A stretch of DNA of 64,000 bases, from assembly GCA_964369315.1 (NCBI GenBank), contig CAYJEJ010000003.1:60528-124527 (forward strand). The letters are read 5' to 3'. The translations under genes were made by a program, and so were the position numbers. Origin of the DNA: an uncultured Alphaproteobacteria bacterium (lineage in GTDB: Bacteria > Pseudomonadota > Alphaproteobacteria > UBA3830 > JAIRWN01). Positions 1 to 64,000 of the stretch are shown one piece after another; position 1 is the first letter of the stretch; the number at the start of each line of letters is the position of its first letter. The notes beneath the pieces are model-generated. The model was not told where the DNA came from. It made no database searches and saw only the letters and a program-made list of their open reading frames with translations.

Positions 1-564
1 GGCAATATGACAAAGTCTGAGGTTAAGGAAATTGCTGATAATTTTGGTTATCAAAATGCTTATAAAGAAGAAAGTCAGGACATCTGCTTTTTAAACGGAA
101 AAAAATATAACGATTTAATAAATCCTGAGCCAATGATTGGTGAGATTTTAGATAAACATGAAAATGTTTTAGGTTTTCATAATGGGTTTTGGAATTTTAC
201 GGTCGGTCAAAGGAAAGGGATTATGGTTTCAAATAATCACCCGCTTTATGTCTTAAGCATTGATGCGGACAAAAATTCGATAACAGTAGGTCGGCGTGAG
301 GAACTTGAGTATTTAGATTTTTGCGTTACCGACTTAAATTGGTTAATAGATTTGTCGGACTTACCCAAAGAAGTTGAGGTAAAAACGCGTTATCGACAAC
401 AATCTTGTCCAGCAAAGATTCAGCTCGATGGCGAAAGTGTCCGTGTCAGTCTTGTCAGCAGTGGTTTTGCTTTAAGCTTGGGGCAATGTTGCGTTTTCTA
501 TAATCAGCGGCAGGTCATTGGAGGAGGGGTGATTTCTCACGCTATTGAGCGAAAAAAATCATGA
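1..564 (+). CDS. mnmA: tRNA 2-thiouridine(34) synthase MnmA, C-terminal part (5' end lies outside the window)
   Basis: The reading frame is open to the left edge. The sequence ...KEESQDICFL...FTVGQRKGI...TRYRQ... matches the central and C-terminal barrel regions of MnmA. Confidence 0.8.
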   Translation, partial: GNMTKSEVKEIADNFGYQNAYKEESQDICFLNGKKYNDLINPEPMIGEILDKHENVLGFHNGFWNFTVGQRKGIMVSNNHPLYVLSIDADKNSITVGRREELEYLDFCVTDLNWLIDLSDLPKEVEVKTRYRQQSCPAKIQLDGESVRVSLVSSGFALSLGQCCVFYNQRQVIGGGVISHAIERKKS

Positions 565-661
565 GCTAAAATATTGTTTTAGTAATTAATGTTTCTTATG
601 TTCTCTGAATAGTCTTGAATTTTTTTAATTTTAATATTAACTTTGCTATGGTTGTTTTGAT

Positions 662-738
662 GCGCCCTTAGCTCAGCTGGATAGAGCATCAGCCTTCTAA
701 GCTGGTTGTCGTGGGTTCGAATCCTACAGGGCGCGCCA
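662..738 (+). tRNA. tRNA-Arg (anticodon TCT)
   Basis: Cloverleaf read by eye: acceptor GCGCCCT/AGGGCGC, anticodon loop CTTCTAA, T-loop TTCGAAT, encoded CCA. Confidence 0.9.
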
Positions 739-783
739 TTTTGTGTCTTTTGGCATCGATGTGACGGAGAAAATTCCTTAATT

Positions 784-1347
784 ATGAAAATAGACGGAAA
801 CGCAATTAGAATGGGTATGGTGATTGAACATAAAAATCGCCTATGGTCAGTTGTGAAGACCCAACATGTGAAACCTGGTAAGGGTGGGGCTTATATGCAG
901 GTTGAACTGAAAGACATTAGGTCAGGCGGAAAATTGAACGAGCGTTTTCGTTCAGACGAATCTGTTGAAAGAGTGAGGCTTGAGGAAGCGGAATATCAAT
1001 TCCTGTATAAAGACGGGGATGATTTCGTTTTTATGAATAATGAAACGTTTGAACAACTCAATTTAAATGCTGAACAGGTGGGGTCAAGTGCCGTATATTT
1101 GAAAGAGAATATGGCGATTTCTGTCACCTCTTATGAAGGGGAAGTGATTGGAATAATGCTACCTAGTACGGTTATTATGGAGGTTATGGAGGCTGAACCA
1201 GTAGTGAAGGGGCAGACGGCGACGTCTTCTTATAAACCAGCCATAATTGAAAATGGTGTGCGAGTTTTGGTGCCTCCTCATATTGAGGCGGGGACTAAAA
1301 TCGTTGTAAATACGTCAGACGACTCTTATGTTGAGAGAGCGAAGTAG
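784..1347 (+). CDS. efp: elongation factor P
   Basis: MKIDGNAIRMGMVIEHKNRLWSVVKTQHVKPGKGGAYMQVELKD is a typical EF-P N-terminus. The ORF-track start at 706 overlaps tRNA-Arg, so the in-frame ATG at 784 was chosen. Confidence 0.9.
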   Translation: MKIDGNAIRMGMVIEHKNRLWSVVKTQHVKPGKGGAYMQVELKDIRSGGKLNERFRSDESVERVRLEEAEYQFLYKDGDDFVFMNNETFEQLNLNAEQVGSSAVYLKENMAISVTSYEGEVIGIMLPSTVIMEVMEAEPVVKGQTATSSYKPAIIENGVRVLVPPHIEAGTKIVVNTSDDSYVERAK

Positions 1348-1365
1348 CTGTTCGTAATTTTAACC

Positions 1366-1394
1366 AGTTGTTTTTTCGTCAACAACTTTTTTTT
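1366..1394 (+). terminator. rho-independent terminator after efp
   Basis: Stem AGTTGTT / AACAACT (7 bp) with an 8-nt loop, followed by a run of 7 T. Confidence 0.65.
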
Positions 1395-1410
1395 AGAGGG
1401 TTTTTTATAA

Positions 1411-2184
1411 ATGCGAAGTGTGAATATTCCGCCACTTTCACCGAATATGACCATAATGACTAGGGCAGTTTATAAAGCGTCTAGGCGTTTGATTCGTGAT
1501 TTTGGCGAGCTGGAATATTTACAAGTCTCGCGTAAGGGACCAAAAGACTTTGTAACAAATGCTGACCTTGCGTGTGAAAAAATCTTGATTGAAGAACTGA
1601 AATATGCGAGACCAGATTATGGGTTTTTAACTGAGGAATCTGGTGAAATTAAGGGTCAAGACCCGTCCTATCGTTGGGTGATTGACCCAATAGATGGCAC
1701 GATGAATTTTTTACATGGATTTCCTTTTTGGTGTATTTCCTTAGCACTTGAAAAACATGGTGATGTTATTGCAGGTGTGGTTTTTGACCCAGTGCGAAAT
1801 GATTTGTTTTGGGCTGAAAAGGGGACAGGTGCATTTTTAAACGACCGAAGAATTCGTGTAAATAGCAGGAAAAACGTTGAAGACAGCCTTATTGTTGTCG
1901 ATATAGTAGAACAAGACTTATACGAACATATAAAGAAAAATGCGTCTGCAGTTCGCAAAACTGGTTCAGCGGCATTGAACCTAGTATATGTCGCGTGTGG
2001 TCGGTTTGATGCATATGTCCTTAGCCATCCGATAAATTATTGGGATATTGCGGCGGGTGGATTAATCGTCCGTGAAGCTGGTGGAAGCGTCAGCGATATT
2101 GCAGGTCGTCCGCTAACACAAAAACCAGAGACCATGCTTGCGGGGAATTTAGACTTGCGAGAAAGATTGGTTTCGCTTTTTTAA
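1411..2184 (+). CDS. suhB: inositol monophosphatase family protein (SuhB-like)
   Basis: IMPase motifs WVIDPIDGTMNF and YWDIAAG are present, and the length of 257 aa fits the family. Confidence 0.8.
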   Translation: MRSVNIPPLSPNMTIMTRAVYKASRRLIRDFGELEYLQVSRKGPKDFVTNADLACEKILIEELKYARPDYGFLTEESGEIKGQDPSYRWVIDPIDGTMNFLHGFPFWCISLALEKHGDVIAGVVFDPVRNDLFWAEKGTGAFLNDRRIRVNSRKNVEDSLIVVDIVEQDLYEHIKKNASAVRKTGSAALNLVYVACGRFDAYVLSHPINYWDIAAGGLIVREAGGSVSDIAGRPLTQKPETMLAGNLDLRERLVSLF

Positions 2185-2407
2185 GTTTTATTAAAAATTT
2201 ATCATAGTGGTTTTGGGTTAAAACCTAAAAATTTCCAAAATATACACTACATATACATTCGCTATTTAAAATTGCGAATACAAAAAAATGAAAATACTTC
2301 AGGGATTATTTATATAATATGAATTTATTAATTTTTAGTATAAATATCTGCTTTTTTATTTAAAATAAATATAAAATTTTATCTTTAATTTTTTTCCTCG
2401 TTCTGTT

Positions 2408-2439
2408 AACCTCCGCCTAGTTTTAATATCTTGGAGGTT
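2408..2439 (+). promoter_or_regulatory. possible anti-Shine-Dalgarno hairpin upstream of the thiolase gene
   Basis: AACCTCC (2408-2414) is the exact complement of GGAGGTT (2433-2439). The latter contains the GGAGG Shine-Dalgarno sequence upstream of the GTG start at 2445. Confidence 0.3.
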
Positions 2440-2444
2440 TTTAG

Positions 2445-3626
2445 GTGTCTGAACCTGTTGTCATTGTCTCTTATAGCCGTACTCCCATGGGTGCGTTTAA
2501 AGGATGTTTCTCAACGTTGAGTGCTGTTGAACTGGGTGCCTCTGCAATAAAAGGGTGTTTAAACAAAATATCAACTACCCTAGAATATGACGAAGTTCTG
2601 ATGGGGTGTGTTCTTTCAGCTGGCTTGGGTCAGTCACCAGCAAGGCAATCAGCAATATTGGCAGGCTTGCCAGAGAGCGTTTGTTCCACAACGATAAACA
2701 AGGTTTGCGGCTCAGGGATGCGTTCCATAATGATAGCGTCAGACAGCATTGCCGCTGGCAGTTGCAATATAGCGATAGCAGGTGGGATGGAGAGCATGAC
2801 GAATACGCCATATTTACTTCCGCAGGCACGTTTGGGATATATGTTTGGTCACGGCAAGATAGTTGACCACATGATGAGAGATGGGCTGGAAGATGCCTAT
2901 CTTCCAAACGGCGTTACCATGGGAATGTTGGCTGAAGAAACGGCAGAAATTTATAACTTTAACCGTGCTCAGCAAGATGAATTTGCCCTAAGGTCAGTAA
3001 CATTGGCACAACAATCGGCACAAGAAGGGCGTTTTCTTGATGAAATTACCCCTGTTACTGTAAGAAACAGAAAGGGTGATATCATAGTGGATAAGGATGA
3101 GAACGTCACCCGTGCAATTCCAGAAAAAATAAAAACATTAAAACCTGCTTTCAAAAAAGATGGCACAATCACAGCAGCAAGTGCAAGCTCTATCGCAGAT
3201 GGTGCGGCGGCGTTTGTGCTCATGAAAGAGAGTGTGGCAGAAAAATCTGGTTTAACGCCAATTGCAAAAATATGTGGATATTCGAGCTTTTCGCATGCAC
3301 CAAGAATGTTTACCACTGCTCCAGTTGGTGCCGTCAAAAAACTTATGAAAAAATTAAATTGGCAAATAAAAGATGTGGATTTGTTTGAGATAAATGAAGC
3401 GTTTGCTGTTGTTACCATGGCGACAATTAAAGACTTAGGCTTAGATATCGATAAGGTTAACGTACGTGGGGGTTCTTGTGCGATGGGTCATCCATTGGGT
3501 GCGAGTGGAGCGAGAATTCTTGCGACCCTATTAAATGCCTTAAAATACGGCTTCCTCAAAAAAGGCGTTGCTACCCTGTGTGTGGGTGGTGGTGAGGCAG
3601 TTGCCATGGGCGTTGAATTATATTGA
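2445..3626 (+). CDS. acetyl-CoA C-acetyltransferase (thiolase II)
   Basis: 393 aa with a GTG start. Active-site region NKVCGSGMRSI, C-terminal NEAFA...GGSCAMGHPLGASG...LCVGGGEAVAMGVE. Confidence 0.9.
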   Translation: MSEPVVIVSYSRTPMGAFKGCFSTLSAVELGASAIKGCLNKISTTLEYDEVLMGCVLSAGLGQSPARQSAILAGLPESVCSTTINKVCGSGMRSIMIASDSIAAGSCNIAIAGGMESMTNTPYLLPQARLGYMFGHGKIVDHMMRDGLEDAYLPNGVTMGMLAEETAEIYNFNRAQQDEFALRSVTLAQQSAQEGRFLDEITPVTVRNRKGDIIVDKDENVTRAIPEKIKTLKPAFKKDGTITAASASSIADGAAAFVLMKESVAEKSGLTPIAKICGYSSFSHAPRMFTTAPVGAVKKLMKKLNWQIKDVDLFEINEAFAVVTMATIKDLGLDIDKVNVRGGSCAMGHPLGASGARILATLLNALKYGFLKKGVATLCVGGGEAVAMGVELY

Positions 3627-3689
3627 TATCAGCAATCGCATATTTTGACTTTGCAAATGGTTTTCTTTTAATTAAGATTAAGCCTTTGG

Positions 3690-4751
3690 TTGGAGCTAGT
3701 TTTTTTGATGTGGAAATGGTTTTTATTTCTGATGTGTTTTGTTCTATCGAATTGTGCTAGGGAACAAGAGAATAAGTTTTATATAAACCCAGTTTTAGAA
3801 GATGAAAAATTTTTAGATGAGGTTTCTAAGCTAAACATCACAATATTGGCACCTGCTTCTGGTGTTTCTTCTAGCGAGTTATCAAGGCTCAAGATAACGC
3901 TGGGTCAACATGTTCGTTTTGTTGATGATAAACATTATATAAAAAAAATATCCTTGAAAACCACGTCTTTAACCAAAGTTTTATTATCCGACACATTTGA
4001 ATGCATTGAAAAACACTTTCGTTTAGGGGGGATATTTTGGTCTGCAAAAGGTGGGTATGGCTCATCTTTACTAATTAACGAGCTGAACAAACGCTTTGAA
4101 GAAGGAAAAATAAAAAGCAAAGGCGTTTTAATTGGTTATAGCGACATAACCTCCTTACACTTATTTATGTCTCAAAAGATGGGTTGGATATGTATTCACG
4201 CTCCCAACGCGAATGAGTTAATAAAACCAAACAAAAACCCTGGAAGCTTTAGCAGGCTAATAGAAGTATTATCGGGAAAGTGCAATAAAATCACAATAAA
4301 TATTCAACCAATTAATAACCTTGCAAAAAACACCTCATCTATAGAAGGCAAGCTTACAGGGGGAAACCTCACCCTTATAGAGACTAGCATTGCCACCATT
4401 TGGCAGGTCGATTGTAAGGAGAAAATAGTTTTTATAGAAGACGTTAATTGCCAATGCTATCAAATTTTCAGGTCTCTTAAACATTTACAAGACTCTGGGG
4501 TGTTAGATAAAGCCAAGGCTATTGTGTTTGGCAATTTTTCAATAAAACCAAACGATAAACTTATGGGGTTTTTAAGTGTGTTTTCCAATGATATTGGAAT
4601 TCCAGTTTTTTTGACGGACAGATTTGGTCACGAAGAACACAATGACCCCATAGGTTATAATATCGATGGGGTTATATCAAAAAATGTTGATGACGGAACA
4701 TATAAACTTGAAGTAAACTTTAAAGATACTTTTGTTAAAAAATCAGATTAA
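3690..4751 (+). CDS. LD-carboxypeptidase (peptidase S66 family) with an N-terminal hydrophobic signal
   Basis: GYSDITSLHLF (nucleophile-Ser region), GGNLTL and the FGHEEHNDPIG C-terminal motif are present. The exact start is uncertain. Confidence 0.75.
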   Translation: MELVFLMWKWFLFLMCFVLSNCAREQENKFYINPVLEDEKFLDEVSKLNITILAPASGVSSSELSRLKITLGQHVRFVDDKHYIKKISLKTTSLTKVLLSDTFECIEKHFRLGGIFWSAKGGYGSSLLINELNKRFEEGKIKSKGVLIGYSDITSLHLFMSQKMGWICIHAPNANELIKPNKNPGSFSRLIEVLSGKCNKITINIQPINNLAKNTSSIEGKLTGGNLTLIETSIATIWQVDCKEKIVFIEDVNCQCYQIFRSLKHLQDSGVLDKAKAIVFGNFSIKPNDKLMGFLSVFSNDIGIPVFLTDRFGHEEHNDPIGYNIDGVISKNVDDGTYKLEVNFKDTFVKKSD

Positions 4752-6088
4752 TGGGAACAGAAAGCACAGATAATTTCGTCACCGTCACGCAACTCAGCTT
4801 GAAACTAAAGCAACTGGTTGAAACTAGTTTTGGTGCGTTGAGCGTTCGTGGAGAAATTAGCGGATTAAAAAGACACACATCGGGGCACGTTTATTTTAGT
4901 TTAAAAGATGGTGACAGCGTCATTAGTGCGGTTTGCTGGCGTGGGACGAGATGTAATGCAGACTTAACCGATGGTTTGGAGATAATTTGTTCGGCAAAGG
5001 TAACGACATATCAATTACAATCTAAATATCAATTAGTCGTGACAAGTTTTGTACCCTATGGGCAGGGTGCAATTTTAAAAGTTCTTGAAGACCGTAAGAA
5101 AAAATTGGCAACTGAAGGTCTGTTTGACGCCTCAAATAAGAAAAAACTTCCGTATTTACCCAAGACAATAGGCGTCATCACCTCTCCAACAGGGGCTGTG
5201 ATAAAAGACATTCTTCATCGCGTTTCAGACAGGTTTCCTGTCAGGATTATCCTGTGGGGAGTGCTTGTTCAGGGAGACGGTGCCGCTCAGCAAATCGCAG
5301 ATGGAATTAATGGTTTTAATAATAGGAATATCTTTGATAACGGCTTAAATCCGAGACCAGATGTAATAATTGTTGCACGTGGAGGCGGGAGTTTTGAGGA
5401 TTTGATGCCTTTTAACGAAGAAGTTGTGGTCAGGGCGGTTGCTAAAAGCGAGATTCCTATTATCTCAGGAGTTGGTCATGAAACAGATACGACTTTAATA
5501 GATTATGTCGCAGACATGAGAGCTCCAACCCCAACAGCCGCTGCAGAAATGGCACTACCAGTTAGGGAGAAATTGATTGGAGATGTCTTAGAAGTCGGTC
5601 GCAGGTTGACGAATTCTTTGAAAAATATTTTATCAAGGTTAAATGAAAAACTTATAAACCTTTCAACAAGGGTGCCTTCGACTTGGCAATTTTTGGGAAT
5701 GTCCTCTCAAAAGCTTGATTATATGTCGGATAAAATGAAAAATGCATTTTTAATGAAATATTCGACGTCTAAATTTGCGTTAAGCAGAGTTGAGAGTGTG
5801 TTTTCTAAGAAATTCGAATTTGTTTTTTATGAAAGAAGGTTTAATGAGGGCAATATTAAATTCAATTTCTTATTAAATAATTTTTTAAAAGATGCTAATA
5901 AATCTTTCGAACCTTTACAAAATTTATTGGACAAGCTTTCATTTGAAAACACTCTAAAAAGGGGGTTTTCAATTGTTCAAGCGAAAAACGGTGAGCTCAT
6001 CAGTTCTGTTAAGCAAATGACCAAAGGTGTTGAAGCTACAATAAGTTTCAAAGACGGCAAGGCGGATGTAAAGGTGAGTGAAAATTAG
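4751..6088 (+). CDS. xseA: exodeoxyribonuclease VII large subunit
   Basis: N-terminal OB-fold region VRGEISGLKRHTSGHVYFSLKD, then ARGGGSFEDL and GVGHETD motifs. The start overlaps the preceding stop codon. Confidence 0.9.
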   Translation: MGTESTDNFVTVTQLSLKLKQLVETSFGALSVRGEISGLKRHTSGHVYFSLKDGDSVISAVCWRGTRCNADLTDGLEIICSAKVTTYQLQSKYQLVVTSFVPYGQGAILKVLEDRKKKLATEGLFDASNKKKLPYLPKTIGVITSPTGAVIKDILHRVSDRFPVRIILWGVLVQGDGAAQQIADGINGFNNRNIFDNGLNPRPDVIIVARGGGSFEDLMPFNEEVVVRAVAKSEIPIISGVGHETDTTLIDYVADMRAPTPTAAAEMALPVREKLIGDVLEVGRRLTNSLKNILSRLNEKLINLSTRVPSTWQFLGMSSQKLDYMSDKMKNAFLMKYSTSKFALSRVESVFSKKFEFVFYERRFNEGNIKFNFLLNNFLKDANKSFEPLQNLLDKLSFENTLKRGFSIVQAKNGELISSVKQMTKGVEATISFKDGKADVKVSEN

Positions 6089-6090
6089 TC

Positions 6091-7080
6091 TTATAAAATC
6101 TTGCTGAGGGTTTGCAACGCTAGTTGGCTTTCTCGGTATTTAAGGCTTATTGAGATTTTTAATTTTTGCACGTCTTTTATTTTGTAGTCTATTTTTTCTA
6201 GATTAAGTAGGTGCTTTATTTGATTTAAGACATTTAAGTGACCCTTGCTCATTGAACCAATTAAGCTGATGTGACAATTTTGCTGGTCATGAGCATCTGT
6301 TAAGATTGTGATACCGATGATGTCACTTGATGTCTCTGTGCTAAACTTATCGCTAACAATTGTGCCATCATCATCACTGAAGCTGGATGCAATTCTTATC
6401 AAAACGTTATTTTTCATTGCATATGCCACAGACTGTTCTTGCAGAACTTTCGCACCGCTAGAAGCCATTTCAAGCATTAATTCATAAGAGATATGATAGA
6501 TTTTCTTTGCACTAGGGATTAAACGCGGGTCAATGTTATATACGCCATCTACATCTGTAAAAATGTCACATTTTTCAGCTTTTACTGATTTTGCGATTGC
6601 TACTGCAGTAAGGTCAGAGCCGCCCCGACCTAATGTCGTGACCATTTGAGATGAAGTTACGCCCTGAAAACCAGATATAACAGGCACGACGCCGCCGTTG
6701 ATTATTTTTTTTATATATGTGTCATCAATGCTCAATATTGACGCTGAGCCAAAGATTTCATCAGTTTTTATTGGCACTTGCCATGCGAATAAAACCTTTG
6801 ACTTGATTCCCATTTTACGCAATGCGGCCGCAAATAACCCAGCAGAAATCTGTTCTCCAGCAGAGATAACGGCGTCATATTCTTCATCACCAGCCTTTAT
6901 CCCCATCAGGTTGGATAGGTTGATTAGGTTATTGGTCGTTCCTGCCATAGCAGAGGCAACAACTATTGGTGAAAAGCCATTTTTAATGGCGGAGGAAACT
7001 TTCAAGGCTGCTTTTTTTATTAATTCGGTTGTGCCTAGGGACGTGCCGCCAAATTTTTGTACTATAATTTGTTTGTACAT
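6091..7080 (-). CDS. lysC: aspartate kinase (short form)
   Basis: MYKQIIVQKFGGTS start, with GRGGSDLTA and TDVDGVY motifs. The ORF track extends to 7113, but ATG 7080 gives the canonical N-terminus. The regulatory C-terminus looks shortened. Confidence 0.8.
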   Translation of the reverse strand: MYKQIIVQKFGGTSLGTTELIKKAALKVSSAIKNGFSPIVVASAMAGTTNNLINLSNLMGIKAGDEEYDAVISAGEQISAGLFAAALRKMGIKSKVLFAWQVPIKTDEIFGSASILSIDDTYIKKIINGGVVPVISGFQGVTSSQMVTTLGRGGSDLTAVAIAKSVKAEKCDIFTDVDGVYNIDPRLIPSAKKIYHISYELMLEMASSGAKVLQEQSVAYAMKNNVLIRIASSFSDDDGTIVSDKFSTETSSDIIGITILTDAHDQQNCHISLIGSMSKGHLNVLNQIKHLLNLEKIDYKIKDVQKLKISISLKYRESQLALQTLSKIL

Positions 7081-7232
7081 AACGTTTTTAAAAGTGAACG
7101 AAAAACAAGTCACAGCCTATCATAAAAAGGGTCAACTAAGAACAATAAAGAAAAAATCATAAAAAAATTTTGTTTGCTGAAAAATATATCTAGTAAAAGG
7201 TTCTTTTTTTTGGTAAATATGTCTTGCGGTAT

Positions 7233-7308
7233 TCCTCGGTAGCTCAGTCGGTAGAGCAAGTGGCTGTTAACCACTGGGTCGGCGGTTCGAGTCCGTCCCG
7301 AGGAGCCA
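7233..7308 (+). tRNA. tRNA-Asn (anticodon GTT)
   Basis: Acceptor TCCTCGG/CCGAGGA, anticodon loop CTGTTAA, T-loop TTCGAGT, encoded CCA. Confidence 0.9.
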
Positions 7309-7491
7309 CCTTATTTTCACCTGCCTGTTGTTTTCATATCACTTTTCACTATGAATTAATTTTTTATTTAGCTTTTCAGTTTAATTGTGTTTTTTGTAGT
7401 GTATTTCGGTTAGTATGATTATTAATTACAAAAATTAATAATTTTTGAGTAAATTTATCGCAATATTAAGCTTGATTATAGGACTTATTTT

Positions 7492-8763
7492 ATGACTAAA
7501 ACTTCTGTTGAAGATAAAAATAGTGATGTTTTGTTTTGCTCTTTTTGTGGCAAAAGCCAGCAAGAGGTGAAAAAACTAATAGCAGGTCCTTCGGTTTTTA
7601 TCTGTGATGAATGTGTTGGCGTTTGTAATGAGATAATGACTGAAATAAAAAAAGACCATGTCAGCACATTTCCAACAGGTATCAAAAAACCCCAAGAAAT
7701 CAAGCGTATCTTGGACGATTATATTATAGGGCAGGAGCAAGCGAAAATTATCCTTTCTGTCGCTGTGTATAACCATTATAAGCGTCTTGCCTTTAAAGAT
7801 GTGGGTGATAGCGAGATAGAATTAGCAAAATCTAACATACTCCTCATTGGTCCAACTGGGACGGGCAAAACCCTTTTGGCTCAAACTTTGGCTAAGATTT
7901 TGGATGTTCCTTTTACAATTGCAGACGCAACAACCCTAACTGAAGCTGGCTACGTTGGGGAAGATGTTGAAAATATTATTGTCAGATTGCTTCAGGTTGC
8001 CGACTATAACGTGGAAAAAGCACAAAGAGGGATAGTCTATATAGATGAGATTGATAAAATATCCCGCAAATCTGAAAACCCTTCAATCACTAGGGACGTG
8101 TCTGGCGAGGGGGTTCAACAGGCTCTTTTAAAATTGATGGAGGGCACGATTGCCTCTATCCCGCCACAGGGGGGACGAAAACACCCACAACAAGAATTGC
8201 TTCAGGTTAATACACAAAATATGCTCTTTATTTGTGGTGGAGCTTTTGCGGGTTTGGAAAAAATAATTGCAGAACGATACAATAAATCATCCATAGGTTT
8301 TAGTGCTCAAATAAATAATTTAGCAGATTTAAATGAGCCAGATATTTTTAAAAACGTAGAATCTGGCGATTTATTAAAATTTGGACTAATTCCAGAGTTC
8401 ATTGGAAGACTGCCTGTGGTTGCGACGCTTTCTGACCTAGATGAAAACGCACTCATAGAAATATTGACTACGCCCAAAAATGCCCTTGTTAAGCAATATC
8501 AACAATTGTTTAATATGGAAAATGCTGAGCTTAGTTTTACAGATGAGGCACTTGTTACAGTCGCCCAACAAGCCATTAAGACAAAAACTGGTGCGAGGGG
8601 GCTCTCATCTATAATGGAAAATGCTTTGTTGAAAACGATGTATGACTTACCATCGCAGGAAAACGTTAATAGCGTTAAATTCGACAAATCAGCGATTTTG
8701 GGAGAAACAGAACCAGAAGTTACTTTTTTAAAAAAGGACGATGAAAAAACAATCGTTCATTAG
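7492..8763 (+). CDS. clpX: ATP-dependent Clp protease ATP-binding subunit ClpX
   Basis: Zinc-binding N-terminus [26 protein letters not shown], Walker A GPTGTGKT, and IVYIDEIDK. Confidence 0.95.
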
Positions 8764-8902
8764 TCTCATTTTAAGCTTTTTTTAAAACCTCTTTTTATAT
8801 AAGTTTTATTATACAGTTTATTAAGCCAATCTATTAATCTTTGCTATATTTTATGCTATAGTGTTTTAATAAGACTATATAATTATTGTATTGGAGAGCG
8901 AG

Positions 8903-9838
8903 ATGGAGAGGTTACTTGACCCGAAGAACGACTGGGCGTTCAAGCAGTTGTTTGGTCAAGAGAAGAACAAGAAGATATTGATAAGTTTTCTGAACGCGAT
9001 GTTGGAAGGCGTTGAGTCTTTGGTGGTTGATGTGGAGTTTTTGAAAGTTGAAACGGACACAGAGATACAGGCACTGAGGCAAAGCATAGTTGACGTGTTG
9101 TGCAAAGCAGAAGACGGGCGAAGGTTTATAGTCGAGATGCAGAGCTCGTCGGACTCTAGTTTTATTCAGAGGGCAGTTGAATATGCGAGCAGGGTATATT
9201 TAAACCAGCGGACGCGGGCAGCAAAAGAGAGGCACGACGGAGGCGGGAGAAAGGCGGTTTGTCCAGTGATTTTTCTTGCGGTTGTAGAGAAGAAGTTGTT
9301 CAAGGACATAGAGGGATATTTGACGCACCATCGGATACAGGAGGTTGTGACAGGCAGGTGCGAGATTAGGGAGATGTCGTTTTCGTTTTTGGAGCTGTCG
9401 AAGTTTGATAAGGGTTTTGATGAATTGGAGAGCGATGTAGACAGGTGGGCATATTTTTTCAAGCATGCGGACATGGTCTCGCCGGAGAGGTTGAGGGAGA
9501 TATTTGAGAGTAAGACGATATTCGGAGAGGCGTATAAGGAGCTTGAGCGTTCGGGATATTCGCCTGAGCAGTTACTAGAATATGTGAGGTATGAGTTAAA
9601 GGAAGAAGAGATTCAAACCCGCATAACCGACGCCACCCTCAAAGGCGAGAAGAAAGGCAGAGCCGAGGGCGAGAAGAAAGGCAGAGCTGAAGGTGAGAAG
9701 AAAGGCAGAGCCGAGGGTGAGAAGAAAGCAAAAACAGAAACTGCTCGAAATCTTTTATTAATGGGGCTGGGTGATAGCCAAATATCTCAAGCGACAGGCT
9801 TGTCGATTGATGAAATTAGAAGTTTGGGCAAAACGTAA
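8903..9838 (+). CDS. Rpn/YhgA-like PD-(D/E)XK recombination-promoting nuclease / putative transposase
   Basis: N-terminus LLDPKNDWAFKQLFG...ILISFLNAML...DVLCKAEDGRRFIVEMQ is typical of this family. It is visibly more GC-rich than its neighbours. An alternative TTG start lies at 8891. Confidence 0.75.
   Translation: MERLLDPKNDWAFKQLFGQEKNKKILISFLNAMLEGVESLVVDVEFLKVETDTEIQALRQSIVDVLCKAEDGRRFIVEMQSSSDSSFIQRAVEYASRVYLNQRTRAAKERHDGGGRKAVCPVIFLAVVEKKLFKDIEGYLTHHRIQEVVTGRCEIREMSFSFLELSKFDKGFDELESDVDRWAYFFKHADMVSPERLREIFESKTIFGEAYKELERSGYSPEQLLEYVRYELKEEEIQTRITDATLKGEKKGRAEGEKKGRAEGEKKGRAEGEKKAKTETARNLLLMGLGDSQISQATGLSIDEIRSLGKT
9644..9730 (+). repeat. in-frame 24-nt tandem repeat (about 3.6 copies) encoding GEKKGRAE
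   Basis: Units GGCGAGAAGAAAGGCAGAGCCGAG at 9644, 9668 and 9692, plus a partial unit at 9716. Substitutions are mostly third-position. Confidence 0.9.
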
Positions 9839-9882
9839 TAAAATATAGGTGTCAAAGATAAAATAATGAATTTACTCCACCT

Positions 9883-11037
9883 CTATAAAACAACCCTTTC
9901 TAGTATTTTGACGCATTTTGATATTGTCATGCCGTAGTTGGTGATGGCGACGTTATTTTTTTGACATATATTAATTCTAGACTTAATGCCCCTAGAATTG
10001 AGCATACATCCACCACAGTGCACAACTAGTCTAAATTCGCTTAGGTTATTAACGAAACCTTTGCCTTGAGAAAAATAAAAGTCCAGTTTTTTTCCAGTAT
10101 AGGCGGACAATAATTTGGGAATTTTCACCCTCGCAATATCATCTTCCATGGTTGTGTGTGAGCATGCTTCGGATATCAGGACTTTATCTCCATCAATAAG
10201 CTCATCGATTGTATCGGTGCCGTCTAAAAAGGTTTCATAGCCATACATACTTTTACATAATAATATTGAAAAAGTAGTCAATTTTACGTGCTTGGGAACA
10301 GTTGATGATATATCAGCTATACATTGAGAGTCTGCTATGACCATTTTGATATCACTAAAGTCGACAAATTGTAATTGCTCAGGCTGAACTGAGATGACAA
10401 TCGCATTTATATCTAATAATTCTCTTATAGTTTGCACCTGTGCGAGGATTAGTCGACCCTTTGGTGCCTCGCCATCAATTGGGATTACTAGGATGATTTT
10501 GTCATTTTTGCGTATGACCTTTTCTAAAAATCGCTCTTCTTTTTCTTTGGGTGCATTATCGAATATTAGTTGTTTTAATTTGTCTATATTTTTATTATAC
10601 AGGGCACTTACGAACAGAGCATTATTGTTATCAACCTCCGGCGGCTGATTTGATTCATCGTTTTTATTATATACAATGATATATGGAATACAGAGCGATT
10701 TTATTTGTTCTATTAATTTTTGCTCTATTGTTGAAATCTTATTGTCACCTATGACAACAAGTGCCATATCAGATATCTCTAGTGCAGAAAAAGTCGCTGC
10801 TTTTCGCTTTTCTCCCAATGCCGAGCTATCATCCACCCCAGCGGTATCATAAAAAACAATTGGTCCAAAACCAATAAATTCATATGCTTTTGTTACAACG
10901 TCGGTTGTGGTGCCCGATATTTCGGACACTATAGAGATTTCTTGCTCACAAATAGCGTTTAATAAGCTAGACTTTCCCGCGTTGGTCTTGCCCACTATAG
11001 CGATGCTATATCTCATGTTAATCGGCGTTTTATTCAT
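9883..11037 (-). CDS. hydF: [FeFe]-hydrogenase H-cluster maturation GTPase HydF
   Basis: GTPase P-loop GKTNAGKSS and a C-terminal CSH-x45-HCGGC cluster-binding motif (family pattern CxHx44-53HCxxC). The start overlaps the hydE stop by 8 nt. Confidence 0.85.
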   Translation of the reverse strand: MNKTPINMRYSIAIVGKTNAGKSSLLNAICEQEISIVSEISGTTTDVVTKAYEFIGFGPIVFYDTAGVDDSSALGEKRKAATFSALEISDMALVVIGDNKISTIEQKLIEQIKSLCIPYIIVYNKNDESNQPPEVDNNNALFVSALYNKNIDKLKQLIFDNAPKEKEERFLEKVIRKNDKIILVIPIDGEAPKGRLILAQVQTIRELLDINAIVISVQPEQLQFVDFSDIKMVIADSQCIADISSTVPKHVKLTTFSILLCKSMYGYETFLDGTDTIDELIDGDKVLISEACSHTTMEDDIARVKIPKLLSAYTGKKLDFYFSQGKGFVNNLSEFRLVVHCGGCMLNSRGIKSRINICQKNNVAITNYGMTISKCVKILERVVL

Positions 11038-12043
11038 AATGAACCTGTTTTTTACTGCGTCCTGAGTTGCTTTTATTCACCATTAGCCCGATATCGGTGA
11101 TTTGTTTTTCTAATGATTCTAATCCTTCGGCTAAGCCAGATTTGGCAGAACCTTTTCCAGGATAGATACTATATTTTTCTCTATATATTTTTGGTGTGAA
11201 GGACATCATAACGACATTACACCCCCTTTTGAGACCTTTTTCTATACCAAGTGGGTCAACAACCTTTAAAGCGTTTGTAAAAGGGATGTTCACATAAGGG
11301 TCTAAAATTCTATATATTGCACACGCCCTGTATATTATATCCTTCCCACACGCTGTTTCATCAGCTAGGGGAGTGTTTGAGGTTGGAATGAATGGAGATA
11401 TTGAAAACATGTGTATGCCAAGGTCTTTCATCGTAATCAGGTCTTTTGCAAGTTTTTCGGTTGTATATCTTGGCAGACCAGCTAAAAAACCAGAGCCAAC
11501 TTGATATTTGTGCTTGATTAAACTCTTAAGCCTGCTTAAACGGTTCTCTAGGGTTGAGTTTGGTCTTATTGTTTTATATATCGGACGTTGCAGGGTCTCC
11601 ATTTTTAAGAGATATCGGTCTGCTCCAAGACTTTTCCATTTAGCATATGTATCGTCAGAGTGTTCACCATAAGATAGGGTGATATCTGCCTTAGTGAGCT
11701 CTTTTATAATAGGAAGAGCCTTATTAATCACAGGAACTTGTTGTGGAGATTCCCCTCCTTGAAGAACAATACTTGAAAGCCCACATTTTGAAACCTCTAA
11801 AGCCGAATCAGTAATTTCTTGCTCCGACATACTATATCGATTAATGCCCTGCGAACTTTTTCTCAATCCGCAATATAAACAGTCCATGAAACACTGGTTT
11901 GAGGTTTCTATTATTCCCCGAATAAAAACCTCTTTGCCATAAATTTGCTCTTTTATCCTGTTTGCGGTTTTAAAAAGCCACTCGTCATCTCTTCCTGATA
12001 ATAGCTCTTTGATATCTTTATACGTAAATATCATTTGCTCCAC
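11030..12043 (-). CDS. hydE: [FeFe]-hydrogenase H-cluster radical SAM maturase HydE
   Basis: Radical-SAM CFMDCLYCGLR (CX3CX2C). The blocks GADRYLLKMET...IRPNSTLENRL and YSIYPGKG align with characterised HydE. Confidence 0.85.
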   Translation of the reverse strand: MEQMIFTYKDIKELLSGRDDEWLFKTANRIKEQIYGKEVFIRGIIETSNQCFMDCLYCGLRKSSQGINRYSMSEQEITDSALEVSKCGLSSIVLQGGESPQQVPVINKALPIIKELTKADITLSYGEHSDDTYAKWKSLGADRYLLKMETLQRPIYKTIRPNSTLENRLSRLKSLIKHKYQVGSGFLAGLPRYTTEKLAKDLITMKDLGIHMFSISPFIPTSNTPLADETACGKDIIYRACAIYRILDPYVNIPFTNALKVVDPLGIEKGLKRGCNVVMMSFTPKIYREKYSIYPGKGSAKSGLAEGLESLEKQITDIGLMVNKSNSGRSKKQVHYE

Positions 12044-13415
12044 ACTTTATAGAATCAATTTTTTTCTCGATTTCACTAGGGTTTTTAGTTTGTGCTATTA
12101 ATTTCTTTACAAGTTCATCGCCTGCGACTTGAGTTTTTTCAGAGGCATAATCTCTTAGGTATTCTGCGAATGTAAAAATCGCATTAGGTAAGCAGAAATT
12201 TTTTATAAAGTTATTTTTAGCCAATCCCATAAAGTTATCGCCCGTTCTGTCTTTACGATAGCATCCCGTACAAAACGAGGGGACATAACCATCTTGCACC
12301 AATGCAAAAATCACTTCATCTAGAGACCTGTCATCCCCAACAGTAAACTGTTGTGCCTCTTCCAAATTTGTTTTTGACATTTTATACCCACCTGGATAAA
12401 CCTTAGATGCCGCACTCAATTGCGAAATTCCTAGGCTAATAAGTTCGTTTCTCATAGCCGCATTTTCCCTAGTGCTGATAATAAGCCCAGTATATGGAAC
12501 CGCAATTCTCATAATCGCTATGGTTCTTTTTAACTGTTTATCGGTTAATTGAGCGGGCGGATTATAGGACATTTCTGACCCTAATGCAGGCTCAATCCTT
12601 GGAAAAGAAATCGTATGAGGACCAACCCCCATGTCTTTTTCCAATTGTTCAACATGTTTTAAAACGGCAAGTGTTTCAAACTTATAGTCATATAGCCCAT
12701 ATAAGGCACCAATGCCAACATCATCGATGCCAGCTTCCATGGCACGATGCATTGCGTACAACCTGTATAAGTAATCCGTTTTTTTACCAAAAACATGGAC
12801 TTTTTCATAAGTGGGCTTATGGTATGTTTCCTGAAAGCATTGATATGTTCCAATGTTTCCTGATTTTAATTTTCTGAAGTCGTCAACATCCATTGGGGCT
12901 AGGTTTACGTTGATTCTTCGTATCTCTCCGCTTTTGCCAGTTTTCACGCTATAGGCAGCAGAGATTTGCTCAACTATAAGCTCCATGTCGTATTCAGACT
13001 CTCCCCAGACCATCAAAAGACGCTTATGACCCATTTCTTCTATGATTTTAACTTCTTCTTTTATCTCATTATTTGTAAGAATTCTTCTTTTTAACTCTTT
13101 GTTGTCTTGACGAAATCCGCAATATAAACAAGAGTTTTTGCACACATTTGACACATAAAGTGGAGCAAACAAAACCATGCGGTTTCCATAAACTCTCTCT
13201 TTAATCTCTCTTGCGACATTTTCTATTTCTTTTTCGAGCTCTTCATCTGTGTTTTGCAATAAAATCGCCATTTCCTTTAAAGACAATTTTTTGTGGTTTA
13301 TGTCACGGGCGTTTTCTAATATTTGAAGGACGTCTTTTCCATTGGATTTTTGGGTATCTTCTAGGAGGGAGTTGATTTCTTCTTCGTTTATAAAGTTTTT
13401 CATAATGCTAAACAC
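12018..13415 (-). CDS. hydG: [FeFe]-hydrogenase H-cluster radical SAM maturase HydG
   Basis: Radical-SAM CKNSCLYCGF plus the HydG-specific C-terminal CTGC-x22-C (CX2CX22C), which distinguishes HydG from ThiH. It overlaps hydE by 26 nt. Confidence 0.85.
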   Translation of the reverse strand: MFSIMKNFINEEEINSLLEDTQKSNGKDVLQILENARDINHKKLSLKEMAILLQNTDEELEKEIENVAREIKERVYGNRMVLFAPLYVSNVCKNSCLYCGFRQDNKELKRRILTNNEIKEEVKIIEEMGHKRLLMVWGESEYDMELIVEQISAAYSVKTGKSGEIRRINVNLAPMDVDDFRKLKSGNIGTYQCFQETYHKPTYEKVHVFGKKTDYLYRLYAMHRAMEAGIDDVGIGALYGLYDYKFETLAVLKHVEQLEKDMGVGPHTISFPRIEPALGSEMSYNPPAQLTDKQLKRTIAIMRIAVPYTGLIISTRENAAMRNELISLGISQLSAASKVYPGGYKMSKTNLEEAQQFTVGDDRSLDEVIFALVQDGYVPSFCTGCYRKDRTGDNFMGLAKNNFIKNFCLPNAIFTFAEYLRDYASEKTQVAGDELVKKLIAQTKNPSEIEKKIDSIKCGANDIYV

Positions 13416-13597
13416 CTTAAGTTAATATACTAGTGATTGTATAATGTTATTAAATTTTATACAATATTTAAAATAATAAAAATAATATTTTCTCCAAAAT
13501 AAAAGAAAATTTTATGCAACCTTAGGTTTTATTTAATGTTGATTATGTTAATTATTTATAATATGTTATAATTGCTCGTAATCTTAAGGAAATGCTT

Positions 13598-14128
13598 ATG
13601 CTTAGAGAATTTGTCACGGCACTGTTTTGTTGCCTGCCTCATCATCATGACGCTCCAGTCGTAGAAAGAATTACTCCCATCACCGTCGTCTCGCAGGAGC
13701 CTTATAGCGATGAAGCGTACAGACAGGCTATAGAGAGTAGACGGTATGAAGATGTTGCAAGCTTGATGATGCGAAGAGCTAAAGATAAATACGGGCAAGA
13801 CTTCCTTGATATGATGAATGAAAATTGTGAGCGGTTCGCTCAAGGTAGGAGATATCTAGAACTAGATTTTACAGACAACCTTCTCGTTGATGGCGACCCT
13901 TTATATGAAACTATAAAGTATGTGTGTGAACAAGTCATCCATGTTACGTGGGTAGTTCCCTCACTAATAGCTGTGGCTAGAGAAGGCGTTGATGTAGGGC
14001 TGTCAATAAAAGCACTATTCTGGTGGTTGGTTGATAGAACTGACATAATCACTTCTGGAGAATTCAAGGATTTGCTCAGCTCTATACGTGAGGCACATCA
14101 TGACAGATCCTCATATTCTGCTAAATAA
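13598..14128 (+). CDS. hypothetical protein (GC-rich orphan)
   Basis: This is the longest ORF in the interval. AAGGA lies 7 nt upstream of ATG 13598 (the ORF track starts at ATG 13592). No motif was recognised. Composition is clearly GC-richer than the surroundings. Confidence 0.5.
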   Translation: MLREFVTALFCCLPHHHDAPVVERITPITVVSQEPYSDEAYRQAIESRRYEDVASLMMRRAKDKYGQDFLDMMNENCERFAQGRRYLELDFTDNLLVDGDPLYETIKYVCEQVIHVTWVVPSLIAVAREGVDVGLSIKALFWWLVDRTDIITSGEFKDLLSSIREAHHDRSSYSAK

Positions 14129-14136
14129 TAAATGTA

Positions 14137-14892
14137 CTAAGACAAAAATTGCTCGTCCAAAACGCGGTCTTCTAGTCTAGATTTGGGGTTGAATAACAAG
14201 TTGATTGATATGGTGGTGTTTTGTCGAACTTTTATTTGCGTTATCTCTCTAAACTCTAGGTAATCGGCAACCGCTCTTACAGGTCTTTTGGATTGTTCAT
14301 TAACCTCTATATCGATTGTTTCACAATTGCGGAGCAATGCTCCTCGCCACCTGCGAGGACGAAACGTATTAATCGGGGTCAGTGCTAACAGCTGTGAGCC
14401 GATTGGAATTATTGGTCCATGAGCTGAGAGGTTATACGCCGTGCTACCGGCAGGTGTGCTGATTATGATGCCATCGCTAATGATTTCTTCAAGTTTTGTT
14501 TTGCCCGATATACTTATCTTAAGTTTTGCCGCTTGATGAGTTTCCCGTAATAAATAGACTTCGTTTATAGCGTTTGCTGTGTGCACATTTCCGTTTATAT
14601 CGGTTGCTTCCATAAGTAAGGGATGCAATATGCTCGAGACGGATGATTTGATTTTTTCTGGTAAATCTTCTAGTGAAGGGAGGTTGGTTAAAAAACCAAT
14701 GTTGCCAAAATTTATCCCATATATTGGAATGTTATTGTTAATGTTTTTGTGTATTGTCCTGAGCATTGACCCGTCACCGCCTATAACAACGATGACGTCA
14801 GCTTGGTTTATTTCAAAATGTCCATATTTTTTAACTAAAAGTTCAATGGTTTCACGATTTTTTTCTTGATTTCCAGTGAAGTGTATACGCAA
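14137..14892 (-). CDS. nadK: NAD kinase
   Basis: The GGDGSMLR motif is present and the length of 251 aa fits. Confidence 0.85.
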   Translation of the reverse strand: MRIHFTGNQEKNRETIELLVKKYGHFEINQADVIVVIGGDGSMLRTIHKNINNNIPIYGINFGNIGFLTNLPSLEDLPEKIKSSVSSILHPLLMEATDINGNVHTANAINEVYLLRETHQAAKLKISISGKTKLEEIISDGIIISTPAGSTAYNLSAHGPIIPIGSQLLALTPINTFRPRRWRGALLRNCETIDIEVNEQSKRPVRAVADYLEFREITQIKVRQNTTISINLLFNPKSRLEDRVLDEQFLS

Positions 14893-14921
14893 AATTTGGC
14901 TCCAAAAATATTTATGTTTTC

Positions 14922-17900
14922 TTATATATAAAATTCTTCCAACTTTGATAAGATTTCGGCATTAATATCATATTTTCCTAAATCTAGTGTTACATCATGT
15001 CGATTTATTGAACTTTTTAACTCTATTGGTATGCCAATATCAGATTGGGGGACTTGGCTAAGTATTTGTTGTATTTTACTTAAGTCGTTTTCGTCATTAA
15101 ATTTAAGCTGTAATTTATTTAGATTTTTCTTTATAGCATCATCAAGAGGTTCAACAGATTGTACGTTTAAACGTAAAACATCTTGGTAAATTTTTCCTAT
15201 AATAGATAGTTTCAGCATGCTACCAGACTTGAGGAGCTCGCGATTGGCGAACAAAACATCTGAAAACATCACAGTCTCAAAAGTGGCACTTGTGTCAGAC
15301 AATGTAATGAAAGCAAATTTGTTGCCTGATTTTGCGATTTTTATTTTTGAATCTAACAAAACCCCAGCTATATTACAGGTTGTGCTTGGATTTTTTTCAA
15401 AATAAGACTCTAATTCAGAAAACCCTTTGATTTGGAGCTTGTTATAATATTTTTTATAACTCTCTAAAGGGTGAGACGAGATATAAAAACCCATCACCTT
15501 TAGCTCATTATTCAACTTTTCTAGGTTTGACCAAGGTGAATATTCAGTCAATATGCCATCATCTTTCAGAATTGCGTTGTCGTTTTTCATGTCAAATAAA
15601 GAAGCTTGATTAGAATTTTTGGTTTCTTGTTCTTTTGCTCCAATATTTAAGACTTTTTCGATGTTTTCAAATAACATCCTCCTATTGGGGTTTATAGAGT
15701 CAAAACAACCAGCACAAATCAACCCCTCAAGATGTTTTTTGTTTGCAACCTTGGAGTCAAATACACTTGCAATATCTGTGATGCCAGCATAATCTCTCTT
15801 CAAACTTTTTCTCTTAGAAACCAAGCTTTCCATCGCAACGACGCCTTGTCCTTTTATAGCAGATAAGCCATATCGAATAGCCAGCTTATTGTTTTTGGTT
15901 TCAACTGAAAAATCTGGCTCTGATTTGTTAATATCTGGGGGCAAAAGTTCGATGCCGAGTTTTTCCAACTCCTGTTTATATACTGATAATTTTTCAGTAT
16001 TATTCAAGTCGAGGTTCATCGTGGCAGTCATGAACTCTACGGGGTAGTTAGCTTTTAGATATGCGGTTTGATACGATATGAGTGCATATGGAGTGGAGTG
16101 ACATTTGTTAAAGCCGTAACTGGCAAACTTACTTATTTGGTCAAACAGCTTGTCTGCCTCTGCCGAGGGCATATTGTTATGTTGACCAGCACCATCAACA
16201 AATCTTTTTCTCTGTACGTCCATTTCTTCTTTTATTTTTTTACCCATAGCACGCCTTAATAGGTCTGCTTGACCAAGCGTATAACCGCTGAGGACTTGGG
16301 CTATTTGCATAACCTGTTCTTGATAAACCATCACGCCATAGGTTTCTTTCAAAATAGGCTCTATTGAAGGGTGGGCATATACGACGGCTTCTTTACCGTG
16401 TTTGCAGTTAATATATCTTGGGATGTCATCCATTGGACCTGGTCGATAAAGAGCAACCAGTGCAACCAAGTCTTCAAAACGGTCTGGCCTCAGCTGTTTC
16501 GCAACATCTTTCATGCCCCCGCTTTCAACTTGAAAAACACCTGTAGTATCAAGGTTGTTAAACAGTTCAAATGTTTTTTTATCATCTAATGGGATTTCTT
16601 GTAATACGATATTTATTCCCCGTTTTTCTAGGAGATCGATGGTTTGCTGGATAACAGTGAGCGTTTTGAGGCCCAAAAAATCGAACTTAACTAAACCCGT
16701 TTGTTCTATAAACTTCATATTAAACTGGGTGATGGGGATTTCTGACTTTGGGTCGCTATATAGTGCAACGATTTCGTCAAGTGGACGTTGACCAATAACA
16801 ACGCCTGCTGCGTGTGTGGATGCGTGTCTGTAAAGCCCTTCTAATTGCATGGAAATTTTTATTAATTGCGCAACATTTTGGTCATCCTCGATGTGTTTTT
16901 TTAATAACGGCTCCATTTCCATCGCTTGAGCTATCGTGATGTTTAATGATGGGTTATTTGGGATTAATTTGCATATTTTATCAACATACCCATATGGCAT
17001 TTGTAGAACTCGCCCAACATCGCGTAAGACCGCCCGAGCCTGCAACTTTCCGAATGTGATTATTTGTGCAACCTTGTCTTTTCCATAACGCTGGCGGACA
17101 TATTCTATGACCTCATCTCGACGCTTTTGACAAAAATCTATATCAAAGTCAGGCATCGATACGCGTTCTGGGTTCAAAAATCTTTCAAAAAGCAAAGAAA
17201 ATTTTAAGGGGTCGACGTCTGTAATCGTCAGCGACCAAGCCACCACTGAACCAGCACCAGACCCACGACCAGGTCCTACGGGGATTTTATTGGACTTCGC
17301 CCATTGAACAAAATCAGAAATAATAAGAAAATATCCGCAAAAACCCATCTTGGATATTACTTGAATTTCATAATCTAGGCGGTCAAAGTATTGTTTGGCA
17401 AAATTCTCAAACTCTGAATCAGGGATTTGATATAATTTTTTTATGGTATCTAGGCGAGCTTTTAAGCCTATTTTTGATTTTTCATACAACTCGTCCTCTT
17501 CTGTTTTTCCGTCAGAAACAGGAAAAGAGGGGAGCATCGGTTTTTTACTCTCGACCATGAAAGAACATCTTTGAGCGATTATTGATGTGTTATTTATCGC
17601 CTCTGGTAAGTCAGCGAATAGCTGTTTCATCTCTTGTTGTGATTTAAAATAATACTCCGGTGATGAAGACAGGCGGGTTTCGTCGTTTATTGTTTTTCCT
17701 TGACCTATGCATAGGAGGACGTTGTGTGCCTCATGCATTTTTGGGGTTTCAAAAAAAACGCTATTGGTTGCCACGATTGGCAAGTTTAAATCAAAAGCGA
17801 TGTTTAGAAGGTCATCTTCTATTTGGTCTTCGGCGGGGTCATGATGCCTTGATATTTCGATATAAAAGCGATTTAAAAATGCACTAGATAAATCTTTTGC

Positions 17901-18404
17901 ATAGGACACGCCGCAATCTTTGTCCACAGATAACAACCGTGCGATGGAGCCATTTTTCCCTCCGCTTAAGGCGATAATTCCATCAGTCAGCCCCTGAAGT
18001 TGACCGAAATTTAATTCAGGCGTCCCAAGGGGGTTAGATGGGTTCAAATAAAACATGCTGGCAAGTTTTATGAGGTTTTGATAGCCCTGTTCATTTTGAG
18101 CCAACATCAGCAATTGGTCAGAAAAAGTGTTTTCTTGAAACGTCTTATGGCTCGATAAAGCTGACCCAATAGTCAAGGGTGGGGGAGTGATGTTTAAAAT
18201 GCAGCCGATTATTGGTTGCACACCGTTTTTTGAACATTCTATTGAAAATTCTAGGACGCCAAACATGTTTCCCAAATCGGTCAATGCTATTGCGGGCATA
18301 TTATTTTCTACGCAAAGTCTGACCAATTTGCTAACCTTTATCGCCCCCATAGATAAAGAATAAGCCGAGTGCGAACGCAAGTGAACAAAAGGGGTGTCGT
18401 TCAT
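14922..18404 (-). CDS. dnaE: DNA polymerase III alpha subunit
   Basis: 1160 aa with PHP-domain N-terminus FVHLRSHSAYSL and polymerase core PDFDIDF. Confidence 0.95.
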   Translation of the reverse strand: MNDTPFVHLRSHSAYSLSMGAIKVSKLVRLCVENNMPAIALTDLGNMFGVLEFSIECSKNGVQPIIGCILNITPPPLTIGSALSSHKTFQENTFSDQLLMLAQNEQGYQNLIKLASMFYLNPSNPLGTPELNFGQLQGLTDGIIALSGGKNGSIARLLSVDKDCGVSYAKDLSSAFLNRFYIEISRHHDPAEDQIEDDLLNIAFDLNLPIVATNSVFFETPKMHEAHNVLLCIGQGKTINDETRLSSSPEYYFKSQQEMKQLFADLPEAINNTSIIAQRCSFMVESKKPMLPSFPVSDGKTEEDELYEKSKIGLKARLDTIKKLYQIPDSEFENFAKQYFDRLDYEIQVISKMGFCGYFLIISDFVQWAKSNKIPVGPGRGSGAGSVVAWSLTITDVDPLKFSLLFERFLNPERVSMPDFDIDFCQKRRDEVIEYVRQRYGKDKVAQIITFGKLQARAVLRDVGRVLQMPYGYVDKICKLIPNNPSLNITIAQAMEMEPLLKKHIEDDQNVAQLIKISMQLEGLYRHASTHAAGVVIGQRPLDEIVALYSDPKSEIPITQFNMKFIEQTGLVKFDFLGLKTLTVIQQTIDLLEKRGINIVLQEIPLDDKKTFELFNNLDTTGVFQVESGGMKDVAKQLRPDRFEDLVALVALYRPGPMDDIPRYINCKHGKEAVVYAHPSIEPILKETYGVMVYQEQVMQIAQVLSGYTLGQADLLRRAMGKKIKEEMDVQRKRFVDGAGQHNNMPSAEADKLFDQISKFASYGFNKCHSTPYALISYQTAYLKANYPVEFMTATMNLDLNNTEKLSVYKQELEKLGIELLPPDINKSEPDFSVETKNNKLAIRYGLSAIKGQGVVAMESLVSKRKSLKRDYAGITDIASVFDSKVANKKHLEGLICAGCFDSINPNRRMLFENIEKVLNIGAKEQETKNSNQASLFDMKNDNAILKDDGILTEYSPWSNLEKLNNELKVMGFYISSHPLESYKKYYNKLQIKGFSELESYFEKNPSTTCNIAGVLLDSKIKIAKSGNKFAFITLSDTSATFETVMFSDVLFANRELLKSGSMLKLSIIGKIYQDVLRLNVQSVEPLDDAIKKNLNKLQLKFNDENDLSKIQQILSQVPQSDIGIPIELKSSINRHDVTLDLGKYDINAEILSKLEEFYI

Positions 18405-18524
18405 AAAATTTTCTAATTTAATTTTATATCTTTACTAGATACCATATTTAGTAGTAAAACAGCAACGTAATTAAGTCCTTTGGCGACTATATTTTATAGT
18501 TGGCTTATTTGGTTACACAACTTT

Positions 18525-18601
<77 letters not shown>

Positions 18602-18689
18602 ATAATTTCGAATTATCAAAGTTTTAATGAGATTTTATGCATGTTAAGAGCATAAGTTTCTGTTTGTTATAAGCAAATGATGTTATGTT

Positions 18690-19799
18690 TTATTTTTCTA
18701 AGTGCTTTAAGTAAATAATATTAATTTCGTTTTTTGTTCCAAGCCTAAGTGGAACGCCGAATGTTCCCACTCCTTCCGATATATAAATGTCCATATTCCC
18801 TAGTTTATATCGACCGCTCGAATATTCAAAAAAAGCTTTACTAAACAGGGTAATTGGCCACATCTGTCCACCACCATGTGTATGACCAGAAATCATTAGA
18901 TTAAACCCTGTCTTGTTTGCATATTTTGCACCATATGGTGCGTGTTGGATTAAAATGGATGGTTTTTTCTCATCCAATGAAATTGTCGAGAGGAAATCAT
19001 TCAAATAAATGTCATTAGGGCTTTTATGAACACCAACTGAATCTTTGTCTGAATCTAAGTAATCTGTTCCCACAAACTGCACTCCTTCAATTTCTATTTG
19101 AGTGTTTTCTAGGTGTATGAAGCCAAGCTCTCTGATAAGGTTTTTGATTTCTGGATAACAAACGTAAGTTTCATGATTGCCTTCAGTAAAGATGACTTTT
19201 CCTTTAAATTTCGATAAAGTTTCTTTCACATTTTTTTGTAACCTATAGTTATCTTCAAACAAATCGCCATTTAAAATAACAATGTCTGGATTATGTTTAT
19301 TTGTGATTTCAATAACTTTTTTTAAATATTTGTTTGTTTGAAAATGACCCAAGTGGATGTCTGGTAAATGAGCAATAACAAGCTCTTTTTTTAGATTTGG
19401 CATCTTTACATCAATTTTTGATATTGTTAACTTTTGACCATTATGCCAAGAAACAGCAGTTAAAATAATGGCGATTAGAAGTGAAATACTAATAGGGTGT
19501 GGTACAGGAACACTTAATCCCTTTAGGATAAATGTTACATAAATCAAAACCCCAAAGAATGCTTGCAACATAAACAATACTGCCACAAAAACGTAAGCAT
19601 TAGTAAACCAAGAACCAACTTCAAAGTTTTTTTTCAGCCCAAACATGGCTAAAAACACCACTAAAACGCTCAAATAGGCGATGGATATGGCAAATTTTCC
19701 AAAAAAAGAGGCTTTTATCATGTGCCCAATAATAATTGGTGTGATGAAAAAAGATGACATGATAGTAATCACAAATGCTATGAGTAAGATTTTTTCCAC
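18690..19799 (-). CDS. membrane-anchored metallophosphoesterase (calcineurin-like)
   Basis: The N-terminal ~120 aa are hydrophobic with several predicted TM helices. They are followed by the DIHLGH, GDLFED, GNHE and GHTHGG metallophosphoesterase motifs. Confidence 0.8.
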   Translation of the reverse strand: MEKILLIAFVITIMSSFFITPIIIGHMIKASFFGKFAISIAYLSVLVVFLAMFGLKKNFEVGSWFTNAYVFVAVLFMLQAFFGVLIYVTFILKGLSVPVPHPISISLLIAIILTAVSWHNGQKLTISKIDVKMPNLKKELVIAHLPDIHLGHFQTNKYLKKVIEITNKHNPDIVILNGDLFEDNYRLQKNVKETLSKFKGKVIFTEGNHETYVCYPEIKNLIRELGFIHLENTQIEIEGVQFVGTDYLDSDKDSVGVHKSPNDIYLNDFLSTISLDEKKPSILIQHAPYGAKYANKTGFNLMISGHTHGGGQMWPITLFSKAFFEYSSGRYKLGNMDIYISEGVGTFGVPLRLGTKNEINIIYLKHLEK

Positions 19800-19886
19800 C
19801 CTAATTTCCCCTGTTTTTTTATAAGAATGATTAAACCTCTGTGTTTAAAAAATCCCAAGAATTTAGTCCTAAATTTTGATTTTTTG

Positions 19887-21344
19887 TTAGTTTTTCGTGT
19901 GTTCGCTTATTTTTTCTATGTAATAGTCGTCTGGTTTATCTACTCTATAAAAATAGCTATCATCAGATTCAATGGCATTAGTGTCGAAGACTTTTTCTAA
20001 TATTTCTTTCGAGCGTTCATCAGGTAATCTCCTTACGTATAATTTATATGGTTTATCAATATCGCAATAGTCAAAAAAAACAAAAGCATGGAAGCGGTCT
20101 AGGGCTTCTTCTTTAAGGCATGTCTTGACATTATTTTTTTCAAAATATTTTCCCAGAACCTCTTCGGATAGATATTTCTTTGAAGAAACCATATTATTGT
20201 TCTTATCAAAGGTAATTTCGGACCCAAAACTTTTATATGCCATCACAGGTTTGTGTTCATGTTGCTCTGGGTTCTGCTTTTCATCACCTATAACCAGTAC
20301 AATAATATCGTGTTCTTTTATGATACCGTTCTTTTGCCATTTTTCTACATCTTTACTTTTGTCCAGAATACTATTAGCCCATCTAGATTTTTTTATATCA
20401 TCATCACCGAACTGACCCTCTATCTTGCCATAAGTAGTGTCTTGTGTAGAATATTCACACCCTTGTTTAACGGGACCTTCATCACCTGTCTGTGTTGTGT
20501 TTTGACCATTAATATCAGTATGTTCAGAGTGTCTTTTTTGCGTGTCCTGATAGCACGTGCATTCGATGAATATATTATAATCTTTGCATTCAATTTTAAA
20601 ATCTGGACCACCTTTATCTTTGCCTAGACTACCATTACTAACTTTATAACCGGATTTTTTTAAATTATAGGCTACATTTAATTCAACGAGCCGACTAAAA
20701 GTTTTTCCTGCTTCATTCTTTTTATTATTAAACTCCTTTTTAAAGTTGGCATCTAGTAGCCCTTTTGCCACACTATACTTATACTCAAAAAATGGTTGGC
20801 ATCGTTCGTTACACTTTTTAAAATAGTAACAGTTTCGTTTGTTGATGGTTTTTGAGAAGCTAGCTTTTATTTCATTATAATAATCACTACCATAATTTTC
20901 ATCAAATAGCCTTTCTTCTTTAAAGTATTTTACGAAGGAGTATTTTGTTAATTTTGGGTTTTTGGGGTTTTTTCTAACAAATTCTAGTTCGTATCCGCAT
21001 TTTTCATAAAATTTTGGTGCTAAGAACTCTGAAGTCCAAAGATTTATGTTCCAATATCCTTTTTCCTTGAAATTTTTCTCTAATTCAGCAAGAAGTGTTT
21101 TCCCAAAACCTTGTTTTCGATATTTTTCCTCAACCCATAACATATCGACATAAATCTCGTCATATATGGTCAACGCTTTTATCATACCGATTAACTCCTG
21201 ATTGCTCTCATCAGTCATAAGCATCCAAAAGGGATGATAATTAGAATCTATATTATGAGCACCATCATGTTTTTTCCAACTTTCCTTTACTTTTTCCTCA
21301 AGTTGTTTCGAAATTTTGTCTACTGTTTGTATATTAAATTTCAT
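19887..21344 (-). CDS. GNAT N-acetyltransferase fused to an uncharacterised ~330-aa C-terminal region
   Basis: The N-terminal ~150 aa carry the GNAT motif A RKQGFGKTLL and KFYEKCGYE. The C-terminal part has no recognised family but contains E...GGPDFKIE...NIFIECT, a PD-(D/E)XK-like arrangement. Confidence 0.7.
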   Translation of the reverse strand: MKFNIQTVDKISKQLEEKVKESWKKHDGAHNIDSNYHPFWMLMTDESNQELIGMIKALTIYDEIYVDMLWVEEKYRKQGFGKTLLAELEKNFKEKGYWNINLWTSEFLAPKFYEKCGYELEFVRKNPKNPKLTKYSFVKYFKEERLFDENYGSDYYNEIKASFSKTINKRNCYYFKKCNERCQPFFEYKYSVAKGLLDANFKKEFNNKKNEAGKTFSRLVELNVAYNLKKSGYKVSNGSLGKDKGGPDFKIECKDYNIFIECTCYQDTQKRHSEHTDINGQNTTQTGDEGPVKQGCEYSTQDTTYGKIEGQFGDDDIKKSRWANSILDKSKDVEKWQKNGIIKEHDIIVLVIGDEKQNPEQHEHKPVMAYKSFGSEITFDKNNNMVSSKKYLSEEVLGKYFEKNNVKTCLKEEALDRFHAFVFFDYCDIDKPYKLYVRRLPDERSKEILEKVFDTNAIESDDSYFYRVDKPDDYYIEKISEHTKN

Positions 21345-21512
21345 AAATATTAAATCCTTTAAAAATCATGTTTAATAAATCGTACCATGATAACAAAAGT
21401 TCATATTAAAGATTTTTTTAATGTATTAAATTAATAATTTATTGTTAATAATTTTTGCTTCTTCTATATCTCGGGAAGCTTACACATCCCTAAAATTTTC
21501 TATTGATAATTG

Positions 21513-24500
21513 TTAAAAATAATCTTTGTTGGTTTTTTTAATAATATTTTCTAATTTTTTGGAAATTGTATCCGATGGATTTTTACCCAAATTAAATCGA
21601 TTAATTCGAATGAATTGACATCCGTATCCCTCCAAAATTTTTTCTCGTTCTATGTCTGATTTTTTGTAATAAAATTCGTAGTTAAAATGATTTACTTCCG
21701 ATAAATTTGTAAAATGTTCTTTAAAACCATCATACTCAATAATAATATTATTCGATTGATTTTTATTTCTATATTGTAGAAAAAAATCACAACGATATCT
21801 TGGATGGTTATATCTATGGTCAAGTTGTTTTAAGTAGTCACCAATGGGAAACTGAGCTTGGATAGAAAAGAATTCTCGGTTTTTTTGATAAAATTGAGCG
21901 TCTTGAATCCATAACAATACTTTTTGCTCCATGGGAGAGGATGGGTCGACATCTTCTTTTGAGGGCAGTTCTTTAGCCTGTAAAAGTTGATTTTCATAAA
22001 AGTTTAAAGCTGTTCTTATAGAGCCAGAGAATTCATTAATTGGTTTGCTGAGTACGAAGTGCATGCATTCTTTAGCCCTACTAAAACCAACGTTAAGACG
22101 TTGTAACCTAATCTTTTTTACATCATCATTTGAATCTTCAATATTTGCAGAAAATATGTAGTTTGTTTTATCAGAGACAGGGGAGGCAGTCATCGAATAA
22201 AAGATAATGTCCCTCTCTTCACCTTGACAGCTGTCAAATGTCATAATTTTTAATTTTAATTTGAGGTAAATATCTTCTGCAAATTTTGATTTTCTAACTA
22301 CATTAGAAATGAACTTTTGTTGATTAACAAATGGAGTTATGACACCAACTGATGTCGATGATTTTTCTGAAACAAGGCGTTCAAGTTCTTGCACAATAAA
22401 TTCAGCTTCAAAAGGGTTAGTATTATTATCTTCTGGGGTTTCTAATTTTTCATCATGTTGTAAAACAGTAAATTTTAAAACATCGTCAATGGGTTTTCCT
22501 CGGATTTTTATCGCCTGAAGTTGCCCATCATAAAAATATTTGCTTGAAAATGAAATAATTTCTCGATATCCTCTAAAGTGTTTACGTAGCATGATACTGT
22601 AATTGGCAATAAAAGAGAAAAAATCTAAGACTGAGGTTTTAATATCAAGCTGTTTCATCCTTTCTAATTGCAGTGTATCTTTGGAAATATTGTCTTTAAA
22701 TGATATTATCAATTTATCCAAATAACTATTGCTAATAATTTTACTCGCAGCGGATGTTTTAACGTTGCTAAATTGTCTCGTATCACCAAGGACTATAATT
22801 TTTTTTGCCCTTAAAATTGCTGGAAACGCTTGTGCTAAACTTACCTGTGACGCCTCATCAATAATGACAAGGTCAAACAGCCCTTCTTTTAGTGGGATAT
22901 ATTCTGAATAATTACGAATGCCCGCTATTATACAAGGAAAGGTTTCTTTTATGTTATCAAACTCGACACGTGGAAATTTTTGTCTTTTAGAAATGATATT
23001 TTTAAGTGTTGTTGATGTGCTTCTTTTATTTTCATAAAAATCCAATACTTTGTCATCAATTGAAGAAATCATCAATAAGGTGTGGAGTTTCGATATTTGT
23101 TGACTATAGTTTAGGTAGTTCATATCTGGAATGGAAGAAAATATTTCTTTATATTCCGTTTTCTTTTTACAATATTCATCAACAAGGCAAGTTTGTTTTA
23201 GAAGGGACTTTATAGATTCCCTATCTTTTGTTGCTACGAAAGAAAGGTCTATGCCTAAATTTTTTAAGATATTAATTTCTGGAACACCTAATTTAGGAAT
23301 TGGGAATGTGTCTGATATTTTTGACAAAAAATCAATATAAGAAGAATCGTTATTTGTTGTAAAAAAATCATAAAATTCCATAAATTCTTTTTTAGGAAAA
23401 TTTTGTTTGTTTGCTAAATCGATAATTTCATCAATCGCAACAAGAGTTTCTATAATTAATGGTGCCTCTTGCGAAAGGTTAAGATGTTTTTCTAATTTAA
23501 AAATATCATTCAATCTTTGCTCAAGGGCAACTACTTGAGACTTATATAAAAATTTAAAAAACTTTTTTGATAAAAGGTTATATTGTTTTACAATGCTTCT
23601 AATCTCTAAGAGAGGTTGTTCTTCCATTTTAAGCATTATATCTAAGTGATGGTGTAGTCGATATTTATCGTACCATGAACAAATTGAAACAAATAAGTCG
23701 ATAGTTTCTTTTAAGTTTTTATCGTTCCAAGAAGAGAGTTGGTTATTCAGGTATTGGATAAAGACGTTTAGCACTTTTTCATCAAAACTGTCGTGTAAGT
23801 TTATTAAGAATTCAAAGAAAGATTTAATATTTGGGAGTATTGGAGAGATTAAATTAATGCCATCGATATTCTGTTCGCCAATTTTTTGTTCGATTGTTTT
23901 TTCTAATTTGATAAAATTGTTTAATTCCTTAATGTTAATTTTGTCATAATAATTTATGGTTTGTTCAATTTTATTAATTAACTCTTTTTTCTCTTTGCAA
24001 ATTTTAGAGTTTATATCTTCTAATTCTTCGCTACAAATATAGTGATTTCGAATCTTACTAATAGATGTATGACTAAATATTTTACTAAAATTAGGTTTAT
24101 CTAGACGAAGTATTGGATTTGAGAAATTTTCTGCCCCTCTTACTTTATTGCATGTGTCATTGATTTTGTCTTGAACGACATCTAGAGCCTCTGTTTTGTC
24201 GGAAAGGATTAAAACAGATTTGCCTTTCATAATCATATCAAAAACAATTGCGGTAATTGTATGACTTTTGCCAGTACCTGGGGGACCTTGTACGGCAATA
24301 CATTTGCAATCTTTTTCATTCAAGGCAGTTATAATTTTTCTTTGTTCTGCATTTAAGGGAACAGGTGAATCATAAACCAAGCGTTCTGATATATTTTTTT
24401 GTTCCCAATCGGTTTCTATTTCTTTACGACGCGAGATTGGGTCTTCTAAAATAAAAGATTTTAAAAAGTCGACAAAAGCAAGAGATAACGGGTTGTTTTC

Positions 24501-25694
24501 TGGATTCAAAACATTTATTAACTCTTCATAGTCATTAAGTATAGCTTCATCTGATGTATCGAACAGGCAAAAATGAATGTTATTTGTAATTTTTAGAGTT
24601 GGGGACTGCCTTTTAGTTGATTTATGGTCAGATAGGTTTATATCCTCTAAAAATGAAAAATGCCTAGTAATATCCGAAATAATAGGCTGTAAAACTGTTA
24701 AGATTGTTTTTTCGTCATCATTTAAGTAAACAATATGGTCTTTAACTGAGCGGATTTTAGAAAATTTTTGATTATCATTATCCTTGTTATATTCTTGTAC
24801 TATATATTCAATTGCCTTTTTATTTATAAAAACACGACTTTTTTCAATAACAATAGAAAACAAATCATTTTGTTTTTCGATTTTTATTGGTAAATAAAAA
24901 ACAGGATAAATTCTTTTTTCAAAATGGATGTCACAAAAATAAAGATAAAAATCTTTTTTTTCAGTTAATTGTTTATTTTCAAATATTTCGAATATTTCAT
25001 AGAACAAATCATACAACATAAAATCTTCAAAAAAATCATGTAACTTTTCTTTGAAAATTGAAATGTTTAAAAGCTCAAGTAAAGCAAGTTTAAAATTATC
25101 TATTTCTTCATTTATAAAAAATGATGCTAGGTGTTCATTCAAGTCTTCTCTAATATTGCCCAATAATAGATTTAATAAATCATTTTCAATTGTAAATGTC
25201 GTATCTTGTTGTAATGCTTTATCTAAATTACTAGAAAGTGGTCGAATGATTTTTTGTAATAATTCTTCTCTAATGTTTTCTATGACCTGTTCGAAGAAAG
25301 AATCATAGTCATCTATATGGTTCGTGCGAATACTTACTATATTGGCTAAGTATGATATTACGAGGTTTTCTAGAGCTGTCTCATCTATTGAATTTATGAT
25401 TTCTGTTATAAGACTTTTTAAATTAGGTTTCAGATTTAATTTGTGCTGACCTTTTTTAATCTCAAATTCAACGAAAGGTTCATTATTGTTTATCAAATTT
25501 TTTAAAACAAATTCTTGAAATTTCTCATATTTGGCTAAATTAATGCCTGACAAATAACCATTGTTATCTCTCAGACGGATGAAACGTTTAGGTATTGATT
25601 GACGATGGAATCCAGTTTCAAGAAAATCAGAGTAATATCTCATCAATTCTTTAAAAAATACTTTTTCTCCCTCTCTTAAACCTGCGTGAACCAT
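21513..25694 (-). CDS. SF1 (Upf1/AAA_11-AAA_12-like) helicase fused to a C-terminal Vsr/DUF559-like endonuclease domain
   Basis: Walker A GPPGTGKSHT, a gap of more than 450 aa, then VIIDEASQ, VLGDTRQ, LRKHFRG, TFDSCQGEERD and RLNVGFSRAKE. The C-terminus YRCDFF...IIIEYDGFKEH...REKILEGYGCQFIRI matches the Vsr/DUF559 pattern. Confidence 0.8.
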   Translation of the reverse strand: MVHAGLREGEKVFFKELMRYYSDFLETGFHRQSIPKRFIRLRDNNGYLSGINLAKYEKFQEFVLKNLINNNEPFVEFEIKKGQHKLNLKPNLKSLITEIINSIDETALENLVISYLANIVSIRTNHIDDYDSFFEQVIENIREELLQKIIRPLSSNLDKALQQDTTFTIENDLLNLLLGNIREDLNEHLASFFINEEIDNFKLALLELLNISIFKEKLHDFFEDFMLYDLFYEIFEIFENKQLTEKKDFYLYFCDIHFEKRIYPVFYLPIKIEKQNDLFSIVIEKSRVFINKKAIEYIVQEYNKDNDNQKFSKIRSVKDHIVYLNDDEKTILTVLQPIISDITRHFSFLEDINLSDHKSTKRQSPTLKITNNIHFCLFDTSDEAILNDYEELINVLNPENNPLSLAFVDFLKSFILEDPISRRKEIETDWEQKNISERLVYDSPVPLNAEQRKIITALNEKDCKCIAVQGPPGTGKSHTITAIVFDMIMKGKSVLILSDKTEALDVVQDKINDTCNKVRGAENFSNPILRLDKPNFSKIFSHTSISKIRNHYICSEELEDINSKICKEKKELINKIEQTINYYDKINIKELNNFIKLEKTIEQKIGEQNIDGINLISPILPNIKSFFEFLINLHDSFDEKVLNVFIQYLNNQLSSWNDKNLKETIDLFVSICSWYDKYRLHHHLDIMLKMEEQPLLEIRSIVKQYNLLSKKFFKFLYKSQVVALEQRLNDIFKLEKHLNLSQEAPLIIETLVAIDEIIDLANKQNFPKKEFMEFYDFFTTNNDSSYIDFLSKISDTFPIPKLGVPEINILKNLGIDLSFVATKDRESIKSLLKQTCLVDEYCKKKTEYKEIFSSIPDMNYLNYSQQISKLHTLLMISSIDDKVLDFYENKRSTSTTLKNIISKRQKFPRVEFDNIKETFPCIIAGIRNYSEYIPLKEGLFDLVIIDEASQVSLAQAFPAILRAKKIIVLGDTRQFSNVKTSAASKIISNSYLDKLIISFKDNISKDTLQLERMKQLDIKTSVLDFFSFIANYSIMLRKHFRGYREIISFSSKYFYDGQLQAIKIRGKPIDDVLKFTVLQHDEKLETPEDNNTNPFEAEFIVQELERLVSEKSSTSVGVITPFVNQQKFISNVVRKSKFAEDIYLKLKLKIMTFDSCQGEERDIIFYSMTASPVSDKTNYIFSANIEDSNDDVKKIRLQRLNVGFSRAKECMHFVLSKPINEFSGSIRTALNFYENQLLQAKELPSKEDVDPSSPMEQKVLLWIQDAQFYQKNREFFSIQAQFPIGDYLKQLDHRYNHPRYRCDFFLQYRNKNQSNNIIIEYDGFKEHFTNLSEVNHFNYEFYYKKSDIEREKILEGYGCQFIRINRFNLGKNPSDTISKKLENIIKKTNKDYF

Positions 25695-25790
25695 TCTTAA
25701 TTCTTTTACTTGGAACTATATTGAAACTGAGATAAAAAAAGCACCTTATCAGTTGAAGTCTACCATAAAGGTAGTAATTTAATAAAATCG

Positions 25791-25864
25791 TGGAGGCCGA
25801 GATCGGAATCGAACCAACGTACAAGGATTTGCAGTCCTCTGCATAACCACTCTGCCACCCGGCC
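25791..25864 (-). tRNA. tRNA-Cys (anticodon GCA)
   Basis: The reverse complement reads GGCCGGGTGGCAGAG...GACTGCAAATCC...GGTTCGATTCCGATCTCGGCCTCCA. Anticodon loop CTGCAAA, encoded CCA. Confidence 0.9.
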
Positions 25865-25976
25865 AACCTGTAAAGAGTTTAATATCATAATAGTTTTTTG
25901 GTCAACACATTTTATGTGGTGATTTTTAATATTGTGCGGTATAATCACGTTCAATAGGTTTTTTTATGGTTCGTTT

Positions 25977-27398
25977 ATGAATATTAGTCGGCTAAGATTT
26001 TTTGGCTTTTTATCGTGTTTGCTTTATTCTTTTAATGTCAGTGCTATGACATTAACGCAAGCCATTAAAAATGCCAGTGCTATGACATTAATACAAGCTA
26101 TTGAAAATGCTTTCTTATATAACGCAAAGTGGAAGGCTGCTGTTTTGGAGGATAGTGCCGTAAAACAAGATTCTTTCACTGCAAAAATGGCTTTTGCTCC
26201 ATCTGCGAACGTAAACCTTTCAACAGGGCCTACATATACAAAATCCAAATCATCCTCTGAAGGTGTGAAAAACCCAGACCAGCAAAATAAAGAGTATTCG
26301 AAACAGGCTGGTTTGTCTGTGAACCAAAAAATATTAGATTTTTCATCATTTGCACAAATCAAAAACGCTAATGAAAGTGTTTTGGTTAGCAACAGTAACC
26401 TTCAAAAAATTAAGCAAGACGTCATTATAGAAACGTTAAGTGCCTATATGGGGCTTTGGGCGGCTAGGGAAAATGTAAAAATATCTGAAAAAAATGAACA
26501 AAATATTGAACAAGACTTACTAGCTTCCAGAAAACGTTTGGAGGTTGGTATCGGAATTCTTCAGGACGTGGCAGCGAACGAGGCGGCTTACGCAGAGGCA
26601 GTATATTATCGAATTGATGCACAGGCAAAGCTTGCAACTGCAGTTGCAGAGTTTGAAAAAACCGTTGGCGTAATGCCAAATGGGGATTTGGTCATGCCAG
26701 GGCTACCAAAAAATATTCCAGATGAATTGGGGAAATTTTTGGCAAGTGCTTTGAAGGATAACCCCTCTGTTAAGCAAAGCAGGTACCAAGAGTCGGTGGC
26801 CTTATCTTCTGTGGACGTTCAAAAGGGTGCGTTGATGCCGAATGTTACTTTATCAGCCAATGCTTCAAGAAATTTAGGAGAGAGAAATACAAAAACTCCT
26901 AGCTCAATTTATCCAACAGTTAATAATCAGAGTTCGAACCTAAGTGCTAAAATAGAGCTGACTGTTCCGCTGCTAGCGTTTTCAAATTATAGCAGAATTA
27001 AACACGCCAATATAAAGGCGGAATCTGCTCACATGAACTATCAACTGACCCGTCAGGAAATAGAAAAATCTTGTTATAGTTTGTGGGCACAGTTTGAGAC
27101 CTCGAAGGCTCAAATAAAACAAGCCGAACTTGCGGTTAAGAGTGCTGAGATTGCTGCTAAGGGTATGAGGCAGTGTTTGACCTTGGGGACTAAGTCTACT
27201 ACTGATGTTTTACAACAAGAACAAAAATTGCTTCAAGCACGTAGGAATAGTGTTGAAGCGAGGCGGGTTTTTATTATAACAGCGTATAACCTGATAGCTT
27301 TAATGGGACAACTTGATTTGTTAAATGTGGTGGAGAAAGTTAATATTCCTGAAACTGAAGTGGGCAACGTTATTGATGAGGAAATAAGTGTTGGTTAA
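25977..27398 (+). CDS. tolC: TolC-family outer membrane efflux protein
   Basis: Signal peptide MNISRLRFFGFLSCLLYSFNVSA, followed by the two-repeat TolC helix/strand pattern. ATG 25977 was preferred over the ORF-track start at 25932. Confidence 0.8.
   Translation: MNISRLRFFGFLSCLLYSFNVSAMTLTQAIKNASAMTLIQAIENAFLYNAKWKAAVLEDSAVKQDSFTAKMAFAPSANVNLSTGPTYTKSKSSSEGVKNPDQQNKEYSKQAGLSVNQKILDFSSFAQIKNANESVLVSNSNLQKIKQDVIIETLSAYMGLWAARENVKISEKNEQNIEQDLLASRKRLEVGIGILQDVAANEAAYAEAVYYRIDAQAKLATAVAEFEKTVGVMPNGDLVMPGLPKNIPDELGKFLASALKDNPSVKQSRYQESVALSSVDVQKGALMPNVTLSANASRNLGERNTKTPSSIYPTVNNQSSNLSAKIELTVPLLAFSNYSRIKHANIKAESAHMNYQLTRQEIEKSCYSLWAQFETSKAQIKQAELAVKSAEIAAKGMRQCLTLGTKSTTDVLQQEQKLLQARRNSVEARRVFIITAYNLIALMGQLDLLNVVEKVNIPETEVGNVIDEEISVG
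26029..26100 (+). repeat. 36-nt tandem duplication (2 copies, 4 mismatches) at the signal-peptide/mature junction of tolC
   Basis: The duplication encodes SAMTLTQAIKNA and then SAMTLIQAIENA. Confidence 0.9.
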
Positions 27399-27843
27399 TG
27401 AGCGAGAACAAGAGTTGTCAGTAGATGAGATATTGTCAGCTATAAGGCGTAATATTTCTCACATTGATGTTAAAAAGGTTGATGATGTCCCGTCTAAAGA
27501 AGAAATGGAGATTATAGACCTTGAGGAAGAGGTGTTCGATGATGTTGATGGGCAAAACTTAGAGAATAAAGACGAATGCCCTTGTGATGATGAAAAAGAT
27601 TTTAATGATGTGATATCAGACCAGTGTTCCGATAGTGTCATCAATTCACTAAATAAGTTTGCTAACATATCAATTAACGAACAAAAGCTTTCTCAGGAGG
27701 AAAAGATTTTTACACAGCAAAATTCTTTGGATGGAGTTGTTAAACAGGCACTAAAGGATTGGATGGATTCTAACTTACCCGAGATGGTTGAGCGTATAGT
27801 GGAGAGGGAGATATCCCTGATTACTGACCAATATAAAAAATGA
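27388..27843 (+). CDS. DUF2497 / PopZ-like acidic protein
   Basis: N-terminal ILSAIRRNI motif, an acidic middle, and C-terminal LKDWMDSNLPEMVERIVEREI as in alphaproteobacterial PopZ. The GTG start overlaps the tolC stop, and the stop overlaps the murE start. Confidence 0.7.
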   Translation: MLVNEREQELSVDEILSAIRRNISHIDVKKVDDVPSKEEMEIIDLEEEVFDDVDGQNLENKDECPCDDEKDFNDVISDQCSDSVINSLNKFANISINEQKLSQEEKIFTQQNSLDGVVKQALKDWMDSNLPEMVERIVEREISLITDQYKK

Positions 27844-29420
27844 TAACGCTGGAAAGTTTGCTGTCGGGCGTTTGTTACGATAGTATCAGTGTTTCGGGTT
27901 CGACGTTTTCTTTAATTCATAAAATGCTAGTTAAAGGGATTGCACTTCATTCAAATGATGTGTGCAAAGGTGGGTTGTTTGCTGCGTTCAGTGGCAAAAA
28001 TCTTGATGGTGTGAAATATATTGAAGATGCTGTTTCATTGGGAGCCCAATTCATCTTATGTGACCGAGAATATGGTCGCACCCTTCCTATTGACGATAAT
28101 TTTAGCTCTGAATTTGAAGCATCTTTATTTAATATTGATAATATAGTTTATATATTGTGCGACAACCCTAGGAAGGTTTTTAGTCGCATGGTTAAAAACT
28201 ATTGCAAAATTCAGGGTGGATATTTAATAGGTGTTACAGGCACTAATGGGAAAAGCTCGGTAGTAGATTTTTTGAGACAACTTTGGCATATAAGTGGAAA
28301 AAAATGTGCTTCAATCGGAACTTTGGGGGTGATGAACGGAGGCGAGTTATACAAAAATGTCTCTGAGAGGTGCTTGAATAATCAAAGCCACATGACCACA
28401 CCAGATGTTGTTTCACTTAATAAAACAATTAAAAATTTACTGGATAAAAATACCTCTCACCTAGCGTTAGAGGTCTCAAGCCATGGGCTAGACCAATATA
28501 GGGTTGATAACATAAAATATAAAGTCGCTTGTTTTACGAATTTATCGCAAGACCACTTGGACTATCATGAAAATATGTCAAATTATTTGCAGGCAAAACT
28601 TAGATTTTTTGAAGAGGTCATTGATGACAATACAACAGTGGTCATTAATTATGACTCTCCGCAATGTGAAAAATTGCAAGAAGTTTGTAAGTCAAGAGGG
28701 TTGCGACAGATTACTTACGGCGTGAGTGAGCAGGCAAAAAACAATGCGGACATAAGCGGTGAAGTGATTGGCTATGGAGTGGATTTCCAATTAATAAATA
28801 TCAAAGTTTTTGAAAAACATTTTAATGACATAAAATTGCCTGTAATAGGTGATTTTCAATTATATAATGTTTTATGTGCGATTGCAGGATTAATTCCTGA
28901 GGTTGGAGTGGACGGTATTGAATTTTATATATCACAGCTTGTTCAGTTGAAAAATGTGACAGGGAGGCTGGAATTAGCTGGCACATATAATGAAGCGGGT
29001 ATTTATGTTGACTTTGCTCATACGCCCGAGGGATTGAATAATGTTTTAAGGTCACTAAGAAAATATTCTACTGGAAAATTGAAAATATTGTTTGGTTGTG
29101 GTGGACAACGCGACAAAACTAAACGCCCAATTATGGGACATATCGCATGCGAATTGGCGGATGAAGTTTTTGTAACAGACGATAACCCTAGGGAGGAAGA
29201 ACCTGAAAGCATTAGAAAGGATATAATTTTAGGGGGTATTGGTTCAAAAATGCAGGAATGTGTTGCAGGACGGGGTGATGCCATAGCTCAAGCAATAAAA
29301 ACTTTAAATAAAGGGGATGTGCTTTTAATTGCGGGCAAGGGTCACGAAAATACGCAGATTTTAAAAAATCAAGTGGTGTATTTTAATGACTCAGAAATTG
29401 TGAAATCTTTTATAAATTAA
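27840..29420 (+). CDS. murE: UDP-N-acetylmuramoyl-L-alanyl-D-glutamate--2,6-diaminopimelate ligase
   Basis: Mur ligase P-loop GVTGTNGKSS, DNPR motif (TDDNPREE), 526 aa. Confidence 0.9.
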   Translation: MITLESLLSGVCYDSISVSGSTFSLIHKMLVKGIALHSNDVCKGGLFAAFSGKNLDGVKYIEDAVSLGAQFILCDREYGRTLPIDDNFSSEFEASLFNIDNIVYILCDNPRKVFSRMVKNYCKIQGGYLIGVTGTNGKSSVVDFLRQLWHISGKKCASIGTLGVMNGGELYKNVSERCLNNQSHMTTPDVVSLNKTIKNLLDKNTSHLALEVSSHGLDQYRVDNIKYKVACFTNLSQDHLDYHENMSNYLQAKLRFFEEVIDDNTTVVINYDSPQCEKLQEVCKSRGLRQITYGVSEQAKNNADISGEVIGYGVDFQLINIKVFEKHFNDIKLPVIGDFQLYNVLCAIAGLIPEVGVDGIEFYISQLVQLKNVTGRLELAGTYNEAGIYVDFAHTPEGLNNVLRSLRKYSTGKLKILFGCGGQRDKTKRPIMGHIACELADEVFVTDDNPREEEPESIRKDIILGGIGSKMQECVAGRGDAIAQAIKTLNKGDVLLIAGKGHENTQILKNQVVYFNDSEIVKSFIN

Positions 29421-29496
29421 TTGAAAATAGTTATATTTGTGTTACAATCCATTTGTATTTGATATTTTTAGCCACGCAAGGGGAGGTGATTGTTAT

Positions 29497-29703
29497 ATGT
29501 GTATCGTGTATGTAAGAGACGGCAATTTAGACCAAGCTATGCGTGCTTTGAAAAAGAAAATTAACCTAGAAGGCGTCCTGAGAGAATGCCGTCGTCGTAG
29601 CTATTTTGAGCGTCCAGCCGAAGCAAGGGTTCGCAAGAAGTCAGAGGCAGTTCGTAGAGCTAGGAAGATGGAACGTAAACGTATGGAGCGTGAAGGTTTT
29701 TAA
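29497..29703 (+). CDS. rpsU: 30S ribosomal protein S21
   Basis: The sequence [18 protein letters not shown]...[13 protein letters not shown] matches S21. GGGGAGGTGA Shine-Dalgarno sequence lies upstream of ATG 29497. The ORF track starts earlier, at 29437. Confidence 0.9.
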
Positions 29704-29736
29704 AAATCCTTATAAAAAAACATATAAACATAATTC

Positions 29737-29762
29737 AGCTCGTTTTATACGAGCTTTTTTTT
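29737..29762 (+). terminator. rho-independent terminator after rpsU
   Basis: Stem AGCTCG / CGAGCT with a 7-nt loop, followed by a T7 run. Confidence 0.7.
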
Positions 29763-29913
29763 ATGATGCTGAACAATTTAATGTCGTTATAAAATTGTCT
29801 ATCGATAAGTTTATTATTTTATCTAATTTTTCATGTCAATTAACTCAGATTGGTTAAGTTTTTATTGTCTTAATTAAACGTTATGTTAACATAACATCTG
29901 GTGTTTTTTAATT

Positions 29914-30587
29914 ATGGAGTTTTGTTATGAAGCATGTTGCATGTTGCATGTTGCATGTTGCATGTTGCTGGCTGCGTTTTCATTAGCTAATGTTCAAGCA
30001 GAGACAAGTGGTTCTGTTCAAGAAAGCAATGAGCCGTCTTCTTTCTCTGGTGCGTATGCGAGCCTTGGTGGAGCTTATGATTTTTGCTCTTTAAAACTGG
30101 AGTTTGAAAATAATAATTTGAGTTTTTCGCCAAAGTATTATGGCATTCTGGCTAATATTGGTTATGGCTATACGTTTGATGGCGGTCTATATCTTGGTTT
30201 AGAAGGGGTCGTATCTTTTGGTTTGTGTCCTACTGATAAGAAAAATATTGGAAACACTGGTGCAACTATATCTGTGAAAGCTGATTCTATTAATTATGGT
30301 GCACTGGTTAGATGTGGTTATGATTTTGGCGATACACCAGTGTTAGTTTATGCGGTTACAGGTCTAGAACATTATGGATGTACAGGTTCTAATAATGTGA
30401 ATAGTGAAAAAGCATTTCAAAAAGGTTTCCGTCCTTGCTTAGGGTTGGGTGGTGCTTATAGATTTTCAGACGACTTAGTGTAAGGGCTGATTTTATCCAT
30501 ACTTTTAGTTTGAAGAAGAAAGAGGATGATGAAACTACTACATACAACAAAAATAGAATTCAAGTAATGATGACCTATAATTTTTAA
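29914..30587 (+). pseudogene. outer-membrane beta-barrel protein (OMP_b-brl/Omp25-like), frame-disrupted
   Basis: Signal peptide ...LLAAFSLANVQA, with alternating aromatic/Gly beta-strand patterns. The ORF stops at 30483, but the +1 frame continues VRADFIHTFS...MMTYNF*, a canonical barrel C-terminus ending in Phe (stop at 30585-30587). Confidence 0.7.
29933..29967 (+). repeat. heptanucleotide tandem repeat (CATGTTG)x5 in the 5' coding region of the OMP gene
   Basis: Five perfect contiguous copies. The unit length is not a multiple of 3, and each unit carries an ATG. Confidence 0.95.
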
Positions 30588-30629
30588 TTATTATGTGTTA
30601 CAGTCATGAAGTTATTTTTATAACTATGG

Positions 30630-30907
30630 CGATAAACGTTATAAGTAATAGATGTTTTGGACCCGAGGGCGGAACTCGGCACCTCCACCAAGATTAGGTT
30701 TTTTGCGGGGGTGAATTAGGCTCGACAGATATTGAAAGTTATAATTTTCGCTCGGCATGGTACCGTCGTTATCGGGCTAAAACTAATAAGTGCAAACGAT
30801 AATTTTGCATTGACAGATGAGTTGAAAGCTGCTGCTTAGTTTAAGCAAGGCTTGAAGACTTTTTTGTCGCGGTTTAGGGGCTCCGGGCAACAGAAAGCCC
30901 CTGTTTT
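30630..30907 (+). ncRNA. ssrA: tmRNA (ssrA), circularly permuted two-piece alphaproteobacterial type
   Basis: The acceptor piece ends with T-arm CCGAG-GGCGGAA-CTCGG plus CACCTCC-A-CCA at 30690. After a 16-nt spacer, the coding piece starts GGGGGTG at 30707 and pairs with a G3:U. The tag ORF GCA AAC GAT AAT TTT GCA...TAG (30792-30839) encodes ANDNFALTDELKAAA. A terminal hairpin AGGGGC/GCCCCT plus T-run lies near 30876-30907. The outer boundaries are approximate. Confidence 0.8.
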
Positions 30908-31172
30908 CCAAATTTATGTTTTGTAGTATCTCTAGCAAACATACAATAATCAATTATCAATAATAATTTAAATGGGCACCGCCTATACGATATATCTTTC
31001 TTCAGTCACAAAGTTTTGATGTGAATGGGATAATTCAGGGCTTAACTTAGGACGTTGAAAGACGCAAAAAACACATAAGACTGTGCTGTTATAAGCAACC
31101 AAATTTCAAACAACGTTATATACAAAGCTATATAAATCTGATGAAGCCTTTTCAAGGAAAGCAAGGCTACCC

Positions 31173-32585
31173 CTAAAAACCAGAATAAATAAAATGCTGT
31201 ACCTGTCCCAAGCTCATGAAGGCAATAGCCATCATCACAGCACATGCACTAGCCATTGAAACAACCTGCCATTTTTTTAAATTAGGTTTGCACATCCATT
31301 CTTGTATCCTGACGGTATCGGGCAAAAATATAATAACAAGGAGCCCTAAAACCAATGAATAATATCGATTAAACACTAAAAAAGTCCCTGCGGTATTTAA
31401 AGTAAGCACAGAAGAGTAGATGTTTTTTGCGAAATCTAGACTTTGGCTTCTGAATAATACCCATCCTATACAGACTAAAATGAAAGTGCTTAAAACTTTT
31501 ACAAGGTCTGCACTTTTATTAAAGAATTTGAACGAGTTCATTCTGCCAAAAAATTTATGAGATTTCCACAGGTGATTAACCGTTAATAAAAGACCGTGAT
31601 AACCGCCCCATACGACGAAAGTCCAAGCTCCTCCGTGCCAAATGCCGCCTAAAATCATCACCATGAATAAGTTTAGGTGCCTTCTAAAAGGGATAACTCG
31701 ATTGCCGCCCAATGGAATGTAAACATAGTTCTTCAAAAAATTGGACAGGCTGATGTGCCATCGACGCCAAAATTCAATTATAGACTTGGATTTATAGGGC
31801 GAGTCGAAGTTAAACGGAATCGTGACCCCAAACAGCCTAGAAACACCAACCGCCATATCTGAATAACCTGAAAAATCAAAGTAAAGTTGCACTGAATAGG
31901 CAAGTGTTGCCCATAAACAGGTTTTATAATGAAAAAACGCTAATCCATCAACATCAAAAACCTTCGTCACATAGTCGCCCAAGGGGTCAGCTATTATAAT
32001 TTTTTTGAAAAAGCCGATGCTGAAATATAATAAAAATATGGCAATATTCTCTTGTGATACTTTAAATTTATTCGGGTTGCTAAGCTGAGGATAGAGCTCT
32101 TTGAAAGATAATATAGGCCCGCATATTAGGTGCGGGAAATAGCTAACGAATAATGAATAGCGAACGATGTCGTTTTTCGCAAAATCCTCACGATAGCAAT
32201 CCACCAAAAATGCTATTTGCGTAAAGGTATAAAAAGATATTCCAAGCGGTATAGACGCATTATTCCCAACACCAAACCCTTGCCAATCACCAAAATTAAT
32301 ATATTTATAGCTTATCAAAAACAACACATTAAAAATCACACCGCCCCACATAAAGAGCAAACGACAGGGAAAACGCTTCATGCATAAATATATGGTATAA
32401 TTTATTAAAATAGATGCCGTCAAAGGCAAGACATCCATCGGATTCCAACAAACATAAAATATCACCGAGGCAACTAAGAGCCAAATTGAGGTCAATTTTG
32501 CGTTTTGAAACTTTTGTAAAATAAAAAACACAAAAAAAGTAATTGGCAGAAAACCAAGTAAAAATTTATAGCTAGAAAATACCAC
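31173..32585 (-). CDS. MBOAT-family membrane-bound O-acyltransferase (AlgI/DltB-like)
   Basis: 470 aa and polytopic. It has GISFYTFTQIAFLVD and the conserved His region WRRWHISLSNFLKNYVYIPLGGNR. Confidence 0.8.
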   Translation of the reverse strand: MVFSSYKFLLGFLPITFFVFFILQKFQNAKLTSIWLLVASVIFYVCWNPMDVLPLTASILINYTIYLCMKRFPCRLLFMWGGVIFNVLFLISYKYINFGDWQGFGVGNNASIPLGISFYTFTQIAFLVDCYREDFAKNDIVRYSLFVSYFPHLICGPILSFKELYPQLSNPNKFKVSQENIAIFLLYFSIGFFKKIIIADPLGDYVTKVFDVDGLAFFHYKTCLWATLAYSVQLYFDFSGYSDMAVGVSRLFGVTIPFNFDSPYKSKSIIEFWRRWHISLSNFLKNYVYIPLGGNRVIPFRRHLNLFMVMILGGIWHGGAWTFVVWGGYHGLLLTVNHLWKSHKFFGRMNSFKFFNKSADLVKVLSTFILVCIGWVLFRSQSLDFAKNIYSSVLTLNTAGTFLVFNRYYSLVLGLLVIIFLPDTVRIQEWMCKPNLKKWQVVSMASACAVMMAIAFMSLGQVQHFIYSGF

Positions 32586-32605
32586 TTTTGTTTAACCCTT
32601 TGAAT

Positions 32606-33847
32606 TTATGCTAACATAACGGCGGGCTCTTCAATAAATCGCTTAAAAGCCGCCAAAAATTTTGCACCAACAACACCGTCAACAACCCTGTGGTCAACAG
32701 ATAATGTAACCGACATGACAGTTGCAACCACAACGCTTCCATCACGCACAACTGGTCGCGGCTCTCCTGTCCCTATAGCCAAAATGCATCCTTGAGGTGG
32801 ATTGATTATGGCATTGAAATTTTTTATCCCATACATTCCAAGGTTTGAAACAGTAAATGTTCCGCCCTGAAACTCTGCGGGCTGTAACTTCCCCTCATTG
32901 GCACGTTTAATTAAGTCCTTCGTCTTAGAAGAGATTTCACGCAATCCCATGGTTTGAGCTGCACTGACTATTGGGGTAATCAACCCGCCATCGACAGCAA
33001 CTGCAACCGATACATCCGCGTCATAATATTGCATCACACCATCTTCATTCCAAGACGCATTCGCCGATGGAACCTCCATAAGGGCATGAGCGACCGCCTT
33101 GATTACAAAATCGTTTACAGTGATTTTTAGCGATTCATCCCTAGCGTTAATCTTTTTTCGAACAGACAGAAGGTTGTCGAGCTCACAATCAATGGTTAGG
33201 TAAAAATGTGGCACCTGTTGTTTGGACTCTGTCAGCCTGCGAGCAATGGTCTTACGCATTTGGCTGACCTTAATAAGGGTTGGGGCTTTCCTTTCACCTT
33301 GACCAATAAAATTACCAACATTGGACGAGCTGTTCATCGCTTGCTCAACATCGCTACGAACTATTCTTCCATATGGACCAGTGCCTTTTACAGCGTTGAT
33401 ATCTAAGCCATGATTAGAGGCAACTCGTCGTGCTAGAGGGGTTGCAAATACCCGCTCATTACTAGTGCAACCAGACACATCATCGCGTTCAGCTTGAACT
33501 GTTTTTTCATTGGTGGTTGATGCAGGGGCAGGGCATGAAGGCTGTTCAGTAGAGGGTTGTTGAGCAGTCTGAGGTTTGTAACTATTCAACGATTCTTTTG
33601 CCTCACCTTCTTCTAAAATCAGGGCAATAATTTCATTAACTTTGACGTTCTCTGTGCCTTCTGGAACCAAAATCTTCCCTAAAACGCCTTCATCGACACT
33701 TTCAACCTCCATCGTTGCTTTATCAGTTTCAATCTCAGCGATTACGTCGCCAGATTCAACTCGGTCACCTTCTTTTTTGACCCATTTAGCTAGGTTTCCT
33801 TCGGTCATAGTTGGCGACAAGGCTGGCATAAGAACTTCTATTGTCAT
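32606..33847 (-). CDS. pdhC: pyruvate dehydrogenase complex E2, dihydrolipoamide acetyltransferase
   Basis: Lipoyl domain [12 protein letters not shown], a peripheral-subunit-binding domain, and the catalytic DHRVVDG motif. It lies adjacent to pdhA and pdhB. Confidence 0.9.
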
Positions 33848-33867
33848 AAAATCAATCCCTATATAAT

Positions 33868-34845
33868 TTAATTAAATAAACTTTTAACCTTGCTAACGAT
33901 TTCGCTTACTTGGGGCATGGCGAGGCTCTCAAGGTTGGCGGCATATGGCATTGGCACATCTGCACCTGTAACACGTAAAATCGGTGCGTCTAAATAGTCA
34001 AAGGCACGTTCCATAACTTGTGTCGCTATTTCTGAGCTAATGCCCGCATAGGGCCATCCCTCTTCTATACAGATTAATCTATTAGTTTTTTTAACAGATG
34101 CAACAATTGTTTCAATATCCAAGGGACGAATCGTTCGCAAGTCAATCACTTCTGCCGAGATTCCCAAAGACTTTAATTGTTCACAAGCCTCTAATGTCTT
34201 TCCAACCGCAACAGAAAAACTGACCAAAGTTACATCACACCCCTCAGTTATGATTTTTGCCTTACCAATGGGTGTTGTGAGGTCTTTTTCATCTGAAATT
34301 TCAAACTTTTGTCCATACCACAGTTCATTTTCTAAAAATATCACTGGGTTTGGGTCGCGAATCGCAGATTTTAAGAGCCCTTTGGCATCATCAGCAAAAT
34401 ATGGGGCGATTACTTTAAGCCCAGGGCAATGTGCATACCAACTGGCAAAACATTGAGAATGCTGGGCGGCAACCCGAGCCGCTACGCCGTTAACACCACG
34501 AAAAACAATGGGACATGTTATCTGCCCGCCAGACATATATAGTGTCTTTGCAGCTGAATTAATAATGTGGTCAATCGCTTGCATAGCAAAATTGAATGTC
34601 ATAAACTCTACTATAGGACGCAAACCAGCAATTCCTGCACCAAAACCAAGACCAGTAAAACCCATTTCGGTTATAGGGGTATCTATTACACGCTTTGAGC
34701 CAAATTCTTGTAACAAACCTTGACTAACTTTATAGGCACCTTGATATTGAGCAACTTCCTCACCAATGAGAAAAACAGTCTCGTCACGAGCCATCTCTTC
34801 CTTCATTGCTTCTCGCAATGCTTCTCTTACTGTGATTTCTTTCAT
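33868..34845 (-). CDS. pdhB: pyruvate dehydrogenase E1 component beta subunit
   Basis: 325 aa with transketolase-like pyrimidine-binding and C-terminal domains. It sits between pdhA and pdhC. Confidence 0.9.
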
Positions 34846-34853
34846 GTTATTAC

Positions 34854-35840
34854 CTATATTATGATGTCTGTATAAAGCTCTCCTGCTTCAGGAAACGGGG
34901 ATTCGGAAGCAAATTTGGCAGATTCATTGACAATGTTTTTTATCTCAGCTTCAATGGATTTCAGTTTCTCTTCACCAAACTTAAAATCGTTTATCAACTT
35001 AGATTTTACATAATTTATTGGGTCTTTAGAGGTTTTTACCTCCTCAACCTCATCTTTACTGCGATAAGTTGCGGGGTCAGACATGGAATGTCCGCGATAG
35101 CGATAAGTCTGCATCTCTAAGATTATTGGGCCTTTTCCAGACCTTGCATGGTCAATTGCTTGAACGCCTTTGTCAATGACGTCCTCGATATTCATACCAT
35201 CGACGATTTTACCCGTGATATTAAAAGGTTCACCGCGTTTAAACAACTCGGTATTAGCATGTGAGCGTTCTAACGATGTTCCCATGGCGTAAAGGTTGTT
35301 TTCTATAATATAAACAATTGGTAATTTCCACATAGATGCCATGTTAAAGGATTCATACACCTGACCTTGGTTTACTGCACCATCTCCAAAATAACACAAG
35401 CAAACACCACCATCGCCCTTATATTGATGGGCAAATGCAAGACCAGTACCAATGGCAACGGGTGCACCAACAATCCCGTGACCGCCATAAAAACGATGTT
35501 TTTTAGAGAACATGTGCATCGACCCGCCCTTACCCTTTGAACAGCCAGTTGCTCGACCTGTTAGCTCAGCCATTATAACGTTTGGGTCGATTCCGCACAT
35601 AAGCATGTGGGCGTGGTCTCTATAGGTTGTGATGGTGGAATCTTTGTCGCGATTCATAGCGAATTTCATGCCCGCAGCAATTGCCTCTTGCCCGATGTAT
35701 AGATGGCAAAAACCACCAATCAGTCCCATACCATAAAGCTGAGAGCACTTTTCTTCAAACCTACGCATAAGTAACATATCCCGATAAAAACCGGCGTAGT
35801 CTTGAGCATTAAAGGAGGAAACTTTTGTTTGTAATTTCAT
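34854..35840 (-). CDS. pdhA: pyruvate dehydrogenase E1 component alpha subunit
   Basis: TPP-binding [13 protein letters not shown]...NN motif and [11 protein letters not shown]. Confidence 0.9.
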
Positions 35841-35954
35841 ATTGATAACCCCATAATCAATCGCTTATATTAAATGAGTTTGTGAATATGTAACAGAGAA
35901 AACATGATAAAATCAAGTCGTAAACAGACTAACCTAGTAAATTAAAAAAATAAA

Positions 35955-36917
35955 GTGACTAAAAGAAACAAATTAAAAAACATCGATAACACTAAAACCG
36001 TTATAATCATCGGTGGCGTAACTTGTAGTGGAAAATCGCAATTAGCAATTGACTTAGCTAGAGCAGTTAATGGCGAGATAATTAACGCCGATAGTATGCA
36101 GGTTTATAAAGAGCTTCCGATAATTACTGCTCAGCCTATGGAGGATGATAAAAAACTCTTTCCACACCATTTGTATGGCTTTTTGCCTTGTGATGAGGTT
36201 TTTACTGTTGCATCTTATATAGAATTAGTAAAGGAAAAGATTGAAAAAATATATGAAAAGGAAAAAACACCTATTTTTGTGGGCGGAACAGGTTTTTATA
36301 TTAGTGCCCTTTTAAATGGCATAAATCAAATCCCTGACACAAACCCCAGCATTAGGCAGGATGTTCGCAATGAATATGAGGAAATTGGCATTGAAGCGTT
36401 TTATAATAAGCTATGTGCACTAGACCCTCAGACCTGCACTTATATTAATAAAAATGATAAACAACGCATGATGCGTTCGATGGAGGTTTTGAAGTCCTCG
36501 GGCAAGCCAATTAATTATTGGTGGAAAAATGCAAAAAAACCAATTTTTGAAGGTTTTAATGTAAAAACAATCGCACTAATTCCAGAAAAAGATATTCTGA
36601 ATTTATACTTAAGACAGCGTATCGATAAGATGATAGACTGTGGATTGTTGGAAGAGGTGTCTGAATTTAATAAACTATATCCATCCTTAAAAAACAGCTC
36701 TGCAAAAGCAATAGGTTTGCAAGATTTATTAGATTATGTGTCGGGAAAAACTAGCATTGATATTGCGATTGAAAAGATGTTAGTCTCGACAAGGCAATAT
36801 GCCAAACGGCAGTCCACATGGTTTCGTAATCAACTTAAGGAAAAGGCGTTATTTCTAAATGAAATATATTTAGAACAAACAGAAATATTACAAAAAATTC
36901 AGGAATTTATTTTATGA
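35955..36917 (+). CDS. miaA: tRNA dimethylallyltransferase
   Basis: P-loop GGVTCSGKS, INADSMQVYKELPIITAQP and GGTGFY motifs. GTG start. Confidence 0.9.
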   Translation: MTKRNKLKNIDNTKTVIIIGGVTCSGKSQLAIDLARAVNGEIINADSMQVYKELPIITAQPMEDDKKLFPHHLYGFLPCDEVFTVASYIELVKEKIEKIYEKEKTPIFVGGTGFYISALLNGINQIPDTNPSIRQDVRNEYEEIGIEAFYNKLCALDPQTCTYINKNDKQRMMRSMEVLKSSGKPINYWWKNAKKPIFEGFNVKTIALIPEKDILNLYLRQRIDKMIDCGLLEEVSEFNKLYPSLKNSSAKAIGLQDLLDYVSGKTSIDIAIEKMLVSTRQYAKRQSTWFRNQLKEKALFLNEIYLEQTEILQKIQEFIL

Positions 36918-37855
36918 CGAATATAAAAAAAACAAAAATGCTGATTATTGGTTCTGGTCCTGCGGGGTGCACGGCGGCAATATATTCAATACGTGCGGGG
37001 ATTGAAACGGTTCAAATTCTTGGCGGGCAACCAGGTGGGCAATTAACATCTACTACAGAAATTGAAAATTTTCCTGGTTTTGAAAACTTTATAACAGGTT
37101 CAGAACTGATGGATGCGATGCAGGGTCAAGCAAAAAAACTTGGTGTAGAACAGGTTTATGACAGTGTGACAGAGGTCGATTTTTCTGGCAAAAGCTTTCT
37201 GGCAAAGACTGAATCAGGTATTGGCTATGAGTCTGATGCGGTGATAATCGCCACGGGTTCGCTCGCTAGGGCTCTTGACGTTTCAGACGAAGCGGTTTAT
37301 CGGGGCAGGGGTCTGTCATATTGTGCCACTTGTGATGGATTTTTTTTCAGGGGTAAGAACGTCGTTATAATTGGTGGGGGCAATACTGCGGTTGAAGAAG
37401 CGATATACCTTAGCCAACTAGCCAAAAAAGTCACCCTTATTCATCGTCGTGATAGGTTCAGAGCTGATGAAGCTGAACAAAAAAAATTATTCTCCATACA
37501 AAACATTGAAATCATTTGGGATACAGTCGTTACCAACATAATTGGCGTTGAGAAAAACGGTGTTAAAATAGTTTCAGGAATTGAGACCAGAAATTTAAAA
37601 AACAATCTTGAGGAAAAAATTGATACAGACGGGGTTTTCGTGGCAATTGGAAGCGTTCCTGCCACAAAAATATTTGACGGTCAATTAAAACTTGATGGTG
37701 ATAATTATATTATCATAGATAAAAATCATCAAACATCTGTTGCAGGAGTTTTTGCCGCGGGGGATGTGACCTCAGGTAGCTTAAAACAAGCAATTGTTGC
37801 CGCTGGTAGTGGGTGTTTGGCTTTTAATTCAGCTAAAAAATGGCTCGAGCAATGA
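36914..37855 (+). CDS. trxB: thioredoxin-disulfide reductase
   Basis: FAD motif GSGPAG, redox centre CATCDG, NADPH motif GGGNTAVEEA. Confidence 0.9.
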   Translation: MTNIKKTKMLIIGSGPAGCTAAIYSIRAGIETVQILGGQPGGQLTSTTEIENFPGFENFITGSELMDAMQGQAKKLGVEQVYDSVTEVDFSGKSFLAKTESGIGYESDAVIIATGSLARALDVSDEAVYRGRGLSYCATCDGFFFRGKNVVIIGGGNTAVEEAIYLSQLAKKVTLIHRRDRFRADEAEQKKLFSIQNIEIIWDTVVTNIIGVEKNGVKIVSGIETRNLKNNLEEKIDTDGVFVAIGSVPATKIFDGQLKLDGDNYIIIDKNHQTSVAGVFAAGDVTSGSLKQAIVAAGSGCLAFNSAKKWLEQ

Positions 37856-37899
37856 AAAAATCTTCCCAAAGCATGAAAACTTTGGGAAGAAGTTATTTT

Positions 37900-38841
37900 T
37901 TATTGATAGGTTTCGGTTATATTAGCATCTTTGGTTATATTTATAGAACCACTAACTGAGTTACTTAATAAAACTCCAGTTAATCCAGTACAACCAGTTA
38001 AAAAAAGGGATTGAAGAGATGTTAAATTTCTCAAGTCTAATGTTCCAGTTAGACCTGTACAATTTGTTAAGTTTAATGTACCTAGACCTGTAGAAACAGT
38101 TGGGAAAAGGATGCTTTTTAAAGCAGGGTTGTCATCCAATACTATCTGTATATCATCATAAGGGTTTGGATGATACTCATGAGCCAATTGTTTGAATGTG
38201 GCTTTTGTGAAGTCAATACTCTCTAGTTGCTTAGAACCGTTTATTGTCAAGATTGTGTTACTATAGATTTCAGAGTCTTCCAGAACAACAGACGCCAATT
38301 TTTCGCATCCACTGAACGTTATGTTAATCTGAGAGCCACGTCTTGCAACTCCAGTATCTACGGTTTTGATGTTCATTTTTGTTTTACTGAGGTCTATTTT
38401 TTCTAACATGGCACAATTGGTAAATATTAACGAGGCGTTTGTTATTGATGCATTAGATAAGTTAACCTCTGTTAATGCAGTACAATCAGTTAAATTTGTG
38501 TTAGCGGTTATTACCATTCCACTTAAATCGATGTTTTCTATAAATGATGCATCACTAAATGATGTTGTATTAGAAATATTGTTGCTTTCTTCATCAAAAA
38601 ACAAACCGGATTTCACTAATTCTGCAGTGTTTATTCCATTTACTACATCTGTTATTGTTGAATTGCATTCTAAAGTGGTAGCTAAAGTTCTTAATGTGCC
38701 ATCCTCACAGACTTGATAAGTATGGATATACGCAGTTTTTATATCGCCATGAGCTGTTCCAAAAGCATTATAGTAGCTAGCGTGAGATACTGTTGCACTA
38801 CAGCACAGTGCTGACATTGTTAATAAAATTTTTGTATTCAT
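37900..38841 (-). CDS. secreted leucine-rich-repeat protein (Cys-containing LRR type)
   Basis: Signal peptide MNTKILLTMSALCCSATVSHA. The protein has repeated L..L.L..C..LT. units, for example LNLTNCTGLTGTLDLRNLTSLQSLFLTGCTGLTGVLL. Confidence 0.65.
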   Translation of the reverse strand: MNTKILLTMSALCCSATVSHASYYNAFGTAHGDIKTAYIHTYQVCEDGTLRTLATTLECNSTITDVVNGINTAELVKSGLFFDEESNNISNTTSFSDASFIENIDLSGMVITANTNLTDCTALTEVNLSNASITNASLIFTNCAMLEKIDLSKTKMNIKTVDTGVARRGSQINITFSGCEKLASVVLEDSEIYSNTILTINGSKQLESIDFTKATFKQLAHEYHPNPYDDIQIVLDDNPALKSILFPTVSTGLGTLNLTNCTGLTGTLDLRNLTSLQSLFLTGCTGLTGVLLSNSVSGSINITKDANITETYQ

Positions 38842-38999
38842 AGTTTTTTCCTATAGTATTTACAATAAAGACTAACAATTAATGCAAAATTCTTTATAAA
38901 AAATTAATAAAATAAAAATAAATAATAACTATCGCTTTTAAATATCTATTAATTGTTTTTGTGTAGTATCAACTTAAATTATTTTTTAAGGAACATACT

Positions 39000-39902
39000 A
39001 TGAAAAGGGCATTACTTATTGGAACTTCTGCGTTAATTTCTCTAGCATATTTGGAAAGCAATTCTTCCCTCGCCAAACCGCATACGGCTCAGCATGAGCA
39101 TCATGTTAAGGTGGCAAGCAATAAACATGAACATAAAATTGTTACTGAAAAACATTTAAAAAAAATGGTTAAAAAAATATCAGAAGAGCATATAAATAAA
39201 ATTGTAAAATCCATGCAGGAAAAGCATGGCATACCAAGTAATAGTGGACATAAAAAGATTGAACATGTCGCTGAAAAAAAGCATGTTGAAGTTGCACCAC
39301 ACCACGGTGTAGAGATTGAAAATCATGGTGCTCAAACGCATAAACTATCAATAAAAGAGCGTGCTAATCTTTTGAAAAATTCAGAGAGGTTTAAAGAAGT
39401 TCCAAAAGCCCCTACTTTAGAGAGGGCAACCCCAGAACAACTTAAAAAAGTTGAGCAAATGAGGAAAAAATTAAATGTCGAAAACAATGAAGGGACACAC
39501 AAAAAAACCATACTTGATGAAATAAAAGGAAATAAGGTTTTCCAAAAACAACGTGAGAAAAATATTGAAATAGAACATTTGGTAAAACCAGCAACACTTC
39601 ATCATGAAGAAAAAGTAGGTAAAACTTCAGAATTAATTCATGAACCAATTCACGAAAAGCAAACAGCTTTAGAGCATGAACCAATCGTGAAAGAGTCAAT
39701 CCCACAAGTTGAACGTAAAAAAGTTCCTGCTGAAAAACCTAATAAAGTTAAAGAAGAGGTTATTCAACATGAAATAGCTGAAGTTGTCCATCACGCAGCA
39801 CATGAAAAACCAAGCCTTCCAGAGCATGAGCAAAAGGCAATTCACAAAGAAACATTGAACAAAATTATGGGTCAATTAAAGGAAATCTTAAACTTCTTTT
39901 AA
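39000..39902 (+). CDS. secreted His/Lys/Glu-rich low-complexity protein
   Basis: Signal peptide MKRALLIGTSALISLAYLESNSSLA. The protein is rich in HEH/HH/KK and has degenerate HEPI repeats. No family was recognised. Confidence 0.6.
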   Translation: MKRALLIGTSALISLAYLESNSSLAKPHTAQHEHHVKVASNKHEHKIVTEKHLKKMVKKISEEHINKIVKSMQEKHGIPSNSGHKKIEHVAEKKHVEVAPHHGVEIENHGAQTHKLSIKERANLLKNSERFKEVPKAPTLERATPEQLKKVEQMRKKLNVENNEGTHKKTILDEIKGNKVFQKQREKNIEIEHLVKPATLHHEEKVGKTSELIHEPIHEKQTALEHEPIVKESIPQVERKKVPAEKPNKVKEEVIQHEIAEVVHHAAHEKPSLPEHEQKAIHKETLNKIMGQLKEILNFF

Positions 39903-39934
39903 TATGTGAACATCAGTCCTAAGTAATAGGTGAT

Positions 39935-39971
39935 ATGGCGTAGCTTTTTTATGGTTACGCCATTATTTTTG
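39935..39971 (+). terminator. rho-independent terminator after the His-rich protein gene
   Basis: Stem ATGGCGTA / TACGCCAT (8 bp) followed by TATTTTTG. Confidence 0.6.
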
Positions 39972-40033
39972 TTTGTATTTATTTTTAATAAAATTTATAA
40001 CTAATATTATTTTTAAAATTAATCCGGTTATAA

Positions 40034-41656
40034 ATGTATAAAATCTTTTGCGTGATATTCTTATTTATTGCAGTTTATTTTATTTATAAAGGTTATAAAA
40101 TAAAGTCTCGTGGTTCGGTAAACAAACAATTTTATAAAAACCTATTTGATGAAGCTCCAGTTGCAGTCATTACAACCGACTCTGATTTAAAAGTAAAAAT
40201 ATTTAATAAAGCTTGTGAACAGATTTTTGTTAATCAATTTTGTATTAAAATCAGAAAATCTGTTTTTGAACTGATGGATTTTGAAAAAAATCTTGAATTT
40301 AAAAATATCATAAACAACATTTTAAATTCTGCGAGTGATGAATCAGTGTCAACCGAAGTCTCATTCCCAGTGGACGGCAAAATTAAATTTTTTATCGTCC
40401 ATGTGCGTAATATCTCTGCGAACCTAAAAGTGAGTTTTTCTGGTTCTGGTATAACGCTATATTTTGTTGATATCACAGAAAGGAAACGCTTAGAAGAAAA
40501 ATTTAATCAATCACAAAAAATGGAGGCTGTTGGAAAACTTGCGGGCGGTGTTGCACATGATTTTAACAACCTTTTAACTGCTATTACAGGCTATTGTGAT
40601 TTGCTGTTAGCACGGCATTTGCCGAGCGACCAATCGTTTAATGATATTATGCAAATAAAACAAAATTCTAGCCGAGCAGCAAATTTAGTGAAGCAATTGC
40701 TCGCGTTTTCTCGCCGTCAGACATTGCAACCAAAGATTTTGGATGTGGCAGAACAATTGTCTGAAATTTCTATTCTTTTAAATCGTTTGATTGGCTCGAA
40801 AGTGAAATTGAATTTGGTTTATGAAAATAATTTTTCTGGTGCGATAAAAGTTGACCAAGTACAATTTGAACAGGTCATAATTAATTTAGCGGTCAATGCT
40901 AGGGATGCAATGCCTGATGGTGGGGTTTTAACCATAAAAAGCAGCACTGTCCATTTAGAAAATGCAGTTAACTCGAGCGTGGACACCATCCCTGCGGGTT
41001 CATATATATTAATAGAAATATCAGATACAGGGCAGGGGATTGAAATTTCAGATATAGCGAAAATTTTTGAACCATTTTTCTCAACTAAAGGTAGTGGTGC
41101 GGGCACTGGACTTGGTCTGTCAACTGTTTATGGCATTATGAATCAAACAGGGGGATTTATCTCGGTTGAGAATAAAATCGGTTTGGGGGTTAATTTCCAG
41201 CTGTATTTCCCTTATTATGAATTTGATTTTAATTCTACCCAAATTAGTGACCTTGACGATAATACACCAAAGACTGTCACCGACCTTACAGGGTCTGGGA
41301 AAATTCTTCTGATAGAAGATGAAGATACCGTGAGGTTATTTATGGCACGAGCCCTCAGGGACAAGGGATATGTCATTATTGAAGCGAGCGATGCAATACA
41401 AGGGATGGATATCATCCAAAATAACGATAATATAGCTTTAATAATCAGTGATGTGATGATGCCGTTAATGGAGGGCACTGAGTTTTTGCAAAAAATCAGA
41501 CAGATTGGTATCAATACCAGCGTTATGTTTATTTCAGGCTATGCAGAAGAGGATTTCAGAGATTTAATTGAAAAAACAGATAGCGTTTATTTTTTGCAAA
41601 AGCCATTTGGCATCCAAGAATTTGCTAGCAAAGTTAAGGAAATTTTGAACTTATAA
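40034..41656 (+). CDS. hybrid sensor histidine kinase / response regulator (PAS-HisKA-HATPase-REC; CckA-like)
   Basis: N-terminal TM helix, H-box AGGVAHDFNNLLTAITGY, N/G boxes NARDAM and GTGLGLS, and a C-terminal receiver ILLIEDED...DVMMP. Confidence 0.8.
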   Translation: MYKIFCVIFLFIAVYFIYKGYKIKSRGSVNKQFYKNLFDEAPVAVITTDSDLKVKIFNKACEQIFVNQFCIKIRKSVFELMDFEKNLEFKNIINNILNSASDESVSTEVSFPVDGKIKFFIVHVRNISANLKVSFSGSGITLYFVDITERKRLEEKFNQSQKMEAVGKLAGGVAHDFNNLLTAITGYCDLLLARHLPSDQSFNDIMQIKQNSSRAANLVKQLLAFSRRQTLQPKILDVAEQLSEISILLNRLIGSKVKLNLVYENNFSGAIKVDQVQFEQVIINLAVNARDAMPDGGVLTIKSSTVHLENAVNSSVDTIPAGSYILIEISDTGQGIEISDIAKIFEPFFSTKGSGAGTGLGLSTVYGIMNQTGGFISVENKIGLGVNFQLYFPYYEFDFNSTQISDLDDNTPKTVTDLTGSGKILLIEDEDTVRLFMARALRDKGYVIIEASDAIQGMDIIQNNDNIALIISDVMMPLMEGTEFLQKIRQIGINTSVMFISGYAEEDFRDLIEKTDSVYFLQKPFGIQEFASKVKEILNL

Positions 41657-41687
41657 AAGATGTATAGTTTTTTGATAATTAATCAGC

Positions 41688-42773
41688 TTAAATATCGAGT
41701 AGACTGTCCCACTCTTTCAAAATCTTTTCTTGGCTAAAACGTGAAGAAATATTTTTCGCTTCAAGACCAAGGTTTTTTCTTTGATTCTCGTCTGATATCA
41801 GTTCTCTAATTAATTTCTCTAGTGCAAACACATCTCGAGCAGGAAAAAGCCGACCATCTATTTTATCACGGACGATGTCAACGTTTCCTGAACAATCTGA
41901 TGCAATCACCGGAAGACCAACTGACATTGCTTCACATAAAGCATTTGGAAAACCTTCATATAGTGATGGGAAAACGAACAAATCCGCATCTAATAAAACA
42001 GGAAAAATGTCTTTTGTAATACTCGGTAAAAATATTCTCTTTTCCATGTTTAAATCTTTTATTAATTTTTCTAGGTTTTGTCTTTCACTGCCTTCACCAT
42101 ATATTGTTAAGGTGATGTTTTTATTATCTCTTGCAACGCGATGGAAGGCATTGATTAGGGTATCAAATGATTTAAACTTATCTAATCTGCCAGCAGAAAT
42201 TATGTTAATTCCTTCACGAGCTGCTGGAAGTGGTTTTTTTAATAATGTTGGTTTAATAACAAAATTTGGGATAATTTGAATGTTTTTTAATTTATAAAAT
42301 TTTTTAGTAGCACTTTTTGTTTGAAATATAACTTTTTTAGCTTTTGGATATAAAATATCCCTTAAAGTATTATATATTTTGCTTGGCAAATTATGAAAAC
42401 ATGGATTTGTTCGTTCACAGACGATGGTTGGGATACTTGTCCCCAAAATGGACAAAAGCACAGTGATATTTGTCACATCAAGAAAGGATATTATTATGTC
42501 TGGGTTTGATGAGAATATTGCCTTTCTTAAATAATAAATGCGTTTGCAAATATTAAACGTTCTTCTAAAAAAACTTAAATCTTCGTCACAGCTTTGATTA
42601 ATTTGATTGAGTCTTATAACCTGATTGAGCTGATAAAATGGCTTAGATTTACTATCTGCAAATGTAATTAAAGAGACCATATGCCCTTGTTCCGACCAAT
42701 GGTTAGCAAGACAAGACAAAACCCTTTCCGCACCGCCTGAATTCAATGATGAGATTACCAATGTGATGTTCAT
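41688..42773 (-). CDS. glycosyltransferase family 4 (GT-B fold)
   Basis: N-terminal GGAERV motif and C-terminal EGFPNALCEAMSVGLPVIASD (E-x7-E region). Confidence 0.8.
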   Translation of the reverse strand: MNITLVISSLNSGGAERVLSCLANHWSEQGHMVSLITFADSKSKPFYQLNQVIRLNQINQSCDEDLSFFRRTFNICKRIYYLRKAIFSSNPDIIISFLDVTNITVLLSILGTSIPTIVCERTNPCFHNLPSKIYNTLRDILYPKAKKVIFQTKSATKKFYKLKNIQIIPNFVIKPTLLKKPLPAAREGINIISAGRLDKFKSFDTLINAFHRVARDNKNITLTIYGEGSERQNLEKLIKDLNMEKRIFLPSITKDIFPVLLDADLFVFPSLYEGFPNALCEAMSVGLPVIASDCSGNVDIVRDKIDGRLFPARDVFALEKLIRELISDENQRKNLGLEAKNISSRFSQEKILKEWDSLLDI

Positions 42774-42794
42774 TTCGTCTTATGATAGAAGGAT

Positions 42795-43493
42795 TTATAA
42801 CTCATTATACAATATTCCATTGTGGATATTCATACGTAAATCAGCCATGGCTGCAAATTCTTTGTTATGGGTTACAAATATTACCCCCATATTTTTCTCT
42901 TTTGCCGTTTTTATAAATTCGTTCATCACTATGGAAGCATTTTCTTCATCGAGATTGCCAGTGGGCTCATCGGCGAACAATATTTTTGGTTGATTAACAA
43001 ACGCCCTTGCAATTGCAACTCGTTGTTGTTCACCACCAGATAATAGGTTGGTTCTTTGATTTTCTTTTGATTCTAATCCAAGCTTTATTAACAATGATTT
43101 GGCAGTATTTATAGCGACATTTTCATTTTGCTGTGCAAGGATTTGAGGGATTAATAAATTTTCAAGAACGCTAAATTCAGGCATCAAATGATGAAATTGG
43201 TACACAAATCCCATATAATTTAATCGAAGTTTCGTTTGCTCCACCTCACTCAAGGTTGAACAGTTTTTGTCGTTGATTATTATTTCTCCGCTGTCACATT
43301 TGTCCAGCAGTGCTGCAGTGTGTAATAAGGTGGATTTGCCTGAGCCAGAGGGGCCCACGATTGAAATAACTTGCCCTTTATTAAGTGAAAGGTTGATATT
43401 TTTCAATATTTGATGGCTTTTACCATCTCCTTGAATATATGATTTGTTAATATTTTTTAGTGTTAAAATAGGGCGACTAAGTGTTTCATTCAT
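42795..43493 (-). CDS. lolD: lipoprotein-releasing ABC transporter ATP-binding protein
   Basis: Walker A GPSGSGKST, signature LSGGEQQRVAIARA, Walker B ILFADEPTGNLD. It overlaps the upstream FtsX-type permease gene by 8 nt. Confidence 0.8.
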   Translation of the reverse strand: MNETLSRPILTLKNINKSYIQGDGKSHQILKNINLSLNKGQVISIVGPSGSGKSTLLHTAALLDKCDSGEIIINDKNCSTLSEVEQTKLRLNYMGFVYQFHHLMPEFSVLENLLIPQILAQQNENVAINTAKSLLIKLGLESKENQRTNLLSGGEQQRVAIARAFVNQPKILFADEPTGNLDEENASIVMNEFIKTAKEKNMGVIFVTHNKEFAAMADLRMNIHNGILYNEL

Positions 43494-44742
43494 ATTTTAA
43501 GGTCTCAGCTGGAGAGATTTTCCCCGCTCTTAAAGCTGGATAAATTGTTGATAAAAAAGAAAGAAGCAGGGCGATACAAACTGTTAAAATAACCTCCCGA
43601 GTATTTATAACTGCTGGTAATTGATAAAGATAATATACCTCATCTGGGAATAGATTCGTCTTTAGAAGAATTTCTAAAACTCTTCGTATTTTCTCTATAT
43701 TATTACAAAATAAAAGCCCAAGAATGGTGCCCAAGACTGTTCCAATGCAACCGATGAAAAAACCTGTCATCATGAACACTCGTATAATTGCCCATTTTTG
43801 CATGCCTATTGTCCTGAGGATAGCAATATCACGAGATTTATCACGAACCAACATCACCATACAAGAGATAACGTTTAAACTCGCGACCATAACAATCAGA
43901 GTTAATATGAGAAACATCACATTTCGCTCAACCGCAACGGCACTCATAAATGCTTTGTTTTTCTCCTGCCAATTTAATAGTGCGAGTTGATAGTCTTTGG
44001 ATAATTTTGAAAGTTTTTTATTAGTTTTGGGCGAGATATTATTATCTTTGAACGTCAATTCCATTTGAGAGACGCAGCCGTCTAGTTTAAACAGCTTTTG
44101 GGCATAATTTAATGGAATGAACGCAAACGAGCTATCATACTCGTGCATTCCTGTTGTGAATATTCCGCATATAAAAAAAGTTTTTGCCCGCGGGATGTAG
44201 CCAAATCCTCCCTCATTTATCTCAGGGGTGATGACCTTAACCTTATCGCCAATCCAGACGCCGAGTTTTCTAGCGAGATATTTACCAATCATAATTTCAT
44301 TTGCATCATCATTATTGGAGTAGGCTCGACCGTATGTAATATTATTTGAAATGATTTTTTTATTCGTTAGGTCTTGGCACTGCATTCCTCGTAATACGAC
44401 GCCCATGACCTGTTTTTCGCTTACTAACATTGCTTGACGTTCTATTATCGGGCTTATTTCCTCGATATTAGGGAAATGATTTTTGAATTTTGAGATGATT
44501 TCATCATATCCATAAATCCCGTCATTAGACTGAGAATATGCCGATATATGACCATTAAAACCAACTATATGAGAAATAAATTCTTGCCTAAAACCATTCA
44601 TTACTGACATAACAATAATTAGCGTTGCAACGCCCAGCATTATGCCCACAAAGGCAAAACCTGCGATTAAAGATATAAAGCCATCTTTTCTTTTTGACCT
44701 TAAATACCTCCAAGCTATTGTTAATTCGAGATTTTTCATCAA
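43486..44742 (-). CDS. lipoprotein-releasing system transmembrane protein (LolC/LolE family)
   Basis: 418 aa with MacB/FtsX-type topology: TM helix, large periplasmic loop, then 3 TM helices. It begins LELTIAWRYLRSKRK. Confidence 0.8.
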   Translation of the reverse strand: MMKNLELTIAWRYLRSKRKDGFISLIAGFAFVGIMLGVATLIIVMSVMNGFRQEFISHIVGFNGHISAYSQSNDGIYGYDEIISKFKNHFPNIEEISPIIERQAMLVSEKQVMGVVLRGMQCQDLTNKKIISNNITYGRAYSNNDDANEIMIGKYLARKLGVWIGDKVKVITPEINEGGFGYIPRAKTFFICGIFTTGMHEYDSSFAFIPLNYAQKLFKLDGCVSQMELTFKDNNISPKTNKKLSKLSKDYQLALLNWQEKNKAFMSAVAVERNVMFLILTLIVMVASLNVISCMVMLVRDKSRDIAILRTIGMQKWAIIRVFMMTGFFIGCIGTVLGTILGLLFCNNIEKIRRVLEILLKTNLFPDEVYYLYQLPAVINTREVILTVCIALLLSFLSTIYPALRAGKISPAETLKYE

Positions 44743-46058
44743 TTTTTAAAAGAATTAAGTTCTTTTTCTAACATAGGGACAACGACATCGAGCACATTGT
44801 CAATATGAATGTATAACTGCTCGCCAGTTTTACGATTTTTTATCTCAACGTTCTTATTTTCCAATGACTTCGCACCAACGACTATTTGATAAGGCAGCCC
44901 AATCAAATCGGCGTCCATCATTTTTAATCCAGCACGTTCGTTCCTGTCGTCATATAAAACTTCTACTCCCTTCGATATCAGGCAGTTATAGATTTCATCC
45001 GCAGCTTTTATGCACTCATCATTGCTCACTGAAATATTAATTAGTGAAATATGATACGGAGCGACAGGTAAAGGCCAAATTATTCCATTGTCATCGTGAT
45101 TTGCCTCTATAATTGCACCAACAAGCCTTGAAACGCCCATTCCATAAGAACCCATTTCAGGGTATGTTTGCTGACCTTGAGAATCGCTGATTGTCACGTT
45201 CATCGCCTTAGTATACTTTGTGCCAAAATTAAAAATATGACCGACTTCTATCCCTCGCGACTGACATAGGTTTTCTTTTGCAATGGGGCATTGATTAGCG
45301 TCATATTGGTCATCTGCCACGGCATAAATGCCAGAGAGCTCGTCAAATGCATCTTGCAAGTTGTTCATTTTGCTGTGTATTTGTTTGTCATAATAAAGGC
45401 TGCTTTCACCAGTGGATGCCAAAACATGAAACTCATGGCTCATATCACCGCCAATTGCACCAGAGTCAGCCTTGACGGGTATGGGAGTTAGTCCCATTTT
45501 TTGAAAAGTTTTAACATATGCATTAAACATGTTTTTATATGTGATTTTTGCTTGTTCTAAATTGATATCAAAAGAATAAGCATCTTTCATATAAAACTCG
45601 CGACCACGCATCACGCCAAACCTTGGTCTTAATTCATCACGAAACTTCCACTGTATTTGATAAAAAACTTTGGGCAAATCTTTATAGCTACGAACATGCC
45701 TGCGAAAAATATCGACGACTTGTTCTTCATTTGTTGGACTATAAAGCAATCTTCTGCCACGCCTGTCATCAAAACGCAGCAATTCCTCGCCATAAGAGTT
45801 TTCTCGACCGCTTTCTTCCCACAGCTCAACAGGTTGTATGGTCGACATCAATAATTCGGTTGAGCCAATATTTTCTTGCTCTTTTCTTATTATATCAGCA
45901 ACTTTATTAAGTACCCTAAGCCCTAGCGGTAACCAAGAATATATCCCGCTCGCAGTTTGTATAATCATTCCAGCACGGAGCATCAAACGGTGTGAGACGA
46001 TTTGGGCTTCTATTGGTGTTTCTTTTAAGGTGGGACAAAAAAAATTCGAAATACGCAT
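44739..46058 (-). CDS. proS: proline--tRNA ligase (short alphaproteobacterial form)
   Basis: Class II motifs FRDELRPRFGVMRGREFYMKDAYSF and GMGVSRL. At 439 aa it is too short to include an INS editing domain. Confidence 0.9.
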   Translation of the reverse strand: MRISNFFCPTLKETPIEAQIVSHRLMLRAGMIIQTASGIYSWLPLGLRVLNKVADIIRKEQENIGSTELLMSTIQPVELWEESGRENSYGEELLRFDDRRGRRLLYSPTNEEQVVDIFRRHVRSYKDLPKVFYQIQWKFRDELRPRFGVMRGREFYMKDAYSFDINLEQAKITYKNMFNAYVKTFQKMGLTPIPVKADSGAIGGDMSHEFHVLASTGESSLYYDKQIHSKMNNLQDAFDELSGIYAVADDQYDANQCPIAKENLCQSRGIEVGHIFNFGTKYTKAMNVTISDSQGQQTYPEMGSYGMGVSRLVGAIIEANHDDNGIIWPLPVAPYHISLINISVSNDECIKAADEIYNCLISKGVEVLYDDRNERAGLKMMDADLIGLPYQIVVGAKSLENKNVEIKNRKTGEQLYIHIDNVLDVVVPMLEKELNSFKN

Positions 46059-46072
46059 GGGTGCCTCTAGTA

Positions 46073-48523
46073 TTATTTTTTTTGGTGATTTTGGTTTTTT
46101 AAATTTTTACCATTGCCTATAACCTTCGAGCCATCAACTAATGCGTTTAATAAAACTTCATCAATTTTCTCAGCGTAAATTATTTCGAGTTTGTTGGTCA
46201 CCTTTTCAGGCAATTCCAAGATGTCTTTCTCGTTTTCTTTTGGAATAATGGCTGTTTTTATCCCGCTTCGGATGGCTGCTAGCAATTTTTCCTTAAGACC
46301 GCCAATCGCGAGAACATTCCCACTTAGTGTTATCTCACCGGTCATGGCGACATGTTTATATATGGGGATTCCAGTCAAAGCAGAAATCATCGAGGTCACC
46401 ATCGCAACACCAGCAGAAGGACCATCTTTTGGGGTAGCTCCCTCAGGCACATGAACATGTATGTCTGTTTTTTCAAAAATTTCATCACTCAGCCCATGTT
46501 TTTTTGATTGCGACCGGATGAAGCTGAGAGCGGCTTGAATTGACTCTTGCATAACCTCACCAAGTTTACCAGTGCAGGAAACTTTGCCTTTCCCAGACAT
46601 ACAAACAGCTTCTATTGAGAGCAGTTCACCACCAACTTCAGTCCACGCAAGACCATTTGTCACGCCAACAAGATTTTTATTGTCTGCTTGTAAGTGCTTG
46701 TATTTTGCAACTCCCAAATAATCTGAAAGATTTTGTTGAGACACATCACATAATGAATTTTCTTTTTCATTGGATGTGTTTTTCGTTTGTTTGTTATTTA
46801 AAGTAAGATTCTCTTCTTCTTCAGCGAGTTTGCGAACGATTTTTCTTGCTATTTTTGAAATCTCACGCTCTAGGTTCCTAACGCCAGCTTCACTAGTATA
46901 ACTGCGGATAATGTCTTTTAAAACACTGTCAGAAAGTTTAAATTCTCGTTTTTTTAGACCATTTAAAGAGCGTTGCTTATCGATTAGATGTTTTTTAGCT
47001 ATCTCAAGTTTTTCGTCCTCTGTATAACCAGATATGCGGATTATCTCCATCCTATCTAATAACGGTTTTGGTAAATTCAGCGTATTAGCGGTTGTGAGGA
47101 ACATCACATTTGATAGGTCATAATCAACCTCTAAGTAATGGTCATTGAACGAAGAATTTTGTTCAGGGTCTAACACCTCTAGAAGAGCAGCTGCTGGGTC
47201 TCCTCGCCAATCGGATGCGATTTTATCGATTTCATCCAATAAAAACAATGGGTTAGAGGTCTTTGCCTTTTTTATGCTTTGTATGATTTTGCCAGGCATA
47301 GCCCCGATGTATGTGCGTCTGTGACCACGGATTTCAGCCTCGTCCCGAACGCCTCCTAAAGAAATCCGCACAAACGAACGTCCTGTTGCCTCAGCTATTG
47401 ATTTGGCTAGTGATGTTTTTCCAACCCCAGGAGGTCCAACAAAGCACAAGATATTGGCATTAATTTTTTTTACGCGTTTTTGAACGGCGATATATTCAAT
47501 GATGCGGTCTTTTACCTCATGCAAGCCGTAATGTTGCTTGTCTAAGATGATTTTTGCTTCTTTAATATTATTTTTTATCTCAGATGATTTTTTCCAAGGC
47601 AGGTTGACAATCCAATCCAAATAATTTCTTGTCACAGTCGCCTCAGCCGACATGGGGCTCATTTGACGCAGTTTTTTTAGCTCGCCATGAGCTTTTTCTG
47701 AAGCCTCTATAGATAAGCCAGCTTTTTTTATCTGTAATTCAAGCTCAGCCAGTTCATCAGTTGACTCGTCGCCGTCGTTGAGCTCTTTTTGAATTGCCTT
47801 TATTTGTTCATTCAGATAGTAATCTTTTTGAGATTTTTCTACCTGTTTTTTTACTCTATTTTTTATTTTTGTTTCTACTTCAAGCAGTTCAATCTCTGCT
47901 TCAAGCAAAGCTAGCAATTTTTTTAATCTATGTTGAACATTTTTTGTTTCCAAAAGAAGCTGTTTATCAGCAACCCGCAGATGCAGGTGTGCCGCCACAG
48001 TATCACTCAGTTTAATTAATGATGTGATTTGATTCACCGAAACAATTGCTTCTATGGGGATTTTTCTATTCAGCTTAGAGTATTGGTCGAATTGAGATAA
48101 CAAGGTTCTTCTCAAAGCATCGACCTTTTTTCCTGTAGATTCGCTCTCTTTAATTAGTTTTGCACTTGCAGTAAGGAACGCCCCAGATTGTTCAATATTT
48201 TTTATCTCAGCACGACCGTGACCCTCAACCAAGACTTTTACTGTGCCGTCTTGCATTTTTAAAAGTTGAAGAATCGTACCAATTGTTCCCACTTCAAACA
48301 AATCATCGGACTTTGGCGAGTCTACGTCGGGTTTTTTTTGAGTGACTAATAAAATCTTCTTATCTGTGTTTAAAACGCTTTCCAAAGCTTGAACAGAAGC
48401 GTCTCTCCCAACAAAAAGCGGCACTATCATATTCGGGAATATGACAATATCCCTCAAAGGAAGGACAGGATACCTTTGTTTCGAGCGACTTTTTATTAAA
48501 GGCGTTTTTATTGATTCTGTCAT
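46073..48523 (-). CDS. lon: endopeptidase La (Lon protease)
   Basis: LON N-domain, Walker A GPPGVGKTS, proteolytic PKDGPSAG; 816 aa. Confidence 0.95.
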   Translation of the reverse strand: MTESIKTPLIKSRSKQRYPVLPLRDIVIFPNMIVPLFVGRDASVQALESVLNTDKKILLVTQKKPDVDSPKSDDLFEVGTIGTILQLLKMQDGTVKVLVEGHGRAEIKNIEQSGAFLTASAKLIKESESTGKKVDALRRTLLSQFDQYSKLNRKIPIEAIVSVNQITSLIKLSDTVAAHLHLRVADKQLLLETKNVQHRLKKLLALLEAEIELLEVETKIKNRVKKQVEKSQKDYYLNEQIKAIQKELNDGDESTDELAELELQIKKAGLSIEASEKAHGELKKLRQMSPMSAEATVTRNYLDWIVNLPWKKSSEIKNNIKEAKIILDKQHYGLHEVKDRIIEYIAVQKRVKKINANILCFVGPPGVGKTSLAKSIAEATGRSFVRISLGGVRDEAEIRGHRRTYIGAMPGKIIQSIKKAKTSNPLFLLDEIDKIASDWRGDPAAALLEVLDPEQNSSFNDHYLEVDYDLSNVMFLTTANTLNLPKPLLDRMEIIRISGYTEDEKLEIAKKHLIDKQRSLNGLKKREFKLSDSVLKDIIRSYTSEAGVRNLEREISKIARKIVRKLAEEEENLTLNNKQTKNTSNEKENSLCDVSQQNLSDYLGVAKYKHLQADNKNLVGVTNGLAWTEVGGELLSIEAVCMSGKGKVSCTGKLGEVMQESIQAALSFIRSQSKKHGLSDEIFEKTDIHVHVPEGATPKDGPSAGVAMVTSMISALTGIPIYKHVAMTGEITLSGNVLAIGGLKEKLLAAIRSGIKTAIIPKENEKDILELPEKVTNKLEIIYAEKIDEVLLNALVDGSKVIGNGKNLKNQNHQKK

Positions 48524-48681
48524 ATCTTACGTATTACCAAACTACTTTGAAGAACATAGTCAACATAATCCAAGAAAAACAAACGGCACTACATCAATCG
48601 ATAATAAAAATAATATTGACGAGCATGTCCAAAAATTTTTGTACGATTTATAGTCTCAAATTAATTAAACAACGAAAAAGA

Positions 48682-48849
48682 TTATTTAATTTTTGTTTCT
48701 CTAAACATAACGTGTTTACGAGCCCTAGGGTCGTATTTTTTCATTTCTAATTTTTCTGTTTTTGTCCGAGGGTTTTTCTTTTTTACATAAAAATAGCCAG
48801 TCTCGGCGGTGCTTAACATTTTTATATTAATAGTGTTTCCTTTTGCCAT
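48682..48849 (-). CDS. rpmG: 50S ribosomal protein L33
   Basis: This 55-aa gene is absent from the ORF track. My reverse-strand translation is [55 protein letters not shown]. Confidence 0.85.
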
Positions 48850-48964
48850 ATCCTAACTCCTAATCTAGTCAAACAAGTATATTGATATAATCATCTTTAA
48901 GTTACATAATAACCAACAACATAATATAGTTTATTGGTAAAAAAGCAAAGGGATACTGAAAAAA

Positions 48965-50455
48965 ATGACGATTAATTTCATAAAAACATTAAATTCTAGT
49001 CACGCCAACTTATTTATTTGTCTCGCAAAGGCTGAGTTGCACAATGATTTATATAAAAAGTTGGATGATGAACTTGGTGGAATTTTATCTAAGGCACTTT
49101 CGGTGAATCCTTGGTTTAAGGCAAAACTTGGTGAACATATTGCTGTGATTTGCCCTGATTCTAGGTTTTCTTATGTTGTTTTAGTCGGGGCGAGTGATGT
49201 TTGTGACGTCAAGTCTGCCAGAAAACTGGGCGGAAAAATTTCTTTGTTTTCTAAGAATTTAAAATTAGACCAAATTACAATTTTATCTGAGGGCACATTT
49301 CCAAAACCCTCAGAAGATGAATTGGTTTCAAACGTGGCACTGGGTTTTATGTTGAAATCTTGGAAGTTTGATAAATATAAAACTGATAATGCTAAGAAAT
49401 CTAATATTATTAATGCTGAGATAGTCGCATCACAAGTCGCACAAAAAATTTATGATGAAGTCTTAGAGCCAACATATTGCGGCATAATAAAAGCTAGGGA
49501 GCTTATTAATGAACCCGCCAATGTCATAACCCCAGAATCTTTTGCAGAACATGCCCTAGATATGTCGTCCTTAGGGCTTGATGTGGAGGTTTTATCAAAA
49601 AATGATTTGGAAAAATTAGGGATGAACGCTCTTCTTGGAGTTGCTCAGGGCAGCGTAAATGAGCCAAAAGTCGTTGTGTTAAAATGGTTTGGTGGTGATA
49701 AAAATGCCCCATGTTCAGCGTTTGTTGGCAAGGGATTGACCTTTGATAGTGGTGGAATATCGATAAAACCATCACGGAATATGGACCAAATGAAATCGGA
49801 TATGTCTGGTGGGGCAACTGTGTTGGGCACGATGATTGGCTTGGCAAAGAGCAAGGCGAAGGTGAATGCCGTTGGAGTGATAGGTTTAGCGGAAAATATG
49901 CCATCTGGTCATGCACAACGCCCAGGTGATATTGTTAAAACTATGTCTGGTAAAACAGTCGAGATATTAGACACTGATGCTGAAGGTAGGTTAGTCTTAG
50001 CGGACGTTCTTTGGTATACGTCAACTCATTTTAATCCAAAGTTAATTGTCGATTTTGCGACTTTAACTGGTGCAATTCAGATTGCACTTGGCACTGAGTT
50101 TGCAGGAGTGTTTTCAAATGATACTAAATTAAAAGACAGGCTTGTTAGCTCTGGCGAGCGGGTTGATGAAATGCTTTGGCATATGCCGTTAACAAAGGGT
50201 TTTGATAAACAAATCAATTCAGAAATTGCAGATATTAAAAACCTAGGTTCCCCTGGAAAAGGCGGGAGCAGTACGGCGGCACATTTTCTTCAGCGTTTTA
50301 TAGCGAATGACATACCTTGGGCACATATTGATATTGCTGGCGTTGCATATTGTGATAGTGCAACAGATTTGTCGCAAAAGGGCGGGGTTGGTTTTGGTGT
50401 GCAACTTTTGATGGATTTTTTATTAAACTCCGATGAAAACCTAAATGAAAAATAA
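48965..50455 (+). CDS. pepA: leucyl aminopeptidase (M17)
   Basis: GKGLTFDSGG and NTDAEGRL-type motif (LDTDAEGRLVLAD); 496 aa. Confidence 0.9.
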   Translation: MTINFIKTLNSSHANLFICLAKAELHNDLYKKLDDELGGILSKALSVNPWFKAKLGEHIAVICPDSRFSYVVLVGASDVCDVKSARKLGGKISLFSKNLKLDQITILSEGTFPKPSEDELVSNVALGFMLKSWKFDKYKTDNAKKSNIINAEIVASQVAQKIYDEVLEPTYCGIIKARELINEPANVITPESFAEHALDMSSLGLDVEVLSKNDLEKLGMNALLGVAQGSVNEPKVVVLKWFGGDKNAPCSAFVGKGLTFDSGGISIKPSRNMDQMKSDMSGGATVLGTMIGLAKSKAKVNAVGVIGLAENMPSGHAQRPGDIVKTMSGKTVEILDTDAEGRLVLADVLWYTSTHFNPKLIVDFATLTGAIQIALGTEFAGVFSNDTKLKDRLVSSGERVDEMLWHMPLTKGFDKQINSEIADIKNLGSPGKGGSSTAAHFLQRFIANDIPWAHIDIAGVAYCDSATDLSQKGGVGFGVQLLMDFLLNSDENLNEK

Positions 50456-51866
50456 CTTTTTATGGACGTTTAGCGACCTAGAAAACATATTACAACCCCT
50501 CGAGCTTAAAGTTGAGGGTGTTTTGGACGCGAGGTTAGGGGTTACAAGCGTTGCAATAGATAGTCGAGATGTGAGAGAAGGGACGCTGTTTTTTGCTATA
50601 AAAGGTGAGCGGAATGATGGTCATGATTACCTAGCTCAGGCTATAAAAAGTGGTGCTTGTGCAGCAGTTGTTAGTGATGACTTTTGTCATTGTGATGAGA
50701 TTAAGATACCACTGTTTAAAACAAGTGACACCTATAAAGCGTTACTAAAGCTCGCGGTTAATGGAAGAAAAAGGTTTTCTGGTCAAGTGGTTGAAATCAC
50801 AGGTAGCGTCGGCAAAACCACAATTAAAGAGATGTTGGCATTCTCATTAAAGAATGATGATGAAAAATGTTATTTTTCCAAGAAAAATTTTAACAACCAT
50901 TTTGGTGTTCCTTTGACCCTAGCAAATATGCCGAAAAATCTCGATTTTGCAATTTTAGAAGCGGGAATGAGCGGTCTAAACGAAATAGAATTTTTAACCA
51001 AAATGATAAACCCACACATATCCTTAATATCGACAATATGTTCCAATCATGTCAGTAATTTTTCTTCCATTATGGATATTGCTAGGGCAAAGGCAGAAAT
51101 TTTTTCTCATCACCCATCGGAGGGTGCTACTTTGATTCCAAAAGATAGTGCTTTTTTCGATTTTTTAAAACAATCTGCTAAAGAGTTTGGTATAGAAAAA
51201 ATCTATTCTTTTGGCGATGATTCAAGCGATGATGTTCGTCTTTTAGGGTTGAATTCTGAAAAAGGTGTTTTTGTATTGAAAGTCGATGTTTTTGGCAAGG
51301 TGATAGAATACAAGCTTAACACCATCAACGATTCATGGGTTGCCAACTCGCTCGCAGTTTTGGGGGCTGTTCATTTACTTGGGGCAGATGTTGAACATGT
51401 TTCACAAAAATTAGCTGAATTTAAACCAATTGATGGCAGGGGTAGACAATATTGTTGTAAAAAATTTGATGGAGCTTCTTTTTTTGTTATAGATGAAAGT
51501 TATAATGCAAGTCCAGATTCTATGAAGGCTGCTTTAAGGTCTTTGTCGAATTTTCAATCAGATAGGAGAAAAATTGCTATCCTTGCTGATATGAAAGAGC
51601 TGGGGGACAACAGCGTTAATATGCACCTAGATTTGCTTCCAACTATTGATAAATTTAATATAGACGTTGTTATCGCTTGTGGCAGTTGTATGGAAAAAGT
51701 ATTTCTCGCTCTACCAAATGAGAAAAAGGGTGAATGGTACGCTTCTAGTGAAGAGTTGTTGAATAATTTTAATTTTAATGACTTTATAAAAGATAGAGAT
51801 GTAATAATGATAAAGGGCTCTCATAGTATGAATTGTGCAAAAATCGTTGAAAGGTTGGTAAATTAA
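50445..51866 (+). CDS. murF: UDP-N-acetylmuramoyl-tripeptide--D-alanyl-D-alanine ligase
   Basis: Mur ligase P-loop TGSVGKTT and DESYNASP. The start overlaps the pepA stop by 11 nt. Confidence 0.9.
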   Translation: MKNNFLWTFSDLENILQPLELKVEGVLDARLGVTSVAIDSRDVREGTLFFAIKGERNDGHDYLAQAIKSGACAAVVSDDFCHCDEIKIPLFKTSDTYKALLKLAVNGRKRFSGQVVEITGSVGKTTIKEMLAFSLKNDDEKCYFSKKNFNNHFGVPLTLANMPKNLDFAILEAGMSGLNEIEFLTKMINPHISLISTICSNHVSNFSSIMDIARAKAEIFSHHPSEGATLIPKDSAFFDFLKQSAKEFGIEKIYSFGDDSSDDVRLLGLNSEKGVFVLKVDVFGKVIEYKLNTINDSWVANSLAVLGAVHLLGADVEHVSQKLAEFKPIDGRGRQYCCKKFDGASFFVIDESYNASPDSMKAALRSLSNFQSDRRKIAILADMKELGDNSVNMHLDLLPTIDKFNIDVVIACGSCMEKVFLALPNEKKGEWYASSEELLNNFNFNDFIKDRDVIMIKGSHSMNCAKIVERLVN

Positions 51867-51869
51867 GCA

Positions 51870-52955
51870 ATGATATATAATTTATTATTTCCCTACATTA
51901 AGCACCTATCAGGTTTAAATGTTATAAAATATATAACGTTCAGGACAGCAGTTGCTTTGTTTACGTCTTTATTGATAACGTTTTTTATTGCTCCCGTAAT
52001 AATTAATTGGCTCAATCGAAAAAAAGCCAAGCAACCAATCAGGTCTGATGGTCCAAAATCGCATATATTAACCAAATCTAACACCCCAACAATGGGCGGC
52101 GTTATGATTTTAGTTTCTTCAATAATAAGTGCTATTTTGTGGGCAGACCTTAGTAATGGGTTTGTTTGGATGGTTATTTTTGTCACCGTATGTTGCGGGA
52201 TGATTGGCTTTTATGATGATTATTTAAAGGTGATTAAAGGTCACGCAAAAGGGCTCTCTGGAAAATGTAAATCTTCTTTACAGGTGTTGGTTGCGGTTAC
52301 TTTTTTTATTTGGCTATGGCTTTATACCTCACCGAATTTTTCAACAGAATTTATGCTCCCATTTTTAAAGAAACCGATTATAGACCTTGGTTGGCTTTAT
52401 GCGTTTTTGGTTATTTTTGTTGTTGTTGGCTCGTCTAATGCCGTTAACCTGACAGATGGGCTGGACGGTCTGGCAATTTTACCCACTGCACTTGTTGCGG
52501 GATGTTTGGGGATAATGGCGTATTTATCGGGACATTTGATATTTGCGAAGTATTTACAAATATATCAAGTAGCAGGCAGTGGTGAGTTGGCGGTGTTTTG
52601 TGGCAGTTTGGTTGGCTCTAGCTTGGGCTTTTTGTGGTTTAATGCCCCACCTGCAAAAATTTTTATGGGTGATACAGGAGCTTTGGCAATTGGCGGTGCA
52701 TTGGGGGCAGTTGCAACCATTACGAAAAATGAAATTGTTCTCGCAATTGCTGGAGGGGTGTTTGTAATCGAAACATTGTCGGTCATTATTCAGGTCTTTT
52801 CATTCAAGGTTCGGAAAAAAAGGGTTTTCTTGATGGCACCAATTCATCACCATTTTGAAAAAAAGGGTTGGAAAGAACCTACCATAGTTATAAGATTTTG
52901 GATTATATCTGTAATATTCGCTTTATGTAGTTTAATGACGCTTAAAATAAGATGA
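51870..52955 (+). CDS. mraY: phospho-N-acetylmuramoyl-pentapeptide transferase
   Basis: Polytopic protein with KxxTPTMGG, NAVNLTDGLDGLA and MGDTGALA motifs. Confidence 0.95.
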   Translation: MIYNLLFPYIKHLSGLNVIKYITFRTAVALFTSLLITFFIAPVIINWLNRKKAKQPIRSDGPKSHILTKSNTPTMGGVMILVSSIISAILWADLSNGFVWMVIFVTVCCGMIGFYDDYLKVIKGHAKGLSGKCKSSLQVLVAVTFFIWLWLYTSPNFSTEFMLPFLKKPIIDLGWLYAFLVIFVVVGSSNAVNLTDGLDGLAILPTALVAGCLGIMAYLSGHLIFAKYLQIYQVAGSGELAVFCGSLVGSSLGFLWFNAPPAKIFMGDTGALAIGGALGAVATITKNEIVLAIAGGVFVIETLSVIIQVFSFKVRKKRVFLMAPIHHHFEKKGWKEPTIVIRFWIISVIFALCSLMTLKIR

Positions 52956-54367
52956 TTATAGCAAATAACTGTCGAGGAAAAGTTGTTTATGTGTTGGGAC
53001 TCGGCACCAGCGGTCATGGAGCCTTAAATACCCTTCTTGCCGCAGAGGCTGTTGTTTTTGCGTGGGATGATAATCCAGCGAGCAGAATACCCATTGATGG
53101 CGTCACATATGTTGAATTTAAAAATCTTAATTTGCAAGAAATTGACCTTCTGGTAGTAAGTCCAGGGGTTGCTGTGTTTTGGCCAAAACCACATCCTGCT
53201 GTTGAATATGCATATAAACATTTTATACCTGTGGTCTGTGATGTTGACCTTTTTATGTATAATAAACCAATTGATGCACCATGTGTCGCTGTGACAGGGA
53301 CTAATGGCAAGTCAACAACGGTGTCTTTAATAGAGCATGTGTTAAACGCCAATAAGAGCAAAAATCAAGGTAAGGTCGCATTAGGGGGAAATATAGGAAC
53401 CTCAGCACTAGACTTGCCAGTGCTTAATTGTGACGATAGTTATATTCTTGAGTTGTCGTCTTATCAACTAGAATTGATGACAGGATTAAATTTTGAAATC
53501 TCAGTTTTGCTCAATATAACGCAAGACCACATGTCTCGTCATAATGGTATGATAGGATATGCGAACTCTAAGCAAAAAATACTACAAAATGTTTTTTATG
53601 GAGGGTGGGGGATTATATCTGTTGACGACCCGTATTGTTTACAGATTATGAACATGTTTGATGAAAAACACAAACAAAGAATTATTCCAATTTCTGCCAA
53701 TTTCGTTCCAAAATCTGGTATAGGGTGGAACGGCTCAAACATGATAGATGATACTAAAGGCAGCAAGGTTTCAGTGATTAATATTGATGAGTTTTCAAAC
53801 CTATCTGGGAAACATAATTTGCAAAATATAGCTGCCGCTTATACAACATGCAGTTTAAAAGGAGTTCAGGTAAATCAATTTAAATCTGCACTAAAAACCT
53901 TTAGCTCTCTAAAACATCGTCATGAAAAAATAGATTGTGGCGTTCCTTTTAAAATTATTAACGATAGCAAAGCGACCAATATTGATGCCTGCGTTAAGGG
54001 TTTGGAAGGGCTTGACAAAATTTATTGGATTGTCGGCGGTTTAGCAAAGAGTTCAGATTTTTGCTCATTAAAAGGGCAACACTTGAACAAAATAAAAAAA
54101 GCATTTGTTATAGGGACGTCAGCAGAGATTATTTGTGATTTTTTGAAAAAAAATGATGTTTTGTTTGAACGATGTGATGTTTTAGACATAGCGGTAAATA
54201 AGGCGATGGCAGATGCCTATCAAGAGTATCAAAGTTCTCTTTCACATGATATATCTGTGGTTTTATCCCCAGCTTGTGCGAGCTTTGACCAATTTAATAA
54301 TTTTGAACATCGCGGGGAAGTTTTTTCTGACTTAATTAAAGTTTGGTGTCAGGAGCACGGCGTTTGA
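52952..54367 (+). CDS. murD: UDP-N-acetylmuramoylalanine--D-glutamate ligase
   Basis: P-loop VTGTNGKST, HRHE region and ATN motif, in dcw gene order. Confidence 0.9.
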   Translation: MIIANNCRGKVVYVLGLGTSGHGALNTLLAAEAVVFAWDDNPASRIPIDGVTYVEFKNLNLQEIDLLVVSPGVAVFWPKPHPAVEYAYKHFIPVVCDVDLFMYNKPIDAPCVAVTGTNGKSTTVSLIEHVLNANKSKNQGKVALGGNIGTSALDLPVLNCDDSYILELSSYQLELMTGLNFEISVLLNITQDHMSRHNGMIGYANSKQKILQNVFYGGWGIISVDDPYCLQIMNMFDEKHKQRIIPISANFVPKSGIGWNGSNMIDDTKGSKVSVINIDEFSNLSGKHNLQNIAAAYTTCSLKGVQVNQFKSALKTFSSLKHRHEKIDCGVPFKIINDSKATNIDACVKGLEGLDKIYWIVGGLAKSSDFCSLKGQHLNKIKKAFVIGTSAEIICDFLKKNDVLFERCDVLDIAVNKAMADAYQEYQSSLSHDISVVLSPACASFDQFNNFEHRGEVFSDLIKVWCQEHGV

Positions 54368-55488
54368 TGACATCTCGGTTTACACGGACTGACCGAAGTC
54401 TTTTGAGCCTGTGGTGGTGGACTGTTGATAGGTGGCTCTTAGCTTTTTTAATTTTTATAAGTGTTTTTGGTGCGATTTTTAGTTTTGCAGCAACGCCTAT
54501 GGTGGCGGTTAAAATAGGGTTGCCTGAATTTCACTTTGTTAAACGTCACATAATTTATACAATTGCAGGACTTTTTGTGATGACAACAATCTCTTTTCTA
54601 GAGATTAGGGCTATCAAGCGTTTTGCTGTTTTGCTGTTTTTGATGAGCATCATATTGTTAGTTGGAACACAATTTTTTGGCACTGAGATAAAAGGTGCTA
54701 AACGTTGGATTAATTTTGGGATTCTGATTATTCAACCATCCGAGTTTGTCAAACCCGCATTTGCTGTTTTATCGGCTTGGATGTTTTCAGAGCAAGCGAT
54801 TAATAAGGATTTTCCAGGTGGATATATCTCATTTGGGTTTTACTTATTACTGATTATTCTAATGGCATTGCAACCCGATATGGGCATGATATTTGTTATA
54901 TCAGCCATATGGTTTGGTCAGCTGTTCTTAACAGGCATCCCTTTTGGCTTGGTTGCATTGTTTCTTGTGCTGGGCGGTTTGGGGATAGGAGGTGCGTATT
55001 TGTTGTTTCCTCATGTGGCAAGTAGGATAAATCGGTTTATAGACCCAACTGCCGGAGATTGTTATCAAATCAACCGCTCTTTAGAGGCTTTTCAAAATGG
55101 TGGATGGTTTGGCGTTGGACCAGGTGAGGGGATTATAAAAAAACACCTGCCAGACGCTCATGCTGATTTTGTTTTTTCAGTCATTGGTGAAGAGTTTGGG
55201 ACATTGGTGTGTGTGGTGGTTTTTTTGGTTTATTGTCTCGCGATATTAAGGAGTTTGATTTTTGTTTTAAAAAGTAAAGATACTTTTGTCTCATTCGCTG
55301 TTTTTGGTTTGATTATTCAATTTGCTATGCAGGTTTTTGTTAATATTGGCTCAAGCCTACATATTATCCCGACAAAGGGGATGACCCTGCCGTTCATATC
55401 CTATGGCGGCTCATCTATGATAGCATTGAGCCTTTGTTTAGGGATGGTTTTAGGGCTTTCTCGAAAAAGACCCATGGTTATAGAATGA
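54367..55488 (+). CDS. ftsW: SEDS-family cell division protein FtsW
   Basis: Polytopic SEDS protein with QPSEFVKP, DFVFSVIGEEFG and LPFISYGGSS. The ATG at 54367 overlaps the murD stop. Confidence 0.85.
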   Translation: MTSRFTRTDRSLLSLWWWTVDRWLLAFLIFISVFGAIFSFAATPMVAVKIGLPEFHFVKRHIIYTIAGLFVMTTISFLEIRAIKRFAVLLFLMSIILLVGTQFFGTEIKGAKRWINFGILIIQPSEFVKPAFAVLSAWMFSEQAINKDFPGGYISFGFYLLLIILMALQPDMGMIFVISAIWFGQLFLTGIPFGLVALFLVLGGLGIGGAYLLFPHVASRINRFIDPTAGDCYQINRSLEAFQNGGWFGVGPGEGIIKKHLPDAHADFVFSVIGEEFGTLVCVVVFLVYCLAILRSLIFVLKSKDTFVSFAVFGLIIQFAMQVFVNIGSSLHIIPTKGMTLPFISYGGSSMIALSLCLGMVLGLSRKRPMVIE

Positions 55489-56270
55489 ATTATTTAACAT
55501 CTGACATTATAAAAACAAAACACGGTTTTTTCACAAAGAATGGAGGGGTTAGCATTGATGGATATCATTCATTAAACTGTAGTTTTGGCGTGGGTGATGG
55601 GGTTGATAATGTTGATTATAATCAAAGATGTGTCGCATCTTCCCTAGGTTTTCCGAGGTTAAAATTAGCAACGCTTGAACAAGTGCATGGACGCGAGGTA
55701 TTTGTTGTCAACAGCTCAAACATAGGGGTTTTTGATTCACATTATAACAGACCAAGAGCAGATGCATTGGTTACATCATTGGAAGGCGTTATAATCGGCA
55801 TATTGACTGCAGATTGTGCCCCTGTTTTATTTTATGATAAAAAAAACCAAATAATTGCCTGTGCTCATGCTGGTTGGCGAGGTGCATTGAATGGGGTTTT
55901 GGATGCTACAATTAGCACTATGATGAATATGGGAAGCCTTGTAACAGACATTTGCGTTGCTATTGGACCGTGTATAAAAATACAGTCATATGTCACAGGT
56001 CAATCTATGTTTGATGAGTTTTTATCAAAGGATTTGAGTAGTGAGATTTTTTTTCAACCTCTTGATAGTACTAACGAGAAAAAGTGGCTATTTGACCTGA
56101 GTGGTTATGTTAAAAATAAACTAAAAAATTTAGAGGTGTCAAATATTGACATGATTGATAGGGATACTTTTTCAGACAAGAATTTTTTTAGTTTCAGGCG
56201 TAATAAACAAGATGGTCTGTTTCCTGATTGCGGAAGGCAAATTTCAGCAATTACCTTAGGTATCAAATAG
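55485..56270 (+). CDS. pgeF: peptidoglycan editing factor PgeF / YfiH (DUF152, laccase-domain) family
   Basis: HGFFTKNGGVS, QVHG and ADCAPVLF...AHAGWRG motifs. The ATG at 55485 overlaps the ftsW stop. Confidence 0.8.
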   Translation: MNYLTSDIIKTKHGFFTKNGGVSIDGYHSLNCSFGVGDGVDNVDYNQRCVASSLGFPRLKLATLEQVHGREVFVVNSSNIGVFDSHYNRPRADALVTSLEGVIIGILTADCAPVLFYDKKNQIIACAHAGWRGALNGVLDATISTMMNMGSLVTDICVAIGPCIKIQSYVTGQSMFDEFLSKDLSSEIFFQPLDSTNEKKWLFDLSGYVKNKLKNLEVSNIDMIDRDTFSDKNFFSFRRNKQDGLFPDCGRQISAITLGIK

Positions 56271-56309
56271 TAATTGAGTAATAAAATCTTTTTATAATGC
56301 TCATAATAA

Positions 56310-56987
56310 TTAAGCTTGAGCTTGCTCAAAAAGAGTTTTTATTAAATGGGTGGTAATAGGTTTTTTAGTTTTTAATGAAAGGTTATCTAGGTTTTCTATA
56401 AATTTTAAAATATCATGAAATGTTCTTTGCGACCTTTCTATAATATATTTACAAACTTTATCCTGCCGTTCTAGAACTAATCCCCTTAATCTGAGTTGAT
56501 TTATCAACACAGTCGTAAGCAGCTCGTCATCAGGGTTAAGCAACTCGACACAATTCATGGCAAGCAAGCGGGATGTTAAATCTTTTAAAGCAAGGTTCCA
56601 ATTTTTTGTCGGGTTTATATCTAGTATTAAAATGGTTCCTGAGACTTCTTTTATATGATTAATGAGGTGAAGGGTGTCCACCTCCCTGTTTTCAATATTT
56701 TTTATTCCATCCAACAAGAAATGTGGGGGGCTGTCATTGGCTTTGATAAGTTCATTAATGTCAGTATTCGGTGTGATACGCTTTGCATTGACACTATTAG
56801 CCCAAAGATTGCCCAAGTGGGATTTTCCGCACCCTGAATCTCCATATATAACAAGACCATTATTTAACCATTTTGGCCATTTTACCAACCAATCGATAGC
56901 GACCTTATTTTGAGATGAAGTTTCAAAATCAGTCCAGTTAATATCTTTATTGAAAGCAAAGTTTAGTATTATTTGTTCTTGTGTCAC
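56310..56987 (-). CDS. hda: DnaA regulatory inactivator Hda-like AAA+ protein
   Basis: 225 aa with P-loop GDSGCGKSHL and a DnaA-domain-III-like layout. Confidence 0.7.
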   Translation of the reverse strand: MTQEQIILNFAFNKDINWTDFETSSQNKVAIDWLVKWPKWLNNGLVIYGDSGCGKSHLGNLWANSVNAKRITPNTDINELIKANDSPPHFLLDGIKNIENREVDTLHLINHIKEVSGTILILDINPTKNWNLALKDLTSRLLAMNCVELLNPDDELLTTVLINQLRLRGLVLERQDKVCKYIIERSQRTFHDILKFIENLDNLSLKTKKPITTHLIKTLFEQAQA

Positions 56988-56989
56988 TT

Positions 56990-58066
56990 TTAATTTAAAT
57001 ATATTTTGGACTTTTTAAATCGCTCAAGTGCGAACCTTACACTCAAATTAATTATTGCTGCAATCGGCACGGAAATAATCACACCGATTATCCCATATAA
57101 CGCAATCCCTGCATATATAGAAAAAAATACCCATAAAGGGTGCAGACCTATCTTTGTGCCAATAAATTTGGGCACTAAGAAGTTAGCTTCAGTAAACTGT
57201 CCAATAATGTATATAGCTATTATGACTATGATACTAGGCGTTACCCCAAACTGTACAATCCCTAAAAAAGAGGCAATAACCAACCCGACAAAAGCCCCGA
57301 TTGATGGTGCCAAGGTTAAAATACCGCTCAAGCATCCCATAAAAATCGCAGTCTTTAACCCCAATATCCAAAGACCTGTCGTGTAATAGATGCCCATAAT
57401 AATTGATATTATGACCTGACCTTTAAAGTATTCACGAAGAGTTTTATCAATTTTTAAAAATACTTCGTTGAATGTATTGACTTGACTCAGTGGAACCCAA
57501 GACTTTATGGATGACAGAAGCTTGTCTGAGTCTCGGAGCACGAAAAAAATTACAAATGGAGAGATGACTAATGTCGCTGCGCCAGTTGTAATCAAACCGC
57601 CACCTGCGAATAAGGTTAGTATGAATTCTAGGAAGTTTTTTGTAAGGTCGGCTCCAACGTCGACCATTACATGACGCACATCAATTTTCCCAGTTATCGA
57701 TAAACTGTCTAAGATAGAGTTCATTAATGGCGATATTGTTTCAGATAATTGGTCAAGACACCTTGGAACCATCTTTATTAAAATTACAAGCTCGCCCTCC
57801 AAATTAGGCAGAAAAAAAGCAATAAAAAACACAACTATTGCAACAAATACCAATGTTATTAAAAAACTAGACAAGGCTCGATTGTTGATGATTTTAAGTA
57901 ATTTTTTATAAGGGGTGATGAGCATATAAGAAAAAATAAGACCAATTGTAAAGGGTATTGTGATTACGCCAAATATATAAAAAAAGCCAATCAAAGCACA
58001 CAAAGAAAATGGCCAAAATAAGAGCTGATTATTAACATTAATAGGTTTTTTAGTCATTAATATCAC
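56990..58066 (-). CDS. AI-2E family transporter (PerM/UPF0118)
   Basis: Polytopic protein of about 8 TM helices with typical size and a Gly-rich C-terminal half. The start may be the ATG at 58057. Confidence 0.7.
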   Translation of the reverse strand: MILMTKKPINVNNQLLFWPFSLCALIGFFYIFGVITIPFTIGLIFSYMLITPYKKLLKIINNRALSSFLITLVFVAIVVFFIAFFLPNLEGELVILIKMVPRCLDQLSETISPLMNSILDSLSITGKIDVRHVMVDVGADLTKNFLEFILTLFAGGGLITTGAATLVISPFVIFFVLRDSDKLLSSIKSWVPLSQVNTFNEVFLKIDKTLREYFKGQVIISIIMGIYYTTGLWILGLKTAIFMGCLSGILTLAPSIGAFVGLVIASFLGIVQFGVTPSIIVIIAIYIIGQFTEANFLVPKFIGTKIGLHPLWVFFSIYAGIALYGIIGVIISVPIAAIINLSVRFALERFKKSKIYLN

Positions 58067-58619
58067 CTCTCCTTAAAGCTAGGTAAAGTTTTATATATAA
58101 AAAACTAGATATCAATGTAGTAAAAGCGAGTATATATATAAAAGCCTCTTGCAAAATAGCGACCAAATCAAAACCCTGCATAGATAAATTAACTAATATG
58201 ATTAAAGCCAAGATGAATTGGATAAAAGTATTCAATTTACTAGTAAATATCGCATAAAACGGCTTTTGTGTTTTGCTAATAGCTTGAATAAGCAATAAAT
58301 GACTAACTCCAAAGGTAATTAATATATCACGCACAATTATTATATTAAAAAGCCAAAAAGGAATTTGATTAAGTGTATATGCTCCATAAAAAAATAAAAC
58401 CGCCAGAATTTTATCTGCCAATGGGTCTAACATAGAGCCCAAGCGAGAGCAAACATCAAACCTTCTGGCCAAAAAACCATCTAAAAAATCGCTACCAGCC
58501 GCAAATATTAATATAATTGAGCAAAGACAATAATATCCTTTTGTTAAGGTATAAAAGACCAGCGGTGAAACGAGTAATCTTAATAATGATAAAACGTTGG
58601 GCAGAATGTTCTTTTGCAT
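58050..58619 (-). CDS. pgsA: CDP-diacylglycerol--glycerol-3-phosphate 3-phosphatidyltransferase
   Basis: CDP-alcohol phosphatidyltransferase motif DFLDGFLARRFDVCSRLGSMLDPLADK. Confidence 0.85.
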   Translation of the reverse strand: MQKNILPNVLSLLRLLVSPLVFYTLTKGYYCLCSIILIFAAGSDFLDGFLARRFDVCSRLGSMLDPLADKILAVLFFYGAYTLNQIPFWLFNIIIVRDILITFGVSHLLLIQAISKTQKPFYAIFTSKLNTFIQFILALIILVNLSMQGFDLVAILQEAFIYILAFTTLISSFLYIKLYLALRRGDIND

Positions 58620-58646
58620 AAATTTTTAGAGAAAAATTATTTAAAT

Positions 58647-59483
58647 TTAATTGATTGTATCAGAGATATAATCTTTTTGTTTAATATTTTTTTCAGAAAA
58701 ATTCTTCTCAATTGACGTTTCTTTATCAAACAAGGTTTTTGAATATAAAACCACTGTTCGGTCAGACATAACCTTAACCTCAAAGCCAGCTTCACTCATT
58801 TTATCATTGAACGCTTCGTCAATATTCAGCTCAGCTGTGTCTAATAAAACCAATGAAGATGATATCAAAGTTTCTTGAAAATCTATTAGCTTCTGCAATA
58901 CTGAAGAGAGCTTCAGCCACTCGGTTAAAGACCTCACTTTTACCTTAATTTTATTTGCAATGATTTTCTCACTCATAACTTTCGGCAAAACATCATCTTT
59001 TTCTGCTGAAGCTACTTGTGGGTCTTTTGGTGTGTCTATTTTTTCAATTGATGCGGGATGAAAATCAGCTGGCGGGGTTTCGCCTTCTCTCTCAACGAGG
59101 GGTATATTATTGCTCTCGAGCAAGTGAAACAACTTGTCTTTATCTATTCGATAATCGATAAATGCCTCATATCTTCCAGCCGTTATCTTTTCTTCTTTTA
59201 TTGCAAAATCAAATATATATTTGGAAGGTTTTTCCGATATTAAAGAGATTGCATAAGACACTTTTTCAGTTGGAACAATTTTTTTAATTAGGTCAGTCAC
59301 AGCAATTAAGTCACCCGATGCAAAGGCCGCATTTTTTGCTTCTGCTGATGTTGTTCCGTTTGCTTCTATAAAAACATTTTTTACAGGCATCAAATTGGGG
59401 TTGCTGCCTTTAGCAAAGGAAAAATTTGAACAGCACACAGCAAAAAATATCATCAAGAATTTTTTATTAATTAATTTTGTCAT
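58647..59483 (-). CDS. hypothetical exported protein
   Basis: N-terminal signal sequence MIFFAVCCSNFSFAKG. No motif was recognised. Confidence 0.5.
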   Translation of the reverse strand: MTKLINKKFLMIFFAVCCSNFSFAKGSNPNLMPVKNVFIEANGTTSAEAKNAAFASGDLIAVTDLIKKIVPTEKVSYAISLISEKPSKYIFDFAIKEEKITAGRYEAFIDYRIDKDKLFHLLESNNIPLVEREGETPPADFHPASIEKIDTPKDPQVASAEKDDVLPKVMSEKIIANKIKVKVRSLTEWLKLSSVLQKLIDFQETLISSSLVLLDTAELNIDEAFNDKMSEAGFEVKVMSDRTVVLYSKTLFDKETSIEKNFSEKNIKQKDYISDTIN

Positions 59484-59500
59484 ATGCTGCTCAAAAAAAA

Positions 59501-59920
59501 TTATGGATTAATCTCTAAATCGCTAAAGAAAAATTTGATTTCTTTTTCAGCGTTTTCTAATGAATCAGACCCATGAACGCTATTTTCTTCAATTGAAACA
59601 CCAAAATCTTTTCGGATAGTGTTTTCGTCGGCATTTATGGGGTTTGTTGCACCCATTATCTCTCTATTAAGCAAAACGGCGTTTGTTCCCGACAGCACTT
59701 GGGCAACAATCGCACCAGATGATATGGATTTACACAAATCATCAAAAAAAGGACGGTCTTTATGCACCGCATAAAATGATGCCGCCTGTTCATAAGACAG
59801 CCTTAAACGCTTTTGGGCGATTATTGATAGTCCAGCTTTTTCAAAATAGCTATTAATCACGCCCGTCAGATTACGCCTTGTAGCGTCTGGTTTTATAATA
59901 GATAAGGTACGTTCACTCAT
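59501..59920 (-). CDS. ndk: nucleoside-diphosphate kinase
   Basis: [11 protein letters not shown]-terminus and active-site NSVHGSDS. Confidence 0.95.
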
Positions 59921-59970
59921 GAATAATACTCCTTAATATTTTTTACTTTCTAATACTATTTACAACAAAG

Positions 59971-60435
59971 TTAACCTTTTTGCCAGTCCCCATTTTTTTG
60001 TTGTGTCCACATAATGGTTTGATGCTCATTTCCGTGGTTTGTACAGAATGAGTTTGCTATCTCTTTTATTTTATTATTTTCATAATTTAACAAAGAAATA
60101 ACCTTTGAAAAGGATAATTGCTTGATTTTGGGGTTGTCTAAAACCGTTTCATCCAGCTCGAGTATAATCAAAACCTTTGAGTTGTTTGGGTTTTCAATTT
60201 TATCAGTCAACCATATGGGCTGTAAATGAGCAAGGTTTGTATTTTCTGCATATGAGTGAGGCAAAAACGATATCTGCTTAAATGACCAAAGTGTGCTACT
60301 CAATTTGATGATGCGTTCAGCTGGGGTGACATAAACGAGTGCGTTCAAACCTGATTCAAAAATTTTTTCCAATAAACTGGCACAAACGCGTTCAGGCGAG
60401 GTTTCTGTTTGTAATTTATAAAAAACGTATTCCAA
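59971..60435 (-). CDS. holC: DNA polymerase III chi subunit
   Basis: 154 aa. The N-terminal FYKL...ERVCASLLEKIFESG pattern is typical of HolC. Confidence 0.7.
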   Translation of the reverse strand: MEYVFYKLQTETSPERVCASLLEKIFESGLNALVYVTPAERIIKLSSTLWSFKQISFLPHSYAENTNLAHLQPIWLTDKIENPNNSKVLIILELDETVLDNPKIKQLSFSKVISLLNYENNKIKEIANSFCTNHGNEHQTIMWTQQKNGDWQKG

Positions 60436-60501
60436 ATTTTTCAGCCAAATAGATATATTGCAGATGCTAAATTATATGAAATACGTTTTCAAATGTTTTT
60501 A

Positions 60502-61182
60502 TTAAGGTTTAGATGTTTTTTTCTCTAGCTCAATAATCAAAGAGTTCAGCTGTTCATATTGTTCCTTCAAAAGGTTTTTACGTTGACGTAATTTTGAAAG
60601 TTTTGCCCTGAAGCTTTTCTCATCAGGAGCCGAATTTTCAACGGCTGAAAGTCTTTTGGCTATATTTTGTATAGCATTATTCATTCTTACAGCTTCCTGT
60701 TTATCAACCTCTTCTTGCTCTATCATATAGTCAGTCAGTTCATTTGAATCATTATAAAACAGGTCGATATCGTTTTTTATTGAACGAATAGCAGTTGCGT
60801 GTTCGTTGATGTTTTCAGCGTGTTTTTGGTGATTGGCTTCTATCGCATGATACCTGTTTATTAAGTCGGCATGTCTTTTTCCAATAAATTCAGCAAACTG
60901 TTTAATTTCTTTATCTAATTTTTGCAAATGTTGTTTTAATTTTGCTATCTCAGATGATAGGTCTGATTTGTTTGCAATTTTATCAATGTTGCTGTTCAAT
61001 CTATTCACTGTATTTTCGGTGGATGCGATTTTTTTTGAGAGCCTTTCTATTTCATTTTTTTGTTTATTAAAATCTTGCTCTAAAGCAATAGCCCTTTTAT
61101 TTAAGTAAATATTGGTTGTTGAATGAGCATCAAATGATGTTAACATTAAAGCGATTAGGGGAAGAGTGGTTAGATGTTTCAT
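60502..61182 (-). CDS. exported coiled-coil protein (hypothetical)
   Basis: Signal peptide MKHLTTLPLIALMLTSFDAHS followed by about 200 aa of heptad-like charged sequence. Confidence 0.5.
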   Translation of the reverse strand: MKHLTTLPLIALMLTSFDAHSTTNIYLNKRAIALEQDFNKQKNEIERLSKKIASTENTVNRLNSNIDKIANKSDLSSEIAKLKQHLQKLDKEIKQFAEFIGKRHADLINRYHAIEANHQKHAENINEHATAIRSIKNDIDLFYNDSNELTDYMIEQEEVDKQEAVRMNNAIQNIAKRLSAVENSAPDEKSFRAKLSKLRQRKNLLKEQYEQLNSLIIELEKKTSKP

Positions 61183-61344
61183 ATATATTGACCTCTATTT
61201 TTATATTTTATAATAAGCACAACTTTCTTAAATATTTATTAATAAGTCAAAAATGATAAAAATTTATATTTTGTTTTAACGCATAAAAAACCAATCAAAC
61301 TAAAAAGTTAGCGATAAATTGTTAAAAATATATTAATAAAACTC

Positions 61345-61373
61345 TTGAAGTCTGTTTTATAAGGCGATATATT
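61345..61373 (+). promoter_or_regulatory. sigma-70-like promoter of groESL
   Basis: TTGAAG (61345-61350), a 17-nt spacer, then TATATT (61368-61373). It lies immediately upstream of the CIRCE element. Confidence 0.55.
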
Positions 61374-61374
61374 G

Positions 61375-61401
61375 TTGGCACTCATCTGTGGTGAGTGCTA
61401 A
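61375..61401 (+). promoter_or_regulatory. CIRCE operator (HrcA binding site)
   Basis: TTGGCACTC-N9-GAGTGCTAA compared with the consensus TTAGCACTC-N9-GAGTGCTAA (one mismatch). It lies 23 nt upstream of the groES ATG. Confidence 0.85.
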
Positions 61402-61423
61402 AAATTATTTAGGAGTGTTAATT

Positions 61424-61714
61424 ATGAATAAATTCAGACCATTAAAGGATAAAATCCTTGTTCAAAGATTAGATCAAGAGGAGAAAACCAGTGGCGGCAT
61501 TATAATTCCAGACACCGCCAAGGAAAAACCCATCCAAGGGAAAGTTCTGTCTGTTGGTGATGGTGCTCGTGATGAAAAAGGCAGCGTTATCCCTATGGAT
61601 GTCAAGGTTGGCGACACTGTCTTGTTTGCAAAGTGGGGCGGAACAGAAGTCAAGTTTGATGGTCAAGAATATTTGATTTTAAAAGAATCTGATGTTCTTG
61701 GTATCGTGTCTTAA
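61424..61714 (+). CDS. groES: co-chaperonin GroES
   Basis: The sequence begins [15 protein letters not shown]...[18 protein letters not shown] Shine-Dalgarno sequence lies upstream of ATG 61424. The ORF-track start at 61388 lies inside CIRCE. Confidence 0.95.
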
Positions 61715-61732
61715 AGTTTATTTTTAATTTAA

Positions 61733-63388
<1,656 letters not shown>

Positions 63389-63419
63389 GTTTTAGATTTT
63401 TATCAAAACTTTTTATATT

Positions 63420-63890
63420 TCACTTGAAACAAAAAGGGAGGGGGCAAACGAACCTCCCTTCTTTGTCAATGAATCTTTGCAAATTTTGAAAAATATCCTG
63501 ACCAGCCGTTTCAGACATGTTATACGTATAATCCAATTTATATTTTGATATTTTTTGCAAAAAACAGGATACTTTATTGTATTTGTCCAATATGTTCAAG
63601 TCACTATAGTCTATTTTAAATCTTTCTGGATTATCTCGTACTATATGTGCAATTGAGTTTCTCATATTTTCTTTACAATAATCTCCAAATTTATCTAATT
63701 CCAAGTCCTCTGATTCACAAAATTCTTTTATACCTGCCATGCAAGACTCATAATCAGAGTTTTGTGAATTTTCTTTAATAAAGTTATTTATACTCTCAAC
63801 CCCTGCGATGTCGTCTTTTTTAGGGTATACAAGGACATGCCAAAAAAATAATATTTGAAAAAAAACATTCTCATTAGAGAATGCATCCAT
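63420..63890 (-). CDS. hypothetical protein with an Rx4H (HEPN-like) motif; N-terminus possibly outside the window
   Basis: MRNSIAHIV is encoded at 63645-63662. The frame has no stop between 63890 and the right edge at 64000, so the gene may start beyond the window. The gene is AT-rich. Confidence 0.5.
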   Translation of the reverse strand: MDAFSNENVFFQILFFWHVLVYPKKDDIAGVESINNFIKENSQNSDYESCMAGIKEFCESEDLELDKFGDYCKENMRNSIAHIVRDNPERFKIDYSDLNILDKYNKVSCFLQKISKYKLDYTYNMSETAGQDIFQNLQRFIDKEGRFVCPLPFCFK

Positions 63891-64000
63891 ATATAAATTT
63901 AGTAAATCAAACTTCTCATAAGTATCTATATTAGAGACCTTTAAAAAATCCTCACTTTTCCGTCCTGCAGACTTAGTACAAGCAAAACATCTGTTTTCAC

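Follow-up and report, generated by a model that had tools for sequence, protein, structure and literature searches.

The roles of the maturases HydG, HydE and HydF in the assembly of the 2Fe subcluster of [FeFe]-hydrogenases are established biochemistry of these protein families. The hydGXEF/hydEFG systems of Shewanella oneidensis and its relatives encode the same three proteins as the locus reported here, likewise in the order G-E-F, and the HydG proteins of the Shewanella group are the nearest named relatives of the HydG studied here (about 59% identity). All three maturases are also present in the alphaproteobacteria Phaeospirillum, Pararhodospirillum and Pleomorphomonas, and in gut metagenome-assembled genomes (MAGs) designated 'Azospirillum/Acetobacter sp. 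CAG' (Degli Esposti et al. 2016, PMC4967309); hence, the trait is not foreign to the Alphaproteobacteria. In the host-associated Anoxychlamydiales, the hydEFG cluster lies apart from a hydA-nuoE-nuoF cluster; hydA was found elsewhere in these MAGs, and their maturases are sister to the eukaryotic ones (Stairs et al. 2020, PMC7449678).

The window analyzed here, a 64-kb stretch of metagenome-derived DNA, carries a hydG-hydE-hydF block that is situated, as its coordinates confirm, between clpX and nadK-dnaE. We consider it likely that this block is a functional, long-resident and vertically inherited operon of a Holosporales-related alphaproteobacterium, and that its client hydA is located, unlinked, elsewhere in the genome. 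The features of the locus are as follows.

7492-8763: clpX, left neighbour of the hyd operon
8891-9838, plus strand: gene for an Rpn-family PD-(D/E)XK nuclease/putative transposase (TIGR01784, PF12784)
9883-11037, minus strand: hydF, predicted GTPase scaffold/carrier for the 2Fe subcluster (TIGR03918)
11030-12043, minus strand: hydE, radical-SAM maturase (TIGR03956; CX3CX2C at C51)
12018-13403, minus strand: hydG, 461 amino acids from the ATG at 13403; the mechanically called reading frame reaches a GTG at 13415
13416-13591, no strand assigned: AT-rich intergenic region upstream of hydG (GC 0.165), presumed to contain the operon promoter and to be shared with the divergently oriented ORFan
13592-14128, plus strand: lineage-specific ORFan of 178 amino acids, divergent from hydG
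14137-14892: nadK, right neighbour
14922-18404: dnaE, right neighbour beyond nadK

A first-pass annotation of this DNA had recognized the three minus-strand maturase genes; the reading frames at 12018-13415, 11030-12043 and 9883-11037 exist, their products pass the family tests, and the diagnostic motifs that had been described are all present. HydG scored 500.4 bits against the NCBIfam equivalog model TIGR03955 (cut-off 312), while its score of 301.7 bits against the model of the paralogue ThiH fell below the ThiH cut-off of 380. It aligns over residues 3-460 to structure 4WCX (E = 3e-140) with the segment GVGPHTIS conserved, and carries both the N-terminal radical-SAM motif CX3CX2C (C92-C96-C99) and the C-terminal auxiliary-cluster motif CX2CX22C (C382-C385-C408), the latter being absent from ThiH. 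HydE passes TIGR03956 marginally (263.3 bits; cut-off 254.6), yet its identity is secured because it matches the Thermotoga maritima HydE structures over its full length (E = 7e-67), with PylB, the best-scoring structure other than HydE, as a far weaker match (2e-16). TIGR03956 also describes this protein clearly better than the competing families PylB (115.7 bits), BioB (81.6 bits) and HmdB, and its radical-SAM cysteines are C51-C55-C58. HydF scored 438 bits against TIGR03918 (cut-off 326) and matches structures 5KH0 and 3QQ5 (E of about 1e-74); the Pfam domains MMR_HSR1 (PF01926), HydF_dimer and HydF_tetramer (PF18128, PF18133) together cover residues 12-383. The GTPase motifs G1, G3 and G4 are present as the P-loop GKTNAGKS, DTAG and NKND, and the [4Fe-4S] ligands of the CxH...HCxxC type (C292-S-H294 and H339-C340-G-G-C343) align to those of 5KH0. 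The hydG, hydE and hydF genes are bona fide maturase genes with every diagnostic motif kept.

The three genes are tightly packed. With the starts of the open reading frames as given, hydG and hydE overlap by 26 nt, and the stop codon of hydE and the start codon of hydF overlap by 8 nt within ATGAATAA; the overlaps reported earlier are thus correct for these starts. An AAGGTG Shine-Dalgarno sequence precedes the ATG of hydG at 13403 and the HydG proteins of close relatives all comprise 461 amino acids, so that this ATG is the more probable start of hydG; hydE may begin at the ATG at 12034, in which case its overlap with hydG is 17 nt. A compact, mostly overlapping G-E-F block also occurs at three of the fetched loci of relatives (L097, L098, L101), with HydE encoded at a position equivalent to the one that overlaps hydG and hydF in the window. 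This arrangement supports a translationally coupled operon. Upstream of hydG, the minus strand carries three sigma-70-like matches (13587-13558, 13569-13542 and 13453-13424); the total of such matches was not above shuffled expectation, nor were the counts from the promoter and terminator scans, and the region 13416-13591 contains no Rfam family.

From these features, and by analogy with the biochemistry of the three families, the following course of events can be proposed. Transcription would proceed leftward from the AT-rich region 13416-13591, and translation would be coupled via the overlapping stop and start codons. HydG would then cleave tyrosine to yield an Fe(CO)2(CN) synthon, which HydE would process towards the 2Fe dithiomethylamine subcluster; the GTPase HydF would bind the precursor at its [4Fe-4S] site before delivering it to apo-HydA.

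The operon is flanked by two genes that had been regarded as GC-rich and foreign-looking and had given rise to the proposal that the module was probably acquired laterally. The Rpn gene, which faces hydF tail to tail at a distance of 44 bp, indeed fits this description: it exceeds the cut-offs of its families (TIGR01784, 120.5 bits versus 52.1, 1e-34; PF12784, 149 bits versus 27.4, 2e-43), its PHROG match is a transposase, and its composition deviates strongly from that of the window (GC 0.472; GC3 0.570, z = 4.4). It contains an internal 24-nt tandem repeat at 9642-9737, occurs once in the window, is not bounded by inverted repeats, and has no counterpart near the hyd genes in any fetched locus of a relative. 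The ORFan on the right is an orphan as described, but its GC-richness had been overstated, since its values exceed those of the window only slightly (GC 0.426, z = 1.4; GC3 0.374, z = 0.8). It belongs to no Pfam, NCBIfam, PHROG or PADLOC family, and a search among 1.84 billion representatives returned only itself and one spurious match to a repeat protein; its AlphaFold2 prediction has a pLDDT of 42. In relatives, no counterpart adjoins hydG, and the ORFan bears no similarity to the short genes without annotation that flank hydG in L084, L097 and L098. No link between the ORFan and the hyd genes was found, and it would appear to be unrelated to the operon. The Rpn gene, the sole foreign-looking gene here and one that lies outside of the hyd module, probably represents an independent and recent arrival beside it.

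A recent lateral acquisition, in which hydGEF would have been inserted between clpX and nadK as a mobile module with, or by means of, the Rpn gene and the ORFan, can draw on the atypical composition of the putative transposase gene and on the gene order around clpX, which differs in both nearest ClpX relatives, their neighbourhoods being completely different. This difference in gene order renders the suggested comparison of the clpX-nadK interval, which was carried out with these two relatives, uninformative; gene order is generally scrambled in these genomes and the lack of synteny is thus not specific to this interval. The hyd genes themselves are compositionally native: their GC content (0.365-0.379) matches the window mean of 0.374 (z between -0.2 and +0.1), their GC3 (0.33-0.35) that of the window (0.332; z between -0.1 and +0.2), and their codon usage is among the most typical, with Jensen-Shannon divergences (0.028-0.043) far below those of the 15 most deviant genes. 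No direct or inverted repeats bound the 8.9-14.1 kb segment, and neither a genomic-island test based on atypical cargo composition nor one based on a mobility gene with boundary repeats and a recurring association identified an island. Neither the Rpn gene nor the ORFan stands beside any other hyd locus. In our view, recent lateral acquisition is therefore quite unlikely.

An assembly or binning artefact, through which the hyd segment would have been joined as a chimera from another organism in the metagenome, is conceivable insofar as the source is an unannotated 126-kb MAG contig and some relatives are evidently mislabelled taxonomically (for example, 'Lactobacillaceae' on a contig of the Gram-negative type). 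Composition and codon usage run continuously through clpX, hydFEG, nadK and dnaE; the hyd genes are embedded between core housekeeping genes within one long contig, and the identical ClpX, HydG and HydF entries all stem from a single contig of 126,360 bp. We hence judge such an artefact to be extremely improbable.

The long-term history of the operon can be traced in the trees of its products. In the HydG tree, the window groups with three sister MAGs (GCA_964369365.1, GCA_964368695.1 and GCA_964370055.1) at 99% neighbour-joining bootstrap support and falls within a wider clade of AT-rich genomes (96%), a clade that is recovered in the HydF tree as well. Phylogenies had been proposed as a means to find the donor lineage; those of HydG and HydF recover this AT-rich clade. 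The clade adjoins gammaproteobacterial HydG proteins, a position that would favour lateral transfer, but the bootstrap value for its grouping as sister to Shewanella and relatives is only 52%, and the clade's ancestor may or may not have received the genes through an ancient transfer. Three subclades (L001/L083, L097/L098 and L084/L101) have retained the genes that flank the hyd locus although their HydG identities have fallen to 61-84%. Among relatives, the G-E-F block has stayed in place while the sequences diverged deeply, a finding that argues against recent mobility. While dS is saturated, the dN of HydG is 0.22-0.26; between sister MAGs, dN/dS is about 0.04-0.05, whereas saturation of synonymous sites limits dN/dS to a qualitative statement in the case of the window. 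These sequence comparisons indicate that the hyd genes are under strong purifying selection. No housekeeping gene against which HydG divergence could be calibrated is common to the window and the sister-MAG loci. Metagenomes scanned once with HydF and once with a HydE alignment specific to the clade revealed no close relatives, and neither the source genome nor the sister MAGs were among the matches listed when species genomes were scanned with a HydG alignment. Taken together, native composition, clade membership, synteny within subclades and low dN/dS indicate that the operon has been inherited vertically within an AT-rich uncultured clade, in which it has long been resident, rather than having arrived as a recent island.

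The statement that no hydA is present in the 64 kb withstood three concurring searches. A six-frame scan of the window for the H-cluster motifs L1 (TSCCPxW), L2 (MPCxxKxxE) and L3 (ExMxCxxGCxxG) gave no match, tblastn with nine diverse HydA proteins detected no hydA in it, and a HydA profile HMM built from 33 sequences yielded a best window E-value of 3.8 (positive control, 1e-201). Genes for a ferredoxin, PFOR or another partner are absent from the window too, and the pyruvate dehydrogenase complex encoded there is NAD-linked; these points count against the proposed reading. Absence of hydA from a single window says little, however, because hydA is also missing within 10 kb in 43 of the 78 hydG loci of other lineages (linked in 35). 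In complete genomes, HydA was found in 191 of 200 carriers of HydF (PMC3226654). A conclusion from the missing hydA to orphan maturases is consequently weak. Most likely, the [FeFe]-hydrogenase served by the operon is encoded elsewhere in the genome, unlinked, as seems to be usual in the clade. If the operon is active and such a hydA exists, its bearer would metabolize H2 in a hypoxic or anoxic, probably host-associated niche.

Alternatively, the genome or the entire clade may lack hydA, and hydGEF may be a decaying remnant left by the loss of hydA or may serve another client, such as an unrecognized enzyme with Fe-carbonyl/cyanide ligation or a host hydrogenase. Of the 10 hydG loci of the clade (the 64 kb of the window, and nine further loci with about 142 kb around hydG), 0 have a linked hydA, as against 35 of 78 elsewhere (Fisher p = 0.005, uncorrected for relatedness). 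Some clade members have single hyd genes in dispersed positions or lack them: hydE is missing at the L084 site, which is syntenic with that of L101, hydG stands alone in L082, L002 and L005, and hydF stands alone in L099, L100 and L102, a pattern that might stem from a loss still in progress. Both HydF and HydE evolve fast (the nearest relative of HydF is only 52% identical), and 9 of the 200 genomes with HydF did not score for HydA (PMC3226654). The three genes of the window, on the other hand, are intact with every ligand conserved, the signature of purifying selection speaks against decay, and unlinked hydA is common in bacteria that possess HydA. No non-hyd neighbour recurs throughout the clade, genes for TM1266-like, DUF2157 and GDYXXLXY proteins being confined to one subclade. 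To our knowledge, the HydE, HydF and HydG maturases have no alternative client, and this also weighs against such a scenario. A maturase-only state is, in our assessment, possible but unlikely; its particular version, in which the clade retains hydGEF under selection without a hydA of its own and the client is either the hydrogenase of an anaerobic eukaryote that hosts the bacteria or an unrecognized Fe-CO/CN enzyme, is very improbable. A literature search on maturases without HydA retrieved nothing relevant.

The assignment of the DNA to an AT-rich alphaproteobacterium is backed by its two-piece tmRNA of the alphaproteobacterial type and by ClpX, whose nearest relatives are those of 'Holosporales bacterium' MAGs (76% and 74%). 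The bacterium is thus probably a relative of the intracellular Holosporales, an order known for symbionts of protists that are mostly aerobic. We found no published report of a hydrogenase or of maturases in Holosporales; hence, this is a known kind of operon in a lineage for which the literature we found holds no report of it. Should hydA be present elsewhere in the genome, [FeFe]-hydrogenase-based H2 metabolism would be placed in a Holosporales-like lineage, and an adaptation of these uncultured bacteria to hosts or habitats that are hypoxic or anoxic would be implied. A true absence of hydA would make the case far more interesting, as the maturases would then have an unknown client. The coherent, previously unnamed AT-rich clade would be useful for maturase phylogenies that address the origin of eukaryotic hydrogen metabolism. 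Nothing was found to support the relevance that the first-pass annotation had claimed for the debate on hydrogenosomes: the nearest named matches among the best 120 for HydG or HydF are bacterial (Shewanella, Ferrimonas, Desulfovibrionaceae). No eukaryote is among these named entries and nothing shows a special affinity of the window maturases to eukaryotic sequences, which counts only a little against such relevance, most matches being nameless and the searched set being devoid of eukaryotic sequences.

When set beside the described systems, the locus differs from that of Shewanella, Ferrimonas and Marinobacter (five loci), in which hydG is preceded, at a distance of about 1-2 kb, by a hydrogenase gene of the same cluster, whereas there is none in the 64 kb studied here. 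The alphaproteobacterial genomes with all three maturases also contain at least one HydA and PFOR and are Rhodospirillales-like (PMC4967309), while the window has neither protein; the one gut alphaproteobacterial HydG in our set (UMGS241) is 49% identical and falls outside the clade of the window. The Anoxychlamydiales provide a precedent for unlinked hydA, albeit in another phylum. Closest of all are the AT-rich sister MAGs (L001, L082, L083), with HydG proteins 69-73% identical to that of the window and HydE proteins, encoded adjacent to hydG, that are 54-55% identical. Their loci, of the type TM1266-like (PF21699)-hydG-hydE, have the alphaproteobacterial markers FliX and EipB-like nearby; they carry the small TM1266-like gene upstream of hydG and no hydF. 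The window presents the opposite on both counts: it has hydF joined into the operon, and no TM1266-like gene or degraded remnant of it is found upstream of hydG, including antisense to the ORFan.

The first-pass annotation had described a complete set of [FeFe]-hydrogenase maturase genes, hydG-hydE-hydF, and this description is borne out by equivalog matches, by matches to solved structures, and by the recovery of all the motifs it had listed. The operon and its two immediate neighbours are arranged as follows.

8891-9838, plus strand: gene for an Rpn-family PD-(D/E)XK nuclease/putative transposase, the left neighbour of hydF
9883-11037, minus strand: hydF; NCBIfam equivalog TIGR03918 (438 bits, cut-off 326), Pfam MMR_HSR1, HydF_dimer and HydF_tetramer
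11030-12043, minus strand: hydE; NCBIfam equivalog TIGR03956 (263.3 bits, cut-off 254.6), Pfam Radical_SAM
12018-13415, minus strand: hydG; NCBIfam equivalog TIGR03955 (500 bits, cut-off 312), Pfam Radical_SAM and BATS
13592-14128, plus strand: ORFan, the right neighbour of hydG

Because HydE exceeds its cut-off only narrowly, the three proteins were compared with solved structures. Residues 2-329 of HydE match the Thermotoga maritima HydE (E 7e-67), while the closest non-HydE structure is that of PylB (E 2e-16). HydF matches 5KH0, 5LAD and 3QQ5 at about 1e-74, and HydG matches 4WCX at 3e-140 and 4RTB at 1e-122. HydG carries C92x3Cx2C and C382x2Cx22C, HydE carries C51x3Cx2C, and HydF contains GKTNAGKS, DTAG, NKND, CSH292 and HCGGC340. 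In the established biochemistry of these families, HydG, with its radical-SAM cluster and its C-terminal auxiliary cluster, converts tyrosine into an Fe(CO)2(CN) synthon from which HydE builds the 2Fe precursor; the GTPase HydF, whose [4Fe-4S] site is of the form CxH...HCxxC, delivers this precursor to apo-HydA, the hydrogenase itself.

The gene overlaps noted previously (26 nt for hydG/hydE and 8 nt for hydE/hydF) are right for the ORF starts used there. The most likely start of hydG is the ATG at 13403, which is preceded by AAGGTG and yields a protein of 461 amino acids as in all close relatives; for hydE, the ATG at 12034 is a possible start, in line with the N-termini of its relatives, and the overlap would then be 17 nt. 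The three genes would be transcribed as one message from the stretch of 176 bp (16.5% GC) that lies upstream of hydG, where the count of promoter-like matches is not above chance, and the 8-nt ATGAATAA overlap together with the 17- or 26-nt overlap points to translational coupling. No TM1266-like small gene or remnant of one is present upstream of the window hydG, although such a gene precedes hydG in the sister metagenome-assembled genomes (MAGs). In these, a conserved trio of DUF2157, GDYXXLXY-domain and TM1266-like genes lies 5' of hydG (L001, 8168-9949; L083, 2979-4916; L-numbers denote the fetched hyd loci of relatives); neither the DUF2157 nor the GDYXXLXY gene is known as a hyd accessory, and both are missing from the window.

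The composition of the hyd genes gives no sign of a foreign origin. The GC contents of hydF, hydE and hydG (0.365, 0.379 and 0.372) and their GC3 values (0.345, 0.328 and 0.345) lie close to the window means of 0.374 and 0.332, and their codon-usage divergence from the remaining window (0.028-0.043) is far under the values of the 15 genes that deviate most. The relatives of the window HydG comprise a tight NCBI group (69-73% identity), metagenomic sequences (57-64%) and Shewanella (59%). A neighbor-joining tree that included labelled sequences places it with the three sister MAGs (L001, L082, L083) at 99% bootstrap support and, at 96%, in a wider clade that adds L097, L098, L084, L002 ('Alphaproteobacteria bacterium UBA5343') and L005 (a Lactobacillales-labelled MAG); all loci of this clade are AT-rich (30-42% GC). 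Its union with a Shewanella/Ferrimonas/Marinobacter group received only 52%. In the HydF tree, the window HydF is surrounded by the same genomes, and the operon genes therefore share a history.

Three pairs of loci have kept their flanking genes despite the divergence of HydG, in support of vertical descent: L001/L083 (DUF2157, GDYXXLXY, TM1266-like, hydG, hydE; HydG 84% identical), L097/L098 (kinase, NMO, 209-aa gene, hydG-hydE-hydF, glucokinase, DUF2147; 80%) and L084/L101 (MacAB-TolC, hyd genes, M48 peptidase, MlaD, DUF2155; 61%). Selection on the hyd genes is purifying: dS is saturated in all comparisons with the window at a HydG dN of 0.22-0.26, and dN/dS between sister MAGs is 0.04-0.05. 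Of the earlier reading as a laterally acquired module, the real operon stands, but a recent island does not, since the composition of the hyd genes is native, their trees are concordant, and synteny is kept. The operon is real, intact and under constraint in an unusual lineage.

The claim of two foreign, GC-rich flanking genes holds for the left neighbour only. The Rpn gene (GC 0.472; GC3 0.570, z = 4.4) is clearly foreign by composition, whereas the GC (0.426, z = 1.4) and GC3 (0.374, z = 0.8) of the right neighbour are merely mildly elevated. Present in one copy in the window, the Rpn gene was not found in any fetched hyd locus, and neither it nor the whole 8.9-14.1 kb segment is bounded by direct or inverted repeats; it is unrelated to the hyd operon. 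Near its C-terminus, a 24-nt unit encoding GEKKGRAE is repeated in tandem three to four times (9642-9737); the short region that follows bears a weak likeness to small PHROG families and to the helix-turn-helix part of Wolbachia Wmk. The gene at 13592-14128 is a lineage-specific ORFan: it matched nothing in four family libraries, no real homologue was found in 1.84 billion representatives, its predicted structure has a pLDDT of 42, and no link to the hyd genes was found. Its sole match, to the repeated helical unit of an apolipoprotein-like protein at about 20% identity, was rejected as a homologue.

The reported lack of hydA in the window was confirmed by three independent tests. None of the H-cluster signatures L1, L2 and L3 turned up when all six frames of the 64 kb were scanned. 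Nine diverse HydA proteins from the fetched loci, used as tblastn queries, gave only noise at E <= 1, and the best E-value in the window with a profile HMM of 33 HydA sequences was 3.8 (1e-201 in a positive-control locus). Nor is a ferredoxin, PFOR or NuoE/F-like partner found among the window genes. As evidence, the lack of hydA in the window is weak. A full H-cluster gene lies within 10 kb in 35 of the 78 hydG loci of other lineages in the matches listed and is lacking over that distance in the other 43, so that absence from a single window is common in HydA-bearing organisms. Maturase and hydA clusters are separate in Anoxychlamydiales (PMC7449678), and in a profile of 1,466 genomes a hydrogenase large subunit was scored in 191 of the 200 HydF carriers (PMC3226654, Table 3). 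Together, these data give a high prior for a hydA elsewhere in the genome.

A clade that possesses maturases only, with HydG, HydE and HydF serving another client, would account for the lack of hydA near any of the ten clade hydG loci (covering the window plus about 142 kb from the other clade loci); this contrasts with 35 of 78 loci elsewhere (Fisher p = 0.005, a value inflated by relatedness). It would also fit the splitting of the gene set within the clade, where hydG stands alone in L082, L002 and L005, hydG-hydE lacks hydF in L083, and hydF stands alone in L099, L100 and L102. Given how often hydA is unlinked in other lineages and how regularly HydF carriers score for it, we regard this explanation as very improbable and favour a hydA located elsewhere in the genome. 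The broken-up sets could reflect rearrangement or incipient loss. L101 (7623-11143) has hydG-hydE-hydF, and L084 (10001-12560) has hydG and hydF separated by 14 bp; hydE is absent from the whole 21 kb of L084, though the site is syntenic with L101, a case of either clean loss or relocation. The stand-alone hydF genes of L099 (GCA_037193285.1) and L100 (GCA_037193585.1) are identical; with contig numbers above 400,000, both assemblies are probably very large ones of a host or a community, a hint of a host-associated source.

The remainder of the window consists of housekeeping genes usual for Alphaproteobacteria: mnmA, efp, thiolase, xseA, aspartate kinase, clpX, nadK, dnaE, tolC, murE, the pyruvate dehydrogenase E1-alpha, E1-beta and E2 genes, miaA, trxB, cckA, lolCDE, proS, lon, additional mur and ftsW genes, hdaA, holC and groEL. 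A DltB-like MBOAT membrane acyltransferase gene (31173-32585, minus strand; E 9e-49, below cut-off) directly downstream of pdhA-pdhB-pdhC occupies the spot where dihydrolipoamide dehydrogenase (E3) might be expected; the window has no E3 gene. The gene of lowest GC content lies near dnaE.

21513-25694, minus strand: 1,393-aa gene, GC 0.289 (z = -2.2), the lowest in the window

The C-terminal helicase region of its product resembles the anti-phage proteins ProA, Hhe, MkoA/MkoC and PDC-S37 (E 1e-21 to 1e-43, falling far short of the full-length cut-offs). After it come genes for an AT-rich GNAT-domain protein (485 aa; 19887-21344, minus) and a YaeI-like phosphodiesterase (18690-19799, minus), and the three may form an AT-rich defence or foreign island adjoining dnaE. 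Five AT-rich ORFs have no or faint family matches (37900-38841, minus; 39000-39902, plus; 58647-59483, 60502-61182 and 63420-63890, all minus); one has weak pentapeptide/LRR-like repeats, and codon usage deviates more in the ORF at 39000-39902 than anywhere else in the window.

A two-piece alpha-type tmRNA is encoded at 30572-30930. The window ClpX is 76% and 74% identical to those of two MAGs labelled 'Holosporales bacterium', with the next matches, including 'Alphaproteobacteria bacterium' and Pelagibacter, at 68%; in both nearest relatives the gene order differs entirely from that of the window clpX region. Judged by this one marker and by submitter labels, the organism is probably an AT-rich (about 37% GC), Holosporales-related alphaproteobacterium. 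FliX and EipB-like families are characteristic of Alphaproteobacteria, and their genes neighbour the hyd genes in the sister MAGs, which supports an alphaproteobacterial affiliation of the latter. The labels 'Lactobacillaceae bacterium' for L097 (JGI 3300042603, a 391-kb contig) and 'uncultured Lactobacillales bacterium' for L005 look wrong, because both contigs have genes for type II secretion/type IV pili, L098, a relative of L097, has ankyrin repeats and a Toluene_X gene for an outer-membrane protein, and the HydG and HydF of L097 and L005 fall within the AT-rich clade alongside an alphaproteobacterial MAG.

No paper linking hydrogenases or maturases to Holosporales or Paracaedibacter was found, and eukaryotes are missing from the named entries among the 120 best HydG or HydF matches, most of which are nameless. 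Alphaproteobacteria with complete maturase sets were reported in 2016 among Rhodospirillales relatives and gut MAGs (PMC4967309). The HydG of the gut alphaproteobacterium UMGS241 (L052) is only 49% identical to that of the window and falls outside its clade. Maturase sets as such were already known from Alphaproteobacteria (PMC4967309); what appears to be new is an intact hydGEF operon in this unusual, probably Holosporales-related lineage.

Follow-up and report, generated by a model that had tools for sequence, protein, structure and literature searches.

PD-T7-1 and PD-T7-5 are single-gene anti-phage systems that have been validated experimentally in E. coli (Vassallo et al., 2022, PMC9519451), and both appear in a list of PD(D/E)XK-nuclease systems (PMC10952713). 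The PD-(D/E)XK superfamily has been described by Steczkiewicz et al. (2012, PMC3424549); in the PD-EXX-K variant, exemplified by Pa4535 (1y0k), the lysine has moved to the second core helix (PMC3424549). Because PD-T7-1 and PD-T7-5 are mechanistically uncharacterised, the term defence nuclease rests here on family annotation.

The locus described here lies in a 64,000-nucleotide stretch of alphaproteobacterial DNA (the window). An open reading frame (ORF) of 485 amino acids with an ATG start (positions 19887–21344, minus strand) joins a GNAT acetyltransferase domain (residues 1–144; 20913–21344, minus strand) to a PD-T7-like nuclease domain. The initial annotation had delimited this ORF, and its span was exact; the strings singled out there were also located, RKQGFGKTLL at residues 76–85, FYEKCGYE at 112–119, SRLVELNVAY at 217–226, GGPDF at 245–249 and IFIECTC at 258–264. 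With PD-T7-5 and PD-T7-1 the window protein appears to share a homologous catalytic core of the form E...PD...E...R...K, and its family relatives resemble these single-gene systems in that they stand alone, in mobile or defence settings. It differs in that the match is confined to the core and runs through relatives, in that the C-terminal subdomain differs between clades, and in its N-terminal GNAT, which the other PD-T7-like family members lack. The combination of GNAT and PD-T7-like nuclease domain gives a known defence nuclease family a domain architecture that is new.

Sequence family of the nuclease-like domain

Residues 145–485, a domain of 341 amino acids, had no match in Pfam. Searched exhaustively, a set of 1.84 billion representatives yielded 11 stand-alone homologues (E = 1e-24 to 9e-4), and about 35 further members were recovered by profile search. 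Judged by these relationships, residues 145–485 are a real, rare family. In an alignment of 47 sequences, the mean column identity was 32% and the identity to the window protein 14%–37%. E221, P247, D248, E261, R321 and K329 were invariant in this alignment despite the low identity, and the E221/P247-D248/E261/R321/K329 motif is therefore not a chance pattern. The position of the canonical strand-3 lysine is occupied by T263 in the window protein, as had been pointed out in the initial annotation, and mostly by valine in the relatives, while the PD-(D/E)XK-like signature is otherwise kept family-wide. The canonical lysine is missing across the whole family, and an invariant lysine is found on the second core helix. 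D346 lies on strand 4 of the predicted core.

The window protein had no PADLOC match, either at full length at E ≤ 0.01 or, for its nuclease-like domain against PD-T7-1 and PD-T7-5, at E ≤ 1. The corresponding models, PDLC04073 (PD-T7-1) and PDLC04110 (PD-T7-5), were matched by 39 and 33 of the 47 family members, with best E values of 1.2e-11 and 1.1e-14, respectively. These matches cover only the core, approximately positions 161–269 of 452 in PD-T7-1 and 54–234 of 346 in PD-T7-5. A member of the window's close clade (P0006) matched PD-T7-5 directly (E = 1.5e-4), another member (P0013) matched the PD-T7 models with E = 4.9e-7, and the plasmid homologues from Acinetobacter and Skermanella gave weak matches only. 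A profile-profile comparison, which the initial annotation had put forward as a check, tied the window clade to the PD-T7-like clade (hhalign, 98.9%, E = 2e-17, 138 core columns). The link of the window protein to PD-T7-1 and PD-T7-5 is, at the level of sequence, transitive, via family members and profiles. The initial statement that the domain matches no family has thus given way to membership of a superfamily that includes the validated PD-T7-1 and PD-T7-5.

One family member matched Pfam Mrr_cat (E = 0.0057). Searches of PDB sequences with the domain, by phmmer and by profile, gave chance-level matches only, and nothing was found by tblastn in the plasmid and phage collections. The C-terminal β-rich subdomain (residues 360–485; 19890–20267, minus strand), delimited from the AF2 secondary structure, is likewise without a Pfam match. 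Its conservation is limited to the close clade of the window protein, and hhalign does not align it between clades. This subdomain possibly serves in target recognition.

Predicted fold of the nuclease-like domain

Two AF2 models of the domain were obtained, with pLDDT values of 82.8 (pTM 0.85) and 83.4. The predicted fold has an α-β-β-β-α-β core, with elements H68–86, E91–93, E105–108, E113–120, H172–194 and E203–210 in domain numbering. The putative catalytic core of this restriction-endonuclease-like domain spans residues 182–359 (20268–20801, minus strand). In the models E221 lies on helix 1, P247-D248 on strand 2 and E261-C-T263 on strand 3, with R321 and K329 on the second core helix. 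A window-specific insertion at approximately residues 272–296 is predicted with low confidence.

Foldseek gave no match at E < 1e-3, and the matches remained nonsignificant when the model was cut to the catalytic core. The 50 weak top matches belong almost entirely to the PD-(D/E)XK superfamily; the leading ones in PDB and BFVD include Hjc/Hje, McrC, BspD6I, CdiA-CT and Bax1, together with R2 endonuclease, EcoRV, arenavirus endonucleases, DUF2726 and RecU. The core of Hjc aligns over 45–52 columns at 2.5–3.0 Å and 22%–26% identity, and shares with the domain the helix glutamate, the aspartate that opens strand 2 and the glutamate on strand 3. The strand-3 glutamate also follows the aspartate by 13 residues in the window protein, as it does in Hjc (D33/E46 or D42/E55). 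Unlike Hjc, the domain has no lysine on strand 3, where the second helix presumably supplies it as in Pa4535 (1y0k), and it adds a large β-hairpin insertion and the extra C-terminal subdomain.

The initial annotation had proposed a restriction-endonuclease-like core and a structure prediction with a Foldseek search as a way to check it. A nuclease-type core is indeed predicted, and the claim is supported by family conservation, the AlphaFold topology, the enrichment of nucleases among the fold matches and the homology to PD-T7-1 and PD-T7-5. Together, sequence and model support the assignment of residues 145–485 as a PD-(D/E)XK (restriction-endonuclease-like) domain that lacks the canonical lysine, and the predicted placement of K329 and R321 fits the PD-EXX-K variant.

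The GNAT domain and its fusion

Residues 21–118 match Pfam PF00583 (Acetyltransf_1) with E = 3.1e-13 and 50.5 bits, against a cut-off of 20.7, over profile positions 14–116 of 116. The acetyl-CoA-binding motif A (Q/R-x-x-G-x-G/A) is intact as R76-K-Q-G79-F-G81, and the complete GNAT domain claimed at the outset stands. Y113, within FYEKCGY, occupies what we take to be the usual position of the catalytic tyrosine. The nearest solved structure is B. cereus 1Y9W (E = 2.5e-11); this protein, streptothricin acetyltransferase and PaiA are the best sequence matches to residues 48–129 and have motif A and the C-terminal tyrosine region in common with the GNAT domain. All three are small single-domain GNATs, none of them fused to a nuclease-fold domain. 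The GNAT is a putative acetyltransferase, and its part in the fusion is purely an inference.

The fusion was found in one genome and one sequence only among approximately 15 billion proteins, in which the ORF is a singleton at 90% identity. All other members of the nuclease family recovered by profile search are without GNAT. With the full-length protein, a word-indexed search returned the protein itself and one GNAT-only match and nothing else, and an exact-sequence look-up of the protein among contigs came back empty. A search for related loci with five aligned sequences returned one locus in the genome collection, which lacks the source genome itself; the metagenome and viral collections gave none. 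At 90% identity, each of nine window proteins tested forms a cluster of its own.

Genomic setting and candidate roles

The gene lies in an island with a GC content of 0.29–0.33, against 0.37–0.40 in the flanks, that is bordered by tRNA-Met (18525–18601, plus strand) and tRNA-Cys (25791–25864, minus strand). Neither tRNA-derived direct repeats nor other attachment-site signatures were found at the island ends, and a scan for promoters and terminators showed no enrichment over shuffled sequence. The neighbour 87 bp downstream is a YaeI/LpxG-like metallophosphoesterase of 369 amino acids (18690–19799, minus strand; Pfam Metallophos, E = 2.4e-14; NCBIfam YaeI, E = 1.1e-18, under the cut-off), whose ∼120 N-terminal residues are hydrophobic and probably membrane-spanning. 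The start of the phosphoesterase gene is overlapped by a 26-amino-acid ORF with a TTG start.

The GNAT-nuclease ORF begins 168 bp downstream of, and on the same strand as, a gene for an SF1 (Upf1-like) helicase of 1393 amino acids (21513–25694, minus strand; Pfam AAA_11/AAA_12) with a weak Vsr-like nuclease tail. The initial annotation had called it a helicase-nuclease. The helicase part of that label holds; the nuclease part is plausible and weakly shown, because the match of the C-terminal 195 residues to REase_MTES_1575 (Vsr-like; E = 4e-4, 20.8 bits against a cut-off of 38.2) is sub-threshold and some full-length relatives carry the JGI name "very-short-patch-repair endonuclease." The helicase shares its SF1 Upf1-like core with Hhe, ProA, Mokosh MkoA/MkoC and PDC-S37, none of which has a described GNAT-nuclease partner. 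It falls far under the NCBIfam cut-offs for ProA (140 bits against 1500) and Hhe (106 against 2000), and its PADLOC matches to MkoA, MkoC and Hhe are partial, covering the helicase core only. The match to PADLOC PDC-S37 (E = 1.7e-43) places positions 930–1214 against 928–1194 of 1550; the name presumably denotes a single-gene defence candidate. In three neighbourhoods of close helicase relatives (46%–60% identity), the adjoining gene encoded a DUF4236 protein in two and a Zn-ribbon protein in one. The DUF4236 proteins proved unrelated to the nuclease-like domain.

The 11 nuclease-family neighbourhoods examined include several contigs of the closest relatives that are too short to be informative. 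Family members stand alone as genes, in settings of mobility or conflict. Their neighbours comprise BrnT/BrnA; integrase and transposases; a serine recombinase; a PLD nuclease with WD40 and RhuM; and a CDI toxin with type I R-M. On a phage-plasmid, one member adjoins DarT; family members also occur in 29 plasmid records. A conserved gene partner is absent from these neighbourhoods; candidates for a recurring one would be a 118-amino-acid ORF for the P0021 clade and, for the helicase, the DUF4236 protein. The context of another member, P0014, has no obvious defence neighbours.

The initial annotation had cast the fusion as a possible partner of the helicase-nuclease, in the role of effector or sensor. 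Such a two-gene system, or a three-gene one with the downstream phosphoesterase, would agree with the shared strand, the short gaps in which no terminator-like site was predicted, and the GC content of all three genes, below that of the flanks inside one tRNA-bounded island; helicase and nuclease pairs are moreover a common defence design, as in Hachiman. However, at least 1889 helicase homologues are conserved over their full length, neither a GNAT nor this nuclease family stood beside any of the three relatives examined, an SF1 helicase adjoined none of the 11 nuclease-family members, and the GC contents are somewhat different (0.289 versus 0.324). The helicase also matches PDC-S37, presumably a single-gene candidate, at corresponding profile positions. 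The two-gene pattern of Hachiman HamAB or Mokosh is not seen here, the GNAT-nuclease having no PADLOC match and the pairing being unconserved. A joint system is thus unlikely, and the proposed partnership was not upheld by the neighbourhoods of either gene. The helicase is probably an independent gene, most likely a single-gene system of its own within the same island, which corrects the tempting reading of two adjacent defence-like genes as one system. It is also improbable that the protein is mainly an acetyltransferase for a small molecule, polyamine or protein, its nuclease-fold part being a noncatalytic binding module with no role in defence. The nearest solved GNATs are of small-molecule or polyamine type, and the missing strand-3 lysine and the lack of a significant fold match would suit this reading, but E, D, E, R and K are invariant over clades at 14%–25% identity, as expected of a catalytic site, the PD-EXX-K arrangement has precedent, and validated defence proteins are among the homologues of the family. 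Since all its other members are without GNAT, the nuclease-like domain evidently functions alone.

GNAT toxins exist and are relevant to phage defence, and the gene sits in a mobile island, so that a TacT/AtaT-type enzyme acetylating aminoacyl-tRNA, with the C-terminal domain as cis-antitoxin or regulator, had to be considered; the initial annotation had drawn this analogy. It found no backing: TacT, AtaT, KacT and ItaT are absent from the 59 PDB matches of the GNAT at E ≤ 5, the gaps on either side (21345–21512 and 19800–19886) hold no same-strand ORF of ≥25 amino acids other than the 26-amino-acid TTG ORF at the phosphoesterase gene, and none of antitoxin type, and the full protein matches nothing in PADLOC. 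This is the least credible of the readings. Scarcely more probable is an error of assembly or sequencing that joined an adjacent GNAT gene to a stand-alone nuclease gene. The occurrence of the fusion in a single sequence would allow this, as would the N-termini of the stand-alone homologues, which align exactly at residue 146, right after the end of the GNAT (for example, MLFNEDC in P0005 against LFDENYG). The reading frame is, however, unbroken across the junction (about 20910–20915) and contains neither a stop codon nor a shift of frame there, both halves are alike in GC and GC3, and the gene sits on a 126 kb contig.

The explanation that we favor, with moderate confidence, is a stand-alone defence-type protein in which a divergent nuclease domain of the PD-T7-1/-5 superfamily is combined with a GNAT and carried as island cargo. 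The small low-GC island between the two tRNA genes would have been acquired horizontally, bringing the GNAT-nuclease gene with it. E221, D248 and E261 may bind the metal ion or ions, and K329, together with R321 on the second core helix, could stand in for the missing strand-3 lysine. The likeliest activity of the domain would be metal-dependent cleavage of nucleic acid, either that of an invading phage or that of the infected cell, with the clade-specific C-terminal β-rich subdomain probably setting target specificity; nuclease activity and a role in defence are both suggested by kinship with the validated systems. The GNAT, whose acetyl-CoA-binding motifs are intact, appears to be an addition specific to this lineage and most likely serves as an accessory module, which might tie the activity of the nuclease to acetyl-CoA or a small amine, or acetylate a second target.

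A bolder version, which we regard as rather doubtful, would make the fusion a self-contained acetyl-CoA-dependent immune enzyme. On the model of fused restriction-modification enzymes, the GNAT could chemically mark a substrate (nucleic acid, polyamine or protein) for discrimination between self and invader, or it could act as a second effector released along with the nuclease. If so, no PD-T7-type nuclease before it would have had an enzymatic partner built in, and the fusion could open a way into the mechanism of PD-T7-1 and PD-T7-5. The relationship also adds to the superfamily a rare clade found in Alphaproteobacteria that have been poorly sampled. One member has captured a GNAT, a natural experiment through which a cofactor or second activity may come to light, and the conserved E/PD/E/R/K site with its lysine on the second helix names the exact residues for mutagenesis of the validated systems.

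The fusion protein and its GNAT domain

The fusion gene encodes a protein of 485 aa from an ATG start on the minus strand (19887–21344). Pfam assigns a GNAT domain to residues 21–118 (PF00583; E 3.1e-13, 50.5 bits, cut-off 20.7) and no domain past residue 145. The NCBIfam matches are generic GNATs, all sub-threshold (best RimI, E 3e-10), and the whole protein has zero matches in PADLOC. The strings quoted in the initial annotation were all found in the protein: motif A (R76-K-Q-G79-F-G81, full-protein numbering), Y113 within FYEKCGY, the helix glutamate E221 within SRLVELNVAY, P247-D248 within GGPDF, and the strand-3 segment E261-C-T263-C within IFIECTC.

Among solved structures, the GNAT domain comes closest to small enzymes that stand alone: 1Y9W (E 2.5e-11), PaiA, and a putative streptothricin acetyltransferase. 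For BREX-related systems, a role of GNAT domains as modification modules has been put forward (PMC12839542); a literature search found no description of one fused to a PD-(D/E)XK domain. The gene had also been likened to toxins of the TacT/AtaT type. TacT, AtaT, KacT, and ItaT are absent among the 59 matches of the GNAT domain to solved structures at E ≤ 5, and no antitoxin-sized ORF flanks the fusion gene; a TacT-like toxin is the least probable reading of all.

The C-terminal domain and its relation to PD-T7-1 and PD-T7-5

A word-indexed search with the fusion protein returned only itself and one GNAT-only match. Exhaustive phmmer comparison of residues 145–485 with 1.84 billion representatives yielded 11 homologues, with E values between 1.1e-24 and 9.2e-4. 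Each is a stand-alone protein of 259–318 aa whose N-terminus aligns right after the end of the GNAT. A profile search added ∼35 further proteins of ∼300 aa each, all without a Pfam domain. In the combined alignment of 47 sequences (14%–37% identity to the window protein), E221, P247, D248, E261, R321, and K329 are invariant and F201, G246, F249, and D346 nearly so. Where the canonical PD-(D/E)XK lysine would sit, the window protein has Thr and the other members mostly have Val. Judged by sequence, the domain is a real family. The window clade is rare, at about 10 sequences among the 1.84 billion representatives; a GNAT is absent from every other protein matched, and the fusion is unique. That this union is an assembly artefact is very unlikely.

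An AlphaFold2 model from the family alignment (pLDDT 82.8, pTM 0.85; trimmed core, pLDDT 83.4) predicts a helix with E221, a strand, a strand starting just past P247-D248, a strand with E261, a disordered insertion in the window protein only, a β-hairpin, a long helix with R321 and K329, and a strand preceded by D346. In the model, this order corresponds to an αβββαβ restriction-endonuclease-like core, which would be followed by a β-rich subdomain of ∼125 aa. When the PDB and viral models were searched with Foldseek, nothing fell below E 1e-3. The weak top matches are almost all PD-(D/E)XK nucleases: the Hjc and Hje resolvases, McrC, R.BspD6I, Nt.BspD6I, CdiA-CT, Bax1, R2 endonuclease, EcoRV, HincII, SfsA, Cdn1, arenavirus and bunyavirus cap-snatching endonucleases, DUF2726, and RecU. 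The restriction-endonuclease-like core suggested earlier fits the predicted order of elements and the kind of structure weakly matched. The insertion of ∼20–25 aa (RHSEHTDINGQNTTQTGDEGP...; residues ∼272–296, window ∼20457–20531, minus strand) lies between core strand 3 and the hairpin; no homologue has it, and its pLDDT is under 50.

The domain had been described as belonging to no recognised family, a view revised by clade members and a profile-profile match. When the 47 family members were scanned with the PADLOC models, PD-T7-1 was matched by 39 of them (best E 1.2e-11) and PD-T7-5 by 33 (best E 1.1e-14), in each case over the catalytic core. The window protein has no direct match to either model; P0006, from its own clade (E 1.8e-19 to the window domain by phmmer), matches PD-T7-5 with E 1.5e-4, and the intermediate protein P0013 matches too (E 4.9e-7). 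When a profile of the 9 window-clade sequences was aligned with one of the 36 PD-T7-like sequences, the match spanned 138 core columns at a probability of 98.9% (E 2e-17), and the C-terminal halves gave no alignment. PD-T7-1 and PD-T7-5, both obtained by functional selection in E. coli, are validated anti-phage systems (PMC9519451). A review places both among PD(D/E)XK-nuclease-containing systems (PMC10952713), and elsewhere they received RmuC-like predictions at low probability, nothing more (PMC10270631). The family is a known one insofar as validated defence genes share its superfamily.

Genomic contexts and interpretation

Members of the nuclease family occur singly in the contexts examined, and their surroundings are of a mobile or conflict type. 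These include a BrnT/BrnA pair upstream; an integrase, an IS91 transposase, and a Mu portal fragment nearby; a PLD nuclease and WD40 protein on one side and a RhuM gene on the other; IS3 and IS110 transposases; in a gut alphaproteobacterial MAG, a CDI toxin/immunity pair on one side and type I HsdM/HsdS on the other; an adjoining serine recombinase; and, in a Skermanella phage-plasmid, DarT directly downstream of a member that lies between the replication and packaging modules. Plasmid records with a member number 29. One context has no obvious defence genes, and two contigs are too short for judgement. No SF1 helicase or GNAT gene adjoins a member in these contexts.

In the PD-T7-like clade, all four contigs with P0021 carry a conserved 118-aa ORF without a Pfam match (L002:7551–7907, L003:1606–1962, L004:1233–1589, L005:446–802). 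It lies upstream of the nuclease-like gene at a distance of ∼95 bp and is itself preceded in three contigs by a BrnT/BrnA pair, the fourth contig being too short; in this subclade the ORF may act as partner or regulator. Five members (P0024, P0029, P0033, P0034, P0036) bear the JGI name "type I restriction enzyme S subunit," yet lack Methylase_S or any other Pfam domain. These names are probably misannotations, or could arise because members are repeatedly linked with type I R-M systems; in L012 a member lies ∼900 bp from HsdM of an HsdM/HsdS pair.

The neighbouring SF1 helicase is part of a large family in which the entire length is conserved. Its homologues at E ≤ 1e-10 number at least 1889, many at 99% query coverage and 37%–60% identity (Alphaproteobacteria, Patescibacteria, Elusimicrobia, Chloroflexota, archaea). 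PADLOC PDC-S37 matches it in corresponding positions (E 1.7e-43), MkoA, MkoC, Hhe, and ProA share just its helicase core, far under NCBIfam cut-offs, and its C-terminal tail weakly matches Vsr-like REase_MTES_1575 (E 4e-4). The topoisomerase-type Zn-ribbon PF01396, internal in many family members, has no Pfam match in the window helicase; in its closest relative (P0052, 60% identity), it is a separate 98-aa gene just downstream (L015:4882–5178).

The fusion had been proposed as effector or sensor of this helicase, and the 168 bp gap between the genes contains no predicted terminator, so co-transcription is possible. Comparative evidence leaves such a system unsupported: the pairing recurs neither in the contexts of the nuclease family nor in the three closest helicase neighbourhoods examined, which lie inside integrase/primase or T4SS elements and have as adjacent gene a DUF4236 protein in two and a Zn-ribbon protein in one. 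Neither DUF4236 protein is related to the fusion's C-terminal domain. A helicase-partnered system is therefore unlikely, and the helicase and fusion genes seem to be carried independently as cargo of one island. Equally doubtful, in view of the invariant columns described, is an acetyltransferase whose nuclease-fold domain has no catalytic role. Somewhat better than even, in our view, are the chances that the fusion acts on its own as a defence-type nuclease, a member of the PD-T7-1/-5 superfamily that would have acquired an accessory GNAT domain; it would be a PD-EXX-K variant, with the catalytic lysine moved from core strand 3 to the second core helix (K329). We infer the nuclease activity, the defence role, and the GNAT function alike.

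The DUF4236 protein (∼360 aa; L013:11526–12593, L014:11600–12706) adjoins two helicase relatives of 46%–50% identity, in a T4SS element or an integrase/primase element, at the position held in the window by the fusion gene, and may be the real recurring partner of this helicase clade.

The low-GC island and its flanks

On the minus strand, tRNA-Cys (25791–25864) is followed by the helicase (1393 aa, 25694–21513), the fusion gene and, after 87 bp, a metallophosphoesterase of 369 aa with a hydrophobic N-terminus (19799–18690; YaeI/LpxG-like, below cut-offs), beyond which lies a plus-strand tRNA-Met (18525–18601). GC is 0.289, 0.324, and 0.329 in the three protein genes and 0.366–0.396 in flanking genes; the stretch is a small low-GC island between two tRNA genes. 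Housekeeping genes flank it (DnaE and NAD kinase on one side; TolC, DUF2497, and Mur ligase on the other), and neither an integrase nor tRNA-derived direct repeats were found for it. The metallophosphoesterase, which weakly matches PADLOC PDC-S10 (E 3.6e-6), is either island cargo or a host gene. Each of nine window proteins tested is a singleton cluster at 90% identity among 15 billion proteins, and the host lineage is thus poorly sampled. The window also encodes a permuted two-piece tmRNA (30594–30930, plus strand; tag peptide ANDNFALTDELKAAA), which, like DUF2497, suggests an alphaproteobacterial host. A 29-nt direct repeat (26034–26062 and 26070–26098; 90% identical copies, spacing 36 nt) sits in the 5′ part of the TolC-like gene and, once translated, would give two copies of a 12-aa segment close to the N-terminus.

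What the first reader, a model, noticed from the sequence alone, without database searches (positions are those of the whole stretch)
21513..25694. 1393-aa SF1 helicase with a giant Walker A/B insertion and a C-terminal Vsr/DUF559-like endonuclease
Seen in the sequence: helicase motifs occur in the order GPPGTGKSHT, a gap of more than 450 aa, VIIDEASQ, VLGDTRQ, LRKHFRG, TFDSCQGEERD, RLNVGFSRAKE. This is the Upf1/AAA_11-AAA_12 pattern. The gap between Walker A and motif II is long, Lys/Glu/Ile-rich and probably helical. The last ~150 aa read PMEQKVLLW...YRCDFFLQYR...IIIEYDGFKEHF...REKILEGYGCQFIRINRF. This matches the Vsr/DUF559 restriction-endonuclease-like signature (E..., D-F, E-x-D-G, R...L...G..R). 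The first ~450 aa have no motif I recognise. Inference: this is a single-polypeptide translocase plus nuclease, the same logic as Mokosh type II but with a Vsr-like rather than a PLD nuclease. In a small AT-rich, probably host-associated genome, a 4.2 kb intact gene of this kind implies selection.
Basis: partly seen in the sequence, partly recalled or inferred. Interest (0 to 1): 0.7.

Follow-up and report, generated by a model that had tools for sequence, protein, structure and literature searches.

The report
Hhe-like helicase–nuclease, probable mobile defence gene
The 1393-residue gene is an intact member of an uncharacterised, horizontally mobile family that fuses a Upf1-type helicase to a Vsr-type DNA nuclease; it has the same build as the known anti-phage protein Hhe, so it is most likely a one-protein defence against foreign DNA rather than a new kind of system.

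Summary
ORF 21513-25694 (minus strand, 1393 aa) contains every quoted motif. Pfam finds AAA_11 and AAA_12, and PDB sequence matches are Upf1 and IGHMBP2.

- **C-terminus:** the Pfam MTES_1575 match is below threshold. A profile-profile comparison with bona fide MTES_1575 (Vsr-fold) domains gives 96.7% probability, E 4e-10, with the catalytic E, D and ExD aligned.
- **N-terminus:** the "motif-less" region is a conserved domain with no match in the PDB. Residues ~227-395 are a divergent DUF4011 module (hhalign 82-86%, E 5e-6; reversed controls P 0.2-0.7).
- **Insertion:** the large gap inside AAA_11 also occurs in the DUF4011 helicases checked.

The closest known kind is therefore Hhe (DUF4011 + SF1 helicase + Vsr nuclease), not Mokosh II. 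It is not an Hhe, ProA, MkoC or PDC-S37 member; all curated models match only the helicase core.

Relatives lie in mobile or variable contexts. These include a 14-kb tRNA-Met island with 67-nt att repeats, a T4SS region, transposases, R-M genes and a Priestia plasmid. No partner gene is conserved.

In the window it has the lowest GC and GC3 of 51 ORFs and sits beside tRNA-Cys. It keeps 176 of 180 family-invariant residues. A defence function is inferred, not shown.

The parts
21513..25694 (-). Whole gene: 1393-aa helicase-nuclease
   Evidence: ORF list and translation. About 2000 full-length homologues at 36-60% identity. It retains 176 of 180 positions invariant in 30 relatives.
25017..25694 (-). 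Residues 1-226: family-specific N-terminal region. It has a conserved helix (FLETDFH.R..PKR consensus), a small beta element and a poorly conserved helical bundle.
   Evidence: AF2 model of residues 1-446, pLDDT 81.9. No PDB or BFVD fold match. The profile finds it only at the N-terminus of 1300-1700-aa proteins or fragments.
24510..25016 (-). Residues 227-395: divergent DUF4011-like module (YPVFYLPIKIEK ... LFDTSDEAILNDYEE)
   Evidence: hhalign against 27 DUF4011-type N-termini gives Prob 82-86%, E 5e-6 to 1e-5 over 159 columns. Reversed controls give P 0.19-0.72. The Pfam DUF4011 HMM itself does not hit.
23919..24356 (-). Residues 447-592: first part of RecA1 (AAA_11), including Walker A GPPGTGKS (470-477, nt 24264-24287)
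   Evidence: Pfam AAA_11 covers 447-592 against profile positions 2-147. G470-T481 is invariant in the family.
23130..23918 (-). Residues 593-855: variable insertion inside AAA_11, with conserved length but weakly conserved sequence
   Evidence: Mean majority fraction 0.33. The Walker A to motif II stretch is 408-443 aa in all 31 members. DUF4011 relatives have a similar or larger gap, for example L038 AAA_19/AAA_30 843-901 and AAA_11 1495-1536.
22047..23129 (-). Residues 856-1216: remainder of RecA1 (motif II DEASQ 946-950, motif III GDTRQ) and RecA2 (motifs IV-VI), covered by AAA_12
   Evidence: Pfam AAA_12 covers 1031-1214, E 3e-22. PDB sequence matches are Upf1, IGHMBP2, Nam7 and DNA2. The motif residues are invariant.
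21555..21944 (-). Residues 1251-1380: MTES_1575-type (Vsr-fold) PD-(D/E)xK nuclease domain. Candidate catalytic residues are E1256, D1303, E1320, D1322 and H1327. R1350, E1355 and R1363 are also conserved.
   Evidence: AF2 pLDDT 90.9 with an alpha-beta-beta-beta-alpha-beta order. hhalign against bona fide MTES_1575 domains gives Prob 96.7%, E 4e-10. Pfam MTES_1575 is sub-threshold in 28 of 31 members. The Foldseek top hits include many restriction enzymes, but all are weak.
25791..25864 (-). tRNA-Cys, 96 nt upstream of the start codon on the same strand. It is a possible former integration site.
   Evidence: ARAGORN. No att-like repeat of its 3' end was found in the window.
18525..18601 (+). 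tRNA-Met at the other edge of the low-GC block 18.6-25.8 kb
   Evidence: ARAGORN; GC profile. It may be unrelated to the gene.

Best explanation
The gene encodes a single-protein helicase-nuclease with the same architecture as the anti-phage protein Hhe. The parts are an N-terminal sensor or regulatory region containing a DUF4011-like module, a Upf1-like SF1B ATPase/translocase with a variable ~260-aa insert in RecA1, and a C-terminal MTES_1575 (Vsr-fold) PD-(D/E)xK endonuclease.

**Shown here:**
- the domain composition;
- intact catalytic motifs in both enzymes;
- membership of a discrete, fixed-architecture family;
- a patchy distribution of that family, which rides on integrative islands and a plasmid and lies next to transposases, T4SS genes and R-M genes.

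**Inferred:**
- The protein acts alone as an innate defence against phages or other invading DNA. ATP-driven 5'->3' translocation on DNA would deliver or license the C-terminal nuclease. This follows established knowledge of Upf1-like SF1B helicases.
- The N-terminal domain and the variable insert would gate activity or recognise the target.
- The window copy is a stranded cargo gene acquired horizontally next to tRNA-Cys, without its integrase. It lacks the C-terminal Zn-ribbon(s) that most relatives carry.
For: **Helicase:** Pfam AAA_11 and AAA_12 are above threshold. PDB matches are Upf1, IGHMBP2 and DNA2. All motif residues are invariant.

**Nuclease:**
- hhalign Prob 96.7%, E 4e-10 against true MTES_1575 domains, with E / D / ExD / R..LE..G in register.
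- A confident AF2 model with the PD-(D/E)xK strand order.
- MTES_1575 is described as a novel Vsr-fold REase fused to SF-I helicases (PMC3710099).

**DUF4011-like module:**

**Same architecture in distant relatives:** DUF4011 + split AAA_11 + AAA_12 + MTES_1575.

**Precedent:** Hhe is active against lambda, T3, T7 and PhiV-1, and activity is lost with a nuclease-site mutation (bioRxiv 10.1101/2022.06.16.496414).

**Mobility and defence context of family members:**
- A 14.1-kb island with integrase and primase, bounded by a 67-nt direct repeat overlapping tRNA-Met.
- T4SS and SIR2_2 genes.
- IS elements.
- N6_Mtase + NspV, PNKP-like genes and IS elements.
- KAP NTPase, DUF1016 and recombinase genes.
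- A serine recombinase and a HEPN protein.
- ORF6N and NYN genes.
- A mobilizable Priestia plasmid.
- One member is fused to WYL.
- No partner gene is conserved.

**Window:**
- Lowest GC (0.289, z -2.2) and lowest GC3 (0.233) of 51 ORFs.
- Adjacent to tRNA-Cys.
- Absent next to TolC in the two nearest available relatives.
- 176 of 180 family-invariant residues retained.
Against: - No experiment exists for any member of this family.
- No curated defence model recognises it beyond the helicase core.
- In the window and in L084 the flanking genes are housekeeping, with no integrase and no att repeat.
- Low GC is suggestive only, because two neighbouring genes are also below average.
- The nearest host relatives are too distant (53-54% TolC identity), and not syntenic upstream of TolC, to prove an insertion.
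- Only about 11 contexts were inspected, without a statistical background.
- Many homologues come from reduced genomes (CPR, DPANN), which could instead point to a core repair role. The hit list is biased by word pre-selection.
- Foldseek matches of the nuclease model are all insignificant (E >= 0.027), and no Vsr structure is among the top 50.
Confidence: 0.6

Rival explanations
1. It is a housekeeping DNA repair or recombination helicase-nuclease, a Dna2/AddAB-like end processor. It would be retained because small genomes lack other end-processing enzymes.
For: - DNA2 is among the PDB sequence matches.
- In the window and in L084 the gene is flanked by housekeeping genes.
- In L086 it lies next to AddAB-like genes.
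- On the Priestia plasmid it lies next to a 'damage repair protein' and a YolD-like gene.
- Many homologues are from reduced-genome lineages.
- No modification or immunity partner is seen that would provide self/non-self discrimination.
Against: - The family is small for a core function: 239 clusters at E<=1e-30 among 1.84 billion representatives.
- Neighbourhoods are not conserved, and most contain integrases, transposases, T4SS or R-M genes.
- One copy is demonstrably cargo of an att-bounded island.
- The window copy has the most atypical composition of 51 ORFs.
Confidence: 0.15
2. It serves the mobile element rather than the host. It would be a cargo or maintenance function of integrative islands and plasmids, for example exclusion of competing elements, element replication or processing, or an addiction-like function. 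The window copy would then be a leftover.
For: - It is carried inside an integrase + primase island.
- It lies next to T4SS genes.
- It is carried on a mobilizable plasmid.
- It is co-located with a DUF4236 gene in the two alphaproteobacterial loci L001 and L002.
Against: - Several copies have no element genes nearby.
- The window copy remains fully intact without an element.
- Defence cargo on mobile elements is the usual situation, so this reading overlaps largely with the best explanation.
Confidence: 0.15
3. It is a non-functional remnant of a past acquisition that is decaying in an endosymbiont-like genome.
For: - There is no integrase and no att site.
- The C-terminal Zn-ribbon module present in most relatives is missing.
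- GC is very low.
Against: - The 4.2-kb frame is uninterrupted.
- 176 of 180 invariant and 271 of 287 >=90%-conserved positions are retained, with conservative changes.
- The closest relatives (P0002-P0005, 1398-1404 aa) also end right after the nuclease, so the lack of a fused Zn-ribbon is a subclade trait.
Confidence: 0.05

Closest known systems
Hhe (hhe; DUF4011 helicase + Vsr endonuclease single-gene anti-phage system). I attribute its first description to Gao et al. 2020 Science from my own knowledge. Activity data are cited in bioRxiv 10.1101/2022.06.16.496414.
   Same: - Single polypeptide.
- DUF4011-type module upstream of the helicase.
- Upf1-like SF1 core with AAA_11 split by a large insert.
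- C-terminal MTES_1575/Vsr-fold nuclease.
- No partner gene.
- Found in mobile or defence contexts.
   Different: - NCBIfam Hhe_antiphage scores 106 bits against a cut-off of 2000, and only on the helicase core.
- PADLOC Hhe reaches only E 1.8e-21.
- The Pfam DUF4011 HMM does not hit.
- It is about 400-500 aa shorter than the Hhe profiles.
- It has an extra family-specific ~225-aa N-terminal region.
- The nuclease domain carries family-specific insertions.
- Most relatives add Zn-ribbon(s) of the Top1 type.
Mokosh type II (MkoC) and type I MkoA
   Same: The helicase core is Upf1-like/COG1112 (PADLOC MkoA/MkoC E ~1e-42 over residues ~937-1212). For type II, helicase and nuclease are fused in one protein.
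   Different: Mokosh uses a PLD-family nuclease, and no PLD domain is present here. Only the helicase half aligns. The N-terminal domains differ.
PADLOC candidate PDC-S37 and NCBIfam 'anti-phage protein ProA' (NF058533)
   Same: These are the best-scoring defence models (PDC-S37 1.7e-43; ProA 4.5e-41). Both are large SF1 helicase proteins.
   Different: The matches are confined to the helicase core. ProA scores 140 bits against a cut-off of 1500. None of the 31 family members scores better than 2.8e-48 on PDC-S37. I found no open-access paper describing either.
Upf1 / IGHMBP2 / DNA2 (eukaryotic SF1B helicases)
   Same: RecA1/RecA2 motifs I-VI, with PDB sequence matches at E 1e-9 to 4e-3. DNA2 is likewise a helicase-nuclease.
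   Different: The accessory domains are unrelated. The nuclease here is C-terminal and of the Vsr/MTES_1575 type.
[quoted passage not shown]
   Same: Motif order is E ... D-F ... E-x-D-G..H ... R...LE..G..f.R. Profile-profile probability is 96.7%. The family is defined as a Vsr-fold REase fused to SF-I helicases (PMC3710099).
   Different: - It is below the Pfam gathering score (15.2 against 38.2 bits).
- It has two insertions relative to canonical domains.
- No Vsr or DUF559 structure is among the top 50 Foldseek hits.

Membership tests
Upf1-like SF1B helicases (Pfam AAA_11 + AAA_12) | Both Pfam domains above the gathering score | tested here: met
   AAA_11 66.1 bits and AAA_12 79.5 bits, against a cut-off of 27.
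Upf1-like SF1B helicases (Pfam AAA_11 + AAA_12) | Helicase motifs I, II, III, IV, V and VI present and conserved | tested here: met
   GPPGTGKS, DEASQ, GDTRQ, HFRG, QGEERD and RLNVGFSRAK are in the sequence and invariant in 31 homologues. PDB matches are Upf1 and IGHMBP2.
Upf1-like SF1B helicases (Pfam AAA_11 + AAA_12) | 5'->3' ATP-dependent translocation or unwinding | not testable with these tools
   This needs biochemistry.
Hhe anti-phage protein | Curated full-length model (NCBIfam NF042953, cut-off 2000 bits; PADLOC Hhe) | tested here: not met
   106.4 bits, over residues 915-1214 only. PADLOC Hhe gives 73 bits. The best among 31 relatives is 4.6e-26.
Hhe anti-phage protein | DUF4011 domain N-terminal to the helicase | tested here: inconclusive
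   The Pfam DUF4011 HMM gives no hit for the window protein, and DUF4011 is not among the families listed for the 31 relatives. Profile-profile comparison with DUF4011-type N-termini gives Prob 82-86%, E 5e-6, and reversed controls are negative.
Hhe anti-phage protein | C-terminal Vsr/MTES_1575 nuclease | tested here: met
   hhalign Prob 96.7%, E 4e-10, with catalytic residues aligned. The Pfam hit is sub-threshold in 28 of 31 members.
Hhe anti-phage protein | Protects against phage, dependent on the nuclease | not testable with these tools
   This is known for E. coli Hhe. It is untested for this family.
Mokosh type II (MkoC) | PLD-family nuclease domain fused to the helicase | tested here: not met
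   No PLD family appears in the Pfam results listed for the protein or among the families listed for its 31 relatives. The MkoC model matches only residues 938-1211.
MTES_1575 / Vsr-fold restriction-endonuclease-like domain | Pfam PF18741 at or above the gathering score (38.2 bits) | tested here: not met
   15.2 bits, E 0.023, over residues 1343-1380. The best among relatives is 7.9e-5.
MTES_1575 / Vsr-fold restriction-endonuclease-like domain | Homology to bona fide domains, with conserved acidic catalytic residues | tested here: met
   (the template sequences were verified as MTES_1575 at 84-135 bits). E1256, D1303, E1320 and D1322 are invariant.
MTES_1575 / Vsr-fold restriction-endonuclease-like domain | PD-(D/E)xK alpha/beta fold | tested here: inconclusive
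ProA (NCBIfam NF058533) and PDC-S37 (PADLOC) | Full-length match to the model | tested here: not met
   ProA scores 140 against a cut-off of 1500 bits. PDC-S37 scores 147 bits on the helicase core only.
Horizontally acquired genomic island | Atypical composition and tRNA adjacency | tested here: met
   Lowest GC and GC3 of 51 ORFs. tRNA-Cys lies 96 nt upstream.
Horizontally acquired genomic island | Integrase and flanking att repeats in the window | tested here: not met
   No integrase is seen among the neighbours. No repeat of the tRNA-Cys 3' end was found. Both features are present in the relative L002.

The most novel reading that the evidence does not exclude
This fixed-architecture family has a unique N-terminal domain with no match among solved (PDB) or predicted viral (BFVD) structures, a DUF4011-like module, an SF1B helicase, a Vsr-fold nuclease and optional Zn-ribbons. 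It could be a distinct, so far unnamed single-protein defence system that current defence catalogues (PADLOC v2, NCBIfam) miss. It may be a significant part of the sparse immune repertoire of reduced-genome lineages (CPR bacteria, DPANN archaea, Holosporales-like endosymbionts). Its target-sensing mechanism, encoded in the novel N-terminal domain and variable insert, could differ from that of Hhe.
Probability: 0.4. Interest if true: 0.6.

Novelty: new variant of a known kind. Interest (0 to 1): 0.42.

Why it matters
If the family is a working defence system, it adds a compact one-gene helicase-nuclease module to the known repertoire. The curated defence model sets searched here (PADLOC v2, NCBIfam) do not recognise it. 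It would also link the poorly understood DUF4011/Hhe group to a broader superfamily whose common parts are now defined: a DUF4011-like module, a split AAA_11, and an MTES_1575 nuclease.

The family occurs in organisms whose immunity is little known, such as endosymbiont-like alphaproteobacteria, CPR and DPANN. It has a confidently predicted N-terminal domain without a solved analogue. That makes it a reasonable target for structural and mechanistic work on how such enzymes tell foreign from self DNA without a modification partner. It is not a new principle.

Tried and rejected
- **PDB profile search with the C-terminal alignment:** only chance hits, E >= 0.13.
- **Foldseek, C-terminal model against PDB:** the top hits include many restriction endonucleases, but none is significant.
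- **Foldseek, N-terminal model against PDB and BFVD:** nothing credible.
- **Exact look-up of the window protein's contig:** not on record. Cluster look-up gave no names or accessions, so the organism is inferred only from TolC relatives and the permuted tmRNA.
- **Genome-contig scan:** it did not recover the window's own genome. Only three true family loci were found, and the rest were distant DUF4011/MTES_1575 helicases. These proved useful as templates.
- **att repeat of tRNA-Cys:** none found.
- **Conserved partner genes:** none, apart from DUF4236 in L001 and L002. The neighbouring GNAT and metallophosphoesterase genes in the window are not shared with any relative's locus.
- **Synteny test through TolC relatives:** uninformative, because the relatives are distant and differ upstream of TolC.
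- **Promoter and terminator scan:** no enrichment over shuffles.
- **Literature:** no paper was found for ProA, PDC-S37 or this family.
- **Mokosh type II as a family assignment:** rejected, because there is no PLD domain.
- **Phage origin:** rejected. tblastn against phage records gave only weak helicase-core hits, and PHROGs matched only helicase-type families.

Full report
**1. Observation**

The window contains an uninterrupted ORF at 21513-25694 on the minus strand, 1393 aa with an ATG start. The distance from Walker A (GPPGTGKS, 470-477) to motif II (DEASQ, 946-950) is 463 aa.

Pfam places AAA_11 (E 5e-18, two stretches, the first covering 447-592) and AAA_12 (1031-1214, E 3e-22) above threshold. 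The best solved-structure sequence matches are Upf1, IGHMBP2, Nam7 and DNA2.

One refinement concerns the "giant insertion". The poorly conserved part is about residues 593-855, roughly 260 aa. The stretches flanking it are conserved helicase sequence.

**2. The family**

A search of 5.8 billion proteins returned about 2000 hits. The best 120 are nearly all full-length matches (98-100% coverage) at 36-60% identity and 1380-1710 aa long. Where sources give names, these come from Alphaproteobacteria, many CPR/Patescibacteria groups, Elusimicrobia, Thermodesulfobacteriota, Chloroflexota and a DPANN archaeon.

The genome and plasmid scans add a Methylotenera MAG and a full-length copy (34% identity over 1215 aa) on a mobilizable Priestia megaterium plasmid. 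The candidate list is pre-selected by shared words, so the taxon mix is biased.

Most members carry an extra C-terminal Zn_ribbon_Top1. The window protein and its closest relatives (P0002-P0005) end right after the nuclease, and no Zn-ribbon remnant lies downstream. In L001 and L085 the ribbon is a separate small ORF.

A profile of the N-terminal 446 aa finds 629 representatives (E<=1e-3) among 1.84 billion, of which 239 have E<=1e-30. The match is always at the N-terminus of 1300-1700-aa proteins or of fragments. This is a discrete family with a fixed architecture.

**3. C-terminal domain**

Pfam MTES_1575 matches the window protein only at E 0.023. It recurs below threshold in 28 of 31 aligned relatives, with a best E of 7.9e-5. 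DUF559 and TnsA-like models appear in a few.

The decisive result is a profile-profile comparison. I aligned C-terminal regions of distant helicases from the genome scan. Those I scanned carry bona fide MTES_1575 domains (42-135 bits). hhalign gives 96.7% probability, E 4e-10, over 99 columns. The residues that align are:
- the conserved Glu (SPME);
- Asp (YRCDF);
- ExD (IEYDG);
- the R...LE..G..F.R helix-strand.

MTES_1575 was defined as a novel Vsr-fold REase fused to SF-I helicases (PMC3710099). The domain is a divergent one, with two family-specific insertions.

**4. N-terminal domain and insert**

The first 446 aa are well conserved, with consensus stretches FLETDFHKRR.PKR, FYLYFCDI.F....YPLFYIP...EK, INKKAIEYIVQEYN and LFDKSDEALVNDYEE. 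They fold with pLDDT 81.9 into a mixed alpha/beta domain. That model has no credible match in the PDB or in BFVD.

Pfam DUF4011 does not hit the window protein. Even so, hhalign of this domain against 27 N-termini of DUF4011-type helicases gives 82-86% probability, E 5e-6 to 1e-5, over 159 columns (residues ~227-395). Four reversed-sequence controls give P 0.19-0.72. The smaller sub-alignments gave the same register, with YPLFYiP aligned to PLLfFPV and NDYEE aligned to pDY.

The DUF4011 relatives I scanned also show a very large gap inside AAA_11. The insertion is therefore not peculiar to this protein.

**5. Comparison with known systems**

The architecture matches Hhe: a DUF4011-like module, a split SF1B helicase and a Vsr-fold nuclease. 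Hhe is a single-gene anti-phage system that I attribute, from my own knowledge, to Gao et al. 2020. It is reported active against lambda, T3, T7 and PhiV-1, and a nuclease-site mutation abolishes activity (bioRxiv 10.1101/2022.06.16.496414).

Membership fails:
- NCBIfam Hhe scores 106 bits against a cut-off of 2000.
- ProA scores 140 bits against a cut-off of 1500.
- PADLOC PDC-S37, MkoA, MkoC and Hhe match only the helicase core.
- The same holds for all 31 relatives tested.
- Mokosh type II is excluded as a family because there is no PLD domain.

The protein works like Hhe but belongs to a separate, unnamed family.

**6. Genomic context**

Contexts of family members:
- **L002** (46% identical, Alphaproteobacteria MAG): the gene is cargo of a 14.1-kb element. 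The element carries a tyrosine integrase, an AEP/D5 primase and HTH_17 genes. It is bounded by a 67-nt direct repeat (94% identical) that overlaps tRNA-Met.
- **L001:** next to HTH, SIR2_2 and T4SS genes.
- **L083:** IS4, IS66 and IS110 elements.
- **L085:** N6_Mtase + NspV, a PNKP-like gene and IS elements.
- **L086:** a recombinase remnant, KAP NTPase, DUF1016 and AddAB-like genes.
- **L087:** a serine recombinase and a HEPN protein.
- **L088:** NYN and ORF6N genes.
- **L084:** housekeeping flanks only.

No neighbour is conserved across loci, apart from a DUF4236 gene in L001 and L002. One member is fused to a WYL domain.

In the window:
- The neighbours are housekeeping genes: dnaE, a YaeI-like phosphoesterase, a GNAT protein, TolC, DUF2497 and a Mur ligase.
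- The gene starts 96 nt downstream of tRNA-Cys.
- It has the lowest GC (0.289) and lowest GC3 (0.233) of 51 ORFs.
- No integrase or att repeat remains.
- The host is an alphaproteobacterium, shown by a permuted tmRNA. Its nearest TolC relatives are 53-54% identical, and one is labelled Holosporales. Neither has the helicase next to TolC, but synteny upstream of TolC is not conserved anyway.
- The protein keeps 176 of 180 positions that are invariant in 30 relatives, so it is not decaying.

**7. Mechanism**

Shown: two intact catalytic modules and mobile, partner-less carriage.

Inferred: the protein is a stand-alone anti-phage or anti-plasmid enzyme. SF1B 5'->3' translocation on DNA would be coupled to cleavage by the Vsr-fold nuclease. 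The DUF4011-containing N-terminal domain and the variable insert would act as sensor or regulator. I give this 0.6.

Rivals:
- a housekeeping repair helicase-nuclease (0.15);
- a function serving the mobile element (0.15);
- a dead remnant (0.05).

**8. Verdict**

However, the design already has a validated precedent in Hhe. This is a new variant of a known kind: an uncharacterised family missed by the curated defence model sets searched here (PADLOC v2, NCBIfam), with an N-terminal domain that has no solved analogue. Interest is moderate (0.42).

Noticed in passing
window 8891-9838 (+): The ORF is a PDDEXK_2 (Rpn/YhgA-like) nuclease-transposase (Pfam E 2e-43). Its GC3 is 0.57, 4.4 sd above the other 50 ORFs. 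It looks like a recent foreign gene in an otherwise AT-rich region.
   Followed up: partly
window 9883-13415 (-): HydF, the [FeFe]-hydrogenase maturation GTPase, is at 9883-11037. It is followed by two ORFs (11030-12043 and 12018-13415) that may be HydE and HydG. This is unexpected in a Holosporales-like alphaproteobacterium and hints at an anaerobic lifestyle or host.
   Followed up: partly
window 19887-21344 (-): This 485-aa protein has a GNAT acetyltransferase domain only in residues ~1-125. The remaining ~360 aa have no Pfam match. It lies directly downstream of the helicase-nuclease gene, and its GC is also below average. No relative's locus contains a homologue.
   Followed up: partly
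window 30594-30930 (+): A permuted (two-piece) tmRNA with tag ANDNFALTDELKAAA. To my knowledge this form is typical of Alphaproteobacteria.
   Followed up: no
window 26034-26105 (+): A tandem 36-nt duplication (86% identical) lies near the 5' end of the TolC ORF (D3). The database version of this TolC (P0125) is 450 aa against the 488-aa mechanical ORF, so the true start is probably downstream of 25932.
   Followed up: no
L002 2690-16884: A complete 14.1-kb integrative island in an Alphaproteobacteria MAG. Its 67-nt att repeats are at 2690-2756 and 16818-16884, and the second overlaps tRNA-Met. It carries an integrase, an AEP/D5 primase and HTH_17 genes, and its cargo is the helicase-nuclease plus a DUF4236 gene.
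   Followed up: yes
L001 14526-15593 and L002 14600-15706: A DUF4236 protein (49% identical between the two loci) lies next to the helicase-nuclease in both alphaproteobacterial relatives, in opposite relative orientations. It is absent from the window and from the other loci. It could be a lineage-specific accessory gene.
   Followed up: partly
L001 14232-14525; L085 14365-14619: In these relatives the C-terminal Zn-ribbon module (a CxxC...CxxC ribbon plus a Top1-type ribbon) is a separate small ORF just downstream, rather than a fused domain. The module therefore seems to be detachable.
   Followed up: partly
P0034 (1712 aa) and P0070 (1582 aa): Family members with extra domains. P0034 carries WYL (PF13280, also seen in PADLOC). 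P0070 carries TPR repeats. To my knowledge WYL domains are often regulators of defence systems.
   Followed up: no
L091 (Priestia megaterium plasmid NZ_CP065336) 17154-18276: A cluster of nine tRNA genes on the plasmid lies about 6.5 kb from the family member.
   Followed up: no

What the first reader, a model, noticed from the sequence alone, without database searches (positions are those of the whole stretch)
29914..30587. Outer-membrane beta-barrel gene with a 7-nt x5 repeat in the signal-peptide region (contingency-locus-like) plus a separate 3' frameshift
Seen in the sequence: (CATGTTG)x5 at 29933-29967 lies just after two candidate starts. ATG 29927 is preceded by GGAG at the ideal 7-nt spacing and would encode MKHVACCML... 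With 5 copies it is out of frame and hits a stop. It would be in frame with 3 or 6 copies, and 3 copies give a textbook signal peptide, MKHVACCMLLAAFSLANVQA. ATG 29914, which has a poor Shine-Dalgarno sequence, is in frame with 2, 5 or 8 copies. The ATG inside the last repeat unit is always in frame. Independently, the ORF stops at 30483. The +1 frame then continues for 35 codons to ...VMMTYNF*, a canonical barrel terminus, implying a 1-nt indel near 30475-30480. Established knowledge: repeat units whose length is not a multiple of 3 in 5' coding regions drive phase variation of surface proteins by slipped-strand mispairing. Inference: this is a phase-variable surface antigen currently in an OFF or low state, or a decaying pseudogene. 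Assembly error at either site is also possible.
Basis: partly seen in the sequence, partly recalled or inferred. Interest (0 to 1): 0.6.

Follow-up and report, generated by a model that had tools for sequence, protein, structure and literature searches.

The report
Repeat-switched outer-membrane protein gene, now broken
A small outer-membrane barrel protein gene in a little-known intracellular-type alphaproteobacterium carries a slippage-prone 7-base repeat in its export signal, the kind that switches surface proteins on and off, but this copy is out of frame and also has a one-base deletion near its end.

Summary
(CATGTTG)x5 at 29933-29967 is a perfect tandem repeat and the only such repeat in 64 kb. 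It lies just after a GGAG-coupled ATG (29927), which is in frame only with 3, 6 or 9 copies. A second ATG (29914) is in frame with 2, 5 or 8 copies. The gene is a Pfam OMP_b-brl small beta-barrel. A 1-nt deletion at 30477/30478 cuts off the last beta-hairpin and the ...YNF terminus. Alignment to the closest homologue runs straight across the junction to the last residue.

The protein belongs to a tiny, very divergent subfamily found only in Holosporales/Holosporaceae metagenome genomes. No orthologue or second strain exists in any collection searched, so repeat-number variation could not be tested. The new result is that three of the five homologous genes whose DNA could be read carry G13-G14 tracts against a -10-like hexamer upstream of the start. 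Counting this gene, 4 of 6 loci in the subfamily carry a hypermutable 5' repeat. A conserved, syntenic sister subfamily has none in 6 loci.

Best reading: an Opa-style contingency gene, caught out of frame and additionally inactivated. It is a new member of a known kind, of moderate interest.

The parts
29737..29762 (+). Intrinsic terminator of the upstream rpsU (S21) gene. The OMP gene therefore needs its own promoter in 29763-29913.
   Evidence: 7-bp stem, 4 GC pairs, T run. ORF 29437-29703 is Ribosomal_S21.
29880..29895 (.). Perfect 16-bp palindrome GTTATGTTAACATAAC in the OMP upstream region. It overlaps a weak promoter-like site (TTAACA, 18 nt, AATTAT). It may be an operator, but this was not tested.
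   Evidence: Read directly. Promoter-like match is (9 of 12, no more sites than in shuffles).
29914..29916 (+). ATG-1, with a poor Shine-Dalgarno sequence. It is in frame with the barrel at 2, 5 or 8 repeat units, so it is in frame now. It gives an acidic N-terminus, MEFCYE...
   Evidence: The database protein P0001 (189 aa) starts here.
29916..29919 (+). GGAG Shine-Dalgarno sequence, 7 nt before ATG-2.
   Evidence: read directly.
29927..29986 (+). ATG-2 and the 19-codon out-of-frame peptide it gives at 5 units (MKHVACCMLHVACCWLRFH*). At 3 or 6 units it would give MKHVACCML(HVACCML)LAAFSLANVQA, which resembles the homologues' MK(R/K)... signal peptides.
   Evidence: Homologue N-termini are (P0005 reads MKRLSMLLAAGL...).
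29932..29968 (+). Heptanucleotide tract (CATGTTG)x5, 5.3 copies, 100% perfect. Three units encode HVACCML.
30001..30476 (+). Mature barrel region in frame 1, after the predicted VQA|E signal-peptidase site. It covers all of the barrel except the last hairpin.
   Evidence: Pfam PF13505 at 3e-17, profile positions 2-175 of 175, on the repaired protein. Alignments.
30477..30478 (+). Inferred site of the 1-nt deletion (TTA^GT, ancestrally TTAAGT). It is not in a repeat or homopolymer and there is no slippery heptamer.
   Evidence: Ungapped match of FSDDLSVRADF to FGDNWSARGDV of P0002.
30481..30483 (+). Premature TAA that ends the ORF as sequenced.
30477..30587 (+). Frame-shifted remnant encoding the last beta-hairpin and the C-terminal ...MMTYNF beta-signal.
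   Evidence: The junction maps to strands 193-212 and 215-233 of the P0002 model.
30572..30930 (+). Two-piece alphaproteobacterial tmRNA gene directly abutting the OMP gene. It is a neighbour, not part of the switch. A perfect TATAAT (30576-30581) sits inside the OMP codons T-Y-N-F.

Best explanation
This is a lineage-specific small outer-membrane beta-barrel gene of a deeply branching, Holosporales-like alphaproteobacterium. Its signal-peptide coding region holds a slippage-prone heptanucleotide tract.

Proposed mechanism: gain or loss of one 7-nt unit by slipped-strand mispairing moves the barrel between three reading frames. At n=0 mod 3 the strong, GGAG-coupled ATG 29927 yields a classical signal peptide, which is full ON. 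At n=2 mod 3, the present state, only the weak ATG 29914 and ATGs inside the repeat are in frame, which is low or OFF. At n=1 mod 3 only ATGs inside the repeat are in frame. This is the Opa (CTCTT) or lic1 type of translational switch.

In this genome the gene sits at 5 units and has also lost one base at 30477/30478. That deletion removes the last beta-hairpin and the C-terminal Phe signal needed for barrel assembly. This allele is therefore a recently inactivated contingency gene.

Shown: the repeat, the frame arithmetic, the family and fold, the position and recency of the deletion, and the homopolymer tracts at homologues. Inferred: that the tract actually slips at high rate, the relative strengths of the start codons, and that the deletion is real rather than a sequencing error.
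For: - The tract is perfect, unique in the window and has a unit length that is not a multiple of 3.
- It lies 4 nt after an SD-coupled ATG, within the hydrophobic core of the signal peptide.
- Two start codons in two different frames precede the tract.
- Three units read in frame give a hydrophobic heptapeptide that the signal peptide's h-region can tolerate. The last unit's ATG TTG C matches the conserved MLLAA of P0005, at the DNA level too.
- The tract exceeds the PhasomeIt cut-off for 6-9 nt units (PMC5953494).
- Family behaviour: G13, G13 and G14 tracts abut a TAT(A/C)TT hexamer 31-37 nt before the ATG of the three closest homologous genes, in two different assemblies. The flanks around them have otherwise diverged. 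There is no other G/C run of 8 or more in those loci.
- No comparable repeat or G/C run (at most an A8 run) occurs in 6 loci of the syntenic TrpRS-HU-OMP sister subfamily.
- The deletion is recent. The shifted frame is still open and keeps 6 invariant residues and the YNF end.
- The window is 93% coding with no other broken gene, so neither the assembly nor the genome is generally indel-ridden.
Against: - No second copy, strain or read set was available, so no repeat-length polymorphism has been seen.
- Only one such tract occurs in 64 kb, so there is no sign of a genome-wide set of phase-variable genes here.
- The 3' deletion means the gene is not under selection in this lineage at present.
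- The homologues carry a different kind of repeat at a different place, and two subfamily members (L206, L207) carry none.
- The consensus promoter scan did not flag the poly-G sites. Their placement in a promoter spacer is my own reading.
- Signal-peptide quality was judged by eye, not with a predictor.
Confidence: 0.5

Rival explanations
1. This is a plain decaying pseudogene. The OMP gene lost its function in this lineage, and both the heptamer expansion and the 1-nt deletion are neutral lesions in dead DNA. The repeat never served as a switch.
For: There are two independent frame-disrupting features in one 670-nt gene. The gene is not syntenic with any homologue and has no close relative, as expected for a dispensable accessory gene. 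Intracellular-type alphaproteobacteria commonly shed surface genes (general knowledge).
Against: There is no further decay. No extra stops or indels occur over 215 codons, and all family-invariant residues are retained in both frames. Perfect five-copy heptamers do not arise readily by neutral drift, and none exists elsewhere in 64 kb. The tract sits exactly where a frame switch acts and is preceded by starts in two frames. Homologues independently carry hypermutable tracts.
Confidence: 0.3
2. One or both frame problems are sequencing or assembly artefacts. The real gene would be intact, for example with 6 units and the TTAAGT base present.
For: The sequence comes from a single assembly (cluster of one, one contig of 126,360 bp). 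Consensus calling across a length-heterogeneous repeat can report a minority or averaged copy number. A single missing base restores a full-length protein that matches its homologues.
Against: The deletion is not in a homopolymer, and a 35-nt repeat is spanned by ordinary short reads. The other roughly 50 genes in the window show no frameshift and coding density is 93%, so the indel error rate is low. Two errors in one small gene would be an unlikely coincidence.
Confidence: 0.15
3. The repeat is a regulatory DNA element rather than a coding-frame switch. It could be an array of binding sites or -35-like TTGCAT hexamers. The true start would be the ATG in the last unit, and copy number would tune transcription, as with the 7-bp repeats upstream of H. 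influenzae hmw genes.
For: Each unit contains TGTTGCA. The same heptamer, or a variant one base different, lies about 116 nt upstream of the ATG in four homologous loci. The ATG in the last unit is in frame at every copy number.
Against: Starting at 29962 leaves a 13-residue leader (MLLAAFSLANVQA) with no charged n-region, which is too short for a normal signal peptide. Homologues start MK(R/K) a few residues before MLLAA, matching ATG 29927. The GGAG sequence serves ATG 29927, not 29962. No -10 element or gene lies downstream in a suitable position.
Confidence: 0.05

Closest known systems
Neisseria opa genes (CTCTT pentamer repeats in the leader-peptide coding region)
   Same: Both are small beta-barrel outer-membrane proteins. 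Both have a perfect short repeat, with a unit that is not a multiple of 3, inside the hydrophobic part of the signal-peptide coding sequence. In both, the reading frame depends on copy number through slipped-strand mispairing (PMC3960869).
   Different: The unit here is 7 nt, not 5, and there are only 5 copies. A single gene is seen here, not a multigene family. There is no sequence membership, because Pfam gives OMP_b-brl and not the Opacity family. The host is an uncultured Holosporales-like alphaproteobacterium. Switching has not been observed. This allele also has a non-reversible 3' deletion.
Haemophilus influenzae lic1A/lic2A type switches (tetranucleotide repeats after alternative start codons)
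   Same: Two start codons in different frames lie upstream of the tract. Different copy numbers would therefore give strong, weak or no translation (my recollection of Weiser et al. 1989, not checked here).
   Different: The repeat unit, the gene function (an LOS biosynthesis enzyme versus an OMP) and the organism all differ. Graded expression here is inference only.
Neisseria porA/opc type promoter homopolymer switches
   Same: This applies to the homologues, not the window gene. G13-G14 tracts lie directly against a -10-like hexamer upstream of OMP genes. porA poly-G is described in PMC3639595 (abstract).
   Different: The window gene has no homopolymer tract. The promoter assignment at the homologues is by eye, and the consensus scan did not call it.
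Ail / OmpX / NspA / OmpA-TM / OmpW small outer-membrane barrels (Pfam clan of OMP_b-brl)
   Same: The fold class matches. The AlphaFold model of the closest homologue, P0002, hits Ail, OmpA TM, NspA, OmpX and OmpW with Foldseek probability 1.0. Pfam PF13505 scores 63.8 bits against a cut-off of 28.7.
   Different: Sequence identity to these is 11-18% and TM-scores are only 0.44-0.65. A profile search of PDB sequences found nothing. The subfamily is restricted to Holosporales MAGs.
Bartonella SSR contingency loci (badE adhesin)
   Same: It is an alphaproteobacterial, host-associated bacterium in which simple sequence repeats give ON/OFF frameshifts in a surface protein gene (PMC11466379).
   Different: Those repeats are mononucleotide tracts in a trimeric autotransporter, and the switching was demonstrated experimentally.

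Membership tests
Pfam OMP_b-brl (PF13505) small outer-membrane beta-barrel | Profile HMM score above the gathering threshold over the full model | tested here: met
   63.8 bits against a cut-off of 28.7, profile positions 2-175 of 175, on the frame-repaired protein. P0001, the ORF as sequenced, also carries PF13505.
Pfam OMP_b-brl (PF13505) small outer-membrane beta-barrel | Closed antiparallel beta-barrel fold | tested here: met
   Tested through the closest homologue only. The P0002 model has pLDDT 81.7 and hits Ail, OmpA, NspA, OmpX and OmpW.
Pfam OMP_b-brl (PF13505) small outer-membrane beta-barrel | Signal peptide, all strands and the C-terminal aromatic beta-signal in one open reading frame | tested here: not met
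   the SD-coupled start is out of frame, and the last hairpin with the YNF end lies in the -1 frame after 30477.
SSR-driven translational phase-variable (contingency) gene | Perfect tandem repeat, with a unit that is not a multiple of 3, inside the 5' coding region | tested here: met
   7 nt x 5.3 copies, 100% matches, starting 4 nt after ATG 29927.
SSR-driven translational phase-variable (contingency) gene | Copy number at or above the level used to predict hypermutability | tested here: met
   There are 5 copies. The PhasomeIt cut-off is 3 or more for 6-9 nt units (PMC5953494). The cut-off is a convention, not a measured rate for heptamers.
SSR-driven translational phase-variable (contingency) gene | A change of one unit toggles the frame between the start codon and the body of the gene | tested here: met
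   Frame arithmetic: ATG 29927 is in frame at n=3, 6, 9 and ATG 29914 at n=2, 5, 8.
SSR-driven translational phase-variable (contingency) gene | Observed repeat-length polymorphism within a population or between strains | not testable with these tools
Reads are not available.
SSR-driven translational phase-variable (contingency) gene | An ON repeat number yields a functional product | tested here: not met
   The 1-nt deletion at 30477/30478 truncates the barrel at every repeat number, unless it is a sequencing error.
Neisseria Opa family (Pfam Opacity) | Sequence membership in the Opacity profile | tested here: not met
   (E up to 1) lists only OMP_b-brl and a sub-threshold Autotransporter match. 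The resemblance lies in the mechanism and the fold class only.
Pseudogene | Reading frame disrupted relative to intact homologues | tested here: met
Pseudogene | Signs of prolonged neutral decay (several stops or indels, loss of conserved residues) | tested here: not met
   All invariant positions are retained, and only the two lesions are present.

The most novel reading that the evidence does not exclude
A subfamily of small outer-membrane barrels in Holosporales, which are obligate or facultative symbionts of protists and arthropods, may be a set of genuine contingency genes. They would have evolved simple-sequence switches at least twice by different routes: poly-G at the promoter in some genomes, and a heptamer in the signal peptide here. 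That would make stochastic surface variation part of the biology of protist endosymbionts, a group in which no paper in the searched library reports phase variation.
Probability: 0.35. Interest if true: 0.6.

Novelty: new member of a known kind. Interest (0 to 1): 0.42.

Why it matters
Phase variation through simple repeats is regarded as a hallmark of bacteria facing adaptive immunity or phage, and it is best known in Neisseria, Haemophilus, Campylobacter and Helicobacter. Finding the same architecture here would suggest that protist- or arthropod-associated intracellular bacteria also bet-hedge their surface, perhaps against host recognition or phage. Here it is a heptamer in a signal peptide, and in sister genomes a poly-G tract upstream of the start, in a surface-protein subfamily confined to Holosporales-type symbionts. 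The finding also gives concrete loci for read-level tests. For annotation, it flags that the deposited 189-aa protein starts at the wrong ATG and lacks its last two strands.

Tried and rejected
- **Orthologue or strain comparison.** The word-indexed protein search found only the gene itself. The exhaustive HMMER search found 11 hits, the best at 31% identity. The genome-contig scan with the OMP found nothing. The scan with the neighbouring MurE found relatives of 42% identity at most and no synteny.
- **Metagenome scan.** A scan for three repeat units returned unrelated microsatellites, none sharing flanks with the window. One of them, L161, is intergenic.
- **Organism identification.** An exact look-up of window proteins returned no names.
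- **Paralogues.** There is no paralogue, and no second copy of the heptamer, within the window.
- **Programmed frameshifting at the 3' site.** I rejected this. There is no X XXY YYZ heptamer or long homopolymer between the last -1-frame stop and TAA 30481. Homology also places the junction at TTA^GT rather than at the TTTT run.
- **Lipoprotein reading of the Cys-rich leader.** I rejected this. No lipobox with L/V/I at -3 follows a hydrophobic stretch.
- **PDB sequence search.** A profile search found nothing.
- **Promoter scan at the homologues.** The consensus scan did not call the poly-G sites, so I do not claim the promoter-spacer position as shown.

Full report
**1. The observation.**

Tandem Repeats Finder reports one array at 29932-29968, with period 7, 5.3 copies and 100% matches. 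An independent regex scan shows it is the only perfect repeat with a 5-9 nt unit and at least three copies in the 64 kb. The window also has no G/C run of 7 or more.

Read directly, the layout is as follows:
- ATG at 29914
- GGAG at 29916-29919
- seven spacer bases
- ATG at 29927
- AAG
- (CATGTTG)x5 at 29933-29967

From 29927 the frame reads MKHVACCMLHVACCWLRFH and stops at 29984-29986. From 29914 it is open for 189 codons to TAA 30481-30483.

By simple arithmetic ATG 29927 is in frame with the body of the gene at 3, 6 or 9 units, and ATG 29914 at 2, 5 or 8. Every unit contains an ATG. Those of units 2 and 5 (29941 and 29962) are in frame now.

After the TAA, the -1 frame stays open from 30477 to TAA 30585-30587 and ends ...VMMTYNF.

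**2. What the gene is.**

The frame-repaired protein has 215 aa with three repeat units. It matches Pfam OMP_b-brl (PF13505) end to end, at 63.8 bits against a cut-off of 28.7.

The protein is extremely isolated:
- The word-indexed search of 5.8 billion proteins returned only itself.
- The exhaustive HMMER search of 1.8 billion representatives returned 11 hits, the best (P0002) at 31% identity.
- Profile searches pulled in about 20 proteins. Where they are named, they come from Holosporaceae or Holosporales metagenome-assembled genomes.

Two subfamilies emerge:
- One ends ...TRSI and always sits in a TrpRS-HU-OMP arrangement.
- The other ends ...YNF. It contains the window gene, P0002 and its tandem paralogue, P0005, P0006, P0008 and P0026. 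Its members sit in different places in each genome.

An AlphaFold model of P0002 (pLDDT 81.7) is a small closed barrel. Its best PDB matches are Ail, the OmpA transmembrane domain, NspA, OmpX and OmpW.

**3. The 3' frameshift.**

BLASTP of the repaired protein against P0002 runs without a break from residue 49 to the last residue of both proteins (E=5e-23). FSDDLSVRADF aligns ungapped to FGDNWSARGDV, which places the lost base at TTA^GT (30477/30478).

Six positions that are invariant in the YNF subfamily are encoded after the shift: R182, D184, F189, K204, Y213 and F215. The junction corresponds to the start of the last hairpin in the P0002 model (strands 193-212 and 215-233).

The ORF as sequenced therefore lacks the last two strands and the terminal aromatic residue. 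Established knowledge of BAM-dependent assembly says these are needed for insertion.

The site is not a repeat, a homopolymer or a slippery heptamer. I therefore reject programmed frameshifting and reversible slippage at this end.

The lesion is either recent or an error, because nothing else in the gene has decayed. The rest of the window is 93% coding with no other split gene. That argues against an assembly with frequent indels and against a genome in general decay.

**4. The 5' repeat.**

With three or six units, ATG 29927 gives MKHVACCML(HVACCML)LAAFSLANVQA followed by ETSG. By inspection this has a basic n-region, a hydrophobic core and a V-Q-A cleavage motif.

It lines up with the homologues' leaders. 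P0005 reads MKRLSMLLAAGL..., and the match extends to the DNA: ATGTTGTTGGCTGCT in P0005 against ATGTTGCTGGCTGCG here. So ATG 29927 is the ancestral start, and the last repeat unit is the ancestral Met-Leu of MLLAA.

With five units this start is out of frame. Only the weakly placed ATG 29914 (acidic MEFCYE... leader) and ATGs within the repeat remain in frame.

Two upstream starts in two frames, plus a unit that is not a multiple of three inside the leader, is the architecture of translational phase variation. The closest textbook case is CTCTT in the leader of Neisseria opa genes, which are also small surface barrels (PMC3960869). Five copies exceed the in-silico cut-off of three or more copies for 6-9 nt units (PMC5953494).

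**5. New evidence from the homologues.**

I looked at the 5' ends of every homologue whose DNA could be fetched:

| Locus | Protein | 5' repeat |
|---|---|---|
| L204:4001 | P0002 | G13 |
| L204:2931 | tandem paralogue of P0002 | G13 |
| L205:4001 (a different assembly, GCA_031267535.1) | P0005 | G14 |
| L206 | P0008 | none |
| L207 | P0026 | none |

Each poly-G tract abuts TATCTT or TATATT and ends 31-37 nt before the ATG. These are the only G/C runs of 8 or more in those loci. The surrounding upstream sequence has diverged while the tract is kept. A terminator separates the two L204 genes, so the second gene needs its own promoter in that interval.

I read the tract as lying between weak -35-like hexamers and the -10-like hexamer, as in porA or opc. 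However, the consensus scan did not call these sites, so that placement is inference.

L206 and L207 carry no repeat. Six loci of the syntenic TRSI subfamily carry nothing beyond an A8 run.

Counting the window gene, 4 of the 6 YNF-subfamily loci with DNA have a hypermutable tract at the 5' end, of two different kinds. That is what a contingency-gene family looks like, and it raises my confidence that the heptamer is more than a lesion.

**6. What could not be done.**

No orthologue, second strain or read set exists in the collections:
- The genome-contig scan with the OMP found nothing.
- The scan with MurE found relatives of 42% identity at most, with no rpsU-OMP-ssrA arrangement.

The defining property of phase variation is observed length polymorphism, and it remains untested. 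No paper in the searched library links Holosporales with phase variation.

**7. Verdict.**

| Reading | Probability |
|---|---|
| Opa-like, repeat-switched surface-barrel gene, out of frame for its main start, and knocked out in this genome by a separate one-base deletion | about 0.5 |
| Plain pseudogene whose repeat is incidental | about 0.3 |
| Sequencing error at one or both sites | about 0.15 |
| Regulatory rather than coding repeat | about 0.05 |

It is a new member of a known kind of system. The family-level pattern in protist-symbiont genomes is the part worth following up.

Noticed in passing
L204:3952-3964, L204:2881-2893, L205:3952-3965: G13, G13 and G14 tracts directly abut a TAT(A/C)TT hexamer and end 31-37 nt upstream of the ATG of the three closest homologous OMP genes. 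The loci come from Holosporales MAGs, JGI sample 3300042636 and GCA_031267535.1. They look like promoter-type phase-variation tracts.
   Followed up: partly
L204:2816, L204 about 3885, L205:3885 and 3922, L206:136; window 29935-29962: TGTTGCA is the core of the window's heptamer repeat. The same heptamer, or a variant one base different, lies about 116 nt upstream of the ATG in four homologous loci, possibly as the -35 of a distal promoter (TTGCAT/TTGCAA). It is unclear whether this is coincidence or the seed of the repeat.
   Followed up: partly
window 30572-30930: A two-piece (permuted) alphaproteobacterial tmRNA gene with tag ANDNFALTDELKAAA starts within a few bases of the OMP stop. A perfect TATAAT (30576-30581) lies inside the OMP's last codons (T-Y-N-F) and matches the 5' flank of the Rfam model, so the ssrA promoter may be embedded in the OMP 3' end. 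No terminator separates the two genes.
   Followed up: partly
window 29880-29895: A perfect 16-bp palindrome, GTTATGTTAACATAAC, lies 19 nt upstream of ATG 29914 and overlaps the only promoter-like match before the gene. It could be an operator.
   Followed up: no
window 18525-25864: A low-GC stretch (29-31% against about 37%) lies between tRNA-Met (18525) and tRNA-Cys (25791). It holds a 1393-aa SF1-helicase-like protein (AAA_11/AAA_12), a 485-aa protein with an N-terminal GNAT domain and a metallophosphoesterase. It may be an acquired island or a defence locus.
   Followed up: partly
window 9644-9728 and 26034-26110: There are two in-frame coding tandem repeats. One has a 24-nt unit x 3.5 copies (91% matches) inside ORF 8891-9838. 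The other has a 36-nt unit x 2.1 copies near the 5' end of the TolC-like OEP gene (25932-27398). Both unit lengths are multiples of 3, so they would change protein length, not frame.
   Followed up: no
window 27840-29420 (MurE) and the whole window: The source organism is very isolated. The best MurE match among 185,579 species-representative genomes is 42% identity, to unclassified Alphaproteobacteria MAGs. Window proteins form single-member clusters without names. The genome is absent from the species-representative collection.
   Followed up: partly
window 29914-30483 (database protein P0001): The deposited 189-aa protein for this gene starts at the weak ATG 29914 and ends at the premature stop. 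The public annotation therefore treats a frameshifted gene as an intact CDS.
   Followed up: yes
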